A stretch of 64,000 nt of DNA from positions 8,897 to 72,896 of the forward strand of contig CANRFV010000008.1 of NCBI GenBank assembly GCA_947629985.1, given 5' to 3'. Of this stretch, positions 1 through 64,000 are shown one piece after another (the stretch's first letter is position 1; each line of letters starts with the position of its first letter). The stretch comes from an uncultured Clostridia bacterium. GTDB lineage: Bacteria; Bacillota; Clostridia; Christensenellales; CAG-314. The translations under genes were made by a program, and so were the position numbers. The notes below the pieces were generated by a model. The model was not told the origin of the DNA. It saw nothing but the letters and a program-made list of their open reading frames with translations, and did no database searches.

Positions 1-876
1 TATTTTCAAAAACTCGGCATAGACAGTGACTTGGTAAACTGTCTGGATTACCGCGATGTGCCGTCGTTGGAAGAAATACGCGACAACTTTGCCAACGTGG
101 CTGTTGCCAAAAATCCGCCGCCAATGCCGCCCATTGTAAAATGCCGCTCGATAAACGGAACTTTTCTCAAAAACAAAAAGTACGTAACCGTGCGCGGAAT
201 TTGCTCCGCAAACGCTTTGCACGCGCTGGCGCGCAGACACAACGCCACCGTTACGGAATTTTTGGGCGCAATACAGTTGCTTGCGCTGGACAGGCTGTGC
301 AAGGTTACCGATACCAAAACAAACAAGCCTTTGCGCGTGCTTGTGCCGGTAAATCTGCGCAAAATTTACGGCGTGGAAACCGTGCGCAATTTCAGCAGTT
401 ACATCTTTTACCAATACAACGGACAAACCGAACTTGACCAAGTTATTGCCGACATACATCGGCAAGCCCAAGAACAGTTGACCGACGATTACTTTCGCGG
501 AATGGTATCCTACAACTACAACAGCGGCAACAATCCGTTTCTTAAAATTGTGCCGCTTGGCATAAAACGTATGGTGGTAAGCGCAATAGTAAAGGGGCGC
601 GGCGACGGGATAGTAAACAACTCGTCGCTGTCCAACGCGGGGGTGGTACAGGCTCCGCCGCAATTTGCCGAACATGTGCTCAGGTACGAATTTATGCTGG
701 GCAAGCCCGCGCGGCGCACAAACAACTTTACCGTTATAACTTACGGCGACGTGTGCGTGATAAGCGTTACAAATATCTTTGCGGAGACCGATTGTGAACG
801 CTTGTTTTTCCGCACGCTGTCGGATATGGGGCTGGACCTTGCAATAGAAAGCGATATTTGGGAGAACGCCGAATGA
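1..876 (+). CDS. partial CDS (5' end outside window): condensation/alcohol-acetyltransferase-like protein, C-terminal part
   Basis: Frame 1 is open from base 1, and the track start at 31 is a TTG inside that open frame, so the gene probably begins upstream of the window. The stop TGA 874-876 overlaps the next ATG (ATGA). The product call rests only on remembered resemblance to clostridial acyltransferase-fold proteins that pair with zinc-ribbon membrane proteins. The catalytic HHxxxDG region is not visible here. Confidence 0.4.
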   Translation, partial: YFQKLGIDSDLVNCLDYRDVPSLEEIRDNFANVAVAKNPPPMPPIVKCRSINGTFLKNKKYVTVRGICSANALHALARRHNATVTEFLGAIQLLALDRLCKVTDTKTNKPLRVLVPVNLRKIYGVETVRNFSSYIFYQYNGQTELDQVIADIHRQAQEQLTDDYFRGMVSYNYNSGNNPFLKIVPLGIKRMVVSAIVKGRGDGIVNNSSLSNAGVVQAPPQFAEHVLRYEFMLGKPARRTNNFTVITYGDVCVISVTNIFAETDCERLFFRTLSDMGLDLAIESDIWENAE

Positions 877-1589
877 AATACTGTGCAAAATGTAAAGTAA
901 ACGTACACCGCCAACTGGACAATTGTCCGCTGTGCGGCAGTTATCTCGACCCGAAAGACAATAACGACAAGTGCGAAATTTACCGCGAAATGGACCAAGC
1001 CGTGGCGTACCCCGTACTGCACGAAAAGGGCAAAGCGAGTTTTTTCAAATCCAAGTTCGCATTGATATTGCTGGTGCTTACCGTAATTGCGGTTGTGCTT
1101 AACATACTTGTCGACCCCCAATCGCATTGGTCGGCATACGTGGCGATAGGTTTTGTGTTTACCGTGGGAGTAGTCGTCTTTCCCATAGCAAACAAAATAC
1201 CGCTGCTAAAACAAGTGCGATGGGATTCCGTTATTTGCACCGCCATTGCGATCGCGATGGAATTTGCCGTGTGCGACGGAAAATTTTATTGGCTTACGGT
1301 GGAATTTGTGATTCCCTGGCTGTACGTTGCGGGCATAATTACGGTGGATTGCCTGATAATATTTTACCACCGCAACAACAAATCGATGTTCGGCACGCTG
1401 ACGTTCGAATCGGCGTTTGCGCTGGTTCCGCAAATACTGCTGTGGATAGCCGAAAGGTGCGATTGGTACAGCAGTAAAACGCTGATAAACTTTGTGATAT
1501 TCTTTGCCGTGCTGGTAAACTTTGCCGTGGTTGCCGTTGTGTACAGCCGCCAACTGAAAGAAGATATGGAACGCAACTTGAACGTGTAG
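873..1589 (+). CDS. zinc-ribbon membrane protein (DUF6320-like)
   Basis: The N-terminus has CAKC-x10-CPLC, followed by several long hydrophobic segments (ALILLVLTVIAVVLNILV, VAIGFVFTVGVVVFPI, WLYVAGIITVDCLIIF, INFVIFFAVLVNFAVVAVVY). ATG 873 overlaps the upstream stop, with GGGAGAA just upstream. The track start at 858 was judged less likely. Confidence 0.6.
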   Translation: MKYCAKCKVNVHRQLDNCPLCGSYLDPKDNNDKCEIYREMDQAVAYPVLHEKGKASFFKSKFALILLVLTVIAVVLNILVDPQSHWSAYVAIGFVFTVGVVVFPIANKIPLLKQVRWDSVICTAIAIAMEFAVCDGKFYWLTVEFVIPWLYVAGIITVDCLIIFYHRNNKSMFGTLTFESAFALVPQILLWIAERCDWYSSKTLINFVIFFAVLVNFAVVAVVYSRQLKEDMERNLNV

Positions 1590-2040
1590 CGAATACGCTC
1601 GTACACGCTAATGCGGACAAAAGTAGGTATATCTTCTTGACCCACGGGAGAAGGTGCATTTTGACGCCAAAACGGCGATTTCGGGGCAAAAACGGCATTA
1701 AAACCGAGATTTTGCAAAATTCGATAATACTATGCGTGAAATAGTGTTATCCGTAACGCCAAAATTCGTCATAGTTAAATGTCGGGCGCGGACAAATCAG
1801 ACGTTGAGACAGAATATCGAGCATTTTTTTGCAAAAAATTGCGGCAAAAAATCGCAAAAAAAGGCGAATTTGCAGCCGATTACACCGCTTGCGCCGCAAC
1901 CGAAACGAACAAAAATCACATTCTGCACGCAAACAGACGCGCGTTTGAGCGACGCGGAATAGGCAGATATTGGATGCGCAAAAGCCCCCTACTGCCGCAA
2001 ACGACAGGCGCTCGACGTACAATATACAAAAGCCTTGGCT

Positions 2041-2385
2041 CTACGCATAGAAGCCAAGGCTGAGCAAAAGCGCTTCATTTATTTGTTGCATAATTTCGGG
2101 CGGAAGTTCGCCTATTTTGTCTTTTATTCTGCTTTTGTCTATCGTGCGAATTTGTTCCAACAGCACTACCGAATCCTTGGGCAAGGGAGTGCGTTCCTTT
2201 GTCAATTCGATGTGCGTGGGCAATTTTGCTTTTGTAAGTCGGGACGTAGTTGCCGCAGCAATCACGGTTGGACTGTACTTGTTACCTACGTCGTTTTGTA
2301 ACACTACTATCGGACGGATCCCGCCTTGCTCGCTGCCCACTACGGGATTGAGATCGGCATAATATATTTCTCCACGTTTTATCAT
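2041..2385 (-). CDS. mazF: MazF/PemK-family type II toxin endoribonuclease
   Basis: 114 aa. The block [35 protein letters not shown]...PTHIEL...[17 protein letters not shown] is the classic PemK/MazF signature. AGGAG lies ~8 nt upstream of the ATG. Confidence 0.85.
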
Positions 2386-2590
2386 ATATCGCGCTCCTTG
2401 TGTGTATCAGGCGCGCAACTTCTACCCGCAAGCAGCACCAAATATCCGCTGTCTTACTCAATGTAGACTATGTACAAAATCGGTTTTGTGTGCGCCCTGT
2501 TCAACTCAATTGTGCGCACAATTTACGGCGTTTATACTCTACGCGACAATCTGCCGCGCAAAATATCGTAAAAATAAATACCAGCGCCGA

Positions 2591-2714
2591 ACGCAAAAAT
2601 ATCGGGCAAAAAAATCAAACAAAACTTTTTCAAACATTCCGCAATACATTAAAATATCAAAAACGTCATAGCGTTTGGGTTAATAATACATTTGGCAAAA
2701 AACATTTGTGAAAA
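2591..2714. repeat. left copy of a ~125-135 bp imperfect direct repeat bracketing the island
   Basis: 2591-2714 aligns with 24405-24540. The core 2631-2714 (caaacattccgcaatacattaaaatatcaaaaacgtcatagcGtttgggtTaataatacatttggcaaaaaacatttgtgaaaa) matches 24457-24540 with only 2 mismatches. The 5' part is more diverged and has an indel. Confidence 0.85.
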
Positions 2715-2790
2715 TGCAAGAAGTTTGAATCTGAAAAGCATAAAAAAATATTTTGCAATACTCCAAAATCATTGAAAATTAAAATGTGAT

Positions 2791-2828
2791 AATTATCCTT
2801 GGGGATTTTTTCGATCCCCAAGATAATT
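2791..2828 (-). terminator. near-perfect palindrome just downstream of the recombinase stop (terminator and/or recombinase half-sites)
   Basis: aattatcCttggggat (2791-2806), loop tttttcg, then atccccaagataatt (2814-2828). The arms are complementary apart from one extra C. On the minus strand it follows the recombinase stop (2842) and is followed by a T-rich stretch. Confidence 0.5.
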
Positions 2829-2841
2829 GCACGTTTTTTTG

Positions 2842-4670
<1,829 letters not shown>

Positions 4671-4831
4671 TTCTCCTTATTTTTATATTTGTGCAGTTAC
4701 AATGTTCTCTGGCTGAATGGATACAATGTTCTCTCTCCATATTCACAAAAATCCTCCTTTTTTAGATTTTGCAAATCGTGGGTAGAAACAGTTTGTTCAA
4801 CCGAAGTTCTATCCGTTTTGTCGGTGTAAAG

Positions 4832-5113
4832 TTATTTCTCGGACTTATCCGACTCAAACTCGAAAAAGTCATCATAACCGTCCATAATCTTTGCAAGGGA
4901 AGTGTCGTGTTCCGCCGCTTCGTCAAGCAAAGCCTTATAGCCGGCTTCAATTAGTTGTATTTTGGTGTACCCGTACTTTTTAAGAAAAGCGTTGATGTTC
5001 TCAGCCGTTTCTCTCGGCACACTCGTTCCCCACGAAAGGCTCTTCGCCTTTCTTTCCGCTTTGTGTTTCTCCTCGTAACGCTTATCCTTGACAGACCTCG
5101 GTTTCTTTTCCAT
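4832..5113 (-). CDS. small hypothetical protein (basic N-terminus, acidic C-terminus)
   Basis: The internal ATG at 5113 (MEKKPRSVKDKRYEEKHK...) has GGAGG ~7 nt upstream. The longer track ORF (to 5188) lacks a ribosome-binding site. Confidence 0.45.
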   Translation of the reverse strand: MEKKPRSVKDKRYEEKHKAERKAKSLSWGTSVPRETAENINAFLKKYGYTKIQLIEAGYKALLDEAAEHDTSLAKIMDGYDDFFEFESDKSEK

Positions 5114-5197
5114 GATTACCTCCGTAAAATATATATGTCGTATGAATACGATTATATCTTTTCCTTCGGTGTTTGTCAAGAGATTCAAGCGGGATTC

Positions 5198-5953
5198 TTA
5201 AAGGCCGTCGTAATAAAGTTCGTCGTAGAGATCGCCGTCTGTCCGATGGTAACGCTTACGTTGACTTTCCACAGTATTCTTGATGAGGGAGAAGCTCTCG
5301 CCACGCTTTGCTCCGTACTTCTCGGATACTTCCTTGAAAAATTCCTCTTGCAAAGCAGAGTATGATACTAACCCGCCGCGCACTTTCCAAAACTCTGAAT
5401 GTGAAAGCAAGGGTTCGTCTATCTCTTCCCGATGCCTATACATAGGCATATCGTACTCGTCGCGCATTTGAAGTCTGTTTCCCGCTTCGCTTTTGTCGTT
5501 GCTCATGATTTTTTCTTGCCATACTTCGGTGACGGGAAGATAATAGACAAAGAGGTTTCGCCTGTTCGGCTCGGTAACGATCACGGCGCAGATGATGTTC
5601 TCATGTGTGTGTAAGAAACCTATTTTGTCTATGGCATAAAGGTAGCAAACAGCAAAATAGGCTCGTATATCCTGTTCGGATGCGAAGCCGCTCCAAAACT
5701 CCCGATTCCCGCCGAATTGCAGGCACTCCAAGACAATGTTCTTGCCTCGGTTATTGAATGTTGCGTTTGTAGACTTCATTACTTCGTTCCACGCCTGTTC
5801 GGTCGTGGACATTCTCCTTATGTATTCTACCTTATACCGCTGTTCACAGTCTGAAAGGTATTCGTCTATGTTTGCAAATTCGCTTTTCTTGTGCGCAATA
5901 ACGGAAATGGTCGCGTGTTTGTCCCGCGGATACTTCTGTTCTGGCATTCCCAT
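5198..5953 (-). CDS. hypothetical protein, possibly a divergent Mob/Pre-like mobilisation protein
   Basis: 251 aa with good coding appearance in the mobility module of the island. It has only a loose resemblance to MobV/Pre relaxase N-termini, and the canonical HxDE..PHxH motif is not present (FLHTHENIICAVIV instead). Confidence 0.35.
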   Translation of the reverse strand: MGMPEQKYPRDKHATISVIAHKKSEFANIDEYLSDCEQRYKVEYIRRMSTTEQAWNEVMKSTNATFNNRGKNIVLECLQFGGNREFWSGFASEQDIRAYFAVCYLYAIDKIGFLHTHENIICAVIVTEPNRRNLFVYYLPVTEVWQEKIMSNDKSEAGNRLQMRDEYDMPMYRHREEIDEPLLSHSEFWKVRGGLVSYSALQEEFFKEVSEKYGAKRGESFSLIKNTVESQRKRYHRTDGDLYDELYYDGL

Positions 5954-6107
5954 TTTGTTCTCGTAATATTTGTAAATCTTGTTTCACCTCCTTTTGAGGG
6001 CGGAAAAAACAGCCCTTTGTTCAAGGACTGCCTGTTCACGTTTCGATACTCCCTCTAATTGTAAGCCACGGGAACGCCGAAATTATTAGTCATTACAAGA
6101 AAATTTT

Positions 6108-7133
6108 TTATTTTAGCAACTTTTTGCCCGAATAGGCTTTGTAGAATTGCTCAATACGCTTGTTTCTTGACTTGGCAATGAACGGATAGAAGCGTTGGGT
6201 AAGAAAGTCGTAAGTAGATATTTTCAGACGGCTTGCGATCTTCTCCGCCGTGGAGTAGATGCTCGTATAGGCTTTGTCTGAATCGTGAAGTCCCGATTGC
6301 TGCCGACGGTTCATCTCCGTCATAAGGCGCACATAGACGGCTTGCACAATGGGCGGTCTTTCGCCATAATACTCCTCGAAATGTAGGCGTTCTTCTTCGT
6401 CTGCGGCTTCTTTGTATTTCGCTATATCTTCGTCTATTTTGTCCTCGTCAAAGAGATAGTACCTCATAAGGTAGCGGCAGAACTCTCCGACGCTGTAATA
6501 CCAATGAGTGAACGGCAACAAATCCAACAAAAGCCAACGAATGATAAATTCGAGTTCGACATCTAAATAATTAGGCATTGTGCCTGTGTCAAGGAAAATA
6601 TCCCAACATTTGCGGACATACGCTTCGGGACTTGCTTTCCTCAATTCGGCTTTCGTGATTTTCTCTTTCGCCTTTTTGAGCGTCATGGAGATGTAGCCCT
6701 GCGTAAGTCCGAGTTCTTCCGCCGCTTCCGCCTGCGTCTTGTCCTCAATCACGCAGAGATTGTAAACCTCGAACTCTCTATCCGTCAGATCATCTGTGTT
6801 CCGTAATGCTTTCGGCGGCTTTCTCTCCGCCTCGGCAAAGCTGAAATTCTTGTCTATGAACTGCTCCTGTTCTTTGGGTGAGAGCAAGGCTTCTGTATCT
6901 CTGTCGGGAAGGACGGTATTATGCCGTTGGTATGTATGGGTGTTGTTGTATTCCAACCGATCCATCTCGATGAGTGTTTCCCATTCCTGTTCGCTGACTT
7001 CAACCGTGATGTAATACTTGTTGCCGACGTGCGAATTTGCGATCTCCTCGTCTGCGGGGTAATAGTACAGAAACTTGCCGTCCGTAGGTGCGGGCTGTTT
7101 CTTCTTGTTCAGATGATATGCCAACTTATCCAT
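6108..7133 (-). CDS. sigma-70 region-4-type helix-turn-helix protein (transposon accessory regulator)
   Basis: 341 aa. LTDREFEVYNLCVIEDKTQAEAAEELGLTQGYISMTLKKAKEKI is a sigma-70 r4/LuxR-type HTH. The remainder is uncharacterised. Confidence 0.6.
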   Translation of the reverse strand: MDKLAYHLNKKKQPAPTDGKFLYYYPADEEIANSHVGNKYYITVEVSEQEWETLIEMDRLEYNNTHTYQRHNTVLPDRDTEALLSPKEQEQFIDKNFSFAEAERKPPKALRNTDDLTDREFEVYNLCVIEDKTQAEAAEELGLTQGYISMTLKKAKEKITKAELRKASPEAYVRKCWDIFLDTGTMPNYLDVELEFIIRWLLLDLLPFTHWYYSVGEFCRYLMRYYLFDEDKIDEDIAKYKEAADEEERLHFEEYYGERPPIVQAVYVRLMTEMNRRQQSGLHDSDKAYTSIYSTAEKIASRLKISTYDFLTQRFYPFIAKSRNKRIEQFYKAYSGKKLLK

Positions 7134-7452
7134 ACGACAATTATATCACACCAAACATGACAATACCTGTCACCATTAGAAAATTTTCCGAAAAAATTTT
7201 AGTGGGCATACACCATACCAAATGTGCCACAAAAGTGGGCAAAAAACGGATGCCTAAGCAGGATAAGGAAGTTGGTCACCAGTGCCACAACTTCGCCCCT
7301 CAACAAGCGGGAAACCCGCCTTGGGTGTTCTTCTTCCAAACGACAGAAAAGACGCAAATCTATAAATTTTTTCTCTAAAAATCGCCACGAGATTTCGCAA
7401 AAAAGTGCAAATACAATCGTATGCGCACATCGTTGGTTTTACTAAAATTTGT

Positions 7453-8586
7453 TTATCGCTCTAAAACTTTTTGCAAGGCATCTGCTATCACTATCACATC
7501 TTCGTCGCTATTATATTTCCCGATAGAAATTCGTATTGTCCCTTTTGCGACGGATTCTTCAACGCCAATCGCTTGTAAGACATGGGAAATCTGTGTGTTG
7601 ACACTATCACAGGCCGCTCCCGTAGATATAGCGATTCCCATAAGATCCAACCGATGAAGAACAGCTTCCCCATCAGCGCCGGGAAAAGAAAGGCTGATGA
7701 TCCCCGTGGCAACTTCCCCGCCGCCGTTTCTTATAAATCTACAATTCCTCTGATGCAGAGAGGCAAGAAGGAGATTTTCAATTCTTGAAATTTTCCTTGT
7801 GTATTCATCAAGCATTTCACAGTTTTTCTTCAAAGCAACTGCCATGCCGACAATGGAGGCGACATTTTCCGTACCGGCGCGAAATCCATATTCTTGCGCT
7901 CCCCCGTCGTTCAGCGAATGGATTTGGTTCCCTTTACGAATATAGAGAAACCCTACCCCCTTGGGCCCATTGAACTTATGCGCGGAGGCAGAAAGCATAT
8001 CAACCCCCAGTTCTTCTACGTCAACCTTAATATGCCCGACGGCTTGCACGGCATCGGTATGAAAAAGTGCTCCATGCCGATGTGCGACATTCGCCAATTC
8101 ACAAATCGGTTCAATCGTGCCGATTTCATTGTTTACCATCATGACCGACACAAGGCCCGTAGGTTCAGTCATGGCAGCTTCCAATGCGCCCGCCGAAACA
8201 ATGCCGTTATGATCTGAACGGATGTAGGTTACATGATAGCCCTGCCTTTCGATGGTAGAGCAGGCATTCAAAATCGCATGATGCTCAATGTTTGAAGTAA
8301 TGATCTGCCTTTTGGACGAATCGGCATAAGCAGTCCCTTTGATTGCCCAATTATCCGATTCTGTTCCGCCTGACGTGAAAAATATTTCTTCCGGAGAAGC
8401 CCCAATACACGATGCCACAATTTCCCTTGCCTCTGCGAGTGCTTTCCGAGACCTTCGGGCAAACGAATATGGCTGAGAAGCATTTCCATACTCATCCAGC
8501 AGAAATGGCTTCATGGCTTCAAAGGCACACCCATCTAATTTGGTTGTCGCCGCATTATCGGCATAAATATAGTGTTTCATAGTCAC
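7453..8586 (-). CDS. cysteine desulfurase (NifS/IscS/DndA-like class V aminotransferase)
   Basis: 377 aa. Motifs seen: YADNAATTKL N-terminus, the PLP-lysine motif SASAHKFNGPKGVGFLY, and the active-site Cys in ISTGAACDS. Its ATG (8586) directly abuts the stop of the upstream 69-aa gene (8587). Confidence 0.9.
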   Translation of the reverse strand: MTMKHYIYADNAATTKLDGCAFEAMKPFLLDEYGNASQPYSFARRSRKALAEAREIVASCIGASPEEIFFTSGGTESDNWAIKGTAYADSSKRQIITSNIEHHAILNACSTIERQGYHVTYIRSDHNGIVSAGALEAAMTEPTGLVSVMMVNNEIGTIEPICELANVAHRHGALFHTDAVQAVGHIKVDVEELGVDMLSASAHKFNGPKGVGFLYIRKGNQIHSLNDGGAQEYGFRAGTENVASIVGMAVALKKNCEMLDEYTRKISRIENLLLASLHQRNCRFIRNGGGEVATGIISLSFPGADGEAVLHRLDLMGIAISTGAACDSVNTQISHVLQAIGVEESVAKGTIRISIGKYNSDEDVIVIADALQKVLER

Positions 8587-8796
8587 TTATTTGAACAAAG
8601 TACACCCATCCTCTTTGAATTGCTCTATTTTTTCAAGCAATTCTTCCGTAGATGTATTCAAATACTCTGCCAAACACTCCATGCAATAAAAGTGTTCAAT
8701 CTCTTTCCCTAGCAATTTCTTATTAAGTGCTATCGTGTCCTTGTCCAAATCTTCCTTAAAACACGAAACACAATTCACTTTTACGTTAGTCATCAT
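8587..8796 (-). CDS. 69-aa four-cysteine (CxxC...CxxC) mini-protein
   Basis: MMTNVKVNCVSCFKED...HFYCMECLAEY...EDGCTLFK contains two CxxC pairs plus a fifth Cys. It overlaps the brxL stop by 11 nt and abuts the desulfurase ATG, consistent with translational coupling. Confidence 0.55.
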   Translation of the reverse strand: MMTNVKVNCVSCFKEDLDKDTIALNKKLLGKEIEHFYCMECLAEYLNTSTEELLEKIEQFKEDGCTLFK

Positions 8797-10258
8797 AAGC
8801 TATTATTTTGAAGTCGGGGACATCTTTCCCTTTGTACTCTTTGTCAATTAGAGCCTGTTGCATCCTCACGATAGAGCGCATTTTTACTGCCGGACTCAAA
8901 CAATATGTTTTGAAATCTTTTATTGTTATATCCGTTACCTTTCTCACGTTGGGGAACAACAACTTCAAGTATGCCGTAGCGATACGTTTAATTGCTTCTG
9001 TATCTCTTGTATCAGCCCTGTCAGGCACTTCAAGTAATCTGTCCACAATAGTACGATATGAAGCATCATCCCTCAAAGCATGAAGAATGGAACAAAAATA
9101 TTCTGAATTTAATGCCCAACCTGTCAATTTAAGGTTGTCGTTCATTCTTGGTATATCCCACCCTTTGATAAAGCCATGAATTCGATCCAACAAAGCGGTC
9201 TCTTGGAACAAAGGCGGAAGCTCATTTAGCATATAACTATATTCATCCATGTTGTCTTGGGCAATATTCCCCAAGAAAACTATTCCCGCATCTGCTTCGC
9301 CTTCGAATCCGTTGCAATTGAAAGTCCCGTATTCCATGTAACCCTGTAAAATCGAACGCATTTCGTTGTCATCGTTGAATTTTACGAGTTTAATTTCATC
9401 TATTGCTACAAAATCGTTTCCCTGAATGAAACCATACCTTCTTGATGCGTTGTCATAAAACATTTTCGAACGAGTTACCTTTCCCCCGTCAACTAATGTT
9501 CCGTATTTACTAACGTGTCCAAATAAATATGATTTTCCTGTTCCTTTGGGTGCCAACTCTATTATATTTAACCTCTTCTCTATAAACGGCAAGAGCCTTG
9601 TTAGCACAGCAAGTTTTTGATGCTCATCGTCATAGCCATCAGCATTATAATCGACAGCACCAAGAATAATATCTATCCATTCATGAACGTTAAATTCATT
9701 GCGAATATCTTTGTAAAATTCAAGGTCAACCGTATATGGACAGAAGTTCTTAAATGAGCATAGTTTTATTTTACCCTTTTCCTTATGCTTTGCTTTGTCA
9801 CCTTCAAACTTTATGTCAAAATCGTCAGGATATTTATATCCCAACTCGACTATTCCCCAAACGTCTCTCGCACTAATCAGTTCGTCCTTGCACTCCAACC
9901 AAACGTGAGGTTCAATAATTGTCTCGCGATTAGTCAATCCAAAGTCGGGCAAAGAGAAGGAAATCGACTGATCCGCAACGCTAATATCGACGGTTATCCT
10001 CGTCAAAAATTTGACCCTTTCTCCGCCGATAACAATTCTGTCCTTTATTGCTATCCAATCTTCCTTTTTGGGGATTCGCGTTGAAATGAAGTCACTCATT
10101 CCGTCATAATCAATATTTCCTTCGTCATCCTGAAAAATCTTGATTAAATAGTCCCTCAAAAATGACGGTAGGTTAATGCTTGAAAAGAAGCTGGTGTTCT
10201 TTATATCTTTATAAACGACCATATCGTCAAAATACTCTCTTAACTTATCCGTAGCCAT
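8786..10258 (-). CDS. brxL: BrxL-like AAA+ ATPase lacking the C-terminal Lon-protease domain
   Basis: 490 aa. Several blocks match remembered type 1 BrxL sequence: LREYFDDMVVYKDI, Walker A ELAPKGTGKSY, Walker B FVAIDEI, IVFLGNI and LDRIHGFIKGWDIPRM. The protein ends about 90 aa after this last block, with no Lon-like domain. Confidence 0.8.
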   Translation of the reverse strand: MATDKLREYFDDMVVYKDIKNTSFFSSINLPSFLRDYLIKIFQDDEGNIDYDGMSDFISTRIPKKEDWIAIKDRIVIGGERVKFLTRITVDISVADQSISFSLPDFGLTNRETIIEPHVWLECKDELISARDVWGIVELGYKYPDDFDIKFEGDKAKHKEKGKIKLCSFKNFCPYTVDLEFYKDIRNEFNVHEWIDIILGAVDYNADGYDDEHQKLAVLTRLLPFIEKRLNIIELAPKGTGKSYLFGHVSKYGTLVDGGKVTRSKMFYDNASRRYGFIQGNDFVAIDEIKLVKFNDDNEMRSILQGYMEYGTFNCNGFEGEADAGIVFLGNIAQDNMDEYSYMLNELPPLFQETALLDRIHGFIKGWDIPRMNDNLKLTGWALNSEYFCSILHALRDDASYRTIVDRLLEVPDRADTRDTEAIKRIATAYLKLLFPNVRKVTDITIKDFKTYCLSPAVKMRSIVRMQQALIDKEYKGKDVPDFKIIAYDD

Positions 10259-10264
10259 AATTTT

Positions 10265-12526
10265 TTACTCCCAAAGATTATTAGTTTTTGCGGATTCTTT
10301 TTCTACCACAAACGTGTTGTCCGATGAAACAAGTTCATCGCCTTCCCACACTTCAAATTGATACTCCCCCGCTTTTCTTATATCGTCTAATTCGGCGACA
10401 AAGTTGATGCCATCTTCTGTTTGCGTGTCATACGTTTTTCCATTGATCTTAATCAGGCAACGCGACAACTTTTTTGTACAGAAAAAGTGTAAAACTGCTT
10501 TCTTTTTGAAGCTGACTTTGATTACTTCATCAATCACTTTTATTTCCGCAAAGCTGACCTTCTCATATATTTCGATTATCGGCACTATGACTTCTTCCAA
10601 TGTCGCGCCGCCATGCATTTCCACCTTGCCGACTCTTCCACCTTTGAAGGCATTATAATCTGCCAATATATAATAGTCATCTTCTAATATGGCATTAGGG
10701 ATTTGTTTCATATCGGGAACAACTTTACAAACTCTCCCGCCATGTTCACCAACGGATTCAACATCCTCCTTGACCATCTCCGTGTTAAGGATAGCCAATC
10801 GCGTTGACCCGTGATCGGAGACAATTATAGCCTTCTTGATTGCTTGGCTCTTTATCTTTCTCCTTATACTGTCCAAACATTTATTGATGATTTTGAATTC
10901 TTCAATGATGTGAATTGGCAACTTCGTTTTATCAAAATCATAGTCATCCTTGCCGTCGTGTTTTAGCGTATCCAACTCTTTTTCATCTATAACATCTATT
11001 CCAATTTTGGCAAAATAACTTTTGAACTCGGTGTTCTTTACCGTAATCGTTGGAAGATTAGCTTTGCAAATGCTTATCTTGCAGACCAATCCTTTTTCTT
11101 GGCATTTTCTTTCTATAAAGCTCAAGAATTCCACGCCAAGAGCATCCACAAAGTATACAAGTGAATCTTCACAATTTATCTCGCCGATTTTTTCCGTTCT
11201 ATACACGACTCTGCGCTTGTATGAGCGCTCCACCGCCTCTGCATCCACCTTCTCCTTAAATTCAGGGGTGAGAGTATTCAGAACCTTCAAAAGTTTGTAT
11301 TCGTTGAAGTATTCCGTCAGGAAATCATCACCATAATTGTAGTCTACTAGATACTCATAAAGGTCGTTATAAACCCGCTTCAAAATCGTCAACAATTTAT
11401 TCTTCGTAAATTGAGATTTATACCGATCAATGATCTGTATTATGAGCTTCTTTTCGTTATCCGTGTTGTCGGTTAAATAATAGAGCGTATCCTCGTTTTT
11501 ATACTGAACGTACGAGCAATATTGATATATTGTTGTATCATCTTGAATTTCTTTTAGTATCCTCTTTCTGCTCTCGTATTTATCCCAGTAACCCTCTTCT
11601 TTATAATTTAAGCTCAAAATCGAATGATAAATATTGCTTATAAAGTCATTCACGGATTGCGATTTGTCTACCGAATAGTCAACCGCCCAATTCCCAGTTT
11701 TCGCTTCTTTGAGCTTCAAATAAATGAACAACAACCACTTTTCAAACGGTGTTTTATTGTTCCAATCCTTAATTTCAGAGATAATATCTCCCGTGTTTAT
11801 AAATTCTCTTATTGTTGCTTCTATTGAGCCTTCAATCAATTTTGTAAGAAGCAAGTTCCATTCATTATCGCTTCCCCATTTTCTATTCAGCTTCCGTGTT
11901 TGTTTATCTTTAAGACGAAGTAAATCATACGGCGTTTGACACTCCTCGATGCTTATCATCGACGTCGCAAAATCCGACTTGCAAAATCCTGTTATTACAT
12001 ATATTTTTTCGCCTTCGGTCTTTTCAACGCGTTGAAGTGCGCTCTTTAAGCCAATCTCGGCATTGACCATATTTTTGTAGGCATTAGATATAAATACCAA
12101 TGACGAAGAAAGCGGAACTTCTTCCTCCATCGAAGTAATTATGTTTTCCTTGTATTTGGGAATTTTCTCATCAAAGTACCTACCACATTGATACATTACA
12201 ATGATGAATTTCGTCGCGTAGGCTGTTCCGAGCAAGGAATGGATGGTTTTTTTGAATTCTTCTTTTCCCTTTAATCGAAGATATGTCCCAAGTCCATAAA
12301 TGAAGCAAAGCTCTTCATTACAGCAGTCCATATACTGATATATGTCTGCTGTATTGGGCAACTCGCTTCCCCAGTTAGCAAGATCAAAGACGACCTTCTT
12401 TTTCAGCATAAGGTATTGCTGAGAAAGTTCTTGTAAATCGTCTACATGAGAAACATCGACGATGAGCGGCCTCTTATCGTCGCTATTTCTGTATGCTTCA
12501 ATTCTGCGCTTAATCCATTCCTTCAT
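10265..12526 (-). CDS. pglZ: PglZ-domain (alkaline-phosphatase superfamily) protein
   Basis: 753 aa. The C-terminal half has LVYFVDALGVEFLSF and IIVSDHGSTRLA, which are the metal-site motifs typical of PglZ. Its position between brxC and brxL matches the BREX order. Confidence 0.8.
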   Translation of the reverse strand: MKEWIKRRIEAYRNSDDKRPLIVDVSHVDDLQELSQQYLMLKKKVVFDLANWGSELPNTADIYQYMDCCNEELCFIYGLGTYLRLKGKEEFKKTIHSLLGTAYATKFIIVMYQCGRYFDEKIPKYKENIITSMEEEVPLSSSLVFISNAYKNMVNAEIGLKSALQRVEKTEGEKIYVITGFCKSDFATSMISIEECQTPYDLLRLKDKQTRKLNRKWGSDNEWNLLLTKLIEGSIEATIREFINTGDIISEIKDWNNKTPFEKWLLFIYLKLKEAKTGNWAVDYSVDKSQSVNDFISNIYHSILSLNYKEEGYWDKYESRKRILKEIQDDTTIYQYCSYVQYKNEDTLYYLTDNTDNEKKLIIQIIDRYKSQFTKNKLLTILKRVYNDLYEYLVDYNYGDDFLTEYFNEYKLLKVLNTLTPEFKEKVDAEAVERSYKRRVVYRTEKIGEINCEDSLVYFVDALGVEFLSFIERKCQEKGLVCKISICKANLPTITVKNTEFKSYFAKIGIDVIDEKELDTLKHDGKDDYDFDKTKLPIHIIEEFKIINKCLDSIRRKIKSQAIKKAIIVSDHGSTRLAILNTEMVKEDVESVGEHGGRVCKVVPDMKQIPNAILEDDYYILADYNAFKGGRVGKVEMHGGATLEEVIVPIIEIYEKVSFAEIKVIDEVIKVSFKKKAVLHFFCTKKLSRCLIKINGKTYDTQTEDGINFVAELDDIRKAGEYQFEVWEGDELVSSDNTFVVEKESAKTNNLWE

Positions 12527-12537
12527 TTGACACTCCG

Positions 12538-15500
12538 TTACTTTTTCGTGTTTAGAATTTCAACGCCAACCGTTATATTCTCTGTGACAAGTTCCTTCAA
12601 ATATTTTCTTAACTCGTCAGAACCCATTGCATCTATAACAGCATTGACTTTTGCGCTTCCGCCGTTGATATACTTTTGATATGCAACTTTTGACACATAG
12701 TCTTCAATGGCGGCATTTCCCAACCAATTATAGGGGGAAATCATTGGGAACTTATTTCTGATTTTATCCTTAATGTCCTCGACATTATCAAATAGTGTCG
12801 TAAAATTGCGCAGTATGGCTTTTCTAAAACACGACTCTCTCGCATCAGCGTTCTTCAAGTTTCCATAGTGGTTAAATCGTGTCAGATACTCGATAGCATC
12901 ATCAATTTTAGACTTATCGCTTATTTGACTATTAATTACTTCAAACGATGCCCTTGCGTTTTCCTGCTCTGCCGCGGGAATCATACATAGTATAGGCATC
13001 GTATATTTGTTTGACCATGCCTCAGGGCTTTCAGTCCCTGTCCTTTCTTTCCACAAGGATAAAAGCCGATATTTAGACATATTTGCTTTGTATGACTTTA
13101 CTCCCGCATCCAACTTGGTTTGGAACTCACTATTCTCACAAGCAAATACGTTCGTCAGGTATCGTGAAGCGATTTCCGACACATCTTCATCTGAAAGCTC
13201 ATCAAGATAGAACGCTCCAATCTTTTTCAGTAAGGACAGCTGATTTTCGCAAAACTCCTTAAATCTTGCGCCTTGCGTTTTCAGCTCTGCCAAGAACTTT
13301 TCTTTATCTGTGTCATATATAAATCCATCACGGGAAATTTGATATAGGAATTCAAGGAGTCTTTGTAATTCTCCGACCTCCAACCGAACCGCACTATAAC
13401 TGACTTTGAATGTTTGGGCTTTCTTTCTCCACTCGTCTAAACAGTCGGCATACGAGGAAGTTCTGACAATCATTCCATTGCTTTCACTAACGATTTCATA
13501 CTCTGTTATTGTCTCATCAATTTTTTCGTCTATGGTATCCTTGTTCCACACCCAATTTGATGATTCACTAAATTTCTTACTGATTTCGTTGATGAATGTA
13601 CCCGTATCGCCTATCATTTGTGCAAGAGTAATCAGCCGTCCATCTTTGTAAACGCCCAAATACATTTGCATCCCTTGTGTGCAGTTTTCTCTTGTGAGTA
13701 TGTTTTTCAAATCATCTTGCAAATGCTCGTTTTGTGTGTAAAGCCTTCCGATTTCGAGAGCGATGTCTGTTTCCGTTTTTTGCGTAGAAGAATTGTTCGC
13801 CAATTCAACATACAAGTCAACCAGTTCATCGAGAATGGCTTTCGAGTTAACGGTGTTGTATTCGACATATTTCAACGTCCAAATCGGAAATCCGAACGAT
13901 GTCATTTTAGTTCTGACATACGACCTTGTGTTTTCGATTGAGGAACAAAGTTTTTCATCAATGCCAAAAACAAACGAAGTTCCCTTATTAAACGCTCTCT
14001 GTTCGGGCGACATGGCAACAATGTACTTTGTTCTGTATTTAGGATTGGGTGTTTGTTGCTGCTTGATGATTTCATCAATCATCTCTTTCATCTTTTCAAC
14101 CGACATTGGATCGGTTGTTACATCATCCGTCCAATTGTATGAATCATTGGCATATTCTCTCAATACAAAACCCAAAACAAACGCAGAGAGATTGCAGGGC
14201 ATAAAACCAAACGGGGGTTCAATCAATGCATCGTATATATCAGAAATTGATACTCGCGTCCCCGCGTCTAAATTCTTTGCAATGACATCTTCTACTGCAA
14301 TTTTAACCCTCGATAAAAGTTCATTGGGTCTTGTTTTCCAGTAGTTTTCAACATTCCAAACCCCTGCAAATTGTTTCTCCAACTTTGTATTTTCATTGGG
14401 GGATTTGAATGTTCCCTTAATTTCTCCTGTAATTCCACATTCGGCACCTTGTTTAAGAGCGTTCGATGCATACATATTGTCGATTACATTGACGTGCGTT
14501 TCCAAAGAGAATTCAAAGTGTTCCCTGTCGAATTCTTTGAGAATTGAAATTACTTCTGATTCGGAATTACACATTGTCCCAATTCGATCCGAATATGTAA
14601 ATAACCTTGGGGTGGAAGTTTTGATTTGTATTTTCCACCGCTTCAATGCTTCCTTTGCGTTTTTGTAGTAGGTCGCAGACTGACCATTGTCCTTGCCCCT
14701 CTGATAATTGCCGTTTGCCATATTCTCAACAAATTGCTCAAACAAATCATTGTTGAGATACGTCGCCGAATAGTCTATGAAAACTATTTTGTCAAATTCG
14801 TCATTGAAAGTTTTTTCAATTTCAACTCTTATTTTGGTACTCTCTTCTTCGTTGCGCGCAAACGCATAGACCGCGTAAAGTCGTGTCGGATGATTGGCGG
14901 AATCCGACCTTAATTGAGCGACTGTCATTCTAATATTTTCGTATGTAACAAGTCTAACATTGGGAAATCTTATTTCCAAATGTTTAGGAAGTTTGAAATC
15001 ATTAACAAATTCTCCCTCCTCAACTAACTTGTCCGTTCTAATCTCGCTTCTAAGCCTCACTTTTTCCTGTTCTATTTCTTCACGATTCCCATTTGAAATA
15101 AGCGCAGAATATTTTGTCGCGCCGGCTCCCATTGGACGTTCAAAAATAATTTGTTCTCCAACCAAGCTCTGTGCTAATGAGGCGGCATTGCTAATAGAAA
15201 TATCTGTTCCCTCAAACGCCAATCCGAGGTTTTTAGCGTTTGGAATAAACAAAGAAACCGAATCCCCAACTTTTTCATTGATCGCTTGAAGCAACAAAAT
15301 AGTTTTTAGTACCCTTTTCTGCTTTGCCATCAAATTATGAGACTCTGTCCTTCCATAAACATCTAAAATAGACCTGATTTGAGGTGCTAATTGATCCTTC
15401 CCCTTTTCATAGAAGAAATCCCAAAGCATATCAACAGTCAATAAAGTTTCATTATCCTCGGGTCCATAGTTGTCAATGAACCATTGGAAGCTCTTAATTT

Positions 15501-16740
15501 CATCGCCCCTATCGTTTTTTATGAAATCAAACATACTTCTTTGGTTTGAGTCAAATGCCGAAGCGATATGTTTCAAAACGAGCGCAGCATACGGATGAAT
15601 CGGAAGTACACCTTTTAATTCCCTTTCTCCGATTTTTGCCGCTTTAATAACTTCGTTCCGTGAATCGTGAGTTAAATCATATAACTCATCAACAATCTGA
15701 TCCCAATCTTGTATAACCGCAGGATCGTTGACTTTTTGCATCGCGTGTGCAGTTAAAACAAAAGCCATATTATCAGGCAATTCAATCGAACAATGCGGTG
15801 CGATGAATCTCCCGTTAATTTTCGTTTTTATGTCATCATTGGTATTCTCAAAAAATATGTCCGATTTATGAGTAACAATCGCAAAGTAAAATGGATGCGA
15901 TTCGCTCATTTCTGCCATATATTGAAAGCCTGATAAGTTCCCCTTGTTGATTTCAAAGTAGTCGGAAAACTCATCCCAGATAAAGAAGATTGCCTTCAAG
16001 TTATTTTTATCAATGACATCAAGTATCCATGTCCTTAAATCCTCCTTTTTAAGAACGAATGGCTTGATTCCCTTTTCTTCGCCAACTTGCGAGATTTTCT
16101 CAATCAAGGATTGCAATGCTTTTTCGGACGTGTATGTTTTCAAATTCTCCAACACAACATCTGCGTTTGCACCTGCGAAGCGAACCCTATACTCACCCGA
16201 CTGAATGATGTTGTTAAAGTAATTCTTGTTTGCATCGTCGGAAAGCCAATTTATCATTGCCTGTTTAATACCGACTTGTCCCAAGTATTCATATCCCTTT
16301 TCACGCAGAGCAGAAATGATACTCTCCTGAATACTCTCCATCAGGATACGATCATTCTTAATTTCAGACGAACCCATTCTATGAACAGCAAGTACCTTTT
16401 TAGGCTGATTCTTGATGCTGTAAAACTCGTTGTACAGGTCGTTGGATAAAACAGTCTTATACCTGTCAAAATACTCCTTTAACTCTTCATTTGAACAGTC
16501 TAACAATTTTTTTAATGTCAAAACGGCATGAGACTTGCCTGTTCCATAAGCTCCTTCAACCCAAATTGACATTCTTTGCCCGTTAGTTAATACGCTCTTG
16601 GTTTGATTGAGAAGTCTGATAAACGAATCATGCGGATAATATGATTTCCAGACATTCGGCTGAGTCCTGATGACGTCCTCATTAACCGCAGGGAAATAGC
16701 TTTCGTTGATTTGAAAATAGTTTCTATACTTCTTACTCAT
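12538..16740 (-). CDS. brxC: BrxC/PglY-like large P-loop ATPase
   Basis: 1400 aa. Walker A is IWVEGAYGTGKSHAVLTLKKLL and Walker B is IFFIWDEFSDY, in the same N-terminal context as BrxC. AGGAGA lies upstream of the ATG. Confidence 0.7.
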   Translation of the reverse strand: MSKKYRNYFQINESYFPAVNEDVIRTQPNVWKSYYPHDSFIRLLNQTKSVLTNGQRMSIWVEGAYGTGKSHAVLTLKKLLDCSNEELKEYFDRYKTVLSNDLYNEFYSIKNQPKKVLAVHRMGSSEIKNDRILMESIQESIISALREKGYEYLGQVGIKQAMINWLSDDANKNYFNNIIQSGEYRVRFAGANADVVLENLKTYTSEKALQSLIEKISQVGEEKGIKPFVLKKEDLRTWILDVIDKNNLKAIFFIWDEFSDYFEINKGNLSGFQYMAEMSESHPFYFAIVTHKSDIFFENTNDDIKTKINGRFIAPHCSIELPDNMAFVLTAHAMQKVNDPAVIQDWDQIVDELYDLTHDSRNEVIKAAKIGERELKGVLPIHPYAALVLKHIASAFDSNQRSMFDFIKNDRGDEIKSFQWFIDNYGPEDNETLLTVDMLWDFFYEKGKDQLAPQIRSILDVYGRTESHNLMAKQKRVLKTILLLQAINEKVGDSVSLFIPNAKNLGLAFEGTDISISNAASLAQSLVGEQIIFERPMGAGATKYSALISNGNREEIEQEKVRLRSEIRTDKLVEEGEFVNDFKLPKHLEIRFPNVRLVTYENIRMTVAQLRSDSANHPTRLYAVYAFARNEEESTKIRVEIEKTFNDEFDKIVFIDYSATYLNNDLFEQFVENMANGNYQRGKDNGQSATYYKNAKEALKRWKIQIKTSTPRLFTYSDRIGTMCNSESEVISILKEFDREHFEFSLETHVNVIDNMYASNALKQGAECGITGEIKGTFKSPNENTKLEKQFAGVWNVENYWKTRPNELLSRVKIAVEDVIAKNLDAGTRVSISDIYDALIEPPFGFMPCNLSAFVLGFVLREYANDSYNWTDDVTTDPMSVEKMKEMIDEIIKQQQTPNPKYRTKYIVAMSPEQRAFNKGTSFVFGIDEKLCSSIENTRSYVRTKMTSFGFPIWTLKYVEYNTVNSKAILDELVDLYVELANNSSTQKTETDIALEIGRLYTQNEHLQDDLKNILTRENCTQGMQMYLGVYKDGRLITLAQMIGDTGTFINEISKKFSESSNWVWNKDTIDEKIDETITEYEIVSESNGMIVRTSSYADCLDEWRKKAQTFKVSYSAVRLEVGELQRLLEFLYQISRDGFIYDTDKEKFLAELKTQGARFKEFCENQLSLLKKIGAFYLDELSDEDVSEIASRYLTNVFACENSEFQTKLDAGVKSYKANMSKYRLLSLWKERTGTESPEAWSNKYTMPILCMIPAAEQENARASFEVINSQISDKSKIDDAIEYLTRFNHYGNLKNADARESCFRKAILRNFTTLFDNVEDIKDKIRNKFPMISPYNWLGNAAIEDYVSKVAYQKYINGGSAKVNAVIDAMGSDELRKYLKELVTENITVGVEILNTKK

Positions 16741-16751
16741 AACTTTCTCCT

Positions 16752-19109
16752 TTAGAACAACCCAAGAACGTCGTTCGATGTTTTATCGTTTTTCAAATTG
16801 ATGTTGTCCAATCCAAGGGTGAACGAAACGGATATAAATTCGGGGTAGTTAATTGCCAACCCTTGCAGTAACTTTTCCATTATATCACGATTCAATCCAA
16901 ATATTTCAGTTGGGCTGATACCATCACTTTCAATATCATGATTTAGAAGGCGTGTAAGCGAGAACTGATAGTATTCACCGCAATTTTCTGCAAATTTGTA
17001 AAGCGAATATAGAACAACCTTTGGATCAGGGTCATCCCATGAAACACGCATTATGCTGTTCAACTTTCTTTTGCCATTTTTGACTTCATAATCACACTTA
17101 CCCAACCCTATTTCTTCCGATAACGGTTTAATGGAGATAAAAGTATTCTTGAACGCACTTGCTATGTGATCCTTCGTGTTCTCTGTTAAGTTTGAGTCTA
17201 ACATACCAATTAGGAGATTCGTATCCACATAAGAATTGAATTCTATGTGCTTGATCCACCAGTTAAACTCTGCTGTGTATGCAAGATTCGACAGCATCAA
17301 TCCCCAAGCGGATACATCGTCAACTCCCATAGCCATAACCAATCTGCCAAACGACGTGATTTGATTCTTCTCGGTTATGCCCGCATCTTTAAGAAAGTTT
17401 TTGAAAACGTCAATCTTCTTGCTTCCGAGACTATGAGTTTCCCAAAAAGTATCGCCTTTTTCAAAAAACTCCTTTACCCACTCGTATTCAATTCCGAAGT
17501 TCGTGTATCTGTCAATACTGCCCATTTTTCTCTCTCCTTTTGGTAATTTAAGTGATGCCGAAACCAAGCACCCATTGTCTATATCATAACATTTCTTACA
17601 TTTTACACATTGATTATCTATGCGAACAACGTTATTGTCAAATGAAATATATCCGTTGGGGCAGTTTGCTTCGCAAACACGACAGCCGATACAATAACAC
17701 GCCTTTCGCAAAACCGTTTTTAGATATGAGCCGAAATATATATCGTTCCGTGAATTCGATGATACATCGACCGTGAAAATAAGCGCATCCGTTTGTTCCT
17801 CTATATGAATGACATATATTTTGTTCTCATATACAACTTCCGCTCGATTATCCTCAATGGACACAATGCGTCCAAGTGTTTTTAACCACTCGCACCATTG
17901 GGCGTTTTTGTTTTTGATTGTTACCGTCAATATGCCATCTTTCAGTTCATCGAAATACACAGGTTTTGCAATATTTAACTCTCTGCCACTCCTTCTTGCT
18001 TTCCAACCGCCTATGTTCATGAATTCTTCTATTGCTTTCTGCGAACTCAAGTCTTTTGAGGTTGTTTCAAGTATAATATCGTTGAATGTTTTCGTGGTAT
18101 TTTCGCCGTTTACAGATGTACCGTAGCATTCCATTTTTATGTAGGAATTCTTTTGCCCCGCCAACGGGCAAATTAAACATCCTGCTCTGCTGTTCCCCTT
18201 TTTATAAGCATCATTAAGCGGAAGTCCTTGCTGATATATATACAGAAATAGTTCAGCCGTATTCCAATCAAGTATAGGATGGCAACTATATTGTCCCTTT
18301 ACTTTTTCGCCAAGACTAACTTCCTCATATTCGCTTCGAGATTCGCTTTCGTCGCCTCGTACTCCTGTAAAAGCCATTCCCTTAAATTGACTGTTTTTGA
18401 GATATTGTCGCAAAAACAAAATCTGCGGAGTCGATTTATGTACACTACAACACCATCTTAATCGTTGAGCCGGGGGCCCGAAAACTCTCCAGGAATCTTT
18501 GGGGTCTAAATGAGATTTAGATATATAAAATCTTATTCCTTTTTTTTCGCAGTCAGCTTCTACCTGTTTGACAAGTTGATATGTATCCGAAAATTCCATG
18601 CCTGTGTCGCCAAACAACACTATAAAATCGCTATGCGGCAAAGACCGTTGTACAATGTCTAACGCCACAATGCTATCTTTCCCTCCGCTGAAGGCGACAT
18701 AGAATATATCTACTTTATCCTTATATTTTAGATATTGTCCATACGTCTTTTTAATGGTATGCTGAACCATTTGATCTAACAGCTTCCTGTTCTTATCAAC
18801 CATCTTCGCAACATTAACGAACTGCAATGGAGCATCGTCAGGTTCTGGCTGATCTAAAAATACTATCTCGGGCGCACTACACATTGCACCGCCCTTTGTT
18901 TTTGCGACTACTCTCCCCTTGTAAATATAGGTATTTGCTTCTGCCCACATATATGGAAACGAGTCGTCCTTTGCATACTTCCACACTTTGTCAAAACCTA
19001 AAATGTCCAACTCTTGATAGTAGACAGGTCTCGGCTCTCTGCTCATTTGCAAAGGGGAACTGTTTAGAAGCAAGCCGCCCGTTTCCGTATCCCACTCGTA
19101 TGAATACAC
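16752..19109 (-). CDS. brxP: BrxP: PAPS-reductase/PP-loop ATP pyrophosphatase with Fe-S cluster motifs (DndC/SspD-like)
   Basis: 785 aa. The PP-loop is VAFSGGKDSIVALDIV. Ferredoxin-like Cys clusters are CYCIGCRVCEANCP and CVKCKKCYDIDNGC. The GTG start has AGGAGG 9 nt upstream, inside the end of the preceding gene. Confidence 0.8.
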   Translation of the reverse strand: MYSYEWDTETGGLLLNSSPLQMSREPRPVYYQELDILGFDKVWKYAKDDSFPYMWAEANTYIYKGRVVAKTKGGAMCSAPEIVFLDQPEPDDAPLQFVNVAKMVDKNRKLLDQMVQHTIKKTYGQYLKYKDKVDIFYVAFSGGKDSIVALDIVQRSLPHSDFIVLFGDTGMEFSDTYQLVKQVEADCEKKGIRFYISKSHLDPKDSWRVFGPPAQRLRWCCSVHKSTPQILFLRQYLKNSQFKGMAFTGVRGDESESRSEYEEVSLGEKVKGQYSCHPILDWNTAELFLYIYQQGLPLNDAYKKGNSRAGCLICPLAGQKNSYIKMECYGTSVNGENTTKTFNDIILETTSKDLSSQKAIEEFMNIGGWKARRSGRELNIAKPVYFDELKDGILTVTIKNKNAQWCEWLKTLGRIVSIEDNRAEVVYENKIYVIHIEEQTDALIFTVDVSSNSRNDIYFGSYLKTVLRKACYCIGCRVCEANCPNGYISFDNNVVRIDNQCVKCKKCYDIDNGCLVSASLKLPKGERKMGSIDRYTNFGIEYEWVKEFFEKGDTFWETHSLGSKKIDVFKNFLKDAGITEKNQITSFGRLVMAMGVDDVSAWGLMLSNLAYTAEFNWWIKHIEFNSYVDTNLLIGMLDSNLTENTKDHIASAFKNTFISIKPLSEEIGLGKCDYEVKNGKRKLNSIMRVSWDDPDPKVVLYSLYKFAENCGEYYQFSLTRLLNHDIESDGISPTEIFGLNRDIMEKLLQGLAINYPEFISVSFTLGLDNINLKNDKTSNDVLGLF

Positions 19110-19112
19110 TAT

Positions 19113-22100
19113 TTAGACCTCCTTCTTGGCTTGCTCAATCAATGCCAACATATTTTTGACTTTCCTCGTTCTAATATAGTCATTTGCAAGGAGATACTCA
19201 AATGCTCTTTCTTCATCAAAGAGTTTATGCTCTTTTATAATATCAATTAGTAAGTCATCGAAACCATGAATATCGGAATCTTTCTTGACTATGGCACCGA
19301 CGGGCTTATCCCCATTAAACGATGCGTGTATTAAGCCATATTTTTTACTTCCAAAATACACATAGCTCTCAAGAACAAATGCGTTCCAATTGACCTCAAT
19401 TGTCGGAAAATCGGTATAGTTAATTATATCAGCAAAAGGGACATACTTATTTAGGCAATAGCTCGCAATTGCCTCATCAATTTGTTCTGCCTTAAACGTA
19501 ATTAGATCGCGCCGTATAAATGAACTCTGAGATGTTCTAACCGACGAGGACATAACGGCATCCCAATCAATATAGTTCTTGTCAATGCTATTTCTGAACT
19601 CTTCGAGTTCTGCAAAAGAAAACTTTTCCCTCTGTTCGCAGAAGCCTCTATATAGTGATTTTACATCGACAACAAATCCAAGTCTGCTAATTACGTCGCC
19701 CCGAAAACTGTATTTATGTTCCAACTTTATCCGTATTATGTTTTTGATACCCAAATCCGTCACGCCCGGATTTGTCTCAGGCACCTCGGGGATCTCTTTG
19801 GCGATATACCCATACAGTTCCCCTCCGCTTACTTGTTCAACGACGGATAAACGTCGAGCGAGAAATTCATCTATCATAGATAGCTGTTCTTCATCGAGAA
19901 TAAACACATCCTTATAGAAATACGATCTTCCGCGGTAGTTGACAACGAAATCTCTATCTCGTATCATCGCATCAATAACTGAATGAGCGGCATTTGGCAA
20001 TGCATCATACAGTTCATCTATATCCATCGGACGTCCCTTGTTCATGAATATACTAATTAGCTCTTCCCGCAGATTAGCCTGAATTCCTTTGGGCGTCATA
20101 AAGTCAAGATAATAGGAATATTCATCGGCAAACACAAAAGCAAAATAGCTTTTCAACATATCTTCGCTGAACAAGCTGTTGAATTTGCTACTAAACTTTT
20201 CATACAAGGCAGAATAGTATATTGCCGACGTACTATCAAAACTCTCATCGATATATTTTTTTATCTCATTTCTTAATTCTTTCGGGACAATCGATTCAAG
20301 ATAGACTTTTCCTTCGCTTATAAAGCCAGCTATCCTTACTTTGCGTAAAAACAGTTCATCAGAGTCCTCGAAAGGCTTATTTAATATCTCCTCATATCGA
20401 CGAATAAATTTACGCTTTCTTAATGGATTTTCAAAAGCAAAACCATCTGAAAACGAATCCTCTATCACAACCTTGTAATCCTCGGCTTTTGGCTCCACGG
20501 CTTTGATTGATTGGCTGTTCAGTCCTAAATCTGCATGATTAGATTTAAGAAATCCTTCATATCTGCTTAAAGCATATAAAAACCACTCGTATTTTTCGTC
20601 TTTCTCATAAGGCTTCAACTGTCGCCGAATATCATCCAGTTCGGATGTCGTTACCACAGACAAAATATCCTTATTAAGGAGAGAACTTATTTCCCTTATC
20701 ATGTCAACACATTTTTGGGCATGATGAGGCGCTCGGTGTTTTTTCCCATCGACCTGATGCCTTTCCATGTATTGAGTTTTGATATATGTATAAAAATCCG
20801 CCTCCGAAATAGAAACCGAGTAATGAGTTTTCTCCGCTACCTTTGGAAGAGTATCCGTACCGTCCTTTTCCTCATATTCTATAATCAAACTCGAATAATG
20901 AATCTCGCATTTGTCCATAAATGACTTCATAGACTTGACTAATTCCGTCGCGCTTCTATTCCCTTCTGCATAAATATGATTTACAATCTCTAACGGACGG
21001 CGCAAGTCTGTTCTGTTATAAGAGAGGAAAGTATAGCTCGGATTTTTTGCGAGTTCGTTAAATATACCTGCGAACTCGTCATACATTGCCTTTACGACAT
21101 ACTTATAACATTCTATCCAGTTGCTGAATCCCTCTCTACTATTATCCTTGTAATTAACCTTCGTCGGACTTGTAAAGCTCATATTTTTAATTGCCTGCCA
21201 ATTAACCGACTTTACTTTTTGCGATTGTAATGTTCCTTTTACAAGAGCATGGGCTTCTCGTAAAATAGCCTCATATTCCTGCCTATTTTGAAGATACAAC
21301 TTTGCCATTTCGTCAAAAATCGCGGTCTTATGCATAGATGCGCGGTCAGGATAAAACGAACTGGCTAAATTTGCCATTTGAATACTGATCCCGTTTATGT
21401 TTCTAAACGTATCGTCTATTTCTATCCCTTGATTTTGAGCTTTTGCTCGGAGATCACGAGATAACTGTTCGATAACTCCACTTCGTAATGTCTTATCGCC
21501 CTCAATTTTCCAAAAAGCCTCAATGAGCAACACGGTTTCATACTTGTCCCACACTATACGCCTTGGCGTAACTCTTTCGGTTACTCTTGATTGAGGTTGT
21601 TCGGCTTCGTTGTTACTTGCAAAATCGGGTACAGTTCGACGTGCGTAATCTTCGTCGCTAATCTCTATATAAGATGGATGCCCTGCTTGCATTGTTTTTT
21701 GGTCAGGTTGTCCGTCAAATTGAACGATGATCGTTTCCTTCTCTTTTTTGACTATTCGTCCAAAACCGAAAGATTTATGATAGACATAACTTTTTTCGTC
21801 GTCTTCTAATAATATTTCTTGTTCGTGAGCAAGAAAATACGCATTTACAGCATCAACATATTGATAGTATTTTGACAAGTCAAAAGCATAAGCCGATGAT
21901 AAATCAATCGCCTCGACCTCAATTTTGGCGAATTTCATTATGCCATTTTTGTCGGCATAAAACCTTAATCTTTCATTCGCCTTTTTTGCACCAATAATTG
22001 CGCTTCTTATATCCAAAAAGATGTTGGCGTCGCTATCTTTTGCATATTCAAATATGCGATAGAAAAGATGTGCGACATCTTTATTCTGAAAGAAGTCAAT

Positions 22101-22460
22101 GCATCGAGCCTGTTCGTCTATATATTTTTCTTCCACAGCATCGGATTCTTTTTCTTCCTCGACATGAGCTGTTTGGAGCTTACCGTCCTGTTCATCCGAT
22201 GCCATTGACAAAAACAGGAGATAATATTTGCAATAAAGCGTAAATGCTTTATGTGTCTTCTTTTGCTTTTTCTTGAAATTCTTGTTAGTAAGTAATCTGT
22301 CCCGTAATACAGCAAATTCCTTTGCATCCACAGACCAAACGTCTCTTCCAAGATAAAGTGAAAAGGCGTCCTCCATTAAGTCCGCAAATTGTTTGGGCGT
22401 TACTTTCTTCAACTTGTCGGAAGCAACCCAATCTATAAATTGCTGTTTTCTTGTTCCCAT
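19113..22460 (-). CDS. 1115-aa orphan protein, first gene of the BREX-like operon (function unknown)
   Basis: This is a long uninterrupted ORF, and its stop is 3 nt from the brxP start. I saw no Walker A, no SAM-binding or (D/N/S)PP(Y/F/W) motif, and no nuclease motif. It contains an H-x2-FG-x-G-x-V...V-x-F mini-domain (YVYHKSFGFGRIVKKEKETIIVQFDG) and an FRNINGISIQMANL block. Confidence 0.6.
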   Translation of the reverse strand: MGTRKQQFIDWVASDKLKKVTPKQFADLMEDAFSLYLGRDVWSVDAKEFAVLRDRLLTNKNFKKKQKKTHKAFTLYCKYYLLFLSMASDEQDGKLQTAHVEEEKESDAVEEKYIDEQARCIDFFQNKDVAHLFYRIFEYAKDSDANIFLDIRSAIIGAKKANERLRFYADKNGIMKFAKIEVEAIDLSSAYAFDLSKYYQYVDAVNAYFLAHEQEILLEDDEKSYVYHKSFGFGRIVKKEKETIIVQFDGQPDQKTMQAGHPSYIEISDEDYARRTVPDFASNNEAEQPQSRVTERVTPRRIVWDKYETVLLIEAFWKIEGDKTLRSGVIEQLSRDLRAKAQNQGIEIDDTFRNINGISIQMANLASSFYPDRASMHKTAIFDEMAKLYLQNRQEYEAILREAHALVKGTLQSQKVKSVNWQAIKNMSFTSPTKVNYKDNSREGFSNWIECYKYVVKAMYDEFAGIFNELAKNPSYTFLSYNRTDLRRPLEIVNHIYAEGNRSATELVKSMKSFMDKCEIHYSSLIIEYEEKDGTDTLPKVAEKTHYSVSISEADFYTYIKTQYMERHQVDGKKHRAPHHAQKCVDMIREISSLLNKDILSVVTTSELDDIRRQLKPYEKDEKYEWFLYALSRYEGFLKSNHADLGLNSQSIKAVEPKAEDYKVVIEDSFSDGFAFENPLRKRKFIRRYEEILNKPFEDSDELFLRKVRIAGFISEGKVYLESIVPKELRNEIKKYIDESFDSTSAIYYSALYEKFSSKFNSLFSEDMLKSYFAFVFADEYSYYLDFMTPKGIQANLREELISIFMNKGRPMDIDELYDALPNAAHSVIDAMIRDRDFVVNYRGRSYFYKDVFILDEEQLSMIDEFLARRLSVVEQVSGGELYGYIAKEIPEVPETNPGVTDLGIKNIIRIKLEHKYSFRGDVISRLGFVVDVKSLYRGFCEQREKFSFAELEEFRNSIDKNYIDWDAVMSSSVRTSQSSFIRRDLITFKAEQIDEAIASYCLNKYVPFADIINYTDFPTIEVNWNAFVLESYVYFGSKKYGLIHASFNGDKPVGAIVKKDSDIHGFDDLLIDIIKEHKLFDEERAFEYLLANDYIRTRKVKNMLALIEQAKKEV

Positions 22461-22570
22461 GTTATTTGTTCGCTTTATAGTTTTTTCGTATACATACGCA
22501 AGTGTTTGAAGGCACTTCTTTACATTCTTCTCGTTACGTCATCCTGCATTAAGAACGACATAACTATTCC

Positions 22571-22984
22571 TTACGTTGTTATATAATCATTAAAAATTGT
22601 GAAGTCCCCATTGACCATGCGCTTGGCAAGACTATCGGATTGCTCCTTATCCAAACCGTTTAATAACTTAATGCTATCGTAAGCACCCTTCATAATTAAA
22701 TTGGAAATCTCACCTTGAAGTTCGTTATATAAATCATCGAGAGATAAATTCCACAATACATCAATTTTTGAATTCAAAGCTTTTACAGCTGTTTCTATAA
22801 CAGCTACGATAGGATTATCTATGCGTACATATATAATAAAATTTTCAATTTCATAGCGAGGAACAGAATAAAATTTGTCACTATAATTGAGTGCTTTATT
22901 ATAATTTTCTACATCCTTACTCAAATCGTGTGATTTAGCTACTCTTTCGAATATTTCAAAACACTTTTCTATAAATGTCATCAT
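22571..22984 (-). CDS. 137-aa hypothetical protein, start abutting the stop of the PDDEXK nuclease gene
   Basis: Its ATG (22984) abuts the stop of the upstream nuclease gene (22985). No recognisable motif. Confidence 0.5.
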   Translation of the reverse strand: MMTFIEKCFEIFERVAKSHDLSKDVENYNKALNYSDKFYSVPRYEIENFIIYVRIDNPIVAVIETAVKALNSKIDVLWNLSLDDLYNELQGEISNLIMKGAYDSIKLLNGLDKEQSDSLAKRMVNGDFTIFNDYITT

Positions 22985-23974
22985 CTATTCCTCACTTTCC
23001 GCAAGTTCGATATATTCCTTCAACTTCCTTTGAAGCAGGTTTTTATCGATGAGTTTGAGTTTGTATTCCGAAACCATCGTCGGCGAAAGTGAACGGCTCA
23101 AGGCGTACTCAACGACCTCATCGTCCTTCTTCGCACAAAGAATGACGCCGACGCTCGGATTTTCATTCGGCTTTTTCACATCGCGGTCAAGAGCCTCAAG
23201 ATATAGATTCATTTTGCCGACATACTCTGGCTTAAATTCGTCGATCTTCAGTTCAAATGCTACAAGACAGGAAAGCCCCCGGTGATAAAAAAGAAGATCA
23301 ATATAATAGTCGTGTCCGCCAACTTGCAAGCGATATTCCTCGCCGACAAACGAAAAATCCTTGCCGATCTCCAAAATGAAATTTTTCAAGTTTTGCACGA
23401 TTGATTTTTGCAAATCTTTTTCGTTGGCAACTTCGGGAACATCAAGAAATTCAAGAGTGTAGGTATCAAGAAACACATTTGACGTGCTTCGCTTTGCCTC
23501 GGTGATGGCGGGAGTCGTCGGCTTTTGAGAAAGCATATAGCGCTCGTAATATGCGCTGTCTATTTGGCGTTCGAGTTCACGAGTGCTGTATTTTTCTTTT
23601 GCGCATAGCGCCATATAAAAGTAGCGTTCTTCGTCTGACTTACAAGCAGACATAATTTGAAGATGATTTGTCCAACTCAATTGTGTCAGCAGTGCTGACA
23701 CTTTTTCATCCTCGCCGTAGAGTTCGTAAAACTGACGCATGCGATAAAGCCCACGACGGGTAAACCCTTTGAGCTCGGGATAATTTTTCGCAAAGAAGTC
23801 GGCAAGTCCTTCCACATAGGCATCGCCGTAAGCTGCGTCACGAGAATTTTCGGAAACATATTTGCCGATCTGTAAATACATTCCAATGAGTTCCTCGTTC
23901 ACCTTATAGAATGCGCGCTCTCGCGCAGACTGTATAATTTTTACAATTTCCGAATAGTTATTGTCGGGTAGCAT
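22985..23974 (-). CDS. PDDEXK-family nuclease, DUF1016/YhcG-like
   Basis: The N-terminal block is NNYSEIVKIIQSARERAFYKVNEELIGMYLQIGKYV...LSWTNHLQIMS. The C-terminal nuclease core is YIDLLFYHRGLSCLVAFELKIDEFKPEYVGKMNLYLEALD. I chose the ATG at 23974 (GGAG ~8 nt upstream) over the track's GTG at 24028. Confidence 0.75.
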   Translation of the reverse strand: MLPDNNYSEIVKIIQSARERAFYKVNEELIGMYLQIGKYVSENSRDAAYGDAYVEGLADFFAKNYPELKGFTRRGLYRMRQFYELYGEDEKVSALLTQLSWTNHLQIMSACKSDEERYFYMALCAKEKYSTRELERQIDSAYYERYMLSQKPTTPAITEAKRSTSNVFLDTYTLEFLDVPEVANEKDLQKSIVQNLKNFILEIGKDFSFVGEEYRLQVGGHDYYIDLLFYHRGLSCLVAFELKIDEFKPEYVGKMNLYLEALDRDVKKPNENPSVGVILCAKKDDEVVEYALSRSLSPTMVSEYKLKLIDKNLLQRKLKEYIELAESEE

Positions 23975-23984
23975 AGTTATCTCC

Positions 23985-24194
23985 TTACTCCTCGGTTTCA
24001 ACGATTTCCATAATGTCGGAAATATCACACTTCAAAACCTTGCATATCTTCAAAAGAATCTCAAGATTGACAGGCTCATTTTTGCCGAGTTTTGCAAGTG
24101 CCGTTGTCGTCATACCCGTGGCAAGCCGCAGATCCTTTTTCTTCATATCTTTGTCAATCAGTAATTTCCATAGTTTCTTATAACTGACCGCCAT
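23985..24194 (-). CDS. XRE/Cro-C1-family HTH transcriptional regulator
   Basis: MAVSYKKLWKLLIDKDMKKKDLRLATGMTTTALAKLGKNEPVNLEILLKICKVLKCDISDIMEIV is a single HTH_3-type domain. The ATG at 24194 has GAGAGG upstream. Confidence 0.8.
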   Translation of the reverse strand: MAVSYKKLWKLLIDKDMKKKDLRLATGMTTTALAKLGKNEPVNLEILLKICKVLKCDISDIMEIVETEE

Positions 24195-24358
24195 AGAACG
24201 CCTCTCAACTATCATTGGAAATATTATAGCATAGTTTCAATAGAAATGCAATCAAAAATCTATAATTTGGACTTTGATTCGGCAAAACAAAAGAGCAGAG
24301 AAATTCTCTCTACTCTTTACTCCGAACTTGCTGTTTTTGTATCTTATTTATTGAATTA

Positions 24359-24371
24359 ATCCCCAAGGATA
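24359..24371. repeat. right-end 13-mer atccccaaggata, inverted copy of 2794-2806
   Basis: It is the exact reverse complement of tatccttggggat at 2794-2806. Both lie 30-90 bp inside the long direct repeats, so they are candidate terminal inverted repeats or recombinase half-sites. Confidence 0.45.
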
Positions 24372-24404
24372 TTTACCTTGTTCTAAACTTATTTCTTTTA
24401 CAAA

Positions 24405-24540
24405 ACGCAAAAATATCGGGCAACACATCGAGCAAACTTTCGGCAAAACTTTTTTCAAAACATTCCGCAATACATTAAAATATCAAAAACGTCATAGCAT
24501 TTGGGTAAATAATACATTTGGCAAAAAACATTTGTGAAAA
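24405..24540. repeat. right copy of the imperfect direct repeat bracketing the island
   Basis: See 2591-2714. The core 24457-24540 is nearly identical to 2631-2714. Confidence 0.85.
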
Positions 24541-24748
24541 CACACCAATTTGATAAAGTACCGAGCAAAACGCCGAAACTATATTCGGTAAAACTTAAAA
24601 ACATTCGGCGAAACGTCAAGGTATTTGAAAAACCAAAGTACTCATTTTACATTGCATCGCAGCATCAGACAAAACGCAAAAATTTATTGATAACCTTGCG
24701 CGGCAAAATGCGCCGCCGCTTGCTCGTTTGCCAACAGCGAAATTTAAC

Positions 24749-24787
24749 CAAAAAAGTCTCCCGATGATACGTCGATCATCGGGAGAC
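24749..24787 (-). terminator. rho-independent terminator of valS
   Basis: A 13-bp stem, gtctcccgatgat (24756-24768) / atcatcgggagac (24775-24787). An A-run at 24750-24755 on the + strand gives a U-run after the hairpin on the minus strand. It lies 29 nt past the valS stop. Confidence 0.8.
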
Positions 24788-24815
24788 GATTTGTGTACAA
24801 TGACGCGAAACAACG

Positions 24816-27428
24816 TTACTTCAACTCATCCAGACGCGCCTGCAACTGCGCTTGCAGTTCGGTATATTTGGCAAGTTTTGCCTTTTCGGCGTCTACAAGG
24901 TTTTGCGGAGCCTTGGACAAAAATCCCGCGTTGGACAATTTGCCGTTGGCGCGCGCAATTTCGTTGTTTACGTTGTCCAATTCCTTGGTAAGGCGTTCGA
25001 TTTCCTTGTCCTTGTCCACCAAGTCGCCCAAAGGCACTTGGCAAGTTGCCGCGGAACACACAGCCTGAACGGTCTTGTCGCCTGCGGGCGCTTCGCCGAA
25101 TACCGCTTGTTCCAATCCGCACAGTTTGCACAAGTACAGATCACATTCTCTTATGCGGCGGTCGGTTGCGTTTACGTACAATCTTATTCGTTTGGACGGC
25201 GCAACGCCGTATTCCGAACGAATATTGCGCACTTTGGCGATCAACTCTTTAAGTTCTTCCACAAGATTGCAATCGTCGGCGAAATTCAACGCGTCGTTTA
25301 CGGTGGGATAGCGTTGGATCATTATGCTTTCGCCGTGCCCGGGAAGATTTTGGTAAATTTGTTCGGTAATGCAGGGCGTAAACGGATGCAACAATTTGAG
25401 CATGGCGTCCAACACGTACACCAATACCGAAAGGGTATCGCAGCGCGCTTGCTCGTCCGTGCCGTACAAAACGGGCTTGACCAATTCGATATACCAATCG
25501 CAAAACTCGCTCCACACAAAGTCGAACAGACACTGCGCCGCCATGCCGAGTTCGAATTTGTCCAGCAATTCGGTAATGCTGCGCACCGTGGCGTTAAGGC
25601 GGGTGAGTATCCACTTGTCCGCAAGGCTTAGTTTACACTCGCCTATCGGTTTGAGCGGCTTGTCCTGACAGTTCATCAGCACAAAGCGGCTGGCGTTCCA
25701 TATTTTATTCATAAAGTTGCGCGTACCTTCGACCTTGTCGGGGGCAAAACGGATATCCGAACCGTTTGCAACGCCGTTTATCAGGGCAAAACGCAGCGTA
25801 TCGGTGCCGTATTTGTCGATAAACTCCACGGGGTCTACGCCGTTGCCCAGCGATTTGCTCATTTTGCGCCCTTGTTCGTCGCGCACTATTCCGTGCATAA
25901 GCACGTGCTTAAAGGGCACTTGCCCCGTTGCGTACAGCGAACTGAATATCATACGCGCTACCCAAAAGAATATTATGTCGTAACCGCAAGACAGCACGCT
26001 TGTGGGGAAAAACGCCTTGAAATCGTCGCTTCCGTTGAAAAATCCCAACGTTGAGAAGGGCCACAACGCGCTGCTGAACCAGGTATCCAGCACGTCCTCG
26101 TCCTGATGAATGTGCTTGCTGCCGCACTTCGGGCATACGTCGGGGTCGGTTTCGGCGCAAATTTCCGCGCCGCAGTCGTCGCAATACCACACGGGAATAC
26201 GATGCCCCCACCACAGTTGCCGCGAAATGCACCAATCGCGGATATTTTCCATCCAATTGAGATAGGTCTTTTCAAAGCGCTCGGGGTGGAAAACCACTTC
26301 GCCCCTTTTTACCGCGTCGATTGCGGGTTGCGCCAAAGGCTGCATTTTTACGAACCATTGCTTGGAAACGATGGGTTCCACCGTTGTGTGGCAACGATAA
26401 CAACTGCCCACGTTGTGTTTGTGCGGCTCTACTTTTTGCAAAATGCCCATTTCTTTAAGGCGTTCGACAATACGTTTGCGCGCTTCGTAACGGTCCAAGC
26501 CCGCAAATTCGCCCGCATTTTCGTTCATCGTGCCGTCGTCGTTCATTACGCGTATCACGGGCAGATTGTGGCGGCGCCCCACTTCGAAGTCGTTGGGATC
26601 ATGCGCGGGAGTAATTTTTACAACGCCCGTGCCGAATTGCATATCGACGTATTCGTCGGCTATTACGGGGATCTCACGGTTGACAAAGGGTACGATGACC
26701 GTTTTGCCCACCAAATGGCGGTAACGATCGTCGTTGGGGTTGACCGCAATTGCCGTATCGCCCAACATTGTTTCGGGACGAGTCGTGGCAAAAGTTACCG
26801 TCGTACTGCCGTCCGGAGTGGTATAGCCGTAATGCCAAAAATAGCCGTCCTGCTCGGAATACTCCACTTCGGCGTCGCTGAGCGCGGTGTTGCACACGGG
26901 ACACCAATTTATTATTCTGTCGCCGCGGTAAATAAGCCCCTTGTTGTACAGCGATACAAAGGTGCGGCGCACAGCCTTGCTGCACTTTTCGTCCATAGTA
27001 AACGACAGGCGCGACCAATCGCAACTGCTGCCGAGTTTTTGCAGTTGCTCCACTATGCGTCCGCCGTACTTCTCTTTCCACTGCCAAGCGCGGCGCAAAA
27101 ATTCTTCTCTGCCCAGGTCGTGTTTGTCAATACCTTCCTTTTTGAGTTGTTCGACGATCTTGACCTCGGTTGCAATGCTGGCGTGGTCGGTACCCGGCAG
27201 CCACAAGGTGTTGTAGCCCTGCATGCGCTTGAAACGCACAAGCGTATCCTGAATGGCGTTGTCCAGACCGTGCCCGATATGCAGTTGCCCCGTAATGTTG
27301 GGCGGCGGCGTTACCATCGAAAAGTACGGTTTGCCTATTTCCGCCTTAGGCGTAAAGTAGCCGTGAGACAGCCAAAATTTGTACAGACCGCTTTCAAATT
27401 GCGTTGGATCGTATGTTTTGTCTAACAT
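24816..27428 (-). CDS. valS: valine--tRNA ligase
   Basis: 870 aa. Motifs seen: a class I HIGH motif (PPPNITGQLHIGHGL), KMSKSLGN, a zinc-finger region and a C-terminal coiled coil. Confidence 0.97.
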   Translation of the reverse strand: MLDKTYDPTQFESGLYKFWLSHGYFTPKAEIGKPYFSMVTPPPNITGQLHIGHGLDNAIQDTLVRFKRMQGYNTLWLPGTDHASIATEVKIVEQLKKEGIDKHDLGREEFLRRAWQWKEKYGGRIVEQLQKLGSSCDWSRLSFTMDEKCSKAVRRTFVSLYNKGLIYRGDRIINWCPVCNTALSDAEVEYSEQDGYFWHYGYTTPDGSTTVTFATTRPETMLGDTAIAVNPNDDRYRHLVGKTVIVPFVNREIPVIADEYVDMQFGTGVVKITPAHDPNDFEVGRRHNLPVIRVMNDDGTMNENAGEFAGLDRYEARKRIVERLKEMGILQKVEPHKHNVGSCYRCHTTVEPIVSKQWFVKMQPLAQPAIDAVKRGEVVFHPERFEKTYLNWMENIRDWCISRQLWWGHRIPVWYCDDCGAEICAETDPDVCPKCGSKHIHQDEDVLDTWFSSALWPFSTLGFFNGSDDFKAFFPTSVLSCGYDIIFFWVARMIFSSLYATGQVPFKHVLMHGIVRDEQGRKMSKSLGNGVDPVEFIDKYGTDTLRFALINGVANGSDIRFAPDKVEGTRNFMNKIWNASRFVLMNCQDKPLKPIGECKLSLADKWILTRLNATVRSITELLDKFELGMAAQCLFDFVWSEFCDWYIELVKPVLYGTDEQARCDTLSVLVYVLDAMLKLLHPFTPCITEQIYQNLPGHGESIMIQRYPTVNDALNFADDCNLVEELKELIAKVRNIRSEYGVAPSKRIRLYVNATDRRIRECDLYLCKLCGLEQAVFGEAPAGDKTVQAVCSAATCQVPLGDLVDKDKEIERLTKELDNVNNEIARANGKLSNAGFLSKAPQNLVDAEKAKLAKYTELQAQLQARLDELK

Positions 27429-27602
27429 AATGTTGCGTCCGCTGTTGAAGGGGCGCGCAAAACCCTTTGTTGCTACGCCTGCCCCACGGCGGACTTTACC
27501 TCCGTTGTTTATTTACTTTTTTGTTTAATCTTTTTTATTTGTGCGGCGCAATGCGCCGAATAACGCTTGTCGATACAAAACGAGCGTTGCGATATTGCGG
27601 TA

Positions 27603-27855
27603 AAAGCAAAATAAAACGCCCCCTTTCCGGTACGGAAAAAGGGCGAATTGTCGCGGTACCACCTTTGTTTTGCGCCGTGCAAATAATTATCGTTTGCGCG
27701 GTTTCTCGACGTCGTTAACGGGACGACCCGAATGTCGCTACTTTCGCTAAAGCGCCGTTTCGCGACATCAACTCGACAAACTACATTGTGCGCATTGCCT
27801 TGCGGAATTTGCACCGCCGTCCGCTCTCTGTAAAGGCAAGGGTGCGCACAACCTT
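27603..27855 (-). promoter_or_regulatory. T-box riboswitch leader of valS with intrinsic terminator
   Basis: On the minus strand I see AGAGAGCGGACGGCGGTGCAA (Stem I GA/K-turn region, ~27808-27830). I also see the T-box sequence AAAGGTGGTACCGCGACAA (core at 27651-27663). This is followed by the terminator hairpin CGCCCTTTTTCCG-TAC-CGGAAAGGGGGCG (27617-27645) and then TTTTATTTTG. An extended -10-like TGcTAATAT lies just upstream. The specifier codon was not assigned with confidence; GUC in GTTTGTCGAG is a candidate. Confidence 0.75.
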
Positions 27856-28322
27856 TTGTCTTGGCGTTTTTACTGTTTTATATTAGCACACGAAAATTGT
27901 TTTAGCAAGCGTTTGAAGGGAAAATCGCCGTTAATGTTTGCGCCGTATGCCCATTAAGCAAGTTTAACGGCAAGATTGCTCGGCACACGGCACGTTTGCA
28001 ATGTGCGCGGCGCCCAATCCGCGGGCAAAAAGGGCATTTTGCGCGGTACAAACGGCAACAAGCCGCCCTATGTGATATATGACCGCGCAACGGAACGCGT
28101 CGCAGCAAATTATACAATTAAATTCTCTCCGCCGACAATGACAAAATTATATATACCGTAATTTGCCGACGTTTTCCAAGCGAAATAAGCCCGTTGCATA
28201 CTGCAAAGGCCGCCAAAACGCAATAAAACAACGCTCGGCGCGCAATTGTTGCCGATACGCCCGCGGTAACATTTTTTGCGCAAATTCAGTAGTATGCAAT
28301 ATACCGAACGGGAGGATTGACA

Positions 28323-29312
28323 TTGAAAAAATTTATTACGGTATTACTATGTTTAACGGTAGTTGCCGCACTGTCGCTTAGTTTTGCGGCGTGCAACAAG
28401 GACGACGAAACCATACAATTAAACGAAGTTACGCACAGTTTGTTTTACGCGCCGCAATACGCCGCAATGGGCTTGGGCTACTTCGAGGAAGAAGGACTTA
28501 AAATAGAAGTTACCAACGGCAGCGGCGCCGACAACGTAATGACGGCGTTGCTTACGGGCGAAGCGGACATCGGTTTGATGGGGTGCGAAGCGAATATCTA
28601 CGTATACTTGCAGGGTAAAAAGGATTACCCCAAAGTTATAGGACAACTTACCAAGCGCGACGGCAGTTTTCTGGTTGCGCGCGCCGAAATGCCCGACTTC
28701 GACTACGGCAATATAGACGGCAGTACGGTGCTTATGGGCAGAAAAGGCGGCATGCCCGCAATGATTTTGCAATACGTGCTTAACAACAAGGGCTACACCG
28801 ACGGCAAAAATATTACTATGGACTATTCGATAGAATTCGGCGCGCTGGGCCCCGCTTTTACGGGCGGAACGGGAGATTTTGTGCCCTTGTTTGAACCGGC
28901 GGCAAGCCAAATAGTACAGGAAGGGCGCGGATATATCGTATCGGCTATCGGTATGGACAGCGGCGAGATCCCCTACACCTGCTACTCGGCAACAGCCGAA
29001 TTTTTGTCAAAACACGGAGATAAAGCGGAAAAATTTTTGCGCGCGGTGTGGAAAGGAACGGAATACGTTATGTCGCACACGCCCGAAGAAGTTGCCAAGG
29101 TGGTTGCGCCCTATTTTGACGGGACGACGATGGATCTGTTGGTTGCGGCGATAGACAACTATCAAAAAACCGACGTGTGGATGACCACGCCCGTTACCGA
29201 CAAAAGCGCGTTTGAGCGTATTCAGGATATTATGCAAAATGCGGGCGAACTGTCCAAACGGGTAGGTTACAACGACATCGTGGACAACACCGCCGCCGAA
29301 AAAATCAAATAA
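28323..29312 (+). CDS. ABC transporter substrate-binding lipoprotein (NMT1/THI5-like, nitrate/sulfonate/bicarbonate family)
   Basis: The signal peptide has a lipobox (LSLSFAAC). The fold call comes from remembered SsuA/NMT1-like features. I preferred the TTG at 28323 (GGAGG 7 nt upstream) to the track start at 28317. Confidence 0.75.
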   Translation: MKKFITVLLCLTVVAALSLSFAACNKDDETIQLNEVTHSLFYAPQYAAMGLGYFEEEGLKIEVTNGSGADNVMTALLTGEADIGLMGCEANIYVYLQGKKDYPKVIGQLTKRDGSFLVARAEMPDFDYGNIDGSTVLMGRKGGMPAMILQYVLNNKGYTDGKNITMDYSIEFGALGPAFTGGTGDFVPLFEPAASQIVQEGRGYIVSAIGMDSGEIPYTCYSATAEFLSKHGDKAEKFLRAVWKGTEYVMSHTPEEVAKVVAPYFDGTTMDLLVAAIDNYQKTDVWMTTPVTDKSAFERIQDIMQNAGELSKRVGYNDIVDNTAAEKIK

Positions 29313-29419
29313 TTACCGAGTGGCGAGCGCAAAATATTGCTGCAAAGTTTGTTGACGCGAAAAACGTTTATTTGCACAAACAAACGGCGCCGCTGCCGTA
29401 ATTTATACGGAGCAAAAAT

Positions 29420-30172
29420 ATGACTGTACTCGAATTGAAAAACATAAGCAAAGTTTTTTACTCTAAAACACAACAGACGGTTGCGGTATCGAATATGTCG
29501 TTTGACGTAAACGAAGGCGAATTTGTGGCGATAATAGGACCTTCGGGGTGCGGCAAAACCACCATTTTGTCGCTTATTGCGGGACTAATTGCCCCAACCG
29601 AAGGCGAAATAGTTACGCAACACGCCAATGCAATAGGCTATATGCTGCAACGCGATCAACTGTTTGAGTGGCGCACGATAGAAAAAAACGTCTGCTTGGG
29701 GTTGGAAATAAAACACAAACTTAACGCCCAAACAAAAGAATACGCCGACGAACTGCTGAAAAAATACGGGCTGTGGGAGTTCAGAAAACGCTACCCGCAG
29801 GAACTGTCGGGCGGTATGCGGCAACGCGCGGCGCTTATACGCACGCTGGCTACCGAACCCGACCTGCTGCTGTTGGACGAACCGTTTTCGGCGTTGGACT
29901 TTCAGACAAGGTTGGAAGTGTGCGACGACGTGTACTCGATAATACGCAAAGAAAGCAAAACCGCGCTGTTGGTTACGCACGACATTTCGGAAGCGCTGTC
30001 GCTTGCGGACAGAGTGATCGTGCTTACGGCGCGCCCGGCAACCGTCCTTACGGTACACAGCCCCGGACTCAACGGCATAGAAACGCCGCTCAAACGGCGC
30101 GAAAGCCCCGACTTTTCGGCGCAGTTCGAATTGCTGCACCGCTACCTGCACGGAGAGAAAAATGAAAAGTAA
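29420..30172 (+). CDS. ABC transporter ATP-binding protein
   Basis: Walker A is GPSGCGKTT, the ABC signature is LSGGMRQR, and Walker B is LLLLDEPFSALD. Confidence 0.9.
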   Translation: MTVLELKNISKVFYSKTQQTVAVSNMSFDVNEGEFVAIIGPSGCGKTTILSLIAGLIAPTEGEIVTQHANAIGYMLQRDQLFEWRTIEKNVCLGLEIKHKLNAQTKEYADELLKKYGLWEFRKRYPQELSGGMRQRAALIRTLATEPDLLLLDEPFSALDFQTRLEVCDDVYSIIRKESKTALLVTHDISEALSLADRVIVLTARPATVLTVHSPGLNGIETPLKRRESPDFSAQFELLHRYLHGEKNEK

Positions 30173-30968
30173 CTTTACGCCCGAACACCTGAAATACTTG
30201 CGAAAACAAAAAAGACGTACGGTATTTGTGCATATATCTCAGATAGGCGTGCTTGTTGCGCTGTTGTGCCTGTGGGAACTTGCGGCGCAACTGCAATGGA
30301 TAGACAGTTTTATTACAAGCAGCCCGTCGCGTATATGGAATACTCTTGCGGAATTGGTACAAAACGGCACGCTGTGGCACCACGTGTGGGTATCCACTTG
30401 GGAGACCGTTGTGGGATTTGCAATAGGCACGACGTTGGGTTACTGCGTTGCGGTAATACTGTGGTGGAACGACTTTTTGCGGCGCGTGTTCGAGCCGTAT
30501 GTGGTTGTGCTTAACAGCCTGCCGAAGATCGCTCTCGGACCGATAATCATAATATGGGCGGGCACGGGCAAAGCGTCGATAATTACCATGGCGGTACTGA
30601 TTTCCGTTGTGATAACTACCATTACCATTCTTAACGGCTTTACCGAAACAAGCAACGAAAAGCAACTTTTGCTGCGCTCGATGGGCGCAAACAAATTTCA
30701 GATATTTACCAAACTTGTTGCGCCGTCCAATGTGCCGACGCTGATGGCTACGCTCAAAATAAACGTGGGTATGGCGTGGATCGGTTCGATAATGGGCGAA
30801 TATCTCGTATCCAAGGAAGGCTTGGGATACTTGCTGATATACGGCTCGCAAGTGTTCAGGCTGGATTTGGTAATGACATGCACTATTGTGCTGTGCCTGC
30901 TTGCCGGCGTTATGTACGCGCTGGTGGCGTTTTTGGAAAAAATTGCGGTAAAAAAATTCGATATATAA
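30162..30968 (+). CDS. ABC transporter permease (SsuC/TauC-like)
   Basis: Six hydrophobic segments. It overlaps the ATPase stop by 11 nt, in the typical SBP-ATPase-permease operon order. Confidence 0.85.
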   Translation: MKSNFTPEHLKYLRKQKRRTVFVHISQIGVLVALLCLWELAAQLQWIDSFITSSPSRIWNTLAELVQNGTLWHHVWVSTWETVVGFAIGTTLGYCVAVILWWNDFLRRVFEPYVVVLNSLPKIALGPIIIIWAGTGKASIITMAVLISVVITTITILNGFTETSNEKQLLLRSMGANKFQIFTKLVAPSNVPTLMATLKINVGMAWIGSIMGEYLVSKEGLGYLLIYGSQVFRLDLVMTCTIVLCLLAGVMYALVAFLEKIAVKKFDI

Positions 30969-30974
30969 AATTAC

Positions 30975-31006
30975 AGGGGAAAATTACGTTATTTTCCCCT
31001 TTTTCG
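30975..31006 (+). terminator. rho-independent terminator of the ABC operon
   Basis: aggggaaaat (30975-30984), loop tacgtt, attttcccct (30991-31000), followed by tttt. Confidence 0.85.
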
Positions 31007-31157
31007 GTTTGTTTTGCATACTATGTGTTCCATAGTATTTTATATTTTAATAAAAACGAGAGTAATCGAATGAAATATGACATATCAAGTAACGCCAAGT
31101 TCCACGCAATTTTGTTCGAAATGTAATAAAACGCCGCGGCGGTAAATACACCACAAT

Positions 31158-32198
31158 ATGAAAATAAAAGATATCGCCGCGGACATTGCCGTTACGGTCG
31201 GGTGTTTTGTAGGCGTGGGATTTTTGAGCGGAAAGGAAACACAGACTTTTGTGGGCAATATTGTCAACGCGATTATTTTTGCCGCGACATTTTTTGCCGC
31301 CAATTACGCCGTAAGAAACTATTGCGGTCTGAACCGATGCGGAGACGCCGCACTGCTGTCGCGCAGTTTGTGGGGCAAGCGCGCGGCAATATTCGACGCA
31401 GCGCTGTGCGTAAGTTGTTTCGTGTGCATTGTTACGGTGCTTGCGGGCGTTCAGCAATGTCTTGACCGCTTTGTAACGCCGGGCAGACTGCCGCTGTACG
31501 CGATAGTCGCCGCCGCCATAGGCGTATTTATACTGACGAACGGAATGTCCGCATTGACAAAAGCGAATACCGTTTGCATTGTTGCCGCAACGGTTTTGGT
31601 AATTGCAATTTATTTTACGCGCAACCAAAGCGCAGAAGTTGCACCGCCGCAACCGACGCCGTCCCCGTTAAAAAGCGTAATTTACGCGCTGTTTTCGGTT
31701 ACCACGTCTGTCGGCGTACTTACTCAACTGTCGGCGAAGCGTTCGGCGCAGTACAACCTGACTTGTTCCGCAGGTGCGGCGGCAACGCTGCTGCTTATTA
31801 CGCTTGCAATATTGCCGCTGTGCAAACGCGCGGGCGATTTGCCCGCCTTGGACGGCATAGACAATATATATTTGAAAGTTTACGCAATGATAACGCTGTT
31901 GTTGTGCGGAGTTACGGGCACTGTGGCAAACGCCTATCCGTTGGTAAAGCAACTGTACCCCGTAATACCCGACAAAACGCTGTGCGCGCTGTGCATATAT
32001 TTGGCGGCGGTTGCGTTTAGTATGTTCGGGTTCGACTTTGCCGTAAAAGCGGGCTATACCTGCGTGGGAGTGTTGGGCGCGGTTACCGTTGCCGCCATCG
32101 TCTGCAAAAATTTGCAATCGCGCCTACGAAACAATACAAAAGGGCGCACAAAATTGATGTGCGCCCGTAACCATAAATCAGCCCGAAAAGCCAAATAA
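31158..32198 (+). CDS. polytopic membrane protein (YkvI-like)
   Basis: 346 aa with about 10 hydrophobic segments. The N-terminal VGCFVGVGFLSGKETQTF resembles the YkvI-family GAGFASGQE motif. Confidence 0.5.
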   Translation: MKIKDIAADIAVTVGCFVGVGFLSGKETQTFVGNIVNAIIFAATFFAANYAVRNYCGLNRCGDAALLSRSLWGKRAAIFDAALCVSCFVCIVTVLAGVQQCLDRFVTPGRLPLYAIVAAAIGVFILTNGMSALTKANTVCIVAATVLVIAIYFTRNQSAEVAPPQPTPSPLKSVIYALFSVTTSVGVLTQLSAKRSAQYNLTCSAGAAATLLLITLAILPLCKRAGDLPALDGIDNIYLKVYAMITLLLCGVTGTVANAYPLVKQLYPVIPDKTLCALCIYLAAVAFSMFGFDFAVKAGYTCVGVLGAVTVAAIVCKNLQSRLRNNTKGRTKLMCARNHKSARKAK

Positions 32199-32248
32199 TG
32201 TTAAAGTCGTTCTGTTGAAATTTAATAGTCTTGCAATCGCGTTGCAAC

Positions 32249-33976
32249 TTAATCGTTTGCCGTTGCGGTAAGATACTGTTTGTACAGTTGATTTTCGCCG
32301 TCGGAAAAGAAAGAACTCTCTTCGCTGTCGGTAAAGCCCTTGTACGCCATTGCCAACAAGCAGTACGCCAACGAACGTATTGCTAACACGTCTATCCGCT
32401 GCGGCAATTGCACGGTGTGAGACAGCGCTTCGTAGCACTTGGCAAGACGTTTGGCGTCCACTTTGCGCACGGTGGCACACACGGTAAGCGCCGACGCGAA
32501 TATCGGGTCGTTGTGCGCTTCGGACAAGTCCAACACGTAGTAGCCGAACGCCAGCCCCACCAACAACTTGCCGCGATAGCCCAAATGTATTAAAACGGAC
32601 AGCAATTGTCTGTTGAGCGTGGGGACGGGCACGGGCGCGCAAAGTTGTCTTTTGGCAAAGTTTTCAAATGCGTCAACGTCGTTTACGTCCGTTTGACTGA
32701 GCAACGTTTCCAACAAGGCGGCTTCGCTTACAAAATGCTCGGTGTTACCTGTTACTATGCAACCGCGGCACACGTCGGCAATGCATTGCAAATAATTCAA
32801 TTGTTCCAAAGAGGACAAACTGCCCTTCTTTTCTGCCGATTCCAGCAACATATATTCCGACAACGCGGCAAACGCCACGGGCACGTCGAAAAAGCGAGCC
32901 AATGCGTTGGCGCCGCACGGCAATTCCAACTTTACCGCCATGCGGTTATTGATGAACATCAGCAACATTCGCGAAAAAACGTTCCAGGGCACGGCGCGCA
33001 ACAACAGCAATGCCGCCTGACGCGCCTTGTCGTAAAGTTGAGCGTTGAAGTAGACCAAACCGCACAGCCGCAACGCGTCGCAACCGGCGTCCTTGTAATG
33101 CCCGAACAAAATGTCGCACAACGTCATAGATTCTTGGCAATAACCGAAGTTGTTACAGCAAATTTGCAAATAATCGGACATATCGCAATCCGCAACGTCT
33201 TCGCCGAAGCGCGCAATACGCTGTAACTGCAACTTTAACTGCGGCAGATATTGCCCGTCCGCGTGCGACAAAACAAGTATGCTTGCGCCTATACCGCGGA
33301 ATGTGGCGTCGTCGTGATCGCACAATTTAAGCGCAAGCGGCAAGCCTTGCTGCCAATTTTGTTCGGTTACGCACACAAACAATTGCATTTCCAGCGTGGG
33401 CAGGTAATCGGTATCTATCGACATATATTCGCGCTGTAAACGCTTGCCTTCGCCGTAATTACCGCGCATATACGCCTTGTCCATACGCATACGCAGATTG
33501 TTGAAATATTGCGGAGAATTTATGTCGAAAAATACGCTTTCGTGCGCGTCTCCGTCGTCGTCGCCGTCGAAAACCGCATCGGACAAAAAGTCCTCGGCGT
33601 CGAAGTCGTAATCGCCGCCGTCGGCGGAATAGTAGCCCAGCAATTTTTCGTCCGCATTTGCCCTGCCGGGGGAACGCTGTGCCAAACTGCCCTTTGCAAT
33701 GTTGCCGAAATAATACCGCACGTCCTCTACCGCGTCGCCCAGCGAACACAAGTCGCTGTAACAGTTGTGAGTAAAGTGGTACCGCGACAGCAAAATGCGG
33801 TACAGTTCATTGGCGTAACCGATGTTTTTCAACTTGCACAAACAACCTATTTGGTTGAGCATGCTTTCGTAGCAATCGACGCGCGCAAAAATACACAGAG
33901 CGTCAAAATACTCGCCCTTGTCCGCCAAGCCGAGCGCAGTGGTCATATAAGTGTCGTCGTCAAGTAAAATCTTCAT
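32249..33976 (-). CDS. hypothetical protein (helical-repeat/TPR-like)
   Basis: 575 aa. Its start overlaps the hslO stop by 4 nt (ATGA). No catalytic motif seen. Confidence 0.5.
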   Translation of the reverse strand: MKILLDDDTYMTTALGLADKGEYFDALCIFARVDCYESMLNQIGCLCKLKNIGYANELYRILLSRYHFTHNCYSDLCSLGDAVEDVRYYFGNIAKGSLAQRSPGRANADEKLLGYYSADGGDYDFDAEDFLSDAVFDGDDDGDAHESVFFDINSPQYFNNLRMRMDKAYMRGNYGEGKRLQREYMSIDTDYLPTLEMQLFVCVTEQNWQQGLPLALKLCDHDDATFRGIGASILVLSHADGQYLPQLKLQLQRIARFGEDVADCDMSDYLQICCNNFGYCQESMTLCDILFGHYKDAGCDALRLCGLVYFNAQLYDKARQAALLLLRAVPWNVFSRMLLMFINNRMAVKLELPCGANALARFFDVPVAFAALSEYMLLESAEKKGSLSSLEQLNYLQCIADVCRGCIVTGNTEHFVSEAALLETLLSQTDVNDVDAFENFAKRQLCAPVPVPTLNRQLLSVLIHLGYRGKLLVGLAFGYYVLDLSEAHNDPIFASALTVCATVRKVDAKRLAKCYEALSHTVQLPQRIDVLAIRSLAYCLLAMAYKGFTDSEESSFFSDGENQLYKQYLTATAND

Positions 33977-34845
33977 CTATCTGCGAAAAGTTTGTCTGCG
34001 TCCTGTTGCGTATAAACGTATTTGCGCCCGCAAAAATGGCAGCAAACTTCTATTTGCCCCATTTCGGATATAATTGCGTCCGCTTCGCTTTTGCCAAGAC
34101 TTTTTACCAGCGCGTTTATTTTGCGCTTGTTGCAATTGCATTTGTACACCACTTGTCGGTCTTGCAAAAACACGGGATCGAACTCGCCGAAAAAGCGCAA
34201 GATAACCTGACGCGCGGTACTGCCGTCAAATTGATAACTCATTTCGTCCATAGCGTACATTACCGTTTCCAACCGCGAAAGCACTTCTTCGGGACAGCCC
34301 GGCATAACCTGCACAAACACTCCGCCCGCCGAACGGCAATATTTGCGATCCAGCCCCACGCCCAAAGTAACTCCGCAAGGCTGTTGCTCGCTTGTGGCGT
34401 AATAATAGGCAAAGTCGGACGCGATTTCGCCGCTGATCAATTGGGACGTGCCCACATAGGGTTGTTTTAGCCCGACGTCGCGTATTACGGTAATAAAACC
34501 GTCCTTGCCAACGGCGCCGCCCACGTCGAGATGCCCGTCCGCCTTAACGACGGTTTCCGCAACGTGGTTGGCTATATCGCCCTTAACGTGCCCTTCGCCG
34601 TCCGCGCAGACCGTTATTTTGCCCAGCGGTCCCTTGCCGTCGATGGTAACGGTAAGATAATCGCTTGCGTTCTTTAATTCGTTGCCCATAAGCGCCGCCA
34701 TTGTAAGCGCGCGCCCCAACGCCGCCGCCGCTATCGGCGACAGATCGTGTATTTTGATCGCTTTGTTTACTATATCTTTGCTTTCGATTGCGCTTACCGT
34801 AACGTAATCGGCAATTAGCGCCTTAGTCAATACCGACATAAACAA
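33973..34845 (-). CDS. hslO: Hsp33-family redox-regulated chaperone
   Basis: 290 aa. The C-terminal zinc centre is YKCNCNKRK...(x27)...CCHFCGRKY, i.e. the CxC...CxxC pattern typical of Hsp33. Confidence 0.85.
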   Translation of the reverse strand: MFMSVLTKALIADYVTVSAIESKDIVNKAIKIHDLSPIAAAALGRALTMAALMGNELKNASDYLTVTIDGKGPLGKITVCADGEGHVKGDIANHVAETVVKADGHLDVGGAVGKDGFITVIRDVGLKQPYVGTSQLISGEIASDFAYYYATSEQQPCGVTLGVGLDRKYCRSAGGVFVQVMPGCPEEVLSRLETVMYAMDEMSYQFDGSTARQVILRFFGEFDPVFLQDRQVVYKCNCNKRKINALVKSLGKSEADAIISEMGQIEVCCHFCGRKYVYTQQDADKLFADR

Positions 34846-34855
34846 TATTTCCTCT

Positions 34856-35578
34856 TTAATTTTTTGTTGCGTAAAAACATGCGCGCAAACTGTCGTTTTG
34901 CAACGGCTTGCCGTAATCGGCGGTTACTTCGCGCAGTTGAAACCCCGCAATGCGTAACGCGCGCTTTATTTGCGCCGTTGTGTGAACGTATTGCACGTGC
35001 GATTCGTCCCGACGTTCGTATTTGCCGTCGTCCGCGCGCACAAACAGCGTAAGATCCATTTTGACGCAATTTTGTCCGCCGCCGTTGCACCACAGCAACG
35101 TTTCGGCGTCGCCGTCGTAATAAAACACATTGCCGCTTAATATTTTTTGCAATTTGTATTTGGTAGATACGTCAAAAACAAACGGCGCGCCGCCGACAAG
35201 ATTGCTTGCGACCTGCTTGAAAAAGGGCGCGAGTTCGTCGGGTTTGAGATAATTTACGCCGTCGTTTACGCATATTGCCATATCCGCGCAGTGCGCAAGG
35301 CGCAATTTGCGCATATCCTGCAACACAAACAAGGCGTTGCGGCATTTTGCGCGCGCCTGCTCCAACATTTCCGCGCTGTTGTCTATGCCGATAACTTTTA
35401 GCCCCTTGTTCAGCAACAAGGCGGTCATTTTGCCCGTGCCGCATGCGATGTCCGCCACTTCGCGCACGCCGTGCCGCTGTGCCAGACAATACAAATATTG
35501 CGACCAACCGATGTAGTCGCAATCATTGTGTGTAAATTTGTCGTAGTAATGTGCCAATACAGAATAACTCGGTTGCAT
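34856..35578 (-). CDS. class I SAM-dependent methyltransferase
   Basis: Motif I is VADIACGTGKMT. I preferred the start at 35578 (MQPSYSVLAHYYDKF), but the track start at 35632 is possible. Confidence 0.7.
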   Translation of the reverse strand: MQPSYSVLAHYYDKFTHNDCDYIGWSQYLYCLAQRHGVREVADIACGTGKMTALLLNKGLKVIGIDNSAEMLEQARAKCRNALFVLQDMRKLRLAHCADMAICVNDGVNYLKPDELAPFFKQVASNLVGGAPFVFDVSTKYKLQKILSGNVFYYDGDAETLLWCNGGGQNCVKMDLTLFVRADDGKYERRDESHVQYVHTTAQIKRALRIAGFQLREVTADYGKPLQNDSLRACFYATKN

Positions 35579-35638
35579 ACCGTAATGTCCGTTGTAAAAT
35601 TGTATTTTTGCCGCGGCAGAAGCCGAACGCAAGCGCGG

Positions 35639-36817
35639 CTATTTGTTTGCCGTATCGCTTGCGTCGGGGTCGGCGATTTCCGACTCGCCTTCGGGTTGTT
35701 GAGCGGTTTTGTCGACGAATTCGGTATCGACATAGGAAGCGCCGTCGCCGTCCGACTGCGTAGCGGATCCGTCGCGAGAGTTGTCGCCGCTTACAGCCGA
35801 TTCGTCAGCTTGTGCCGAAGCGCCCTTGTTTTTACGTTTTTTGTCCGACTTGCTTTGCAAAGCGGTTGCCGAACTTGCGTCCGCCGCCGCTTTAGCCGCC
35901 TGTTGTTGACGTTGTTCCGCGGCTAATTGACGTTTCTTTTTTGTTTCGACGGGGTGGAACAAGGCAAACGTTTTCATCATATGAGTTTGCCATACCAACG
36001 GGAAATATATTCCGCCGAACATTATTATCAACATCATATACAATGTGCGCAACATTCCGTTGTTGAAGACGAAAAACAACGCGACGGGCAATATAGCAAC
36101 CAGAAAATGCAAAATGTTGGGCAATACGTTAAGCCACAACAAACGCCAACTGTCGTCCAGATTTTCGTACAGCGATTGCTTGTAAGTTACCGAAACCGAA
36201 CACAAAATTAGTAGGTAAATTACCCAAAACATTGCAAGTATTGCAAGTACCACGGTAAGCACTATTGCCAACCACAGCGCTACGGTCGTACTCAGCCACA
36301 TATAAAACGCGTAAACTCCGAACACCGTAAACGAAATGGACAGCGAGCATACAAAGGCGTAAAAAATGTTGGCTTTGAAACCTTTGCCCAGGCTTTTGAA
36401 TACGCCGACGGCGGACAGTTTGCCCGTCCAGAACGAGTCGCGAATCACCGCAAATCCGCCCGACAAAATTACCGTTACAAGCACCGCGGAAATTGCCGCA
36501 AACAACCCCGTATTGAGACTGTTGCGATTGATCTGCTGAGTAAGGTAGCCGTTCATATCCGACCAAGTACCCGTGGAAAATCCCAAACTGTTAAACAGCG
36601 GAAAAGTTTGTTCCAATTCGGTCTGCTTTAACGACCCCAACATCATAACGATAAGTATGGGGGCAATACACAATATCATAAGCAGGCTGAAACCCAACAG
36701 GCGCATTACGTTTTCGCGGTAAAGCACCTTAAAAAACTTCCAGGTGGACAGCCTGTTAAGCCGTTTTGTAACGTGCGTACTGCGCTCGTTATTTAATCTG
36801 ATCTTACTGAAATCCAT
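35639..36817 (-). CDS. polytopic membrane protein with a ~100-aa charged low-complexity C-terminal tail
   Basis: I chose the ATG at 36817 (MDFSKIRLNN...). The 134 upstream codons of the track ORF are Arg/Cys/Ala-rich and look non-coding. The tail is KKKRQLAAEQRQQQAAKAAADASSATALQSKSDKKRKNKGASAQADE... Confidence 0.6.
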   Translation of the reverse strand: MDFSKIRLNNERSTHVTKRLNRLSTWKFFKVLYRENVMRLLGFSLLMILCIAPILIVMMLGSLKQTELEQTFPLFNSLGFSTGTWSDMNGYLTQQINRNSLNTGLFAAISAVLVTVILSGGFAVIRDSFWTGKLSAVGVFKSLGKGFKANIFYAFVCSLSISFTVFGVYAFYMWLSTTVALWLAIVLTVVLAILAMFWVIYLLILCSVSVTYKQSLYENLDDSWRLLWLNVLPNILHFLVAILPVALFFVFNNGMLRTLYMMLIIMFGGIYFPLVWQTHMMKTFALFHPVETKKKRQLAAEQRQQQAAKAAADASSATALQSKSDKKRKNKGASAQADESAVSGDNSRDGSATQSDGDGASYVDTEFVDKTAQQPEGESEIADPDASDTANK

Positions 36818-37432
36818 AAATTTTACCTTTTTAATAGATTTATATATTGTCAAGACGCAATGATACTTGTACAGTATACCAAATTTGCGCGATATTTTCA
36901 ACATATTGGCCGCTCTTTTGCAAAAAAATTTTGTTGCTACGCAGTATTGCGACGCGCAGCAGACAAACGCTTTGTACGATATGCCCGTATTGTCGCGGCA
37001 GGCGGCACGCGCAGCATTGGATGCCGCAATGCAACGCGAGCAAATAAACACGATTTTATTCCAATTTAAGTTGGCTCGTAGTTGGTGCCGCAATGAAACG
37101 CGGCAAATTTCAAAAGCGTTTGTAGCCCTATTGGCAATTTTCCGGCGGCACGCCCAAACGCACACGCGGCAGACGGCGCGGCAAAACTCCGCCGTACGCA
37201 ACGGCGCGTTACTGCGCAAAGTAACGATTGCGCAAGTTGAGCCTTTGGGCGCGATGTTTAATCTTAGGACTGTTTACTAAAGGTTGCGGTAAAATTTGCA
37301 CGTAAATTTGGGCGCAATGTTGAGTTGTAGGACTGTTTTAGCGTGCAAAACAGCCTCGGGGCAAGTCCCAAAATGCCCGTTGGGACAATATTTGACAAAA
37401 TTCGGGCATATTATATCCAACAAAGGAGAAAT

Positions 37433-38416
37433 ATGAAAACTGTCGCTATCGTGGGCGCAAACGGCTTGGTCGGCAAAAAAATGCTCGATATTTTGAACAA
37501 CAATCTGCCCGAACTGAACGTAAGATTGTTCGGCAACACGTCGGTGGGCGACAAGGTGGAATTTCGCAACAGATCGGCGGTTGTGGAACCGTGCGACGCG
37601 CTGTCGGACGGCGGTATCGATTACGCCGTTTTTGTCGCAACCGAAGAAGTGTCGACGCGCTACATTCCGCCGCTTGCAAGCAGGGGCGTTATATGTATAG
37701 ATAACAGCGCGCATTTCAGGCTGTGCACTGACGTTCCACTTGTGGTGCCCTGCATAAACGGGCGCAAGATTGACGGGCACAACATTATTGCCAATCCCAA
37801 CTGCTCCACCATTCAAACGGTTATTGCGCTAAACGCGCTTATGCCGCTGTGTCCCACAAAATTTACGGCGGTTACATACCAATCGGCAAGCGGCGCGGGC
37901 AAACAGGGCTTGGACGACCTTAACGAACGCAACGGCTACGGTAAACTGCGCTGTTTTAAGCACCCGCTGTTCGACAACATTCTGCCGGCTATCGGCGCGG
38001 CGGAAAACGACGGGTTTACCGTTGAAGAGCGCAAAATGATGCGCGAAAGCAAAAAAATACTTGATTTGCCGCATCTGAAAGTAAATGCGTTTTGCGCGCG
38101 AGTACCCGTAAGCGTGGGACATTGCGTATTTGTAAACGTCCGTCTCAAAAAGAAATTTACCGTTGACGAAGTGCGGCAACTGCTGCATGCGGCGCCCAAC
38201 GTTTTGCTTTTTGACGACGCGCCGAGCGACATATATCCGCTGCCGTCTATGATGCGCAACACTAAATACGTAGGCGTTGGACGCATTACGAAAGACCCCA
38301 CCGCCAATGCCGTAAATATGTTTACCGTGGCGGACAATCTTTTGCGCGGCGCAAGTTACAACGCGTACGAAATTTTGCAATACATTGTGCAACACAAGGA
38401 GAACGCCAATGCGTAA
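37433..38416 (+). CDS. asd: aspartate-semialdehyde dehydrogenase
   Basis: The NAD-binding N-terminus is MKTVAIVGANGLVGKKM and the active-site motif is IANPNCSTIQ. AAAGGAGAA lies upstream of ATG 37433. Confidence 0.9.
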   Translation: MKTVAIVGANGLVGKKMLDILNNNLPELNVRLFGNTSVGDKVEFRNRSAVVEPCDALSDGGIDYAVFVATEEVSTRYIPPLASRGVICIDNSAHFRLCTDVPLVVPCINGRKIDGHNIIANPNCSTIQTVIALNALMPLCPTKFTAVTYQSASGAGKQGLDDLNERNGYGKLRCFKHPLFDNILPAIGAAENDGFTVEERKMMRESKKILDLPHLKVNAFCARVPVSVGHCVFVNVRLKKKFTVDEVRQLLHAAPNVLLFDDAPSDIYPLPSMMRNTKYVGVGRITKDPTANAVNMFTVADNLLRGASYNAYEILQYIVQHKENANA

Positions 38417-39239
38417 ACTTATAACGGCGTTGGCAACGCCATTTGCCGCGGGCAAAATAGACAAGTTGAGTTTTCAGCGGCTTGTTCGCTTGCAACTTGA
38501 AAACAACGCCGCAGACGCACTGCTGGTTGCAAGCACAACGGGAGAAGGTCGACTGCTAAGCGACTGCGAAAAAAAATTGCTTGTTCGCCTTGCCCAAGCC
38601 ACCGCAAACGACGTTCCGATAATATCCGCCGTGGAAAGCGTGGGCGAACAATCGCTGACGGACGCGGTAACAGCCGAACAAACGGGAGCGTCCGCATTAC
38701 TTGTTGCGCCGCCGTCGTTTGTAAAATGCACGCCGACTGGGTATGTTGCTTGGATACGTCGACTGCGCAAGGCGGTAAGTATTCCGCTGATACTGTACAA
38801 TGTTCCCGCGCGGTGCGGCTATTCGCTGAGTTTGCGCGCGATAGAACGCCTGCAAGACATAATTGCCGGGGTAAAAGACGCCGGAAAGGACGCGTCGTAC
38901 ACCGCCGAACTATGCAAAATTACCAACGTGCTGTGCGGAAACGACGCGCTGTTGACCCAGCATCTGGATATGGGCGCGTGCGGCACGGTATCGGTTGCGG
39001 CAAACGCCTTTCCGCAGTTGACGGCAAAGGTATTAAACGGCGAATACGACGAACGCTACGCCGTGGCGGCGCAATTGGGCGCGTTGGAAATAAACCCGAT
39101 AGCCATTAAATATATGTTGTACAAAAAGGGCATATTTGGCAGTTACGAAACGCGCGTGCCGCTATCCGCCGCAAACGTACGGACGCGTCGAAAAATAGAC
39201 TGCGCTTGGCAGGAATACGGCTTGGATACGGCAAAATGA
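38409..39239 (+). CDS. dapA: 4-hydroxy-tetrahydrodipicolinate synthase
   Basis: Motifs seen: ITALATPF, STTGEG, and a Schiff-base lysine context IAGVKDAGKD. The ATG overlaps the asd stop (ATGCGTAA). Confidence 0.85.
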   Translation: MRKLITALATPFAAGKIDKLSFQRLVRLQLENNAADALLVASTTGEGRLLSDCEKKLLVRLAQATANDVPIISAVESVGEQSLTDAVTAEQTGASALLVAPPSFVKCTPTGYVAWIRRLRKAVSIPLILYNVPARCGYSLSLRAIERLQDIIAGVKDAGKDASYTAELCKITNVLCGNDALLTQHLDMGACGTVSVAANAFPQLTAKVLNGEYDERYAVAAQLGALEINPIAIKYMLYKKGIFGSYETRVPLSAANVRTRRKIDCAWQEYGLDTAK

Positions 39240-39432
39240 TTACGCGCGGCAACGCTTTGGGTTGAGCGGACGATTTAACTGCCGAATGCGGCAAACGGGC
39301 GCCACGTTACATTTCAAGGGGCAATCGGCGCACATTCGCAGGCTGAAAACGGACGATTTGGGCGGCAAGGCGGACGGAATGGCGATTGCGCGTACAAAAA
39401 AATATAAATTTGCGGTAATTTAGGGGAAAAAT

Positions 39433-40146
39433 ATGGTAATTGCGGTATTCGGCGCAAACGGGCGCGTGGGCAAACAAACGGTAAAGGCGGCAACGGAAAG
39501 GGGACACTGCGTATACGGCATAGACGCGGACGGCGCGTATTTGTACCAAGCGGACGCACACTCTCAATGTGCCGACAACGCCGCGCCGATCAAGGCAATA
39601 AAAACGGACGACGGCTTGGTCGATACGGAAATCGACGCAGTGATAGACTTTTCGACGGCGAGCGCCACCCGACAAGTGTGCGAATTTTGCCTTAAACACC
39701 GCTGCGCGCTTGTAAGCGGCGTTACGGGACGAACCGACGAGCAAACGCAACTTGTAGAGCAACTTGCCGCAAGCGTGCCCGTTGTGTGCAAGGCAAATTT
39801 TTCGACGGGAATTGCCGCTTTGACGGAAATTTGCCGTCAACTTGCGTTGATGTTGCCCGATTGGGATTGTGAAATAGTGGAAATACATCGCCGCGAAAAA
39901 ACCGACGCCCCCAGCGGCACGGCAAAACAGTTGGCGGCAACGCTTGCCCAACGAAAAAGTTTTACTCAAACCGCCGTACACTCTTTGCGAGCGGGCAGCA
40001 ACTTTGGGTGCCACTGCGTTGTTTTGGCTAGTAAAGGCGAAAGTCTTACGTTGACGCACCAAGCGGAAAACGTTGATATTTTTGCATACGGCGCGGTAAA
40101 ACAGGCGGAAAAAACAGTTGCCGAACGCCTTGCAAAACAAAATTGA
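39433..40146 (+). CDS. dapB: 4-hydroxy-tetrahydrodipicolinate reductase
   Basis: The N-terminus is VIAVFGANGRVGK and the signature block is EIVEIHRREKTDAPSGTA. Confidence 0.85.
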   Translation: MVIAVFGANGRVGKQTVKAATERGHCVYGIDADGAYLYQADAHSQCADNAAPIKAIKTDDGLVDTEIDAVIDFSTASATRQVCEFCLKHRCALVSGVTGRTDEQTQLVEQLAASVPVVCKANFSTGIAALTEICRQLALMLPDWDCEIVEIHRREKTDAPSGTAKQLAATLAQRKSFTQTAVHSLRAGSNFGCHCVVLASKGESLTLTHQAENVDIFAYGAVKQAEKTVAERLAKQN

Positions 40147-40281
40147 CCTTCGCGCGAGCAATGCGACCGCACCGCTTGCCACAATGCGCGACGTTGGCAA
40201 TGCAAATAAAAAAATATTATCAATACAATGAATTAGCGCTGAAAAACGAGTAACGCTGCCAAGGCGGCAATCCGACAAAAC

Positions 40282-40773
40282 TCAATTTTTGTCGTCGGTT
40301 CTGCCCAAAAGATAATCGACCGAAACGCCGAAATACTCCGCCAACTGCAACAGGTAATCCGGCGACGGAATGGATTTTGTTCTTAGCCACTCGTAAACGG
40401 CATTGGGCGCAAACGACATCGTGTGCGACAACGCCGAATACTTTACGCCCTTTTCTTCGGTTAAAGACGCAAGTCTGCTGAAAAAGTCGGACGGGTGGCG
40501 AGCGGGATTGAACTCGGAGCCGTAGGTTTCGTCGAACAAATACATAATGGGAACATTGAGATAATTTGCCAATTTGATCAAAGATTTAACGCCGGGCACG
40601 CTTTGGTACACCGTCGCGCGAATTATCACGCTTGTGCTTACACCGACATTTTGTGCAAACCGGACTTTTGTTACGCCCTGATCTTCTATCGCTTCTTTTA
40701 ATAATTTTTGCAAACGCGCCGACGTGCCGTATTCCGTCATTTCGGGTTTCTTGGACATTTTATTACTCCGCAA
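40282..40773 (-). CDS. XRE-family protein with two HTH-like halves
   Basis: The two halves are LQKLLKEAIEDQGVTKVRFAQNVGVSTSVI and LTEEKGVKYSALSHTMSFAPNAVYEWLRTKSIPSPDYLLQLAEYFGVSVDYLLGR. The start could also be the ATG at 40758. Confidence 0.7.
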   Translation of the reverse strand: MRSNKMSKKPEMTEYGTSARLQKLLKEAIEDQGVTKVRFAQNVGVSTSVIIRATVYQSVPGVKSLIKLANYLNVPIMYLFDETYGSEFNPARHPSDFFSRLASLTEEKGVKYSALSHTMSFAPNAVYEWLRTKSIPSPDYLLQLAEYFGVSVDYLLGRTDDKN

Positions 40774-40861
40774 TTGTTTTAAGTATTTGTCAAAATGTTG
40801 TCATTCTGACTAAATGAATGATATAATAAAACACGCGACAGCTTTATCTTAATGTGTTATT

Positions 40862-41338
40862 ATGACAAAATATGCAAAAAACGGAGTAAATTATATGGCG
40901 ATTGCGGCTTTTTTCGGGCATAAAGACTACAATTATACCGATTACGAACCTGTGCTGAACAAAATAATTGTAAATTTGATAGAAAAACACGACGTAACCG
41001 AATTTTACAACGGCTATCGCGGCGCTTTTGACAGAGTGTGCGCGTTGTCGGTATACAAATTGAAACCAAAATATCCGCATATAAAAAATACGTTGGTTTT
41101 GTCGTATCTGCCCGACAAAAATTTTGTTATGCCCTACTGTTTTGACGAGTCGGTTTACTTGTTGGAACGCGCGCGCCCCGTTAAATTTGCAATATGGTAC
41201 ACCAACCGCATGGCGGTGGACGCGGCGGATTACATAATTTTGGGAGTGCGCTACGATTTCGGCGGCGCTTGGGCGGCTTGCGATTACGCGCGGAGACGCC
41301 GCAAACAGATAATAAATATTTTCGACACAATGAATTAG
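40862..41338 (+). CDS. SLOG/DUF1273 (YoqJ-like) family protein
   Basis: AIAAFFGHKDY...FYNGYRGAFD...ADYIILG has the layout remembered for the DUF1273 family. Confidence 0.55.
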   Translation: MTKYAKNGVNYMAIAAFFGHKDYNYTDYEPVLNKIIVNLIEKHDVTEFYNGYRGAFDRVCALSVYKLKPKYPHIKNTLVLSYLPDKNFVMPYCFDESVYLLERARPVKFAIWYTNRMAVDAADYIILGVRYDFGGAWAACDYARRRRKQIINIFDTMN

Positions 41339-41460
41339 CGCAACAAAGGGCTGTAAGAAAATACGTTTGGCAAAAATAAATTTGTGCTTAGGCAACGGAA
41401 ACTGCGCCGAAATGCGGGTAAAAATAAAAATCCGCGTCTTCAAGGCGCGGTTTTTCTCCT

Positions 41461-42125
41461 AGCCTTCAAGGCTTGGTACTGGCGACCCCGATTTCGGGGT
41501 CTTTTTGTTCGCCCAATTGCCTTTGTCCCTCTTACTTACCCGTAAACGGGTCCTTATACTCTTTGATACTCTTCTTGTCTGCTATCTGGTCTTCTAACTC
41601 TTGGTTTCTTATGTAGTTTTCTACCGTCTTTTTGTTTAGACCTACGGTCGAAACGTAGTAACCTTCTGACCAGAAGTGTCTGTTGCCATAGTTGTACTTC
41701 AAGTTTGCATGCTCGTCAAAGATCATTAAACTACTTTTCCCTTTCAAATATCCCATAAAAGATGATACTGATATCTTCGGCGGTATCTTGACGAGCATGT
41801 GTATATGATCTGCCATCGCATGTGCTTCTACGATTTCTACTCCTTTGTATTCGCAAAGTCTCCTTATATATTTACCAATATCCGACCTTAGCTTTGCATA
41901 TATGGCTTTTCTACGATATTTTGGAGTAAATACGATATGATACTGGCAATTCCATTTGGTATGTGATAAACTACTGGTGTCATCATTTTTTGTTGACATA
42001 AAACTCTCCTTGTATGGTATTAGACAATTGGGCAATTGTATTATACCACGGAGAGTTTTATTTTTCTTTAACGCTTCCGCTTTTTCAGGTCTCACCCTTG
42101 GAACGGGTGGTTTTAGACGCTTTCA
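41461..42125 (-). mobile_element. IS200-type insertion sequence (IS200/IS605 family)
   Basis: A single Y1 transposase gene is flanked by subterminal hairpins: agccttcaaggct (41461-41473), gaccccgatttcggggtc (41484-41501) and cacccttggaacgggtg (42093-42109). Total size is ~0.67 kb. The ends are approximate. Confidence 0.75.
41532..41999 (-). CDS. tnpA: IS200/IS605-family Y1 (HUH) transposase
   Basis: The sequence reads SLSHTKWNCQYHIVFTPKYRRK...VEAHAMADHIHMLVKIPPK...FWSEGYYVSTVG, containing an HUH motif (HIH) and the catalytic Tyr region. The ATG at 41999 has AGGAGAG 4 nt upstream. Confidence 0.9.
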   Translation of the reverse strand: MSTKNDDTSSLSHTKWNCQYHIVFTPKYRRKAIYAKLRSDIGKYIRRLCEYKGVEIVEAHAMADHIHMLVKIPPKISVSSFMGYLKGKSSLMIFDEHANLKYNYGNRHFWSEGYYVSTVGLNKKTVENYIRNQELEDQIADKKSIKEYKDPFTGK

Positions 42126-42495
42126 GCGAATAAAAAACGCCGCGTGCCGCCGTGAACACGCTGCGACTGCGGCTCGAAAGGACATTGAACGCACCGGCCG
42201 CATTGGAAATGTTTACAAAATTCGGCTATTTGAAATAATGAAATTCGGGTAAAAATGATGACGGCAATTATTGCAATACGCGTAAAGTTGCCTGCATATA
42301 AAAAACGCCGCGTGGGGACAAGCAAAAATTGTTTTGGGGACAATCCTGACTGCACCGCTAACGCAACGTTGCGATTGAATATTCAATTGTATAAAATTTT
42401 ATAACGCCAAAGGACTGCGCTTGCCGCCGCTTACTTTCCGACACACGAGCCCGATATTTGGCAACTGTTAAACGCACGCTAACGTGCGGCAACCG

Positions 42496-43722
42496 TTACG
42501 AAGTTGCTTTTTTGCGCAAAATGTCGCCCGCGGTAAGCGCGTAGGGGCAGTTGACGGTAAGCAACTGCTTTACCTTGTTGCACACTTCCACGCTGTTGCC
42601 CTGCATATCGCGCGCATATTGCACGGTAAACGTTTTGCCGCTGTCGTCGTTTGCGGACAGCACTTCGAGAGTGTCGCCCACGGCAAATTTGTTGCGCTGT
42701 TCGATCACCGCGCTGCCGTTGCCGCCGCTTTGCACCACGGCGATAAATTTGTATTCTTCCACCGCTTTGCTCGACGGATAAAATTGGCGGCTCTCCTGCT
42801 CGTCGAAATAAAAGCCCGTTGTGTATTCGCGGTGCGAAGCCTTGTTGAGTTCGAGTTGAAGTTGCCGAACAAGTTGCGGAGTAAACCGACCCGCGGCAAT
42901 GGCGTCCAGCGCGCGCCTGTAAGCGGCTACGGCTGTGGCTACGTAAAAAGCCGACTTCATACGCCCTTCGATCTTGAAACTTACAACGCCCGCGTCGATA
43001 AGTTGCGGCAAATGCGCAAGCATATTCATATCCTTGGAATTGAATATGTAGGTGCCGCGCTCGTCCTCCAATACGGGCATTTCGTCGTCGCGGCTTACTT
43101 CGCGCACGTACCACTGCCAACGGCACGCCTGAACGCACTCTCCGCGATTGCTGTCGCGATCGGCAAGATAGTTGGACATAAGACATCTACCCGAATAACT
43201 TATGCACATAGCGCCGTGGACAAACGCTTCCAACTCCACGTCGGGGCAAAACTCGGCAATTTGCGATATTTGACAAAGCGGCACTTCGCGCGCAAGCACC
43301 ACGCGTTGAGCGCCCTGCCTGCGCCAATAATCTACGGCGTATTTGTTGGTTGTGTTGGCTTGCGTGGATATGTGTATGGGCAAATTACTGTGCGTGCGAA
43401 CGTAATCGAACACGCCCACATCCGACACCAACACCGCGTCCGCTTGGGCGCGTTGCAAAACGTCGAGATACTCGCCCAAACCGTCGAAATCGCCGTTGAA
43501 CGCAAATATATTGAGCGTAACGTACACCTTTTTGCCCAAAGAATGGGCATATTGTACCGCCTGCGCTATCTCATCGTCGGTAAAATTGTCGGCAAATGCC
43601 CGTAAACCATACTTTTTGCCCGCAAGATACACCGCGTCGGCGCCGAAATGAAACGCCGTAATGAGTTTTTCCATATTTCCGGCGGGGGCAAGCAGTTCAA
43701 CTTTTCTTGTTATGTTTGTCAT
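42496..43722 (-). CDS. U32-family peptidase-like protein (TrhP/YrrN-YrrO type)
   Basis: The block VELLAPAGNMEKLITAFHFGADAVYLAGKKYGLRAFADNF...EAFVHGAMCISYSGRCLMS is a U32 signature. I chose the ATG at 43722. It neighbours a YrrM/TrmR-like O-methyltransferase, as in the known yrrMNO arrangement. Confidence 0.85.
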   Translation of the reverse strand: MTNITRKVELLAPAGNMEKLITAFHFGADAVYLAGKKYGLRAFADNFTDDEIAQAVQYAHSLGKKVYVTLNIFAFNGDFDGLGEYLDVLQRAQADAVLVSDVGVFDYVRTHSNLPIHISTQANTTNKYAVDYWRRQGAQRVVLAREVPLCQISQIAEFCPDVELEAFVHGAMCISYSGRCLMSNYLADRDSNRGECVQACRWQWYVREVSRDDEMPVLEDERGTYIFNSKDMNMLAHLPQLIDAGVVSFKIEGRMKSAFYVATAVAAYRRALDAIAAGRFTPQLVRQLQLELNKASHREYTTGFYFDEQESRQFYPSSKAVEEYKFIAVVQSGGNGSAVIEQRNKFAVGDTLEVLSANDDSGKTFTVQYARDMQGNSVEVCNKVKQLLTVNCPYALTAGDILRKKATS

Positions 43723-44111
43723 AGTATTCTCTATTTGTGAATTTTTCGTTATAGTTGACTGTATTTTAGCCGTTGTGCGAGAATATTTTCCGCTATCGTC
43801 GCAAAAAGCCGGGCAAAAATTACCGCCGAAACGGGCAAAATTTTGGCAATGCGCCCGTATGTGCCGCAAATATTTTACCCGCTGCATTTTGCCGCACACG
43901 CAATAAATTCAACGATCTACACCGCTTGCGCAAGCAAAATATTTGCCCAAGCATACCGATCTATGCGCAAATATTTGCCGCAATACACCGCTTGGCGCGC
44001 GTGGTCTACTGCCAAATTGCGCCCGCGATACAAATGCGCTTGCGGCGCGAGTAAACAATTACGCCGCAGCAACACAATTCGGCGGCACTGTCCCTGCCGC
44101 AATTGTATACG

Positions 44112-44702
44112 TCAATTTGTTCTTTTGACCGAAACGGTTACGCCGTCGCCCACTCGGTGCAATACTGTATCGTAACGCGCGTCCGCCATTATCTCGTCCA
44201 AAAACGCGCGCATATTGCGTGCGACGGTAATATGCTTGTGGCGTTTGTCCTGCGGGACGTGTTCGACCAAGCCCTTGTACAAAACGTTGTCGCACACAAG
44301 CGTTCCGCCCACGGTAAGCAAGTCGTTAAGGTAATCGAACAATTTGCCGTATTGCGCCTTGGGACCGTCCAAAAATATAAAGTCGTAACTGCCGCTGAGC
44401 ATAGGCACTATCTGCAACGCGTCGCCGACAAATATATTTACTCTGTCGGCGTAACCGAACTGCTCGAAGTTGCTTTTTGCCAAGGCGGCGTTGCTTTCGC
44501 TGATTTCCACGGTATTAAGCCGCGCATCGGCGCATGCGGACAACATTACGATACCGCTGTAACCTATCGCTGTGCCTATTTCCAAAATGCGGCTGGGCTG
44601 CGCTTGTTTTACGGTATTGTACAGCAGTTGCTTGGTGTCGTCCAAAACAACGGGTATGTAGCGCTTACGCGCGTATTTTTCCAATTGTTCGAGTTCCATC
44701 AT
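44112..44702 (-). CDS. class I SAM-dependent O-methyltransferase (YrrM/TrmR-like)
   Basis: The SAM motif is ILEIGTAIGYS, with a DFIFLDGPK acidic motif typical of O-methyltransferase family 3. Confidence 0.8.
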   Translation of the reverse strand: MMELEQLEKYARKRYIPVVLDDTKQLLYNTVKQAQPSRILEIGTAIGYSGIVMLSACADARLNTVEISESNAALAKSNFEQFGYADRVNIFVGDALQIVPMLSGSYDFIFLDGPKAQYGKLFDYLNDLLTVGGTLVCDNVLYKGLVEHVPQDKRHKHITVARNMRAFLDEIMADARYDTVLHRVGDGVTVSVKRTN

Positions 44703-44711
44703 ACGGGAATT

Positions 44712-46808
44712 TTACACTTCCACTATTACGGGCAGTATTACGGGGTTGCGTTTGAGTTTGGTGCGGAAATAATGCCGAGCCGAACGTTGGATCGCTGCCT
44801 TGATATTGGCGATCCCGTAGCCGCCCGCAGAGGGCAGACGTTCCAATTCGGCGCGCACAAGTTGCTTCATTTCGTCTATCGGGTTGTCGGTAGCGCTGTC
44901 TCCCGCAAATACGCAGCCGCGGCTTTCCACATACAAATTGCCCGCGGGTTTACCCGTAAGTTTGTTTACGGGCAGTACGCACACAACTATGCCGTCCTCC
45001 GCAAGGGACAAACGGTCGCGCAAAACGGCGTTGCCCACGTCGCCTACGCCCAAACCGTCCACCATTACGCTACCGCTTACCACCTGCCCCGTAACCTTTA
45101 TGCTGTTGGCATCCAATTCGACGCAATCGCCTATTTCGGGGATAACGATGCCGTGGCGTTTGTGATTGAGTTTTTCCACAAGCATGGCGTGCTGTTTGAG
45201 ATGACGGTATTCGCCGTGTACGGGAATGAAAAACTTGGGCTTGGCAAGCGTGTAGATGAGTTTGAGTTCTTCCTGACAGGCGTGCCCCGATACGTGTACG
45301 GCTTGCAATGCGGAATAAACCACCACCGCGCCCAGGCGGTATAGTTTGTTTATTACGTTGTAAACGTCGCGCTCGTTGCCGGGTATGGGTGTTGCGGATA
45401 TTACGATCGTATCGTTGGAGCCTATCTGCACGCGGTTAAATTCGCCGCTTGCCATACGCGTAAGCGCCGACATCGGCTCGCCCTGACTGCCCGTGGACAA
45501 TATCAGCAATTTGCCGTCCTCGATGTTGCCTATTTTGTCGATATCCACAAAGGTATCGTCGTCCAACGCCAACACGCCCACGCGCGCCGCCGTTTCGATA
45601 TATTTGTTCATACTTCTGCCCGAAATGGCAATTTTGCGGCGATACTTGCGCGCAAGTTCGATGATCATACCCAAACGGTCTACGTTGGAAGCGAATGTGG
45701 CTATTATTATGCGCCTGCCTTTTGCGTCCTGAAACACTTTGTTGATGGTCTCTTCCACCACCGATTCGCTCATTGTGTAGCCCGGCTTTTCGACGTTGGT
45801 GGATTCGCTCATAAGCAACAACACGCCCTGCTTGCCTATTTCCGCAATGCGGTTGAGATTCATTATGTCGTTGCCTAACGGCGTGTAATCTATTTTGAAA
45901 TCGCCTGTGTGCAAAACGTTGCCGACGGGTGTGCGCAAACAAATTGCCACCGAACCCGCCACCGAGTGCGAAACGTGAATAAACTCCGCAGTAAAATCGC
46001 CCAAGGCGACGACGCTCTTGTCCGAAACGGGAATTAAATTTACCTTGTCGAACACGTTGCGCTCTACAAGTTTGTTTTCTACCAGCGCAAGGGTAAGACG
46101 CGTTCCGTAAACATCTATTTTGCCGCCGAGTTTTTCCACAATGTACGGCAATGCGCCGATGTGGTCCTCGTGCCCGTGCGTAAGCAAAATGCCGCGCAAT
46201 TTGTCGCGATGTTCGGCAATATACGACACGTCGGGAATAACCACGTCAACGCCCGGCATATCCGAACCGGGAAATGACATTCCCGCGTCCAACACCACAA
46301 TGCTGTTGCCGTATTCGAACACCGTCATATTTTTGCCTATTTCGCCCACGCCGCCCAAAAACATCACTTTGAGTTTGCCGCGCGGCTTTACGTGCGAAAC
46401 GAACTGTCTGTCGCGCGCAGGTTGGGGCGCTTTGCGAGCGTTTGCGGCAGGGGACGGTTTTGCCGCCGCAGAAGATTGAACGGACGGTTTGTTTGCGCCG
46501 CCGCGAGCCGCCGTTTGCCGCTTTTGCGCCGTTGCAGCCGAGTTGCGATTGCCCTTGGACTGCCGCTGAGAGCCGTTTTGCGCGGGCGCAGAGCCGTTTT
46601 TACGCGCGGCGTTTTGCTTGTTTGGATTGTTTTTGCCCGACTGTTTGTTCGAGCCGTTATTTGTTTTGCCGACGCCGACCGCATTTGCTCCCGTCCGTGC
46701 GGAAACATTGCGTGCGTCGCGCCGTGCGGAACCGCCGCCCAATGTGAGCGATTGGGGATCCGTTTTGTTAAGCGTATTGGTATCCGCTTGTTTGTTTGTT
46801 TGTTTCAT
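44712..46808 (-). CDS. rnj: ribonuclease J (metallo-beta-lactamase/beta-CASP) with a long basic low-complexity N-terminal extension
   Basis: Motifs seen: the HGHEDHIGALPY motif, and GGVGEIGKNM at the start of the catalytic core. About 140 preceding codons are rich in K/N/A/Q/G/S. GAGG lies ~8 nt upstream of ATG 46808. Confidence 0.9.
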   Translation of the reverse strand: MKQTNKQADTNTLNKTDPQSLTLGGGSARRDARNVSARTGANAVGVGKTNNGSNKQSGKNNPNKQNAARKNGSAPAQNGSQRQSKGNRNSAATAQKRQTAARGGANKPSVQSSAAAKPSPAANARKAPQPARDRQFVSHVKPRGKLKVMFLGGVGEIGKNMTVFEYGNSIVVLDAGMSFPGSDMPGVDVVIPDVSYIAEHRDKLRGILLTHGHEDHIGALPYIVEKLGGKIDVYGTRLTLALVENKLVERNVFDKVNLIPVSDKSVVALGDFTAEFIHVSHSVAGSVAICLRTPVGNVLHTGDFKIDYTPLGNDIMNLNRIAEIGKQGVLLLMSESTNVEKPGYTMSESVVEETINKVFQDAKGRRIIIATFASNVDRLGMIIELARKYRRKIAISGRSMNKYIETAARVGVLALDDDTFVDIDKIGNIEDGKLLILSTGSQGEPMSALTRMASGEFNRVQIGSNDTIVISATPIPGNERDVYNVINKLYRLGAVVVYSALQAVHVSGHACQEELKLIYTLAKPKFFIPVHGEYRHLKQHAMLVEKLNHKRHGIVIPEIGDCVELDANSIKVTGQVVSGSVMVDGLGVGDVGNAVLRDRLSLAEDGIVVCVLPVNKLTGKPAGNLYVESRGCVFAGDSATDNPIDEMKQLVRAELERLPSAGGYGIANIKAAIQRSARHYFRTKLKRNPVILPVIVEV

Positions 46809-47173
46809 AGTTACCTCTATCTAAATGCGCCGTAAAAGGCGCAAACGTAAATTTACCGTATTTTGAGACTCGGTACGGTCTGTTTGCCTGCTTGGCGCCG
46901 CGTTTGGGTTGCCGCAATTGCCGCAGTCAGTTGTCTTGCGCGCGTAGTCGCACAGGCATATCGCAAGACGGAAACGCACTGCGCCCGACAGCAAAGCGGT
47001 ACAACTTGTACGTCCGCGCACACGCATATTGCCGACAAAACGCGCAACATGTGCGCAACTCGTTTGCCCACGCGCCATTAAATGCGTCTACACAGCGCCG
47101 CAAGCCTGAAAAAGGCGGCAGAAAAAAATACTGTCGCCGTCTTTTGTCCCGAATTAAATAATCGATCTGCCTC

Positions 47174-48169
47174 TTACCGCTCTTCCCGCTGTTCGCTGCG
47201 CTGCGCTTTGAGCGCCTGCTTTTCCAACAGCAAATTGTGTCTGTCGGTGCCTTCCACGTCTACGCGTTTGTGGAAGAACGGACGGTTTTCCGCGCGGAAG
47301 TACTCTATAATACACACGCATTTAAGGTAGTAAAACAGAATAAAACTCGGCACGGTGGACACCAATGTGGAGACCCAACCGTTACGTATAAGCGTAAGCG
47401 ACAGCACATTGAATACCACGATCATAACAAGCACGATCGCCACTTTCCAAAAAACATGCCAAAATCTGTTTATAAGCGCGATGAAACCCTTTTTGAACGC
47501 TTTGGCTACGCCGATATTTTCGCAGGCAACGGCGGGCAAGCATAGCGAAAAGGTAGTTACGCGAATTATATAAAACAGCACGCCTATTATCGCTACGGGA
47601 ATGATAGTCCACCAATTGAACGCTATCAAAAACAGCACGTAAAATCCCACGCAGCCGAACACGATAAGCAGATCCAACGGCAACGTGATTGCCGCTTGCA
47701 ACAGGCTGAACTTCCAGGTTCTGCCCTGTTTTTTGAAAAAGAACCAAATAAACGGTCGGTTGGCATTGGACGTCATAAATTCGTCCAACTGACAGTCTAC
47801 AACCACGTCCGCCAACGAAACGAACAGCCTGTACATTACCAAAATAACGGCAAACAGCACGTACGACATAGTTGCGCCGCCCCAAGGCAACCGCAACGAC
47901 GAAATGGACTGCTGAATATCCGATATAAGTTGACTTAGTTGCTGCGTAAACGCGTTGCTGTCAAAGTCTCCCGCCACAATGGAACTTATCGTTTGCGAAA
48001 TAAACTCCTGAATGTGGTTTTTGTTGAAAATTTCCACCAACCTGTCTACAAGGTCGCCGAAAAGAGTCATTGCCGACGCAAGAACAAACGCCAACAGCAA
48101 TGCCTGATACACAAGTGATTTGAGCAAGACTTTCCAATTGTAGGAAGCAAGACTTAGCGACTTAAACAT
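47174..48169 (-). CDS. hypothetical polytopic membrane protein
   Basis: 331 aa with multiple hydrophobic segments. No family recognised. Confidence 0.5.
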   Translation of the reverse strand: MFKSLSLASYNWKVLLKSLVYQALLLAFVLASAMTLFGDLVDRLVEIFNKNHIQEFISQTISSIVAGDFDSNAFTQQLSQLISDIQQSISSLRLPWGGATMSYVLFAVILVMYRLFVSLADVVVDCQLDEFMTSNANRPFIWFFFKKQGRTWKFSLLQAAITLPLDLLIVFGCVGFYVLFLIAFNWWTIIPVAIIGVLFYIIRVTTFSLCLPAVACENIGVAKAFKKGFIALINRFWHVFWKVAIVLVMIVVFNVLSLTLIRNGWVSTLVSTVPSFILFYYLKCVCIIEYFRAENRPFFHKRVDVEGTDRHNLLLEKQALKAQRSEQREER

Positions 48170-48184
48170 TTTTCGGGTGCCTCC

Positions 48185-49006
48185 TCAACTCATCTCGCCG
48201 AGCGGAATATCGCGGCGTTCTCCGCCCACACTGTCGTAGTATTGCTTAAATGCAAAACACGGCACATACATAAACAGCATAACGTAAGTAAGCGTGTAGA
48301 GCAAAATGTGCAAACCGTACGGCTCCAACAGATATGCCAACGCCATTACCGCCGTGTGCGCAAATACATAAGCAAAACTTATTCCCAACAGCATCGGTCT
48401 CAACTTGACCATGCTGCGCGCCGAATAGGACATTGCTATATTGAACCGATAATCTTCGCTGTACCCCAAGGGGAAGGTCATAATAAGCAACCCGAACATA
48501 TACGCCAGCACCACGCGCGCCACAAATTGCAGGGCAAACGCTATGGAAATAAGCGCGGTTACGCTGTTGATAAACCCAAGCATATATATTATGCCTACGA
48601 TAACCAGCATAAATATCTCGGATACGACAAACCAACAAAAGATGTACAGCAACATATTGGGGAAAATTTTTATTGCGCGCTTTACGGGCAAAAGGTTCAT
48701 TTTACCTACGCGCATATGCGTGTCGATTTTTTCCACCGTTACGCTCATACAAAACGCCAAAAAGGCAATGGAACACAACATCCAAAACCAATTTTTGCCA
48801 AAACGCAATATCGTTATTCCGTCCAGCAGGCTGTTGATGTAGTTTTCCGCGTTCAACCTCCCCGTTACCAACTGTTCAAACAGGTGCGCTTCGGGCAGGG
48901 AATTGTAAAAAAACGACGTAAAAAGCGCTGCCGGCAACAACACGCAAAGCAGGTGCGGAATGTTGCGCAGAATATATGAAATTGTGGAGCGTCCTTGCAA
49001 CTTCAT
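48185..49006 (-). CDS. hypothetical polytopic membrane protein
   Basis: 273 aa with multiple hydrophobic segments. It lies 15 nt upstream of the previous membrane gene. Confidence 0.5.
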   Translation of the reverse strand: MKLQGRSTISYILRNIPHLLCVLLPAALFTSFFYNSLPEAHLFEQLVTGRLNAENYINSLLDGITILRFGKNWFWMLCSIAFLAFCMSVTVEKIDTHMRVGKMNLLPVKRAIKIFPNMLLYIFCWFVVSEIFMLVIVGIIYMLGFINSVTALISIAFALQFVARVVLAYMFGLLIMTFPLGYSEDYRFNIAMSYSARSMVKLRPMLLGISFAYVFAHTAVMALAYLLEPYGLHILLYTLTYVMLFMYVPCFAFKQYYDSVGGERRDIPLGEMS

Positions 49007-49158
49007 AAATTTTCCTCAATATATTTTAATTAAGTATACACCACTTACGGCTTTTTTTCAACTGTTTGGCTGCAATTACTGTATTTGTTTGGCGCGCGGC
49101 ATTTCGCTTCGGCAGGATATATCGTGCGAGTTTACGTCAAAATTTACTTGGGCAAAGC

Positions 49159-49442
49159 GTAAAAATAAAATTCATAGGCAAGGCGAGAGCAATAATATAA
49201 ATTTGCGCGTAATTTTCGGTTACCGCCATTTTGCATAATTATTGCATCCGACCACACTTAGATATAATTTGAACTACGACTGCCGTTGTATTCGATTTAT
49301 ATGAACTTTTTCTCCGGGCGAAAAACTTAAAAATACAATTTAGGCAAGGCAAGAAGCAATAATATAAATCTCCTTGGGCGTAATTGTTTTGTCCAAACTA
49401 CCATTATACCGGAAATTTATATGAACTCTTTTTTTCTGTGCG
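49159..49442. repeat. imperfect tandem duplication in a 616-bp intergenic region
   Basis: Copy 1 (49159-49320) and copy 2 (49327-49442) share aaaaata-aattt-ataggcaaggc-aga-gcaataatataaat...gcgtaatt...atttatatgaact-ttttt. Copy 2 lacks ~45 central bp. gaaagtataatt also occurs twice, at 49453 and 49499. Confidence 0.6.
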
Positions 49443-49514
49443 TGTTGCACTTGAAAGTATAATTCACCGTATGGACTTTTTCCTTTGGGAGACGCGCTGA
49501 AAGTATAATTTGCC

Positions 49515-49551
49515 ACAGCAAAAAACGGAAGAAAACGTGCGTTTCTTCCGT
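49515..49551 (-). terminator. rho-independent terminator closing the phage-like structural operon
   Basis: acggaagaaa (49525-49534) / tttcttccgt (49542-49551). On the minus strand it is followed by TTTTTTG. It lies 72 nt after the stop at 49623. Confidence 0.7.
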
Positions 49552-49622
49552 TAAAATATGCGTAAATAACTTCCGTTCAGCCGCAAAATCGGAAAAAAAT
49601 GACCGAAACGGAGCGGCGGCGC

Positions 49623-50564
49623 TCAGTTGTTGTCCGGCAACAGCGCCGTGTTGATCCAATCCGTAAACGCCGTGTAGTACGATTCCAGATGCGTGCGCAA
49701 AAACGAGTCGAAAGTAAGCACGGTTTGCGCTTCGCTGCGGCGCAAAGGCCAAAATGCGTCCTGACAAATGGCGTACTTTTGCTTGCAAATCAAATTGCGA
49801 TACCCCGTTTCGCCCAATTCCGCGTAGGATTTCATTGCGGACTGCAAACGCTCGGTTTCGGCGCGCTGTGCGCTGAGCAACGTCTTGGCGCGCGACGCCT
49901 GATATTTTTGTTCCTTTTCTTCAAGGCTGTTGTTGTATTTGTCGATACTGCTCTTCAACTTGGCTTCGGCTTCGACCAACTTGTCGTACGCCTTGTCGGC
50001 AAGCGCCGCCTGTTCCTTTTCCAAGGACGCGCACGCGGCTTTGTAGGCACTGTCCGCAGCGCTTTCTTCGCCGTCGATTATTTCCGTCTCCGCAATTTGC
50101 CGTTCGGTTTCGGCGTAGTTTTTTTGGTTGAAGCGCGACAGTTCCTTGCTGCGCTCGGTGTTGTTCAACGAAGAGAACAGCAAGCCGTTGTTTACGAGTT
50201 TGCGAGTAAGTTTGTCGCAATTTTCGCTGTACGTTTGGCGTAATTCGGCAAAAATCGTGTTGTATTTAAGTTGCAATTGCGCGCGTTTTGTGCTGACGCT
50301 CTTCAGTTTGGCGGCGTACGACGAATCGACGGCGCGCTGTTTGGATATTATCGTCGCCGCAGCCTGCCGCGTCGCTTCCTGCCGCAGTTGCGACTCCGAC
50401 TTGGGCGTATAGGTCAATTTTTTCAAATTGAGACTTTCGGGCATGTCGATGGTAGGCTCGTGATATTCCAAACTGTACTTTTCGTCCACTTGCAGCACGC
50501 GCAATTTCAGCCGCTCGTACATATCGTGCAGTTCGGCAAGCCGCTCTTGCGTTATCGTTGCCAT
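49623..50564 (-). CDS. coiled-coil phage structural protein (313 aa)
   Basis: I chose the ATG at 50564 (MATITQERLAELHDMYERL), 2 nt after the upstream stop. There is a long A/E/K/L/Q-rich heptad-like central region. The 117 upstream codons of the track ORF overlap the preceding gene and were rejected. Confidence 0.5.
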   Translation of the reverse strand: MATITQERLAELHDMYERLKLRVLQVDEKYSLEYHEPTIDMPESLNLKKLTYTPKSESQLRQEATRQAAATIISKQRAVDSSYAAKLKSVSTKRAQLQLKYNTIFAELRQTYSENCDKLTRKLVNNGLLFSSLNNTERSKELSRFNQKNYAETERQIAETEIIDGEESAADSAYKAACASLEKEQAALADKAYDKLVEAEAKLKSSIDKYNNSLEEKEQKYQASRAKTLLSAQRAETERLQSAMKSYAELGETGYRNLICKQKYAICQDAFWPLRRSEAQTVLTFDSFLRTHLESYYTAFTDWINTALLPDNN

Positions 50565-50566
50565 AA

Positions 50567-51823
50567 TTACACCCCCTCGCCGTACGAATACGCCACAAGT
50601 TGCACGCCGTCGATACGCACGCCGCTCGGAGAGGAAATCTGTACCGCAAAACTTGTTCCCACGCCGCGCACGGGCAACGTTACGCTGCCTCTTTTGCACT
50701 TTACGCGGTAACGACGGCTTTCGCCGCGACTGTACAGCCACACGTCCGCTTCGCCGCGCAACGCTACCGACATACGTTGCAAATGCTTGACTGCGGCGCT
50801 GCCGAAATCGATGTCGGACGCGCCCCAACAGCAGTTTTCGTCGCCGTCGGAACGTATTAAATACAACTTGCCTTTTTTGGCGGCGTACAGCGTGCTGCCG
50901 TCCGAATACATACAATTAAACCCGCCGTCGAACACTTCGACGATCCGCTGTGCGTCGATATCTATTACCAACACCGCTTCCTTGCCGTCGGTAAGTTGAC
51001 AGCAAAGATAATACAACCCGTTGTGCGCGCAGGCAAATCCGTCGTTTGCGCGCACCCAGCCGTTTAATTGCGGCATTATTGGCGTAACTTTGCCCTGCGA
51101 AAGGGCGTACAAACCGCTTTCTGTTGCAAAAACAGCCTTATTTCCAATACACGCGACGGTTTTTGCCGCCACTTTGCCTATTCCGTCGGCTATCGGCGCC
51201 ACTTTTGACTCGACGCTTTCGCCGTCGGGCGCAAACGAATAGCAAACGTTTCCCAATATGTATACCTTGTCGGAGACGGACACCGCCGCGTCGCAGGGAG
51301 TGTACAACGTTACGAATTCCGCGCCGAACATATCGTCCGCTTTGCCGGGAAAAGTGAAGTAAAATTTGTGCCCCGCCACTGCGCACAGACGTTCGCCGCA
51401 GACGGCAAGTCTGTCAAAACCGACGTCGCTTGCCTTTTGCATTTCGTCGTCTTCGTCGGGAGCGAACGTGCCCACTTGGCTCGACGACAAAACAAGTCGG
51501 TCGTGATACTCCACGCCCGTTGCGTAATCGCAGGTGCAATCGGCGCACAACAGTTCGGAGCCGCCGTACTCGTATATGTACAGACCGTCCTTGGAAAAGT
51601 ACAAAATTTTGTCGCCGTCCGCATAGGCTACGGCGGACGCATACTTGCCAACGGGCACTTCCTCCAAGCGCACGCTGCCGCCCAATAACCCTTTGCCGTA
51701 TTTTTTTACGTTACTGCACCACCGAAATTCGGCGTTGCCGCTGTCGAGATCGGGTTGCAAAACCGCCTTGTGTATCTTGGGCGATACGTTGCGCACGGGC
51801 TTTGCAAAAAACATTACACCCAC
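50567..51823 (-). CDS. phage structural protein (418 aa, beta-rich)
   Basis: The call is based on position in the structural operon and on repeated G-x-LY / beta-strand-like segments. No family was assigned with confidence. Confidence 0.45.
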   Translation of the reverse strand: MGVMFFAKPVRNVSPKIHKAVLQPDLDSGNAEFRWCSNVKKYGKGLLGGSVRLEEVPVGKYASAVAYADGDKILYFSKDGLYIYEYGGSELLCADCTCDYATGVEYHDRLVLSSSQVGTFAPDEDDEMQKASDVGFDRLAVCGERLCAVAGHKFYFTFPGKADDMFGAEFVTLYTPCDAAVSVSDKVYILGNVCYSFAPDGESVESKVAPIADGIGKVAAKTVACIGNKAVFATESGLYALSQGKVTPIMPQLNGWVRANDGFACAHNGLYYLCCQLTDGKEAVLVIDIDAQRIVEVFDGGFNCMYSDGSTLYAAKKGKLYLIRSDGDENCCWGASDIDFGSAAVKHLQRMSVALRGEADVWLYSRGESRRYRVKCKRGSVTLPVRGVGTSFAVQISSPSGVRIDGVQLVAYSYGEGV

Positions 51824-52368
51824 CTCCTTGCGGGCATGCGCATGGCAGATACTTTGGTCTGACTGACCTGCAACGCGTTCTTAAAGCGTTCGTCCCACTG
51901 CGCGGCATTGTGCCAATCGCCCGTTACGGCATAATATTCGCGCAAAACGCCGTATGCCAATATGCGTTCGGTAATGCGCGGCGACGGCATGGCGATGTCG
52001 TCGTTCCAGCCCAACGTGCAAGCAAGGCGCGCGTAACTGAGATTGTAACAGCCGTCCTTTTGCACATACAAACCGTTGTCGCAGTAGCGAAACGGCACGT
52101 CGTTGCCTTCGGCGTCCACAAGAGAAATTACTTTGCACATCTTGAACGACGAAGTGTCGGCAAAGCCGTCCGTTACGCGAATTACCGTTTTGCGAAGCGA
52201 CGTTGCGTAATCGCGGTAAAGTTCTTCCAGCACAAAATTGCAGGCGTTTACCAACGTTTTTATGTCGCGATTCTGCATTGCCTGCGCTTCGGCACCGTCC
52301 AAAATGCCGTCGTCAAAATCAAGTTGAAGCATCTCGGCGCATATTTTTACTAACTGACTGACCTTCAT
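51814..52368 (-). CDS. phage structural protein (184 aa; head-completion/adaptor position)
   Basis: It overlaps the next gene by 10 nt. The call is by position only. Confidence 0.4.
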   Translation of the reverse strand: MKVSQLVKICAEMLQLDFDDGILDGAEAQAMQNRDIKTLVNACNFVLEELYRDYATSLRKTVIRVTDGFADTSSFKMCKVISLVDAEGNDVPFRYCDNGLYVQKDGCYNLSYARLACTLGWNDDIAMPSPRITERILAYGVLREYYAVTGDWHNAAQWDERFKNALQVSQTKVSAMRMPARRWV

Positions 52369-52378
52369 TTAACCTCCG

Positions 52379-52675
52379 CTAAAATGTCTTGCAATTCGGG
52401 GCAATACCGTCCCTTTCGATAACAGCGTTGTCGCGCTCCATCTGAGCAAAAATACTGTCGGCGTTTTCCACGCGCGAATACAGCGCGTAAGCTACCGTGC
52501 GCGCGTCCAACTCGTCAAACGGCACTGCAAATTGAAACGTATCGGGACTGCGCGAAATGTCGTGTACCTCGTACCTGCTGCGGCGTGTATTGTAATACAC
52601 ACGGTAATCGTCGTTTATCGAACGCAGCCGTCGGGCAATGTCGTATAGATCGTTTGTTATCGCAATAAGGGACAT
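52379..52675 (-). CDS. small phage protein (98 aa)
   Basis: I chose the ATG at 52675 (MSLIAITNDLYDIARRL). It sits between the capsid gene and the 184-aa gene. Confidence 0.4.
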   Translation of the reverse strand: MSLIAITNDLYDIARRLRSINDDYRVYYNTRRSRYEVHDISRSPDTFQFAVPFDELDARTVAYALYSRVENADSIFAQMERDNAVIERDGIAPNCKTF

Positions 52676-52759
52676 GGTATCGCTCCTTTGCCAAACCGAG
52701 CCGTCGGCGCAGGCAAACAAGTTACTTGCGCCGCGACGTCGGCGTTGACTCAATTAAAA

Positions 52760-53920
52760 TCAGGCTTCCTTGATGCCGCTGATGACTGCCTGTCCGATAG
52801 GACGGTCGCAGATGAGATCGGCATATTTTACCAAAGTTGCCGTGTAAACGGGCTTGTTGGGCACTTGTTTGATTATGCGTCCGTCGTCGCCTTCCAACCA
52901 ACGCCAATCGCACAGTTGATGAAGGTGGAAATCGGACGTGTTGAGTATGTACATCGTGCCTTCCGGAACAAACCTGTCGGAAATTACGGGTATGCCGTTG
53001 TAGGAAATCGCTTTGTAGCCGCCTTGCAAATTCATTACGTCGATGTTGCTGCGGTTGGTAATGAGATATTCCTGATAAGCGCGCTTTACTCCGCCCGAAC
53101 ATACTATGAAATCCGCCGCGGAACCTGCCACTTCGTCCAGGACGTCGATAGCCGTCTGAATGGTGATGTCGGTAATGTCCTGCGAAGTCTTTTTGTACGG
53201 CGTAAGCCACTTGTTGGACGCGCGCGTAAGCCCGTAAAGCGTTTCGCTGTCGCCGAAGATGGCGCCCAAACCGGTAAGTTCGCGGTTGTAACTGCCCTGC
53301 ACGGTCAAAAAGTCGTCCGCGGACACTTCGGATATTGCCGAGCCGCCGAGAGTTACCTTTTTGCCGGCGCGGTCTACGTCTACAATGCGGCGCGCGCTTA
53401 CAACGGGGGTTTTGCCCGAATTGCTTATTACGTCCACTACCATACCTTCGATAACGTTGTTTACCTTGTCTACGGTAAGTACATTGCCGCTTGCCGACAC
53501 CACTTTGGCAAGAACGCCGCTGCCGTCGCCGTAAAGCATACGTCCGAAGTTGAATTTGGACGCCTTTACCAGCCCTTCCATTTCCGCTTCGAGCAAGTTT
53601 ACAAACGCTCCGCTGTTGTTTTCGCTGGCGCGAATGGCTTTGTCGGAAATTTCGATCGTGCCGTAAAGGTTTTTGAGCGTAAGCACGAATTGCGCGTAGT
53701 TGTTGCTCGCCGCTTGGGGCAAATCGCCTTCTTCTGTGCCCGCGCCGATACCGCCGTTGATGCCGAAAGGCGCAAGTTTGCGGATTTCCTTACCCCACAC
53801 GTCCGAACTTGTCTGTTGAAAACGGGCAAGCAACGGGTTTACGTTGGTGTTGAGTTGCTCGGCAACAACGCCGAGATAGAGTGTTTTAAGCGCATTGTCT
53901 GCACTTGTAAGTGTTACCAT
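52760..53920 (-). CDS. phage major capsid protein (HK97-fold type, putative)
   Basis: 386 aa, immediately after a scaffold-like gene, with AGGAGA upstream. The sequence style (LYGTIEISDKAIRAS...FGRMLYGDGSGVLAKV...) is as remembered for major capsid proteins. Confidence 0.65.
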   Translation of the reverse strand: MVTLTSADNALKTLYLGVVAEQLNTNVNPLLARFQQTSSDVWGKEIRKLAPFGINGGIGAGTEEGDLPQAASNNYAQFVLTLKNLYGTIEISDKAIRASENNSGAFVNLLEAEMEGLVKASKFNFGRMLYGDGSGVLAKVVSASGNVLTVDKVNNVIEGMVVDVISNSGKTPVVSARRIVDVDRAGKKVTLGGSAISEVSADDFLTVQGSYNRELTGLGAIFGDSETLYGLTRASNKWLTPYKKTSQDITDITIQTAIDVLDEVAGSAADFIVCSGGVKRAYQEYLITNRSNIDVMNLQGGYKAISYNGIPVISDRFVPEGTMYILNTSDFHLHQLCDWRWLEGDDGRIIKQVPNKPVYTATLVKYADLICDRPIGQAVISGIKEA

Positions 53921-53935
53921 TGTCTGTTGTTCTCC

Positions 53936-54391
53936 TTAATCGAAATATTTTTTTGCCAAATCCGACGCTTCTTTGATGGTCCGCGGGCGATTTGGCAACG
54001 CCGGGGACACATTTCCTCCGCCCGTCATTACTTTGGGCGACGCCTGTCGATTCGCATCCGACAGCACGCCTTCCTGCGGCTGCGGCGAAACCGCCGTGCC
54101 GTATTCGGGGTGCGGGGCATGGTATTGTCCGATGCGTTCGTCAGGGTTTGAGACTGCGCTGCAATTGACTTGCGAACGACTGTCGGCGCCGTCGCAGGGG
54201 ACTGAGCCAACCGCGTCATCTGCAGTTGACTGCGCATTCTCGGGCTGCGGTGGCGTGATCTCGCTTGTACCGCTGCCGTTTAACTGCTTTTCCAATGCCG
54301 CAAGTTGCTGGCACTTTTGCGTAAAACTCTTTTCCAACTGAATGTAACCTTTAAGCAACTCGTCGGCGCTGTTGAATTTGCCGTATTCCAT
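53936..54391 (-). CDS. scaffold-like protein
   Basis: 151 aa with a helical N-terminus (ELLKGYIQLEKSFTQKCQQLAALEKQL) and a P/S/G-rich tail. It sits between the portal and capsid genes, 1 nt from the portal stop. Confidence 0.5.
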   Translation of the reverse strand: MEYGKFNSADELLKGYIQLEKSFTQKCQQLAALEKQLNGSGTSEITPPQPENAQSTADDAVGSVPCDGADSRSQVNCSAVSNPDERIGQYHAPHPEYGTAVSPQPQEGVLSDANRQASPKVMTGGGNVSPALPNRPRTIKEASDLAKKYFD

Positions 54392-54392
54392 A

Positions 54393-56336
54393 TTATCCGT
54401 TCTCCTTTAACATTTGTTTGTGCCGCTCTATGTGTTGCAGCACCTTGTCTCTGTACTTTACGTCCACGTCGGTAATGTCGCCCGAAATTATGTATCGGGT
54501 GTGTTCTTCGATGTGCAACGCGTGGTCGTCTACCGGCAAAACTTCGGCGCTGTCGATAAACATATTTTCCTTTTGTGCGCGCGCCGTGTGCAACTGCGTT
54601 ATGTCCTGAGCGCTGTCCCAATTGCCGAAGCCCATTATTCCCAAAATCTTTGCCTTGGCGGAAGCGGTCAATTTGCCGTCGGAATCGGACAGTATGCCGG
54701 CATTTAGCAGGTCGAATATCATCGTGCGGCGCGTGGCGGGCGTTTCGGTAAGTTCGTTTTCCGTCTCGAACACCACGTCGTCCGAACCGATGTCGCTGCC
54801 GACAAAATAAAACGCTTCGGTGGAATTTTGCCCGTCGCTGTACCGCAACAGGCGCGATTGCGTTACAAATTGCTTGTACAACCGCAAAATGAACTTGGCT
54901 ATGCGCTTGATGGCGAGTTTTATGCTCTCGATGGAACTTGCCAGACGCATATCGTCCTGTTCGGCTATCAATTGCAACGCCACGCCGCTGGTTACCGTTA
55001 TCGGAGTGGAACTGTTGCGGGCAAATTCCGACACGCCCGATACGGTAATAAATTCTTTAAGCAGTTGTTCTTCTTCGCGGGCGAAATCGGCGGGTACGCT
55101 GCCGTTATCCATCAACGAAGGCTTTACCGCGCCCTGACGGTAAACCAATATTTTGCCCGGCGACAGCCCTTCTTCTTCCAGACTGTCGGTATCCACCGAA
55201 CCGTCTTCTACGGTAAGCACTCCCATCGACAGTCGGTTGAGAAATTCGTGCTTGCGGTTTTTTACCGCGTTGTACGCGCGCTGAATGGGTATTACGCGTT
55301 CCACAACGCTCGCTCCCCAAAAGCACCCCGCCTGCTCGATAGACACCTGCCGCACAAAGGGGTAGGAGTAGCCGCACATATCGTCTATGCGGTAGGGAAG
55401 TTCGCCCGCGTACAGCAAATTGTTGCCCGCGACAATTTCCAACTTGCCGTGCGGACAGGCTTGGGACGGCTTGGTATAGCGTTCTATTACCAACACCTGA
55501 TCGTCCTTTTGCTCCTGCACCACGGACGGAACAACCGAATTGTAGCCCAATCCGCCCGCGCAACGCGTGCCGTCTATGGCGAATACGCGCACCGTTTCGC
55601 CCGCGATTTCCACACCCCAGGTATCTTTTACGTCGCTTGCCGAATACACTTTGGCGTGAATGACGGACGCACATTCTTCGACGGTGGCGGTTACGTTGCT
55701 GTCGGGGTAAATTTCAAACGGCGAACAAGCGGTTACCGAAACTTCGGAAGAATCGCCGTCCCAAATTACCTTGTAAAACGACGTTCCGCACACTTCGCTC
55801 CACACCGTTGCGCGCGAGATAACTTCGTCCAAACGTATCTTTTCGCGAACGCTGTTAAGTACCTTTGTGGCAAGGCGGGACGAATTGACGTCGTCGTCGC
55901 TATTGGAAAAGGGGCGCACGATGGGCTTGGGACGTACCCTGCTCAAACGGGATACGCGCGTGTCCACAATGGGCGCGATGTGGTTGAATACCTGCTTTTC
56001 CTGCCAAAAATAATAACGTTCTTCCTGCTCGATGGTGCCGCGCGGCGATATGCCGCAATACTGATTTCCCATCAAAAAGTTCATATCGAGTTGCCAGGAC
56101 AGTTCGTAGGGGCGGCGCATTACCTGCCTGCGCGCGAAATCTGCCTTTACGTCGTCCACTATGTCCTCGGCAAACTTGTCGCCGTACATTTTGCGCGCGG
56201 AATCGGCAAGCGCTTGGTTTGTTGCGCCGCTTTGCGCCCGCTTGTCGGCGTCGGACGGCGTTTCCGCATGGTCTACGGCAGTCTTTTTGTCGGCGGCGGT
56301 TACGCTTGCGGCTTTTGCATTTCGTTCATTCGGCAT
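54393..56336 (-). CDS. phage portal protein (putative)
   Basis: 647 aa, located between the terminase region and the scaffold/capsid genes. The call rests on size and position only. Confidence 0.6.
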   Translation of the reverse strand: MPNERNAKAASVTAADKKTAVDHAETPSDADKRAQSGATNQALADSARKMYGDKFAEDIVDDVKADFARRQVMRRPYELSWQLDMNFLMGNQYCGISPRGTIEQEERYYFWQEKQVFNHIAPIVDTRVSRLSRVRPKPIVRPFSNSDDDVNSSRLATKVLNSVREKIRLDEVISRATVWSEVCGTSFYKVIWDGDSSEVSVTACSPFEIYPDSNVTATVEECASVIHAKVYSASDVKDTWGVEIAGETVRVFAIDGTRCAGGLGYNSVVPSVVQEQKDDQVLVIERYTKPSQACPHGKLEIVAGNNLLYAGELPYRIDDMCGYSYPFVRQVSIEQAGCFWGASVVERVIPIQRAYNAVKNRKHEFLNRLSMGVLTVEDGSVDTDSLEEEGLSPGKILVYRQGAVKPSLMDNGSVPADFAREEEQLLKEFITVSGVSEFARNSSTPITVTSGVALQLIAEQDDMRLASSIESIKLAIKRIAKFILRLYKQFVTQSRLLRYSDGQNSTEAFYFVGSDIGSDDVVFETENELTETPATRRTMIFDLLNAGILSDSDGKLTASAKAKILGIMGFGNWDSAQDITQLHTARAQKENMFIDSAEVLPVDDHALHIEEHTRYIISGDITDVDVKYRDKVLQHIERHKQMLKENG

Positions 56337-56553
56337 ATCCGTTCTCCTTTGCCCTTTCCGCCAATTTGCGTTTTATGGTGTTGGCGGGGCTTTTGGGCGT
56401 GGGCTTGGACGGAGCGTCGTCGCGCAATCGCTCCAAACACTTTGCGCACACAAAGCATCTGCCCGATATGCCCTTTACTTCGAAATAGAAGTCGGCGTCG
56501 TTTTTGCAATTTTTTACATCGCATTTTGTTTTAGACGTTACTTTGCAAATCAT
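56326..56553 (-). CDS. 75-aa Cys-rich small phage protein
   Basis: CDVKNC...CFVCAKC is zinc-ribbon-like, followed by a basic tail. It overlaps the portal start by 11 nt. Confidence 0.4.
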   Translation of the reverse strand: MICKVTSKTKCDVKNCKNDADFYFEVKGISGRCFVCAKCLERLRDDAPSKPTPKSPANTIKRKLAERAKENGYAE

Positions 56554-56603
56554 TTATCAATCTCCTTTTTATAATTTTTGTTTATTTTGTATCGCCGCGG
56601 CGG

Positions 56604-56897
56604 TTACGCGTCGGACGAGTCGTCGGTTTGCGGTTGCGAAGCGACAGACGATTCGTAATCGTTGAGCAACTTGATAAGGCGCAACTTTTCCACTTGCAGT
56701 TGTTCGTCGGTAAGTTGAGTTACGTCGGCTTGACCGTCGCCCAACTGAATAAACGCCTTTATCGCGCTGACGTCGGGTTGCACGCGCTTGGTTACCACTT
56801 TGCTCTTTACAAGTTGCTTTTTGCCGTCCGACACCACGTATTCGTCGGTTTTTTCTCTATAAGAGTAGCCTTTTGCCTTTTTGAGCAAAATTCGCAT
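56604..56897 (-). CDS. 97-aa protein resembling the C-terminal part of a small terminase subunit
   Basis: I chose the ATG at 56897. KSKVVTKRVQPDVSAIKAFIQL resembles the ...V.PDv.A.iFwLKN block remembered from small terminases. It lies downstream, not upstream, of terL. Confidence 0.35.
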   Translation of the reverse strand: MRILLKKAKGYSYREKTDEYVVSDGKKQLVKSKVVTKRVQPDVSAIKAFIQLGDGQADVTQLTDEQLQVEKLRLIKLLNDYESSVASQPQTDDSSDA

Positions 56898-56917
56898 CAA
56901 TAATTGTTTGTCGCCGA

Positions 56918-58336
56918 TCACTTTGCACCTCGTCTCAATTTGCGGCACAGCCGCTCTTTGTCCAGCGCGACCGCGCTTTTTGCGGGCGGTTTTTCCGTAC
57001 GACGCGCAAGGTTGCTTACGTAATAACGCAAGTCGTCCATAGCGTGGTCGGCGCGTTTTATCGGAATGTCGCCTTCGCCCCAAAAATACCCCTTAAATTC
57101 GCGTATCATATTTACGCAATTGTCGAAAACGTACAGTTTGGGCGGCGAATCGAGCGGTTTTAACAGCGCTTTTACCTTGTTTATTCCGCTGAACAAGCCC
57201 TTGTTTACGCGCGTGTTTACGCTGATACCCTGCTCGGAAAACAGTTCCGCCACGCTGCGCTGACCGTTTAGCGTGCGTTGATTAGCCGCGCTGTCCATCA
57301 GCACCGAGTAACAGCCGAATTTGTCCTTGCCCCAACTTAGTTGCTCGCACATACGCTTTATTTTGTCGGCGTGATACGCCACGTCGCGCTGCGCTTCGTA
57401 ATGCTCGGCAATTACGTACACGTTGCCGTCGTAATCCTGCGCGTACCAATGGCAGGAAAGCGGATTGTTCAGCCCCGGATCGACGGAAATTGCGTCGTAC
57501 CAATCCGTCGGCACGTCAAAAGGCCTTATTACGTTAGCCTCGCAAAATTCCGGATACACCAACCCGTTGCAGGCGGTAAATCTGCCGTAACGGCGGCTTT
57601 CCAGCATATCTGCGGACATACTGTCGGTAAGCGATTGCACTTCCGCCGCGGAAAGGTAGGGGTTGTCCGCCCATTCCATAAACTCGTACCACACTTCCGA
57701 CGAATTGTTGCGGTTGAGATAAATTTCGTCGTACACCCAACTTAAACCTTTGAGCGGCGTCATCGTGGCAAAAATGTGTCCCCTGCGGTCCAATACGCGC
57801 ATACGGCACTCTTCGTAAATGTCCTGCGGCGGCTCTTCGTCAAACCAAACGAAATCCAGACTTGCCCCCTGAAATTTGTCCCTGCCCGCTTCGCAACTTT
57901 TGAAAGTTATGCGCGACGTGCCGCCGAATACGTTGGCGATAACTATGCTGTCGATAACGCCGTATTCGGGGCTGGAACGCGAACCGCTGTTCATTACGAT
58001 TTGCTTTATCCAACTTTTGTCAAGATAGTAAAGCACCTTTTGCTGGGCGACGTCGCGCTGCACCTGCTGGGACAACGACACTACCCAACACTCAATATTG
58101 GGGCGGTTGGCGCGAAAAGGATGTATGCCGCGGGCAAGCCACACCGTTTCCACTGCGCCGCACTCGGTTTTGCCGCTGCGATTGCCGCCGAACACCCATC
58201 TGTTGCGTTTGAGACAACGGTGAAATTCCATTTGTTTTGCGTGTATTTTACCCTTGTTGTATCGCGCAAGCGGACTGTTTTTGCGCCGCTTTTGCTCCTG
58301 CTCTATTTGATTTATTCGCTGTAATATCTCTTTCAT
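56918..58336 (-). CDS. terL: phage terminase large subunit
   Basis: Walker A-like is FGGNRSGKTECG and Walker B is LDFVWFDEEP. C-terminal nuclease acidic motifs are VLMDSAAN and HAMDDLRYYV. Confidence 0.85.
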   Translation of the reverse strand: MKEILQRINQIEQEQKRRKNSPLARYNKGKIHAKQMEFHRCLKRNRWVFGGNRSGKTECGAVETVWLARGIHPFRANRPNIECWVVSLSQQVQRDVAQQKVLYYLDKSWIKQIVMNSGSRSSPEYGVIDSIVIANVFGGTSRITFKSCEAGRDKFQGASLDFVWFDEEPPQDIYEECRMRVLDRRGHIFATMTPLKGLSWVYDEIYLNRNNSSEVWYEFMEWADNPYLSAAEVQSLTDSMSADMLESRRYGRFTACNGLVYPEFCEANVIRPFDVPTDWYDAISVDPGLNNPLSCHWYAQDYDGNVYVIAEHYEAQRDVAYHADKIKRMCEQLSWGKDKFGCYSVLMDSAANQRTLNGQRSVAELFSEQGISVNTRVNKGLFSGINKVKALLKPLDSPPKLYVFDNCVNMIREFKGYFWGEGDIPIKRADHAMDDLRYYVSNLARRTEKPPAKSAVALDKERLCRKLRRGAK

Positions 58337-58655
58337 TTTTGTTAAACCCGATCGCCGCGTTTAGAAAATGGCAACTGCCGACACAAGCGTTTGTTACGAA
58401 TTTTTGCCAAAAATGACATAATTTCGTAATGACTGCGCGCTGTATGCGCAATTTTTCGCTTGTTCGTACTGCCACAGCCCGTAATGTGCGGTAAGTTTTG
58501 CGACAAAACCGCTTGCGCGGCAGGGTGTAAACGCGCGCACAAACGCACGTTTTGTTGCCTGCATACGGCGTTACGTATAAACACAAGTCAATACTCGCCC
58601 CATACAGACATAACTCGGCAAATTTTACCGACTGAGCGGCGCTATACTTTCCTTA

Positions 58656-59402
58656 TTGCGCGGAGGACGTAAGTTGAAAAAAATTATCGTTGCGGCTGTT
58701 TTGTGCTTGATACTTGTTTGCCCCGATATCGCCGTTGCCGATACGGGCAGTTGGGTGCGCGTCGTAAAGGACGACGTACATCTTTACGCTACGGCGGACG
58801 GCAGCAAAATTACGTTTACCCTGCAAAAAACCTACTACGCGCACATAATTTCGCAAACCGAAGATATGTACTGCGTAACGGTAATGCCCAACAGCGCGGA
58901 TTTTCCGCAAATTACGGGCTATGTGCGCAAATCGCAGGTGGATCTATGCGAAATTGCGCCGCTCGAACCGCACTATCCCACCGTAAAAGTTACCGTAAAC
59001 GGCGACTCGGCGGCTATTAAACTGTCGCCCGTACCGTCGTCGGATACGGTAATAACCGCAACCAACACGCAACAACTCAGTTACTACGGCTCCACCGTGT
59101 ACTACGGTCAAACCTGGTACTACGTCTACTATGCGGGCAAATTCGGCTACGTGGACGCCCAAAGCGTTACCGCGCCGATAATCGCGCCCCACCCTACGCC
59201 GCTGCCGGAAGAAGATCTGCCTACGGTAAATCCCGTAACGCCGCCGTCCGACGGAACGACCGAAGAAAAGCCCAAACAGTCGCCCGCGTCGGAAATATTG
59301 CTGATAGTTTTTGTTGCGGTATTTGCCGTAGGAATTACGTTGGCATTGTTTTTGCCCGGCAACTCCGCCAAAAAGGACGGCGTTTTCGACAAAGACATCT
59401 GA
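58656..59402 (+). CDS. secreted SH3b-like protein with C-terminal membrane anchor
   Basis: It has a signal peptide (KKIIVAAVLCLILVCPDIAVA), SH3b-style segments (SWVRVVKDDVHLYATADGS..., WYYVYYAGKFGYVDAQSV), a Pro-rich linker and a C-terminal TM segment (ILLIVFVAVFAVGITLALFL). Confidence 0.6.
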   Translation: MRGGRKLKKIIVAAVLCLILVCPDIAVADTGSWVRVVKDDVHLYATADGSKITFTLQKTYYAHIISQTEDMYCVTVMPNSADFPQITGYVRKSQVDLCEIAPLEPHYPTVKVTVNGDSAAIKLSPVPSSDTVITATNTQQLSYYGSTVYYGQTWYYVYYAGKFGYVDAQSVTAPIIAPHPTPLPEEDLPTVNPVTPPSDGTTEEKPKQSPASEILLIVFVAVFAVGITLALFLPGNSAKKDGVFDKDI

Positions 59403-59622
59403 AAGCGTGCGTGCGCGTTACCTAACGTTTGCGCTACGCCGTCGGTCGGCGCTTGTATAGCCAACCGTGCCTTGCGCACTGCCGCATACGGCACCCCACG
59501 CCGCTCTGTATGTGGGTCGGCGCTTGTTACGCGGCGTTTTATACGCCAAGCGGGCGGTAATTGCAACGCGGCATCGGATAACGACGGGTTTATTTGCCCA
59601 AAGTGCCGCCGAGACGCAAATT

Positions 59623-60096
59623 TTACGTCGAATCCGCATCGCCGCGGCTTTTTGCGCCCGATTCGGTCGCTTCGGCGCACAGATTCCAATCGCCGTAGTT
59701 TTGACAAAACCACTCGTAAGTACAGCCCATGCGGACAAGAGCAGTTTCGAATGCCTTGCGCGCACGCAACAATTTGCGATACACGGTAGAGACGGACACG
59801 CCGTATTTTTTTGCCAACAGGCGCTTGTCGGCGTATTTGAAGTACACCGCCACCAGCAACGCCCTGTATCCGCGCGGTATCTGCAACAGCGCAGTGATCA
59901 CGGCGTCGTAAAACATACGGCACAACTCTATCTGACGAGCGGAATCGCTAAGAGCGTTTACCTGCCCGAGCGTACCGTCCCGCCAATTGAGCGTGCAATA
60001 CGAATGGATCGCTATCGATCTCATATCCGAAAGCGCCTGATCTATACTTCTTTTTATCGGCACGGCATTGTGCAGCATTATCAGTTCATAATGCAT
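59623..60096 (-). CDS. sigma-70 region-4/ArpU-like phage late transcriptional regulator
   Basis: 157 aa. The C-terminal HTH is RALLVAVYFKYADKRLLAKKYGVSVSTVYRKLLRARKAFETAL. It lies upstream of the packaging genes. Confidence 0.55.
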   Translation of the reverse strand: MHYELIMLHNAVPIKRSIDQALSDMRSIAIHSYCTLNWRDGTLGQVNALSDSARQIELCRMFYDAVITALLQIPRGYRALLVAVYFKYADKRLLAKKYGVSVSTVYRKLLRARKAFETALVRMGCTYEWFCQNYGDWNLCAEATESGAKSRGDADST

Positions 60097-60792
60097 TTTG
60101 TTTCCTCGTTTTGTTATTGTCGAACGTTTGTTCTATTTTTCTAAATCATAGCACACCAAATATGACAACAGTTTGTCAGTTTTTTTGAAATTACCGATAA
60201 TTTTTACAAAAATTTTTTACCGAAACACAAAATAAAACGACCGCAAACAACGTGTATGAGCGGACAAATACGTCGGGCGCGCGCCAACAGGCGGCGAGCA
60301 AATGTCGCCCCGCTGCCGAAACCGAACATCCGCAAATATTTGCGATTTGCCACAGTGCGAGCGTGGAAACGATAAGACGAATGCGTATGCGCGCGTAAAA
60401 ATTATCCTGATGTTTTTTGAAAAGCGCACAAGGCTCATCAGATGAATACGTCGCGCACGTAAAATTTGTCGCCACGACAAACAGGCATTAAATGCGGAGC
60501 GTAAATCGAAACTGTTATGCCCCAACGGTGCCGCCCAATCAACCGTCTCACGCGTTAAACGCCGCGCGCGCACCAAACGCACGCATACTGCCGCCGGACA
60601 GGAGCGGCTCCGCTTAAATTTGACAAAGCGCGCATAATACAACGTGTGGCGCAACAAAAAAACGCGTAATTTTAATGGGCGTATTTTGTTGTAAACTGTT
60701 GATAAATAGCATATTTTTTGTTATAATGTAAAAGAATAATTATAATTTGCTATCGGACGGCAGTTCTGCCGCATGCTGTTATAGAGGAAATT

Positions 60793-62679
60793 ATGAAGAA
60801 ATTTGCTTGCATTTGTATTTTGACGCTTATTATGATCGCCGCAGTTGTGCCGGGGTTTGCGTTTGCCGCGCCCGCGCAAGGCGACTCTCAGAGCATAATA
60901 CATTTTCTCAACCCCACCGCTGTTGAAGTTAGCGGCAACTTTTTGTTTGTTGCGGACAATATTGAGAACAACAAAACGGCAATTTTGTGCTTTTCGGTAC
61001 AAAACTCCGCGCAAACGCCATTATATCAGTACACCTATATAATAGACAACGCACATTCGGTCAATCTTGCGTCCAAACCGGGCGGACTGTACGTGCTTAC
61101 CACAAACGGAATAATCGAATTTGAAATACCCGACGGCGAAGAAATAAAGGTAAAACAGACATTTGCGCCCGAAACATACGACAACGCGCAACCCGTAGAC
61201 TTTGCTTACGGCGTTTACAACAATAACAAAAGCGAATATCTGCTTACAACCGAAGCGGGAAACGAATTTATGAAAAACAACGGCAGCCGCAACGCGCCCA
61301 GATTCGGCAGCGCTTGGCCTCTTAACGGCAACTCGGTTGAGCCGCTTGGACTTGTTACCATTGACAATTTTGTTTACTTTTTGTACGAATCCGACGGCAA
61401 AACCGTATGCAAAGGCTACAACGGCACAACTCAATCGGTAGACAAAGGCGTGTTTAACGATACGCTTAACCTTGCAAATCACTACACGGGCTTGTTCGAT
61501 TGGGGCGGCGACGTGGCGCTGTTCAGCAAAAACAGCATAGTTTACGTGGAAGAAAATGCGCAGGAATGCACCATTGCGTCGCTACTCTCTTACGAAAACG
61601 ACGACGGCGCAACCATCAAAGACGTATCCACCAAAGGCAACGCGCTGTACGTGCTTAACGACAAAAACAAACTTGATGTATTTGCGGGATCGCCGCAAAA
61701 CTTTGCTTTGGTTGCCACTATCGGCAGCGACACGGTGGAACTTGCCGTGCCCAAAGCGTTTACGTCCTTTACGCTGGCGCGCTCCAACGGCTACCCCACC
61801 AATATCGTGTACAAAACCGCCGGCGACAACAGCATTGACGATATTGTTACCGACGCGGACGAATATATAATATTAGGCTATGACGGCGACGACCAATCCA
61901 ATTACTACTACGTTCTTATCGACAACAGCCGCTTCGGCTGGGTAAAAAAGAGCGACAACGCGCTTTCGCCCGCACAGGACCGACGCCTTACGATCATTCC
62001 CACCGAAGTAACGCCCGATTACGGAATGGAATACAAAACCAAATTTACTTCGCTTAATGCCGTGTATATTTACGATCTGCCGGGCGAATCGTTTACCTTT
62101 AAGACTTTTCAGCAGTCGGCGGACAACAGAACCGACGTAACCGTGTTGCAACGCTTTACCGAGCAAAAAGAAGACGAAACTCAGGTGTGGTATTACGTGG
62201 AATACGGCAATCAAAAGTACGGTTTTGTTAAAGAAAACGCCGTGGGACACTTTTTTATCAGCCAAATCAATCCCGAAGAAGCGGCAATCGGTCCGATGAA
62301 GATAAACGCCACGCTGTTTGCCGCAGTTACGGTGTACGCCACGCCGCAAATGACGGACGACGCGCTTGCGTACAGCCCCGAAGGCAACGTTTTGAAACTG
62401 TATTCGGGACAATTGGTAAACTGCGTGCGTATTTCCACCAACGACAAGGGGACGGAAGTTGCGCTTATTCAGGTAAACTACGGCGACGGAACGGTTGCGT
62501 TGGGCTACGTGCCGTTTGACAGGTTGATAGACAAAAACAGCATTACCACCAACCTTGCAGTGGGACTTTCGCTGTTGGCGGTTGCCATTGTTATTGCCGC
62601 AATTTTGATAATCGTATTTGTAAAACGCCGCCAAAAGAACAAACGCCCCGCCGCACCGAAAAACAAAAAGATCGATTGA
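60793..62679 (+). CDS. large secreted protein with repeated SH3b-like modules and C-terminal anchor
   Basis: It has a signal peptide (ACICILTLIMIAAVVPGFAFA). There are three W/Y-YYV...GWV/GFV/GYV modules (NYYYVLIDNSRFGWVKKSD; WYYVEYGNQKYGFVKENA; LIQVNYGDGTVALGYVPFDRL). The C-terminal TM segment is followed by a KRRQKNKRP tail. Confidence 0.65.
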   Translation: MKKFACICILTLIMIAAVVPGFAFAAPAQGDSQSIIHFLNPTAVEVSGNFLFVADNIENNKTAILCFSVQNSAQTPLYQYTYIIDNAHSVNLASKPGGLYVLTTNGIIEFEIPDGEEIKVKQTFAPETYDNAQPVDFAYGVYNNNKSEYLLTTEAGNEFMKNNGSRNAPRFGSAWPLNGNSVEPLGLVTIDNFVYFLYESDGKTVCKGYNGTTQSVDKGVFNDTLNLANHYTGLFDWGGDVALFSKNSIVYVEENAQECTIASLLSYENDDGATIKDVSTKGNALYVLNDKNKLDVFAGSPQNFALVATIGSDTVELAVPKAFTSFTLARSNGYPTNIVYKTAGDNSIDDIVTDADEYIILGYDGDDQSNYYYVLIDNSRFGWVKKSDNALSPAQDRRLTIIPTEVTPDYGMEYKTKFTSLNAVYIYDLPGESFTFKTFQQSADNRTDVTVLQRFTEQKEDETQVWYYVEYGNQKYGFVKENAVGHFFISQINPEEAAIGPMKINATLFAAVTVYATPQMTDDALAYSPEGNVLKLYSGQLVNCVRISTNDKGTEVALIQVNYGDGTVALGYVPFDRLIDKNSITTNLAVGLSLLAVAIVIAAILIIVFVKRRQKNKRPAAPKNKKID

Positions 62680-62727
62680 TATGCAAACAGTTGCGAAACC
62701 GTTAGTTTAATAATTTTTTGCGAAAAA

Positions 62728-62756
62728 ATTGCCGAAGGATAATATCTTTCGGCAAT
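62728..62756 (+). terminator. rho-independent terminator after the 628-aa gene
   Basis: attgccgaagg (62728-62738), loop ataatat, ctttcggcaat (62746-62756), with one G-U pair. It is followed by aataatttt and preceded by an A-run, so it may act bidirectionally. Confidence 0.6.
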
Positions 62757-63178
62757 AATAATTTTCAGATAAAGTCAACCTTAACTATACCGTAAAGAAA
62801 AAAACAGTCTGCAACAAGCGTATACCGCACAAATAAGTGTTTGAATTAAACTACCGCAAACTACGGACCGGTGCCCACGGCGCGCCACTTATTTGTCAGC
62901 ACCAAGCACGCATAGCGTACTCGGTTCCGCTGACACACGGGTGCGCCTTCTCCCACACAATTTTCGTATACTCAAATTGTGCGGGGTCCCTAAAACGCCC
63001 TAACGGGGGATGCCGGGGCATGTTACTCCCCGGCGAAGGTCGGAATAATGCCGCGCAGGTGTCCTGCGCAACTCCCAAGTCCGACTGCGTCGGCGCGATA
63101 GCGCACTGCGTGTCGATTGCGCTCGCGTTAGCGCAGCAGCAAGCAATCGACCGACGCACGTGTGGTCGGAGATCGGCA

Positions 63179-63820
63179 CTATTGAATTGCCGAATCCGCC
63201 ATTAAATCATCAGCCACTACGGTAATTTTACTTACCGACACTTCGTATGCCGTGCGCGTAACAACCGTTTCGTCGGGCAGTTTCTTTTGATAATTGCGCG
63301 ATTGCACGCGCCCCACCACGTTTATACGTTCGCCCACGCTCAGCGATCCGGCAAAACGCGCGTTGCGCCCCCACACTATGCAGGGTATGTAATCGCTTTT
63401 GTTGTATTGGCGATTTACGGCAAGCAACACGTCGCAAATTTCGCGGTTGAATGGCGTCGTGCGATATACGGGCGGCTTGCAAATGTATCCCGTAAGTTCC
63501 AGCGTATTGGGGTTGACGGTGCTGTCGTACGGCAACACGTCGCGCACAAATACGGTAAGCATAAGTTTGCTTTTGTCCCCGACGGTCTTGTTGTAACTGC
63601 GAAATTGCCCCGTAACGGTAACGTATTTGCCTTCGTGAAAATCTTGCGAAAGCAAATGCTCGGATACGGATATGGGCAAAAGGTCGTCCATTCCGGACAG
63701 GCGTTTGACGCACAGTGTAACTTCGTAAAATTTTTCGCCGTAAATTTCGTGCGAATATTCGGGTTCGCCCATAACTCTGCCCGATATCGACACAATATTG
63801 TTTTGTAAATTGGCAGTCAT
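63179..63820 (-). CDS. SSB-like protein with two OB-fold-like halves
   Basis: I chose the ATG at 63820 (AGGAG ~8 nt upstream). NNIVSISGRVMGEPEYSHEIYGEKFYEVTLCVKRLSGMDDLLPISV and LELTGYICKPPVYRTTPFNREICDVLLAVNR...IPCIVWGRNA each look like an SSB/PriB-type OB fold. There is no acidic C-terminal tail. Confidence 0.5.
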   Translation of the reverse strand: MTANLQNNIVSISGRVMGEPEYSHEIYGEKFYEVTLCVKRLSGMDDLLPISVSEHLLSQDFHEGKYVTVTGQFRSYNKTVGDKSKLMLTVFVRDVLPYDSTVNPNTLELTGYICKPPVYRTTPFNREICDVLLAVNRQYNKSDYIPCIVWGRNARFAGSLSVGERINVVGRVQSRNYQKKLPDETVVTRTAYEVSVSKITVVADDLMADSAIQ

Positions 63821-64000
63821 ATAACACTCCTTTTCATGCGTTCGCTTGTAGATTGTTGCGTAAAATTTGTGCAAAACTTGCGTAAAGCAAGCGTTTTTGT
63901 CGGTTTCAGTGGGGGCCGCCGCACAGCCAAGCCTATATTTGTCGCTACGCAAGCGCCGTCAGGTGCGCTTACACGACGGAATTTGCCGCGGGCGTATTGC

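Follow-up and report, generated by a model that had tools for sequence, protein, structure and literature searches.

The 64-kb stretch of DNA analysed here (the window) comes from an uncultured, Bacillota-like, gut-type bacterium known from metagenome assemblies only. The list of its open reading frames (ORFs) contains seven tightly packed minus-strand ORFs running from 22460 to 7453, which form one intact BREX type 4 operon. In operon order, the genes are separated by gaps of 3, 11, 11, and 6 nt, followed by an 11-nt overlap and a junction of 0 nt, in exact agreement with the initial annotation of this DNA. The gene order and tight spacing repeat in independent genomes, and the seven-gene layout is therefore not due to chance. 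The operon is composed of:

X, 19113..22460, minus strand: opens the operon; 1115 aa, no annotation, several domains, predicted to bind DNA
brxP, 16752..19109, minus strand: 785 aa; PADLOC BrxP, PAPS_reduct
brxC/pglY ATPase, 12538..16740, minus strand: 1400 aa; PADLOC BrxC, Walker motifs
pglZ of the BREX-4 subtype, 10265..12526, minus strand: 753 aa; NF033445 BREX_PglZ_4
brxL, short form, 8786..10258, minus strand: 490 aa; BrxL_N and BrxL ATPase domain
69-aa Cys protein, 8587..8796, minus strand: first 11 nt shared with the 3' end of brxL
cysteine desulfurase, DndA/SspA/NifS-like, 7453..8586, minus strand: 377 aa; class-V aminotransferase fold

Judged from their sequences, five of the proteins can be firmly assigned as BrxP, BrxC, type-4 PglZ, BrxL, and a DndA/SspA-like cysteine desulfurase. 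The initial annotation had named the same five from short motifs, every one of which is present, and profile searches (PADLOC, NCBIfam) support all four BREX assignments. BrxP matches the PADLOC BrxP model over residues 1–783 (E 1.7e-239) and Pfam PAPS_reduct (E 5.5e-28). Its PAPS-reductase/PP-loop domain is formed by residues 137–316, with the PP-loop SGGKDS at 141–146. A ferredoxin-like cysteine cluster spans residues 471–514, includes CIGCRVCEANCP at 473–484 and CVKCKKC at 501–507, and has the conserved pattern CxxCxxCxxxC plus CxxCxxC. The C-terminal module (residues 533–741) matches the stand-alone BrxP/DUF4007-type model (E 2.4e-12). The PADLOC match of BrxP to SspD is weak (E 5.6e-13), and its NCBIfam scores lie far under the equivalog cut-offs for CysH and DndC (TIGR03183, 21.6 bits, cut-off 290.4). 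BrxC matches its PADLOC model over the full length (E 2.2e-250) and the SspC models more weakly (E 2.7e-20); its Walker A (GAYGTGKSH, 63–71) and Walker B (IWDEFSD, 254–260) motifs are both intact. PglZ scores 371.7 bits against NCBIfam NF033445 BREX_PglZ_4 (cut-off 140), matches Pfam DUF7864, DUF7863, and DUF7862 as well as PADLOC PglZ (E 2.2e-74), and contains IIVSDHGS at 567–574, with SDHG at 570–573. BrxL scores 381.6 bits against TIGR02688 (cut-off 329.3), matches PADLOC BrxL (E 7e-202) and Pfam BrxL_ATPase (E 1.5e-106), and has GTGKS at 239–243.

The operon thus contains the set that defines BREX type 4, namely BrxP, BrxC/PglY, a type-4 PglZ, and BrxL, and no PglX or PglXI. The lack of a methyltransferase, claimed earlier by eye, also held in profile searches (Pfam, NCBIfam, PADLOC), in which no island protein matched a DNA methyltransferase family. 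The motif (D/N/S)PP(Y/F/W/H), to which the motif scan was confined, is absent from every stop-to-stop frame of at least 100 aa in the whole 64-kb window.

The desulfurase matches Pfam Aminotran_5 (E 1.1e-82) and the PADLOC models of DndA (E 7.1e-127) and SspA (E 8.6e-127). It contains SAHKF at 201–205, with the PLP-binding lysine K204, and GAAC at 323–326, with the catalytic Cys326. The NCBIfam models of NifS, IscS, and DndA all match, each under its equivalog cut-off (DndA, TIGR03235, 328.5 bits, cut-off 480), and the partner of the desulfurase is therefore deduced from gene linkage. The 69-aa gene sits between brxL and the desulfurase gene. Its product, first described as a four-Cys mini-protein, has cysteines at 9, 12, 38, and 41, which form a zinc-ribbon-like CxxC...CxxC pair, and also a fifth at 65 inside the C-terminal motif EGCxLF. 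All five are invariant among the window copy and nine orthologues with 58–72% identity. The protein corresponds to the "small zinc-finger protein" adjoining the type-4 desulfurase in PMC12839542, so that the window has both parts of the type-4 sulfur module, a DndA-like desulfurase beside the core and a small Cys-rich protein.

The order X, brxP, brxC, pglZ, brxL, zinc-finger gene, desulfurase gene recurs in nine of ten PglZ-anchored genomes, with representatives in Eubacteriales, Gemmiger, Christensenella, Acetanaerobacterium, Desulfosporosinus, Mitsuokella, Lachnospiraceae, and Anaerovorax, and in two BrxP-anchored systems. The desulfurase and the Cys mini-protein accordingly lie downstream of brxL in all of these, and the linkage proposed for the window is borne out by the neighbourhood survey. 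The single variant in which BrxP is without its PAPS-reductase domain (L012) is also without the 69-aa gene and the desulfurase. This co-loss is compatible with the domain and the two proteins belonging to one sulfur module.

The operon lies on a 21.8-kb island, which has direct repeats at both bounds and a serine recombinase at one end. The repeats comprise a 100-nt pair at 91% identity and an exact 20-nt pair, the partners of each being about 21.8 kb apart. The GC content is 37–41% within the island and about 50% outside. The recombinase is likely the mobility gene of this low-GC island. Three further genes, located upstream of X behind a gap of 110 nt, are counted as island cargo rather than as parts of the system. 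The features around the operon are:

left island-flanking direct repeat, 2587..2725, no strand
large serine recombinase, 2842..4482, minus strand: Pfam Resolvase, Recombinase, Zn_ribbon_recom, DUF4368; left end of the island
upstream cargo of three genes, 22571..24194, minus strand
137-aa protein, 22571-22984, minus strand: without a match
YhcG/DUF1016 PD-(D/E)XK nuclease, 22985-24028, minus strand: Pfam YhcG_C E 5.7e-56, DUF1016_N E 1.5e-41
HTH_26-type protein, 69 aa, about 23985-24194, minus strand: HTH_26 call taken from the identical contigs L019 and L020
right island-flanking direct repeat, 24401..24551, no strand: a short distance downstream of the valS terminator (24756-24787)

Genes of the DUF1016 family also flank BREX-4 in the loci L104-L106.

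The product of the first gene, X, had no family in Pfam, NCBIfam, or PADLOC scans, and its profile found nothing meaningful among PDB sequences (best E 0.32). The structure of X predicted by AF2 has a mean pLDDT of 83.7, shows no enzyme fold, and can be divided into:

residues 1-91: helical
residues 114-216: alpha/beta
residues 225-267: PcrA/UvrD-like Tudor barrel
residues 301-408: conserved helical module with W304, E308, R353, N354, N356, and G357
residues 418-531: alpha/beta
residues 551-646: helical
residues 660-1059: about six tandem winged-helix units, followed by a helical tail to 1115

The putative winged-helix array is built of repeated helix-helix-helix-strand-strand units and was matched by Foldseek to 8qfc_B (E 2.5e-4), and also to 8b9x, 4zu9, and 2ply. 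Tandem winged-helix arrays of this kind occur in UFL1, SelB, Dcc1, and ESCRT-II, and the resemblance of the X model to them is at the level of the fold only. The predicted Tudor barrel superposes on those of UvrD/PcrA (7egt_B, TM 0.77, rmsd 1.9 Å; 5dma, TM 0.69), and a Tudor/SH3-like barrel was all that Foldseek recovered from the N-terminal half alone. Sequence identity to these structural neighbours is 9–22% and implies no common function. A Foldseek search of viral structures gave no match at E<=1e-3, and a tblastn search of PLSDB plasmids gave none either. The winged-helix array was also considered as a paralogue of the C-terminal DUF4007-type module of BrxP, which was rejected at an hhalign probability of 0.15%.

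The description of the 1115-aa protein as an orphan did not stand: X is unannotated, but its family counts thousands of proteins and is strictly linked to brxP. An exhaustive profile search found 3471 representative matches, 1387 of them at E<=1e-30, which puts the family at 1387 clusters or more, and overturned the impression of rarity given by a word-index search, which had returned just 33 relatives. The best-matching stretches end at the C-terminus of the profile; members range from 700 to 2000 aa, and about 460 aa at their C-terminal end, residues 655–1115 in the X of the window, form a constant module. The X of the window has this module, is encoded immediately upstream of brxP, and has a counterpart in every related locus examined. 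Among metagenome loci with at least 1.5 kb of downstream sequence, BrxP follows X directly in 74 of 74, from Bacillota, Fusobacteriota, and Bacteroidota, and in most loci the X stop codon is 1–6 nt from the brxP start or overlaps it. This linkage and coupling rule out X as a separate neighbouring system. Relatives of X carry other DNA-binding heads, namely RNA polymerase alpha-CTD, sigma region 4, and integrase SAM-like domains. The pieces of the family that derive from RNA polymerase are thus alpha-CTD and sigma region 4, carried by relatives, and the predicted PcrA-type Tudor domain in the X of the window. The family is unnamed in any source checked.

The production of phosphorothioate (PT) DNA by BREX-4 brxP and brxC was demonstrated genetically by Yuan et al. 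(Nat Commun 2026; PMC12914056), who found that PT dinucleotides in Bacteroides depend on both genes. In that study, brxP, brxC, and a cysteine desulfurase sufficed for PT, pglZ and brxL were dispensable for it, and SufS of the heterologous host was enough as the desulfurase. The BREX-4 of Bacteroides salyersiae DSM18765 and other gut isolates consists of brxP-brxC-pglZ-brxL without PglX, as in the window, and in both systems BrxP joins an SspD-like PAPS-reductase to a DNA-binding module. However, the B. salyersiae operon contains an mcrA-like gene and uses host SufS, whereas the window has no McrA-type reader and encodes its own desulfurase and five-Cys mini-protein. Rakesh and Krishnan (NAR 2026; PMC12839542) reported the desulfurase, with the zinc-finger protein, in 255 of 457 type-4 taxa (56%). 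All six parts of their type-4 BREX are present in the window (BrxC, PAPS-reductase with DUF4007, PglZ, BrxL, desulfurase, zinc-finger protein), as is the extra Fe-S-like Cys region of BrxP, and X is additional. The main text of that paper names five major components and the desulfurase, and no gene resembling X is described there ahead of brxP; BREX is not mentioned in Rakesh, Aravind and Krishnan 2024 (PMC10853773). The literature thus already contains the synthesis of PT by BREX-4 as well as the linked desulfurase and its small zinc-finger companion (PMC12914056; PMC12839542). The sulfur-based self-marking proposed in the initial annotation is supported by the B. salyersiae work, but is not a new idea, and the window locus is a good but ordinary example of a sulfur-marking BREX with its own desulfurase. 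The new lead is X, the component missing from the main text of both papers.

The SspABCD(-SspE/FGH) systems follow the same logic, with SspA as desulfurase, SspD as PAPS-reductase, SspC as ATPase, and SspB as DNA-binding/nicking module. In the window, however, BREX models always score best, with a lead of hundreds of bits, BrxP includes the SspB-like part as a fusion, and PglZ and BrxL take the place of SspE/SspFGH, for which PADLOC found no match in the operon; the separate SspB, SspC, and SspD with a partner, which characterize SspABCD, are not found, and X is without an Ssp counterpart. With DndABCDE-DndFGH the operon shares a desulfurase resembling DndA and a PP-loop sulfurtransferase resembling DndC for DNA-backbone sulfur, whereas DndD, DndE, DndB, and DndFGH are absent from it, and it does not constitute a DndABCDE system.

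We consider it probable (roughly 0.8) that the locus is a mobile-island BREX-4 operon that marks host DNA with PT instead of methyl groups, and in which X serves as a scaffold. We infer the flow of sulfur from the gene content and from the related systems. The PLP-dependent desulfurase (K204, C326) would draw sulfur off L-cysteine as a persulfide, probably helped by the strictly co-conserved 69-aa protein with its five cysteines. The sulfur would be handed to BrxP, which combines a predicted PP-loop ATP-pyrophosphatase, the ferredoxin-like Fe-S Cys cluster, and the C-terminal DNA-binding module. BrxP and the BrxC ATPase would then place it at a non-bridging backbone oxygen within a short sequence motif of the host DNA, and PglZ and BrxL, together with BrxC, would keep out unmodified phage DNA. 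Both PT production and phage exclusion by the window operon are expected by analogy with related systems; the anti-phage activity of desulfurase-bearing BREX-4 variants was described as awaiting investigation (PMC12914056).

The desulfurase and the 69-aa protein might form a private Fe-S maturation module for BrxP, with the sulfur for DNA supplied by housekeeping IscS or SufS. The two cysteine motifs of BrxP fit this proposal, as does the sufficiency of heterologous SufS for PT (PMC12914056); moreover, the 44% of type-4 taxa without a linked desulfurase presumably use housekeeping enzymes (PMC12839542). DndA is reported, in work cited in PMC12839542, to assemble DndC as an Fe-S protein, and the desulfurase of the window may by the same token act indirectly. 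The translational coupling and the co-loss in L012 suit either role equally. In Dnd and Ssp systems the desulfurase is nevertheless the accepted donor of the sulfur, so that one role does not preclude the other, and we regard Fe-S maturation in place of donation as unlikely. Delivery of the sulfur to a target other than DNA, such as tRNA or a small molecule, is highly improbable. The PAPS_reduct superfamily takes in tRNA thiolation enzymes (PMC12914056), and the low DndC and CysH scores of BrxP would allow for it. However, BrxP aligns with the BREX BrxP model from end to end, its gene is embedded within the BREX core, the protein is fused to a DNA-binding module common to stand-alone BrxP/SspB-like proteins, and orthologous brxP and brxC yield PT dinucleotides in DNA (PMC12914056).

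Within the PT-marking reading, X, which is translationally coupled to brxP and has many modules predicted to bind DNA, would be non-catalytic and would most likely act as a DNA-targeting, specificity, or sensing scaffold of the complex. A point against this explanation is that X has no detectable similarity to named BREX, Ssp, or Dnd proteins. X might instead chiefly regulate transcription of the operon, in the manner of BrxR, without being a functional subunit of the modification or restriction complex. This would agree with its helix-turn-helix-type modules, its first position in the operon, and the sigma region 4 and alpha-CTD of some relatives. An "unknown" gene of the B. salyersiae operon (Bs02795) is dispensable for PT (PMC12914056); if it is orthologous to X, then X is unnecessary for modification. 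However, with 700 to 2000 aa, about six winged-helix units, and the constant 460-aa module, members of the X family are far larger than known regulators, and separate WYL/WCX (BrxR-type) genes adjoin X in L004, L023, and L110. The close or overlapping junction with brxP suggests stoichiometric co-production. X also diverges faster than the enzymes (55% compared with 77–95% identity between the window and L001), as subunits for specificity or sensing more typically do. A mainly regulatory role is therefore doubtful.

The exchange of BrxC between species failed (PMC12914056). X, which is predicted to bind DNA, evolves fast, and always lies beside brxP, is an obvious candidate for the determinant of PT motif choice in BREX-4 and of its non-self recognition. 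We tentatively suggest, as a possibility that we rate below even odds, that X is an unrecognised core subunit of BREX-4 that selects the PT motif for BrxP/BrxC or recognises unmodified or foreign DNA for PglZ/BrxL. Such a subunit would combine a fast-evolving modular DNA-binding head with a constant winged-helix body; if true, it would fill the role of PglX in methylating BREX and explain the sequence specificity of PT. In a bolder variant, the RNA-polymerase-derived pieces of the X family could be integrated baits that sense phage host-takeover proteins.

The seven open reading frames of the operon lie on the minus strand, and all were reproduced by the ORF table exactly as placed by the initial annotation:

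19113-22460, minus strand, X (1115 aa)
16752-19109, minus strand, brxP (785 aa)
12538-16740, minus strand, brxC (1400 aa)
10265-12526, minus strand, type-4 pglZ (753 aa)
8786-10258, minus strand, brxL (490 aa)
8587-8796, minus strand, 69-aa Cys protein
7453-8586, minus strand, cysteine desulfurase (377 aa)

The junctions, in this order, are gaps of 3, 11, 11, and 6 nt, an 11-nt overlap, and 0 nt, as had been described. The motifs that had been read by eye are also present: the 785-aa protein carries SGGKDS and both Cys clusters, the 1400-aa protein Walker A and Walker B, the 753-aa protein IIVSDHGS, and the 377-aa protein SAHKF and GAAC. The 69-aa protein is Cys-rich as proposed, with five cysteines rather than four. 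The GC content of the operon stretch is 37-41%, compared to about 50% for the genome.

The island proteins were scanned with three HMM libraries, the assignments of which were concordant and upheld the four proposed BREX genes. The 785-aa protein is BrxP (PADLOC E 1.7e-239, full length; PAPS_reduct E 5.5e-28), with residues 533-741 matched by a second BrxP model; the 1400-aa protein is BrxC (PADLOC E 2.2e-250); the 753-aa protein is a type-4 PglZ (NF033445, 371.7 bits, cut-off 140); and the 490-aa protein is BrxL (TIGR02688, 381.6 bits, cut-off 329.3). BrxP also matches SspD and DndC, and BrxC matches SspC; these similarities are real but hundreds of bits weaker than those to the BREX models. 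The 377-aa protein is a class-V cysteine desulfurase, as annotated (Aminotran_5 E 1.1e-82, PADLOC DndA E 7.1e-127, SspA E 8.6e-127), which scores under the curated equivalog thresholds of NifS, IscS, and DndA. The 69-aa protein has sub-threshold matches only, and X has zero matches in the three libraries. The reported lack of a methyltransferase holds in the HMM scans, where no island protein matches any methyltransferase family, and the motif (D/N/S)PP(Y/F/W/H) is absent from every frame of at least 100 aa in the whole window.

Yuan et al. (bioRxiv 2024; Nat Commun 2026; PMC12914056) arrived at BREX type 4 by examining the genes around DndC and SspD homologues. In Bacteroides salyersiae and further isolates with brx only, the same study detected phosphorothioate (PT) dinucleotides; it abolished PT by brxC deletion, and rebuilt it in B. 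thetaiotaomicron from brxP and brxC, with the host's SufS. A cysteine desulfurase occurs in 255 of 457 type-4 BREX taxa, and Rakesh and Krishnan (NAR 2026; PMC12839542) proposed it as a possible sixth member of the core. Sulfur marking by a BREX/Ssp-Dnd hybrid logic, as suggested for this operon, is thus supported and already published (PMC12914056). Between them, the two papers cover the hybrid logic, the linkage of the desulfurase, and the Cys mini-protein. The observation holds up, and its interpretation is supported but pre-empted by the literature.

The layout of the operon is conserved. A type-4 PglZ alignment led to ten genomes (Eubacteriales, Gemmiger formicilis, Christensenella, Fusobacteriaceae, Acetanaerobacterium, Christensenellales, Desulfosporosinus, Mitsuokella, Lachnospiraceae, and Anaerovorax), the neighbours of which were compared by tblastn. 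An X homologue is located immediately 5' of brxP in all ten, and the 69-aa gene and desulfurase immediately 3' of brxL in nine; two BrxP-anchored look-ups returned the identical set of seven genes. This neighbourhood survey shows the desulfurase, small Cys protein, and X co-occurring with brxP. The overlap of brxL with the small gene is kept at 11-14 nt in seven of the nine genomes, and in the other two, L016 and L017, the small gene begins 1-3 nt past brxL. Decayed operons were observed in loci L083 (13186-18872) and L053 (8536-11076), where X and a truncated brxP run directly into a fragment of brxL and the 69-aa gene, with brxC and pglZ deleted or reduced to a fragment. The desulfurase is retained in L083, and L053 gave no match to it.

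The 69-aa protein is 58-72% identical among lineages whose PglZ has dropped to about 31-34%, and its five cysteines are all invariant across lineages, including C65 in the C-terminal EGCxLF. C65 is additional to the CxxC...CxxC pair and, speculatively, could be a persulfide-carrying residue. A variant operon in a Fusobacteriaceae MAG (L012, JAITPM010000109.1, 2828-13722) encodes X, a 261-aa BrxP remnant, BrxC, PglZ, and BrxL, and is flanked by housekeeping genes. The remnant is the DNA-binding part of BrxP only, without the PAPS-reductase domain, and the 69-aa gene and desulfurase are missing as well. This single case fits the PAPS-reductase domain, 69-aa protein, and desulfurase working as one sulfur module. 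The variant itself is a BREX-4-like system without a visible modification enzyme.

We consider a PT-marking BREX-4 system to be the probable reading (probability about 0.8). The desulfurase, probably assisted by the five-Cys protein, would supply sulfur, BrxP and BrxC would write PT on host DNA, and PglZ and BrxL, with BrxC, would exclude unmodified DNA. A less likely rival is that the desulfurase acts solely in Fe-S maturation; its coupling to the operon and its joint absence with the PAPS-reductase domain from L012 fit both roles equally. Another, unlikely one is that thiolation has a target other than DNA, against which count the PT dinucleotides made by orthologous brxP and brxC.

The remaining interest lies in X, a member of an abundant family that is unnamed in the sources checked and strictly linked to brxP. 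A word-index search returned 33 relatives, none of them named; three of these (55% identity, 25% identity, and an 822-aa short form) all immediately precede brxP-brxC-pglZ-brxL. An exhaustive search of 1.84 billion representative proteins with an X profile gave 3471 matches at E<=1e-3, 1387 of them at E<=1e-30. The description of X as an orphan therefore does not stand, and its seeming rarity in the word-index search is an artefact of that search's sensitivity (33 versus 3471 relatives). A metagenome scan found 432 relatives, and 80 loci were kept. Among those with enough downstream sequence to test, X is followed by BrxP (74/74), BrxC (62/64), PglZ (52/55), and BrxL (52/54), with brxP typically starting about 30 nt beyond the end of the X match. 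Members occur in Fusobacterium (WP_211494050.1, 'hypothetical protein') and, in the same operon, in an Alistipes sp. MAG; wherever a source names one, it is as 'hypothetical protein'. Neither BREX-4 paper (PMC12914056, PMC12839542) describes an X-like component in its main text. X changes faster than its operon partners: between the window and locus L001, it is 55% identical, compared to 77% for PglZ, 83% for BrxP, 84% for BrxC, and 95% for BrxL.

Family members are 474-2030 aa long; their C-terminal module (about 460 aa) is constant, and the parts N-terminal to it vary. The heads of other members include RNA polymerase alpha-CTD and sigma region 4, integrase SAM-like, Sel1, and DUF4357 domains. 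Two alpha-CTD and sigma-70 region 4 precede the constant module in P0113 (1859 aa, L023 3937-9516), the gene of which is directly 5' of brxP, and in P0170 (2030 aa). WYL/WCX (BrxR-type regulator) genes adjoin or overlap the X start in loci L004 (8950-10008), L023 (2396-2962), and L110 (1143-2123); the window contains none.

AlphaFold2 modelled the individual domains of X with confidence (mean pLDDT 83.7), and the low pTM of 0.40 is consistent with separate domains on flexible linkers. Residues 660-1059 are predicted to form about six winged-helix units, which Foldseek matched to tandem arrays of UFL1 (E 2.5e-4), SelB, Dcc1, and ESCRT-II. Residues 225-267 match the C-terminal Tudor domains of UvrD (TM 0.77) and PcrA (TM 0.69). 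The helical module 301-408 holds the family-invariant residues W304, E308, R338, D349, and R353, and at least 90% of sequences also keep N354, N356, and G357. X showed neither an enzyme fold nor a catalytic motif, and no similarity to the BrxP DUF4007-type module was detectable. X might be a DNA-binding scaffold for targeting, specificity, or sensing, co-produced with BrxP; alternatively, it might be a pure regulator, a reading favoured by the sigma region 4 and alpha-CTD heads of some relatives and disfavoured by the separate BrxR-type genes next to X in some loci. Any specific role for X is held with low confidence.

The operon is part of a 21.8-kb low-GC island (2587-24551), inserted close behind valS and the valS terminator and bounded by direct repeats of about 130-145 nt (2587-2725 and 24401-24551). 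The two copies agree at 91% over 100 nt and also share an exact 20-mer beside that stretch. Along the plus strand, the island contains a serine recombinase, small unknown genes, a sigma region 4 protein, the seven-gene operon, a 137-aa unknown, a YhcG/DUF1016 nuclease, and an HTH_26 protein, with these coordinates outside the operon:

2842-4482, large serine recombinase, at one island end
22571-24194, 137-aa unknown, YhcG/DUF1016 PD-(D/E)XK nuclease, and HTH_26 gene, directly upstream of X

Because the repeats bracket the island and the recombinase lies at one end, the BREX-4 operon is mobile-element cargo. Junctions from valS to X identical to that of the window were found only in metagenome assemblies. 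The nuclease could be an auxiliary that recurs with such operons, or simply common island cargo. DUF1016 genes also adjoin the desulfurase end of the BREX-4 operons in loci L104-L106 (about 22241-22361 / 18800-18920). Just outside the left repeat is a MazF/PemK-family toxin gene (2041-2385; PemK_toxin E 8.2e-37). Two more GC dips (43-47%) occur at about 40000-42000 and 47000-50000 in a flank of otherwise about 50-54% GC.

What the first reader, a model, noticed from the sequence alone, without database searches (positions are those of the whole stretch)
7453..8796. Cysteine desulfurase plus 69-aa CxxC...CxxC protein at the 3' end of the defense operon, with intermediate base composition
Seen in sequence: the 69-aa ORF (CVSC...CMEC plus a fifth Cys) overlaps brxL by 11 nt, and its stop abuts the desulfurase ATG. 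Hand GC counts of single 60-nt lines are:
- desulfurase gene: 26/60 (7801-7860) and 28/60 (8101-8160);
- adjacent BREX genes: 25/60 (9001-9060) and 18/60 (11401-11460);
- valS: 36/60 (26101-26160).

Inference: the pair may be a sulfur-relay module (desulfurase plus a small zinc/persulfide-carrier or Fe-S assembly adaptor) recruited to the BREX core from a different genomic background. Small Cys-rich partners of DndA/SspA-type desulfurases are not, to my knowledge, part of the described Dnd/Ssp sets.
Basis: partly seen in the sequence, partly recalled or inferred. Interest (0 to 1): 0.65.

Follow-up and report, generated by a model that had tools for sequence, protein, structure and literature searches.

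The report
BREX-4 sulfur-supply genes, recombined
The cysteine desulfurase and the 69-residue five-cysteine protein are the known accessory pair of phosphorothioate-writing type 4 BREX phage-defence operons, and the odd base composition comes from a recombination crossover exactly between the two genes.

Summary
The ORFs, the 11-nt overlap, the five cysteines and all five hand GC counts are exact.

The locus is a type 4 BREX operon (brxP-brxC-pglZ-brxL) followed by the 69-aa gene and a DndA/SspA-like cysteine desulfurase. [quoted passage not shown] It is therefore a new member of a known kind.

- The order brxL-small-desulfurase is present in every locus with room to show it: 79 of 80 seeded on the small protein and 66 of 66 seeded on BrxL.
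- In more distant type 4 BREX the small gene sits before brxL, or both genes are absent. They appear to be gained and lost together.
- The same domain is fused to, or lies next to, PAPS-reductase enzymes elsewhere.
- The protein is acidic and under strong purifying selection. Its fifth cysteine is invariant.

I favour a sulfur-delivery adaptor between the desulfurase and BrxP, at moderate confidence.

The GC break is real and extreme, and it has a simple cause. The core plus the small gene is about 95% identical to one element (L081). The desulfurase plus downstream backbone is about 90% identical to another BREX-4 element (L085). The crossover lies at 8560-8620. So the pair was not recruited together from outside.

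The parts
7453..8586 (-). Cysteine desulfurase, class V aminotransferase, type I NifS/IscS/DndA/SspA-like. The likely true start is the ATG at 8580, giving 375 aa.
   Evidence: Pfam Aminotran_5 1e-82. PADLOC DndA and SspA about 1e-127. NCBIfam NifS 430 bits, IscS 329, DndA 328, all below the equivalog cut-offs. PLP Lys in SAHK (K204) and catalytic Cys in GAAC (C326). Sits in the BREX-linked clade and is sister to L085.
8587..8796 (-). 69-aa five-cysteine protein: 2 x CxxC zinc-ribbon-like half, then three helices, ending in an invariant F-K-x-x-G-C-x-L-F.
   Evidence: 215 and 408 homologue clusters. C9, C12, C38, C41 and C65 are invariant. dN/dS about 0.08. AF2 pLDDT 81.5, helices 19-29, 39-45 and 50-63. 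Net charge -5.
8786..10258 (-). brxL, short form (BrxL_N plus ATPase, no Lon protease domain).
   Evidence: Pfam BrxL_N and BrxL_ATPase. PADLOC BrxL 7e-202.
10265..12526 (-). pglZ (BREX-4 type).
   Evidence: PADLOC PglZ 2e-74; Pfam DUF7862, DUF7863 and DUF7864.
12538..16740 (-). brxC/pglY ATPase (SspC-related).
   Evidence: PADLOC BrxC 2e-250 and weaker SspC hits.
16752..19109 (-). brxP: PAPS-reductase/PP-loop domain, then a Cys-rich ferredoxin-like region, then an SspB-like C-terminal part.
   Evidence: Pfam PAPS_reduct 5e-28 and weak Fer4. PADLOC BrxP 2e-239.
8560..8620 (.). Recombination crossover between an L081-like BREX core (with the small gene) and an L085-like desulfurase plus backbone.
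   Evidence: Sliding 60-nt identity switches here, from 0.95/0.58 to 0.68/0.93 for L081/L085. The junction is contiguous in a Logan contig of run X1 and in ENA contig L221. Contigs of X3 and X4 break at 8539-8568.
4863..7452 (-). Mobile-element backbone co-inherited with the desulfurase: a sigma-70 region 4-like 341-aa gene (6108-7133) and a 251-aa gene (5198-5953).
   Evidence: 88.7% nt identity to L085 and L086 across 8646..4863. The same genes follow the desulfurase in L085, L086 and L221.

Best explanation
The two genes are the dedicated sulfur-supply end of a type 4 BREX system, which marks host DNA with phosphorothioate (PT).

The desulfurase is the DndA/SspA equivalent. Using PLP (Lys204) and Cys326, it strips sulfur from L-cysteine as an enzyme persulfide for BrxP. 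BrxP is the PAPS-reductase-type PP-loop enzyme that, with BrxC, writes PT.

The 69-aa protein is a conserved, acidic, zinc-ribbon-plus-helical adaptor. I infer that it works with PAPS-reductase-type enzymes and couples the desulfurase to BrxP. Most likely it docks the desulfurase and takes the persulfide, or an Fe-S precursor, on its invariant C-terminal Cys65.

Shown here or in the literature:
- the gene identities;
- PT writing by BrxP+BrxC in the presence of a desulfurase;
- the conserved linkage, and the joint presence or absence of the two genes.

Inferred: the adaptor or persulfide-carrier chemistry.

The compositional step between the two genes is a homologous-recombination crossover. 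It joined one BREX-4 core (with its small gene) to the desulfurase and backbone of another BREX-4-carrying integrative element.
For: Identity of the system:
- PADLOC, Pfam and NCBIfam hits.
- PT synthesis by BREX-4 brxP+brxC in the presence of a desulfurase (PMC12914056).
- Desulfurase in 56% of BREX-4 taxa, often with a small zinc finger (PMC12839542).

Linkage:
- 80/80 genome loci seeded on the small protein have brxL upstream, and 79/80 have the desulfurase downstream.
- 66/66 BrxL-seeded metagenome loci with room have both genes.
- In more distant BREX-4: 10 loci brxL-small-desulfurase, 6 loci pglZ-small-brxL-desulfurase, 8 loci with neither, 1 locus small-only with type I R-M genes in place of the desulfurase, and none desulfurase-only.

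Link to PAPS reductases outside BREX-4:
- C-terminal fusion to a truncated BrxP (P0243; P0249, PADLOC BrxP 2e-145 over model positions 1-518).
- C-terminal fusion to phage PAPS reductases (P0171, P0246; phrog_424).
- A standalone homologue 2.5 kb from two PAPS_reduct genes.

Features of the small protein:
- All five Cys are at least 97% conserved over 150 representatives at 50% identity, and Cys65 is present in 134 of 134.
- dN/dS about 0.08.
- BREX-linked members are acidic: median pI 4.73, and the helical half of the window protein carries net charge -5.
- BrxP lacks the sulfur-accepting Cys dyad of DndC (PMC12839542; PMC10853773).

Desulfurase clade:
- Near homologues at 91, 74 and 64% identity are all BREX-linked.
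- Housekeeping nifS genes are at most 45% identical and are split off by a 100/97 branch.

Mosaic.
Against: - PT writing does not universally need either gene. B. salyersiae brxP+brxC worked with a host SufS, and one BREX-4 clade lacks both genes.
- Pairwise divergence of the small protein tracks PglZ (rho 0.74), BrxC (0.68) and BrxL (0.54). It tracks the desulfurase (0.29) and BrxP (0.33) much less. The window itself shows a 65%-identical desulfurase swapped in next to an unchanged small gene.
- There is no sequence or fold match to any known sulfur carrier or scaffold such as TusA, SufE, SufU or IscU.
- The best, non-significant fold hits are HTH DNA-binding domains.
- The presence/absence pattern rests on only a few independent evolutionary events.
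Confidence: 0.5

Rival explanations
1. The 69-aa protein is a structural or nucleic-acid-binding zinc-ribbon subunit of the BrxC-PglZ-BrxL machine, or a DNA-docking aid for PAPS reductases. It has no part in sulfur chemistry. Its co-occurrence with the desulfurase reflects shared descent only.
For: - Mirror-tree correlation is highest with PglZ and BrxC (0.74, 0.68) and low with the desulfurase (0.29).
- In six loci the gene sits between pglZ and brxL, not beside the desulfurase.
- Top fold hits are HTH-like.
- Fusions to RuvX/YqgF (P0214) and to phage proteins with a weak BrxC-like stretch (P0255; BLASTP 3e-4, PADLOC BrxC 0.004).
- A conserved basic NKKLLG motif.
Against: - The protein is acidic, and the would-be recognition helices carry net charge -5.
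- It is absent from the BREX-4 clade that lacks a linked desulfurase, although that clade has BrxC, PglZ and BrxL.
- The invariant fifth Cys lies outside the 4-Cys site and is unexplained by this reading.
- Fold matches are not significant (E > 0.7).
Confidence: 0.25
2. The 69-aa protein is a small zinc-finger/HTH transcriptional regulator of the operon or of the desulfurase. [quoted passage not shown]
For: - The published annotation.
- Weak Foldseek hits to AsnC, DeoR, DtxR and sigma-4.
- A weak Pfam hit to the NirDL-like HTH (E 0.003, below cut-off).
Against: - The gene is translationally coupled in the middle or at the 3' end of the operon: an 11-nt overlap with brxL, and its stop abuts the desulfurase start.
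- The helical half is acidic.
- The domain is repeatedly fused to enzymes (PAPS reductases) rather than to sensor domains.
- A separate XRE-type HTH gene lies upstream of the locus (23985-24215).
Confidence: 0.12
3. One reading: the desulfurase and the small protein were recruited as one unit to a BREX core from a foreign, non-BREX genomic background.
For: Total GC of the desulfurase (0.468) lies between the BREX core (0.38) and the host genes (about 0.50-0.53).
Against: - The small gene has core-like GC (0.343) and core ancestry (94% aa and about 95% nt identity to L081), whereas the desulfurase is 65% identical to L081's.
- The donor of the desulfurase is itself a BREX-4 element with the same gene order (L085).
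- The trio is ancestral to a large BREX-4 clade.
Confidence: 0.03

Closest known systems
Type 4 BREX cysteine desulfurase with associated small zinc-finger protein (Nucleic Acids Res 2026, PMC12839542, section on Type-4 BREX)
   Same: Same operon type, same position after brxL, same two genes. [quoted passage not shown]
   Different: The paper gives one sentence and suggests HTH-regulator similarity. Not stated in the passages I read:
- the five invariant Cys;
- the PAPS-reductase fusions;
- the alternative gene order;
- joint loss of the two genes;
- the crossover hotspot between them.
DndA / SspA cysteine desulfurases of the Dnd and Ssp phosphorothioation systems (PDB 3VAX, 6M4J)
   Same: Same fold and the same catalytic Lys and Cys. 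Encoded beside a PAPS-reductase-type PT enzyme. PADLOC DndA and SspA models score about 1e-127.
   Different: Scores fall below the NCBIfam DndA equivalog cut-off (328 against 480). The enzyme belongs to its own BREX-linked clade. Dnd and Ssp sets have no described small Cys partner.
NifS-NifU, IscS-IscU, IscS-TusA, IscS-IscX, SufS-SufE and SufS-SufU pairs (desulfurase plus small acceptor or modulator)
   Same: A small, often acidic protein is encoded next to a desulfurase and carries an essential Cys or metal site. This is the working analogy for what the 69-aa protein does. It rests on my knowledge of these pathways.
   Different: No sequence or fold similarity to any of them was detected. 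The analogy is functional only and untested.
DUF2197 / YlaI (COG4896) small zinc-ribbon proteins
   Same: The N-terminal CxxC...CxxC half matches Pfam DUF2197 weakly (E 0.0016, residues 6-42). JGI names several homologues 'YlaI'.
   Different: The score of 19.1 is below the gathering cut-off of 22.2. The helical half with the invariant GCxLF is not part of DUF2197. YlaI has no known function (literature search empty).

Membership tests
BREX type 4 | brxP (PAPS-reductase domain protein) present in place of the PglX methyltransferase | tested here: met
   PADLOC BrxP 2e-239 and Pfam PAPS_reduct. No methyltransferase in the operon.
BREX type 4 | brxC, pglZ and brxL adjacent and co-oriented | tested here: met
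   PADLOC BrxC 2e-250, PglZ 2e-74, BrxL 7e-202. Gaps between genes are 6-11 nt.
BREX type 4 | Phosphorothioate modification of host DNA and phage resistance | not testable with these tools
   Shown for other BREX-4 systems (PMC12914056), not for this locus.
DndA/SspA-type (type I) cysteine desulfurase | Class V aminotransferase fold over the full length | tested here: met
   Pfam Aminotran_5 1e-82, residues 7-364. PDB hits to NifS, IscS, NFS1, SspA and DndA.
DndA/SspA-type (type I) cysteine desulfurase | PLP-binding Lys (S-x-H-K) and catalytic loop Cys | tested here: met
   SAHK at 201-204 and GAAC at 323-326 align with AHK and GSAC of solved desulfurases.
DndA/SspA-type (type I) cysteine desulfurase | Reaches a curated equivalog cut-off (NCBIfam DndA, NifS or IscS) | tested here: not met
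   DndA 328 against 480, NifS 430 against 531, IscS 329 against 548. It is a distinct BREX-linked subfamily.
DndA/SspA-type (type I) cysteine desulfurase | Encoded with PT-modification genes rather than Fe-S housekeeping genes | tested here: met
   All sampled near homologues are BREX-4 linked. Desulfurases linked to nifU or mnmA are at most 45% identical.
BREX-4-associated small zinc-finger protein (PMC12839542) | Small protein with a Cys4 zinc-finger signature, encoded beside the BREX-4 desulfurase | tested here: met
   69 aa with CxxC x2. Adjacent in 79/80 and 66/66 loci. Metal content was not testable.
BREX-4-associated small zinc-finger protein (PMC12839542) | [quoted passage not shown] | tested here: inconclusive
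   Foldseek top hits are HTH proteins, but E is 0.7 or higher and TM is 0.45 or lower. A Pfam HTH hit is below cut-off.
DUF2197 / YlaI | Pfam PF09963 gathering score | tested here: not met
   19.1 bits against 22.2.
Known persulfide carriers and Fe-S scaffolds (TusA, SufE, SufU, IscU/NifU, rhodanese) | Sequence or fold membership in one of these families | tested here: not met
   No Pfam, NCBIfam, PDB-sequence or Foldseek match. This lowers 'is one of them', not 'works like one'.
Known persulfide carriers and Fe-S scaffolds (TusA, SufE, SufU, IscU/NifU, rhodanese) | Accepts sulfur from a desulfurase on a conserved Cys | not testable with these tools
   Cys65 is invariant, but no biochemistry or complex prediction was available.

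The most novel reading that the evidence does not exclude
The 69-aa protein defines a previously uncharacterised sulfur-handling adaptor domain: a 2xCxxC zinc ribbon, three helices and an invariant C-terminal GCxLF cysteine. This domain would serve PAPS-reductase-type DNA sulfurtransferases in general. It stands alone in BREX-4, where it would bridge a dedicated desulfurase to BrxP. BrxP lacks DndC's sulfur-accepting Cys dyad. The domain is fused to BrxP-like and phage PAPS reductases, where it would recruit a host desulfurase. If so, it is the missing sulfur-acceptor step of BREX/Ssp-type phosphorothioation, and phages carry it too.
Probability: 0.3. Interest if true: 0.6.

Novelty: new member of a known kind. 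Interest (0 to 1): 0.35.

Why it matters
Type 4 BREX was recently shown to write phosphorothioate into DNA, but how sulfur reaches BrxP is unknown. BrxP lacks the cysteine dyad thought to receive sulfur in DndC.

A strictly conserved, five-cysteine companion of the BREX-4 desulfurase is a concrete candidate for that step. It also turns up fused to PAPS-reductase enzymes in phages and truncated BrxP proteins. It can be tested with simple knock-outs and point mutants.

The crossover between the two genes, together with the weak co-divergence of BrxP and the desulfurase with the middle genes, suggests that BREX-4 loci diversify by swapping the brxC-pglZ-brxL-small block between conserved end genes. 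That bears on how specificity variants spread in gut bacteria.

The basic association, however, is already in the literature.

Tried and rejected
- Fold search of the AF2 model against the PDB and BFVD gave no significant match.
- Profile search of solved-structure sequences gave nothing.
- PADLOC, NCBIfam and PHROGs have no family for the small protein.
- A literature search for DUF2197, YlaI and COG4896 returned only irrelevant papers.
I used annotated housekeeping nifS genes of other Clostridia instead.
- The idea that the GC excess is purely an amino-acid-composition effect is rejected. It explains GC1 and GC2, but the 129-locus control shows the window is an outlier in GC3 as well.
- The idea that the mosaic is a metagenome assembly chimera is rejected as unlikely. 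The junction is contiguous in a Logan contig of run X1 and in an independent ENA contig (L221). X1 may be the source sample, though.
- The promoter/terminator scan around the genes gave nothing above background that matters.
- Metatranscriptome contigs cover parts of the desulfurase and brxL but not the 69-aa ORF. Transcription of the small ORF itself is therefore not shown.
Full report
**What is there**

On the minus strand the window carries a tightly packed operon:
- a 1115-aa gene (19113-22460);
- brxP (16752-19109);
- brxC (12538-16740);
- pglZ (10265-12526);
- brxL (8786-10258);
- a 69-aa ORF (8587-8796);
- a cysteine desulfurase (7453-8586).

PADLOC assigns BrxP (2e-239), BrxC (2e-250), PglZ (2e-74) and BrxL (7e-202). 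Pfam finds PAPS_reduct in BrxP and Aminotran_5 (1e-82) in the last gene. No methyltransferase is present, so this is a type 4 BREX locus.

- The 69-aa ORF overlaps brxL by 11 nt.
- Its stop abuts a GTG at 8586. The ATG that homologues use lies 6 nt further on.
- It carries CVSC, CMEC and a fifth Cys.
- All five hand GC counts are exact.

**The desulfurase**

It is a full-length type I (NifS/IscS/DndA/SspA-like) enzyme. The PLP lysine is in SAHK (K204) and the catalytic cysteine is in GAAC (C326). Both align with the corresponding motifs of solved desulfurases.

It scores about 1e-127 on the PADLOC DndA and SspA models. It stays below every NCBIfam equivalog cut-off: NifS 430 against 531, IscS 329 against 548, DndA 328 against 480.

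It is not a housekeeping enzyme that happens to lie nearby:
- Homologues at 91%, 74% and 64% identity all sit behind brxL and a small ORF in BREX-4 operons.
- Annotated nifS genes of Clostridia that sit next to nifU or mnmA are at most 45% identical.
- In a maximum-likelihood tree, 88 BREX-linked desulfurases, including the window's, are separated from the five non-BREX ones by a 100/97 branch. Three divergent BREX-linked sequences fall on the housekeeping side.
- Host phyla are scrambled within the BREX clade, as expected for a gene that travels with the defence element.

**The 69-aa protein is a real, conserved gene**

- It has 215 homologue clusters at 90% identity and 408 at 50% identity.
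- C9, C12, C38, C41 and C65 are invariant in a 26-sequence alignment. They are at least 97% conserved across 150 representatives at 50% identity. The fifth Cys is present in 134 of 134 occupied rows, within a C-terminal F-K-x-x-G-C-x-L-F motif.
- dN/dS against close relatives is about 0.08.
- AlphaFold2 gives a confident small fold (pLDDT 81.5): a CxxC/CxxC knuckle pair and three helices.
- Foldseek finds nothing significant in the PDB or BFVD. The weak top hits are HTH domains.
- Pfam gives only a sub-threshold DUF2197/YlaI hit on the zinc-ribbon half.
- BREX-linked members are acidic (median pI 4.73). In the window protein the helical half carries net charge -5.

**Already known**

Two 2026 papers cover the essentials.

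PMC12914056 shows that BREX-4 systems write phosphorothioate. [quoted passage not shown]

PMC12839542 surveyed 457 BREX-4 taxa:
- It found a cysteine desulfurase in 56% of them and proposed it as a sixth core component.
- It also notes that BrxP lacks the cysteine dyad unique to DndC.

**Linkage tests done here**

1. Seeding on the small protein in one-genome-per-species contigs gave 320 species. In the 80 best loci, 80 have brxL immediately upstream and 79 have the desulfurase immediately downstream. The remaining locus ends at the contig edge.
2. Seeding independently on BrxL in metagenomes gave 66 loci with enough downstream sequence. All 66 have both genes.
3. BrxL-seeded loci from viral/mobile contigs reach more distant systems and show three states. 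An archaeal plasmid adds one more locus.
   - brxL-small-desulfurase: 10 loci.
   - pglZ-small-brxL-desulfurase: 6 loci.
   - Neither gene: 7 loci plus the Methanosphaera plasmid.
   - One locus has the small gene but type I R-M genes where the desulfurase should be.
   - No locus has the desulfurase without the small gene.

The two genes therefore stay together when the order changes and disappear together. These states follow BrxL clades, so only a few independent events underlie the pattern. The nominal Fisher p of 8e-6 overstates it.

**Links beyond BREX-4**

The same domain, with all five Cys, occurs in several other settings:
- at the C-terminus of truncated BrxP proteins, right after the ferredoxin-like Cys region and in place of the SspB-like part (P0243; P0249, PADLOC BrxP 2e-145 over model positions 1-518);
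- at the C-terminus of phage PAPS reductases (P0171 and P0246, phrog_424; P0171 lies in a phage contig with Mom, a DNA ligase and a second PAPS reductase);
- on 560-680-aa phage proteins with a weak BrxC-like stretch;
- once at the N-terminus of a RuvX/YqgF protein.

A 43%-identical standalone homologue lies 2.5 kb from two PAPS_reduct genes. The recurring partner across contexts is thus a PAPS-reductase-type enzyme.

**Interpretation of the small protein**

I favour a sulfur-delivery adaptor between a cysteine desulfurase and the PAPS-reductase enzyme. Cys65 would be the likely persulfide or Fe-S ligand. This rests on:
- joint gain and loss with the desulfurase;
- repeated fusion to PAPS reductases;
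- an invariant extra cysteine;
- an acidic surface, typical of desulfurase partners (my knowledge of IscS partners such as TusA, IscX and CyaY);
- translational coupling inside the operon;
- BrxP's lack of the DndC Cys dyad.

This is inference. There are real counter-arguments:
- PT writing works without the gene in other BREX-4 systems.
- The protein matches no known sulfur carrier.
- In a mirror-tree test over 60 non-redundant loci, its divergence follows PglZ (0.74), BrxC (0.68) and BrxL (0.54), not the desulfurase (0.29) or BrxP (0.33).

That last pattern could mean the protein is a subunit of the BrxC-PglZ-BrxL machine (rival 1). It could equally mean that the conserved end genes, brxP and the desulfurase, are the recombination anchors. 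A pure transcription-factor role (rival 2) fits its position, charge and fusions least well.

**The compositional break**

It is real. The desulfurase has GC 0.468, against 0.386 +/- 0.009 for equal-sized windows of the core.

Much of the excess is in codon positions 1 and 2. However, a control over 129 BREX-4 loci shows that desulfurases normally differ from their own brxL by only +0.012 in GC and -0.051 in GC3. The window's +0.084 and +0.043 are the most extreme, or nearly so.

The cause is a crossover:
- Contig L081 matches the window's BrxP, BrxC, PglZ, BrxL and small protein at 99, 98.5, 96, 99 and 94% amino-acid identity. Its desulfurase matches at only 65%.
- Contig L085 has a different BREX-4 core (about 55-63% nt identity). 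Its desulfurase is 91% identical at the protein level, and it shares the same downstream sigma-like and 251-aa genes (88.7% nt over 8646..4863).
- Sliding identity switches between the two relatives at 8560-8620, which is the small-gene stop and the desulfurase start.
- L085's own core has GC 0.44-0.45, which accounts for the imported composition.

The junction is contiguous in a Logan contig of a rabbit-gut run (7985-9400, one mismatch). It is also contiguous in an independent ENA contig (L221). Contigs of two other runs break at 8539-8568, as expected where strains with different partners coexist.

So the small gene belongs to the core. The desulfurase allele and the backbone came from another BREX-4 element. 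Nothing was recruited from outside the BREX-4 world.

**Verdict**

This is an ordinary member of a recently described class: type 4 BREX with its linked desulfurase and small zinc-finger gene. The function of the small protein is open, and it can now be tested directly. The mosaic structure and the PAPS-reductase fusions are modest additions.

Noticed in passing
L221 (ENA ERZ27249088), against window 13628..8672: A second assembly joins window 18901..13629 (99.9% identical) directly to 8671..5787. That is a 4.96-kb deletion removing the BrxC C-terminus, pglZ, brxL and the first 42 codons of the small gene. It keeps brxP, BrxC residues 1-1037 and the desulfurase. It is either a natural variant that lost the restriction side or a misassembly.
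   Followed up: partly
L189-L193 and L202 (viral contigs): A BREX-4 subclade (BrxL 42-46% identical) places the small five-Cys gene between pglZ and brxL. The desulfurase follows brxL.
   Followed up: partly
L194-L200 (viral contigs) and L178 (Methanosphaera plasmid pNP174): A BREX-4 clade (BrxL about 40% identical) has neither the small gene nor a linked desulfurase. In the archaeal plasmid a DUF262 (GmrSD-like) gene follows brxL.
   Followed up: partly
L084:7759-11245 (phage-like contig with holin, DNA ligase, Mom, GmrSD_N and PcfJ): Two PAPS-reductase genes (PADLOC BrxP/SspD/DndC-like) lie close together, separated by one 330-aa gene of unknown function. The second ends in the five-Cys domain. 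No desulfurase lies within 10 kb. This may be a phage DNA-modification module.
   Followed up: no
L092:10001-11716 and L093:7830-9545 (phage contigs with tail, endolysin, RtcB, Ro60 and YopX genes): A 571-aa phage protein of unknown function carries the five-Cys domain at its C-terminus. It also has a weak BrxC-like PPFG..CN stretch (BLASTP 3e-4, PADLOC BrxC 0.004). Related 560-680-aa proteins are P0225, P0236 and P0247. An anti-BREX role would be pure speculation.
   Followed up: partly
window 19113-22460, and P0122: Residues 301-415 of the 1115-aa first gene match the N-terminus of a 200-aa protein at 34% identity (E 5e-18). That protein ends in the C-terminal two-thirds of the five-Cys domain. 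This links the two uncharacterised BREX-4 accessory proteins, unless P0122 is a chimeric gene call.
   Followed up: partly
window 7453-19109, compared over 60 loci: Pairwise divergence of BrxC, PglZ, BrxL and the small protein is mutually correlated (0.54-0.93). BrxP and the desulfurase, at the two ends of the operon, are decoupled from them and from each other (0.04-0.40). This suggests cassette exchange of the middle block between conserved end genes.
   Followed up: partly
window 2842-7133 and 22571-24215: The BREX-4 operon sits in an island of lower GC than the flanking genes.
- Downstream of the operon: a sigma-70 region 4-like gene, a 251-aa gene and a large serine recombinase (546 aa).
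- Upstream of the operon: a 137-aa orphan, a YhcG/DUF1016 PDDEXK nuclease (PADLOC PDC-S02) and an XRE-type HTH gene.
L085 and L086 share the sigma-like and 251-aa genes but have a different recombinase (523 aa).
   Followed up: partly
window 8539-8568: Logan contigs of two gut metagenome runs (X3, X4) end and restart with a 30-nt overlap exactly here. This indicates an assembly-graph branch, so strains that share one side of the junction but not the other coexist in those samples.
   Followed up: no
window 8578-8586: The ORF finder starts the desulfurase at GTG 8586 (377 aa). All close homologues are 374-376 aa and start at the ATG at 8580 (MKHYIY...), leaving a 6-nt spacer after the small gene's stop.
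   Followed up: yes

Follow-up and report, generated by a model that had tools for sequence, protein, structure and literature searches.

Type 4 BREX and its relatives

To our knowledge, no mechanism by which BREX systems stop phage has been established. Of the BREX types, type 4 has received the least study, and its writing of phosphorothioate (PT) marks was shown only in 2024–2026. Its gene set, brxP-brxC-pglZ-brxL, reportedly goes back to Goldfarb in 2015. In type 1 BREX, the large multi-domain protein PglX recognizes DNA and serves restriction as well as modification. The brxP-brxC-pglZ-brxL system is the PT-writing form of BREX (Yuan et al. 2026, PMC12914056; PMC12839542). The genes named in these two papers, the main ones on type 4 BREX, are those of BrxC, PAPS reductase, DUF4007, PglZ, BrxL, a cysteine desulfurase, a small zinc-finger regulator and BrxR. 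The cysteine desulfurase has been put forward as a sixth component (PMC12839542), and BrxR is a WYL-type regulator of BREX (PMC9122589).

A preliminary description of the locus treated here had noted a gene for a 1115-aa protein directly before brxP, referred to below as X, and had placed it outside the described type 4 gene set. Neither of the two papers mentions it, and the literature search turned up no mutant in any homologue of X. X is missing from the gene list of type 4 BREX as published, yet it stands beside BrxP in nearly every locus sampled.

The operon in the window

The window, the whole 64,000-nt stretch of DNA that was analysed, comes from an uncultured Clostridia bacterium. Judged from its genes, the operon downstream of X is a type 4 BREX operon (Table 1). 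The PADLOC and Pfam scans identify a PAPS-reductase BrxP instead of the PglX methyltransferase, and the BrxC/PglY ATPase, a type 4 PglZ and a short BrxL lie in the same operon. All four defining genes are in canonical order and are accompanied by a cysteine desulfurase, the likely sulfur donor; locus L176 has a cysteine desulfurase at the equivalent position (61% identity). The C-terminal region of BrxP matches a second BrxP model in the same scans. A serine recombinase is also encoded in the window. The sequencing runs that contain the X sequence are DNA metagenomes only, from rabbit and other gut.

Table 1. Features of the X-brxP-brxC-pglZ-brxL region; positions are those of the window.
Feature	Position	Strand	Basis
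Class-V aminotransferase / cysteine desulfurase	7453..8586	minus	Aminotran_5 1.1e-82
brxL, short form (490 aa)	8786..10258	minus	TIGR02688 4.3e-114; BrxL_N, BrxL_ATPase
pglZ, type 4 form	10265..12526	minus	NF033445 (BREX-4 PglZ) 8.6e-111; DUF7864, DUF7863, DUF7862
brxC/pglY ATPase (1400 aa)	12538..16740	minus	PADLOC BrxC 2.2e-250
brxP (785 aa), PAPS-reductase domain, ferredoxin-like Cys cluster	16752..19109	minus	PADLOC BrxP 1.7e-239; Pfam PAPS_reduct 5.5e-28
X/brxP junction	19109..19128	minus	AGGAGG within X end codons, TAA, 3 nt, brxP GTG
Gene X (1115-aa modular, non-enzymatic)	19113..22460	minus	conserved gene immediately 5′ of brxP in type 4 BREX
Constant C-terminal module, aa 655-1115: about six predicted winged helices + helical tail	19116..20498	minus	AF2, Foldseek
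FP-x5-WN-x3-LES, aa 1018-1036	19353..19409	minus	near-invariant columns in alignments A1, A2, A4
D6, aa 551-641: helical bundle	20538..20810	minus	AF2
D5, aa 430-531: optional alpha+beta domain	20868..21173	minus	AF2; presence/absence across relatives
D4, aa 300-410: five-helix domain, W-x3-E-x2-LL...LS-x2-LR...FRN-x-NG	21231..21563	minus	alignment A5
D3, aa 225-276: optional small Tudor/SH3-type beta-barrel	21633..21788	minus	AF2 strands 225-267; Foldseek
D2, aa 114-216: optional alpha+beta domain	21813..22121	minus	AF2; DUF2553 match sub-threshold
D1, aa 1-96: basic helical bundle	22173..22460	minus	AF2 helices 4-96, pLDDT >80; pI 9.6

The X frame runs from an ATG at 22460 to 19113 and encodes 1115 aa free of internal stops. 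On the minus strand the junction reads ...AAG AAG GAG GTC TAA ATA GTG TAT TCA. The stop TAA (19115-19113) is followed by ATA and then by the GTG at 19109 of the 785-aa brxP ORF, and the brxP Shine–Dalgarno sequence AGGAGG lies inside the final X codons, 8 nt 5′ of the GTG. This long clean frame, with its stop 3 nt before brxP and the embedded AGGAGG, is as it had been described. Because the gap is short and the Shine–Dalgarno sequence is embedded in X, the junction suggests a likely site of translational coupling; the co-translation that had been claimed goes further than these two features, which do not demonstrate it.

X had also been called the first gene of the operon. This is uncertain, since two same-strand ORFs, one of 137 aa and one for a YhcG-type PDDEXK nuclease, stand upstream at a distance of 110 nt. 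The promoter and terminator scan gave no clear promoter or terminator in that gap. The two ORFs were rejected as conserved members of the system; no other locus contains either of them.

Conservation of X beside brxP

X is conserved across phyla in synteny with brxP-brxC-pglZ-brxL, abutting brxP. When genome loci were scanned with the X motif FP-x5-WN-x3-LES as the pattern, BrxP-BrxC-PglZ-BrxL lay immediately downstream of the X relative in 77 of 80 species-level loci, with hosts that include Clostridia, Bacteroidales, Alpha- and Deltaproteobacteria, Planctomycetes and Spirochaetes. All six relatives that were checked singly are located immediately before PAPS_reduct-BrxC-PglZ-BrxL. In the reverse direction, starting from BrxP, X is found immediately upstream in all 52 metagenome loci that were informative (BrxP identity ≥38%), and the X-brxP gap is ≤28 nt by the script's measure in 48 of these. 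A more distant BrxP clade has a truncated X homologue in 10 of 16 loci (hhalign probability 96.5-97.7). At E≤1e-3, the family comprises 3676 clusters (50% identity). Same-strand adjacency of X and the core is therefore seen across distant taxa and in both search directions, which is not a random distribution with respect to brxP, and X, a conserved gene outside the described brxP-C-Z-L set, is very probably the genuine type 4 BREX component that the preliminary description had thought possible.

The surroundings of the loci vary. BREX-4 loci are often in mobile settings, with relaxase/T4CP genes in L006 and phage replication genes in L008. A tblastn search of phages with X returned a single virome scaffold, which carries a complete BREX-4, and the same search of plasmids gave no useful match. 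One orphan copy, in locus L089, lies away from any BREX locus. The 93 distinct genes directly upstream of X include 23 with HTH_26, 13 with HTH_17, 12 with HTH_3 and 5 with WYL domains. A gene for a small Cro/C1, HTH_17 or WYL-WCX regulator is immediately 5′ of X in approximately 45% of loci.

Domain architecture of X

X gave nothing above threshold in Pfam, NCBIfam, PADLOC or PHROGs, either as the whole protein or as its six N-terminal domains singly, and no relevant PDB sequence match was obtained with the single sequence, the full-family profile or the D4 profile. It matches none of the PADLOC families at E≤0.1; hence the BrxA, BrxB, PglX and BrxHI/HII models are all unmatched. A clear known-family assignment thus did not emerge from these remote-homology searches. 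By regular expression, no Walker A motif (P-loop), MTase motif I or IV, CxxC, or credible HNH or PD-(D/E)xK was found, in agreement with the earlier reading of X as a protein with no catalytic motif. Among the 62 family members scanned, the one enzyme domain is a weak Phage_integrase match (E=3.9e-5), and the remaining domain matches are DNA- or protein-binding modules. Because an enzymatic domain is absent, X fits the sensor or scaffold role that had been suggested for it.

Structure prediction with AlphaFold and Foldseek, which had been recommended at the outset, divides the protein into a constant C-terminal half and a variable N-terminal half. The C-terminal AF2 model (pLDDT 90.5) consists of repeating H-H-H-E-E units that match solved tandem winged-helix arrays in Foldseek: UFL1, SelB WH1-4, Dcc1 and MukE, with 8qfc_B (1.6e-6) and 1lva (1.8e-3) as the best matches. 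An internal repeat with an offset of about 134 aa (probability 91%) indicates that the array is apparently built of three two-winged-helix repeats. The last 460 aa of X are modelled as consecutive winged helices, as in UFL1, the SelB C-terminus (WH1-4), Dcc1, MukE and Rpc5, but the sequence identity is 9-12% and the global TM 0.2, the latter because X and the known arrays bend differently. The models point to no more than an architecture in common with UFL1, SelB, Dcc1, MukE and Rpc5. The known arrays have varied roles, as protein scaffolds and in RNA binding. Comparison of the X array with BrxP (including DUF4007), BrxC and PglZ gave hhalign probabilities <2%, and paralogy with any of them was rejected.

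The C-terminal module is present at the C-terminus of 150 of 150 X relatives among the matches listed. FP-x5-WN-x3-LES, the best-conserved motif of the family, spans the loop and third helix of the last predicted winged helix. The array is acidic (pI 5.0; family median 5.1), which is still compatible with DNA binding via local basic patches.

The N-terminal half (AF2 pLDDT 86.3) is made up of small modules in varying combinations, and family members range from 600 to 1860 aa in length. Foldseek of the 655-aa N-terminal model against PDB and BFVD resolved the Tudor barrel alone; D1, D2, D4, D5 and D6 are left without an assignment because such a multi-domain query ranks small domains poorly. 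D1 may be related to the SAM-like DNA-binding domain found at the N-terminus of phage integrases: in the window protein it matches Phage_int_SAM_4 below the cutoff (E=0.044), and X relatives match Phage_int_SAM_1/5 with E down to 1.4e-7. The D6 equivalent of the relative P0038 (residues 748-784) matches Phage_int_SAM_1 at E=1.6e-6 in a whole-protein search, which is below the per-stretch threshold. D2 is missing from many relatives. RNAP alpha-CTD, sigma region 4 and HARE-HTH modules also occur among the relatives.

In the PcrA/UvrD helicases, the Tudor domain at the C-terminus interacts with UvrB and with the beta subunit of RNA polymerase. A resemblance of X to this domain had been noticed in the segment YVYHKSFGFG..., which is located at aa 225-257 (window 21690-21788), and it is borne out by structure at aa ~225-276. 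In the model, D3 is a small barrel of five strands; it superposes on solved PcrA/UvrD Tudor domains (5dma, TM 0.69, rmsd 2.4 Å; 7egt_B, TM 0.77, rmsd 1.8 Å, 22% identity; probability 1.00) and has the FG-x-G signature in common with them, and aa 218-282 gave no Pfam or PDB sequence match. The Tudor domain of PcrA/UvrD sits in helicases, whereas the barrel of X is internal, optional, found only in close relatives and part of a non-helicase protein.

The segment RIVWDKYE...FRNINGISIQMANL, at aa 301-365 (window 21366-21560), belongs to D4, which is specific to the X family, occurs in 70 of 97 loci and is often at the extreme N-terminus of relatives. No match to D4 was found in Pfam or the PDB, and tblastn against plasmids gave nothing useful. 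In a database of 5.8 billion proteins, the matches to the D4 profile are all <190 aa, are X or X fragments and have no HNH partner; the two that were inspected are X fragments, one split by an insertion and the other ending at a contig end, so that these matches carry no information on HNH fusions. The segment had been likened to a block at the N-termini of some HNH-type restriction proteins, a resemblance that the D4 searches did not confirm, as they gave no HNH protein.

Divergence within the operon

X diverges faster than any other protein of the operon. Compared with the closest locus it is 55% identical, with 83% for BrxP, 84% for BrxC and 77% for PglZ. Over 97 loci, the distances of the C-terminal array correlate with those of BrxC (r=0.94), PglZ (r=0.946) and BrxP (r=0.675), values that compare related sequences and can be inflated by shared descent. 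In the partial Mantel tests, the values of 0.39 with BrxC and 0.50 with PglZ were reached by 0 of 300 permutations, and that of 0.006 with BrxP by 110 of 300. D4 likewise gave a partial r of 0.023 with BrxP when BrxC and PglZ were controlled for. The nearest neighbour is held in common with X by BrxC in 70 loci, by PglZ in 59 and by BrxP in 40. By these distances, the array has a common history with BrxC and PglZ and not with BrxP, though the weaker X-BrxP correlation could partly reflect the slower, more saturated divergence of BrxP and not gene exchange. Because X, BrxC and PglZ appear to have one history and the intervening BrxP to have been exchanged, the comparison suggests that type 4 BREX is made of a writer module and a core module that are separable.

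Proposed role and alternative explanations

Since X co-evolves with BrxC and PglZ, it is tentatively regarded as a non-enzymatic subunit of the BrxC/PglZ core of type 4 BREX that serves as adaptor or sensor on the restriction side. The correlated distances suggest that the winged-helix array may be a docking platform that holds X on this core. The variable N-terminal heads would interact with DNA or with machinery bound to it, for example RNA polymerase; candidates are the integrase-SAM-like helical bundles (a weak likeness), D4 and the PcrA-like Tudor barrel, and in relatives alpha-CTD, sigma region 4 and HARE-HTH. With a docking array and DNA-engaging heads, X would therefore act in restriction or sensing, and not in PT writing, by bringing the core to incoming DNA or reporting the state of that DNA. 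The tight coupling to brxP points more naturally to BrxP as a partner. PglX, like X, is a large subunit with several DNA-binding-type modules, but X lacks the methyltransferase domain and a PADLOC PglX match, and no homology was detected. By this analogy X could fill the reader role that type 4 BREX loses with PglX. A more specific and rather doubtful proposal makes X the non-self sensor that PT-based BREX has so far lacked, a non-enzymatic reader with its array on BrxC/PglZ and interchangeable heads that would choose the DNA to be attacked, or the machinery on it, for example RNA polymerase on phage DNA. The earlier idea that X replaces BrxA/BrxB is unlikely to hold, as a BrxA-like DUF4007 is found in BrxP and a BrxB-like iSTAND in type 4 PglZ (PMC12839542).

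X might instead be an HsdS- or TRD-like subunit that directs BrxP-BrxC phosphorothioation to its targets. It is rich in DNA-binding-type modules, diverges fast through domain shuffling and is apparently coupled in translation to brxP. Exchange of brxC between species failed to restore PT, and for that reason the specificity determinant was left unassigned in the study, which used the B. salyersiae operon (PMC12914056). However, neither the array nor D4 covaries with BrxP after correction for BrxC and PglZ, the known PT motifs of 3-4 nt would hardly need some ten binding modules, and BrxP, McrA and BrxC alone suffice for native PT dinucleotides, in native proportions, in another host, B. thetaiotaomicron (PMC12914056). 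Indirectly, this hints that X may not be needed for PT modification, and a role as specificity subunit, which had been one of the first suggestions, is disfavoured and appears unlikely. Just as unlikely is a reader of the PT mark itself, in which one or more of the winged helices, chiefly the conserved last one, would bind DNA, sense PT to tell self from non-self and license or block PglZ, BrxL and BrxC. PT in DNA is sensed by the sulfur-binding domain (SBD) of ScoMcrA, but profile A1 run against all PDB sequences at E≤10 gave no SBD chain and only an unrelated SNARE, and no SBD entry is among the best 50 Foldseek matches of the C-terminal model. The array is also acidic overall, and the residue resemblance of X to the Y-P / H-R cavity of the SBD is an analogy and not an alignment.

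A role for X as transcriptional regulator of the operon, as a giant counterpart of BrxR, is very unlikely. Like BrxR, X lies at or near the operon 5′ end and contains winged helices, being made solely of winged-helix and HTH-type modules, and sigma region 4 or RNAP alpha-CTD is found in some of the relatives. BrxR, however, has a wHTH-WYL-WCX architecture, and the Pfam-type scans found no WYL or WCX match in X; in many loci these domains, or small HTHs, sit in separate genes upstream, and almost half of the loci already have a small regulator gene directly before X. A protein of such length with six acidic winged helices is unlike known repressors, and its co-evolution with the BrxC and PglZ proteins would be unexpected for a promoter-binding protein. 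The last alternative, an unrelated mobile-element or phage gene that only adjoins BREX, could draw on the mobile contexts of L006 and L008, the serine recombinase of the window and the orphan in L089. It is scarcely credible, as the position and strand of X are constant in ~130 independent loci with unrelated outer flanks and X co-evolves with BrxC and PglZ; the conserved synteny in both sets of loci effectively refutes it.

Implications for type 4 BREX

As X occurs in nearly all type 4 operons and is off the gene list, reconstitutions with brxPCZL only, and deletion series of the same scope, may be incomplete, and PADLOC and similar detection models lack a core gene. X is a concrete, testable candidate for target recognition on the restriction side. 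It is also natural material for domain swaps, because a constant, putatively docking half is combined with a shuffled head half. If X were the non-self sensor of the system, head shuffling would set the range of defence independently of the PT writer BrxP, itself exchanged, and some of the heads, namely PcrA Tudor, alpha-CTD, sigma region 4 and HARE-HTH, would have been taken over from the machinery of transcription.

Position of X in the type 4 BREX operon

X, the protein encoded directly upstream of brxP, is part of an operon that is type 4 BREX. Its gene is followed by those of BrxP, BrxC (PADLOC, 2.2e-250), a type 4 PglZ (NF033445, 8.6e-111) and a short BrxL with a match to TIGR02688. The minus-strand end of X reads ...AAG AAG GAG GTC TAA ATA GTG..., which confirms the earlier observation that its stop codon lies 3 nt from the brxP GTG and that AGGAGG is found within its last codons. 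This tight abutment probably serves balanced expression; alone, it does not name the partner of X. The description of X as the first gene of the operon requires qualification, as the same strand carries a YhcG-type PDDEXK nuclease gene and a 137-aa ORF upstream of it, with a separation of 110 nt. A consensus scan of this 110-nt gap found no clear promoter or terminator.

Positions of features in the window, of domains within X and of unusual loci elsewhere
Feature	Sequence	Position	Strand	Remarks
X ORF	window	22460->19113	minus	ATG start, 1115 aa
D1	X	aa 1-96		basic helical bundle
D2	X	aa 114-216		alpha+beta
D3	X	aa 225-276		small beta-barrel
D4	X	aa 300-410		five-helix domain
D5	X	aa 430-531		alpha+beta
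D6	X	aa 551-641		helical
BrxP	window	16752-19109	minus	PADLOC 1.7e-239; PAPS_reduct 5.5e-28
Class-V aminotransferase / cysteine desulfurase	window	7453-8586	minus	Aminotran_5 1.1e-82; comes after brxL
Serine recombinase and sigma-70 region 4 protein	window	2842-7133	minus	
137-aa ORF	window	22571-22984	minus	no family
YhcG nuclease	window	22985-24028	minus	
Terminator-like site	window	24318-24290	minus	before YhcG gene
Promoter-like site	window	24538-24509	minus	before YhcG gene
Hairpin	window	24756-24787		13-bp stem
Orphan X homologue	L089	9989-12247		752 aa
X-BrxP cluster	L176 (MT835511.1)	11959-26417		
Split X	L172	5488-10145		
Split X	L173	3183-7840		
Extra ORF	L030	12248-13942		564 aa
BrxP remnant	L024	5534-5689		7% of query

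Type 4 was reportedly defined by Goldfarb in 2015 as brxP, brxC, pglZ and brxL. The preliminary description placed X outside this gene set, and it is indeed missing both from the published set and from PADLOC. Type 4 BREX writes phosphorothioate (PT), with brxPCZL called “the core 4 genes” and brxR non-essential (Yuan et al., PMC12914056). A 2026 NAR survey of 457 type 4 taxa names BrxC, PAPS reductase, DUF4007, PglZ and BrxL, and extends the type 4 list by a cysteine desulfurase and a small zinc-finger regulator; no large winged-helix protein encoded upstream is mentioned in its text or in the contents of its supplement (PMC12839542). A wider literature search likewise found no description of X.

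Conservation of the X-BrxP association

All six relatives whose contigs were examined, down to 22-25% identity, are encoded on the same strand as PAPS_reduct-BrxC-PglZ-BrxL and immediately before it. A genome scan using one genome per GTDB species returned 263 loci, and in 77 of the best 80, which were examined, BrxP is immediately downstream of X, with BrxC, PglZ and BrxL usually next. The three exceptions comprise two contigs too short to tell and one true orphan, the locus L089, where the X homologue adjoins gatB and polysaccharide genes. The hosts are in the majority gut Clostridia, alongside Alistipes, Bacteroidales, Muribaculaceae, Alpha- and Deltaproteobacteria, Planctomycetes and Spirochaetes.

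For the reverse test, metagenome contigs were scanned with a BrxP alignment, and six-frame ORFs were searched with an HMM of the C-terminal module of X. X is present in 52/52 loci with enough upstream DNA and a BrxP at least 38% identical to that of the window, and its last sense codon is 28 nt or less from the brxP start in 48 of them. The HMM fails for a more distant clade of BrxP (35% identity or less). Ten of 16 loci there nevertheless have, upstream, an ORF of 329-1445 aa with N-terminal modules in common with X and a shortened C-terminal module, aligning to part of the X array (hhalign probability 97.7% and 96.5%). Two others have no more than a small ORF that weakly matches D4, and no form of X is detectable in the remaining four. 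Thus, X or a truncated form stands beside BrxP in almost every informative locus sampled, making it a near-universal companion of BrxP in these loci. The synteny is conserved in both directions; X is a genuine BREX-associated gene, and a more general one than the preliminary description could know.

Family and domain architecture

X is a member of a large, unnamed protein family. It has no match among Pfam, NCBIfam and PADLOC families or PDB sequences. A word-indexed search gave 33 relatives, an underestimate of family size; when 1.84 billion representatives were scanned in full with an HMM, 3676 clusters matched at E<=1e-3 and 1358 at E<=1e-30. The 150 best matches are 591 to 1859 aa long, and in all of them the best-matching stretch reaches the C-terminus. 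With no PADLOC match and hhalign probabilities below 2% to BrxP, BrxC and PglZ, X is not detectably related to other BREX proteins. The reported lack of a catalytic motif also stands, as there is no Walker A, methyltransferase, CxxC, HNH or PD-(D/E)xK signature.

The constant C-terminal part of X is a winged-helix array. An AlphaFold2 model of aa 640-1115 (30-sequence alignment, pLDDT 90.5) has repeated helix-helix-helix-strand-strand units, forming about six winged helices, and a helical tail. The best Foldseek PDB match is the tandem winged-helix array of UFL1 (1.6e-6), with SelB WH1-4, Dcc1, MukE and the Rpc5 tandem winged helix also among the best. Profile self-comparison reveals an internal repeat at an offset of ~134 aa, suggesting three two-winged-helix units. 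The array is acidic (pI 5.0, net charge -17; family median pI 5.1), and the most conserved residues of the family are in the last winged helix: R975, F989, D995, F1018-P1019, W1025-N1026, L1030-E1031, S1038, N1049 and G1055.

The N-terminal part (aa 1-655, pLDDT 86.3) is modelled by AlphaFold2 as six compact domains, D1-D6, with disordered linkers between them. The proposed Tudor-like domain gains structural support, as the predicted D3 superposes on the C-terminal Tudor domain of PcrA/UvrD (5dma, TM 0.69; 7egt_B, TM 0.77, rmsd 1.8 A, 22% identity), and also on the SH3-like C-terminal domain of retroviral integrases. A relationship of D1 and D6 to the SAM-like N-terminal domain of phage integrases is possible; the match is only E=0.044 for D1 of the window and 1e-6 to 1e-7 for relatives. 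The W...FRN-x-NG block, with its putative likeness to the N-termini of some HNH-type restriction proteins, is in D4. This domain occurs in 70/97 loci, frequently as the very N-terminus, and its profile matches only X and X fragments, with Pfam, PDB and plasmids empty.

D2, D3, D5 and D6 are variably present among relatives. In Pfam scans of 62 family members, the longest included, almost all matches are binding modules: Phage_int_SAM, RNAP alpha-CTD (two stretches), sigma-70 region 4, HHH_5, TFIIE-beta, HARE-HTH, Sel1 and DUF4357. The sole enzyme-domain match is one weak Phage_integrase. DUF4357 (PF14267, best E=5.4e-16) is carried by the relatives P0012, P0014 and P0015. These also have ~120 additional residues, located either inside the N-terminal part of the array or immediately before it.

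Unusual loci and surroundings

The orphan of L089 is situated between gatB/DeoR genes and polysaccharide-synthesis genes, with no BREX genes within 10 kb and ~2.4 kb of ORF-poor DNA after it; it is possibly what is left of a deleted system. L176, a 45.9-kb scaffold from human faeces titled “UNVERIFIED Bacteriophage sp.”, has a full cluster of X (975 aa) and BrxP (41% identity); three ORFs (1380, 748 and 503 aa) and a cysteine desulfurase of 61% identity come next. Either a phage-like element carries BREX-4 here or the virome contains a piece of host DNA. In L172 and L173, a 495-aa gene of opposite orientation interrupts X, leaving a 101-aa ORF with D4 and an 843-aa remainder; this gene has no Pfam family and is probably an insertion element. 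The extra ORF of L030, also without a Pfam family, lies between X and BrxP as a possible additional accessory gene; in L039 there is a gap of ~1.8 kb in the same place. L024 has X, BrxC, PglZ, BrxL and the desulfurase, with only a BrxP remnant between X and BrxC, and is possibly a BREX-4 whose writer has been lost.

A desulfurase gene of 53-64% identity is also downstream of the BREX genes in L024, L128, L139 and L176, and these placements agree with the “sixth component” proposal of PMC12839542. Just past the BREX genes of the window there is a large serine recombinase (Resolvase, Recombinase, Zn_ribbon_recom and DUF4368) and a sigma-70 region 4 protein; the island possibly belongs to an integrative mobile element. 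On the other side, the YhcG/DUF1016 PD-(D/E)xK nuclease (PADLOC candidate PDC-S02, 5.5e-127) and the 137-aa ORF were found beside X in no other locus compared, and may represent an independent defence gene or auxiliary nuclease. The strong hairpin just 3′ of the valS stop has a terminator score on both strands and a clean T-tract on the minus strand, and probably terminates valS.

Divergence and candidate role of X

Relative to the closest locus, X is 55% identical, and BrxP, BrxC and PglZ are 83%, 84% and 77% identical, so that by sequence identity X is the fastest-diverging protein of the operon. Pairwise distance matrices of the X array, BrxP, BrxC and PglZ were compared across 97 non-redundant complete loci. 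The distances of X follow those of BrxC (r=0.94) and PglZ (r=0.946), and not those of BrxP (r=0.675); absolute values are inflated by shared descent, and the informative part is the contrast of BrxP with BrxC and PglZ. Partial Mantel values with X are 0.39 for BrxC and 0.50 for PglZ, reached by 0/300 permutations, and 0.006 for BrxP, reached by 110/300. X and BrxC point to the same nearest-neighbour locus in 70 cases, X and PglZ in 59, and X and BrxP in only 40. The weaker correlation is seen in all BrxP sub-domains. X shares its history with BrxC and PglZ and not with BrxP, though BrxP sits between X and BrxC. Mosaic loci, with BrxC 67-73% identical to that of the window, have a BrxP of either ~53% (L012-L014, L016) or 73-77% identity (L004, L015, L017), which suggests exchange of the PT-writing gene between cores that otherwise co-evolve. 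Such an exchange perhaps switches the PT motif.

These patterns bear on what X may do. That X is a chance neighbour of BREX is effectively excluded; its place beside BrxP is kept in nearly all sampled loci. The same adjacency could suit a target-recognition subunit for BrxP, but the distances of X do not follow BrxP and D4 does not track it either; native PT dinucleotides were reproduced in B. thetaiotaomicron by brxP, mcrA and brxC of B. salyersiae (PMC12914056). A regulatory role could be imagined for a winged-helix protein heading the BREX genes, and is ruled against by separate HTH/WYL genes: the 93 distinct genes immediately upstream of X include 23 HTH_26, 13 HTH_17, 12 HTH_3 and five WYL genes, four of the latter with the WCX of BrxR. 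X as a PT reader is a specific version of the sensor idea raised earlier; its conserved aromatic-Pro plus Arg patch recalls the sulfur cavity of the ScoMcrA sulfur-binding domain (PMC6224610), to which no homology was detected at the sequence level.

X therefore combines the lack of a catalytic domain with a constant acidic winged-helix array, variable binding heads and rapid modular evolution. While we infer its function, the candidate role is concrete: the array would dock X on the BrxC-PglZ core, the heads would engage DNA or DNA-bound machinery, and X would act on the sensing or restriction side and not in PT writing.
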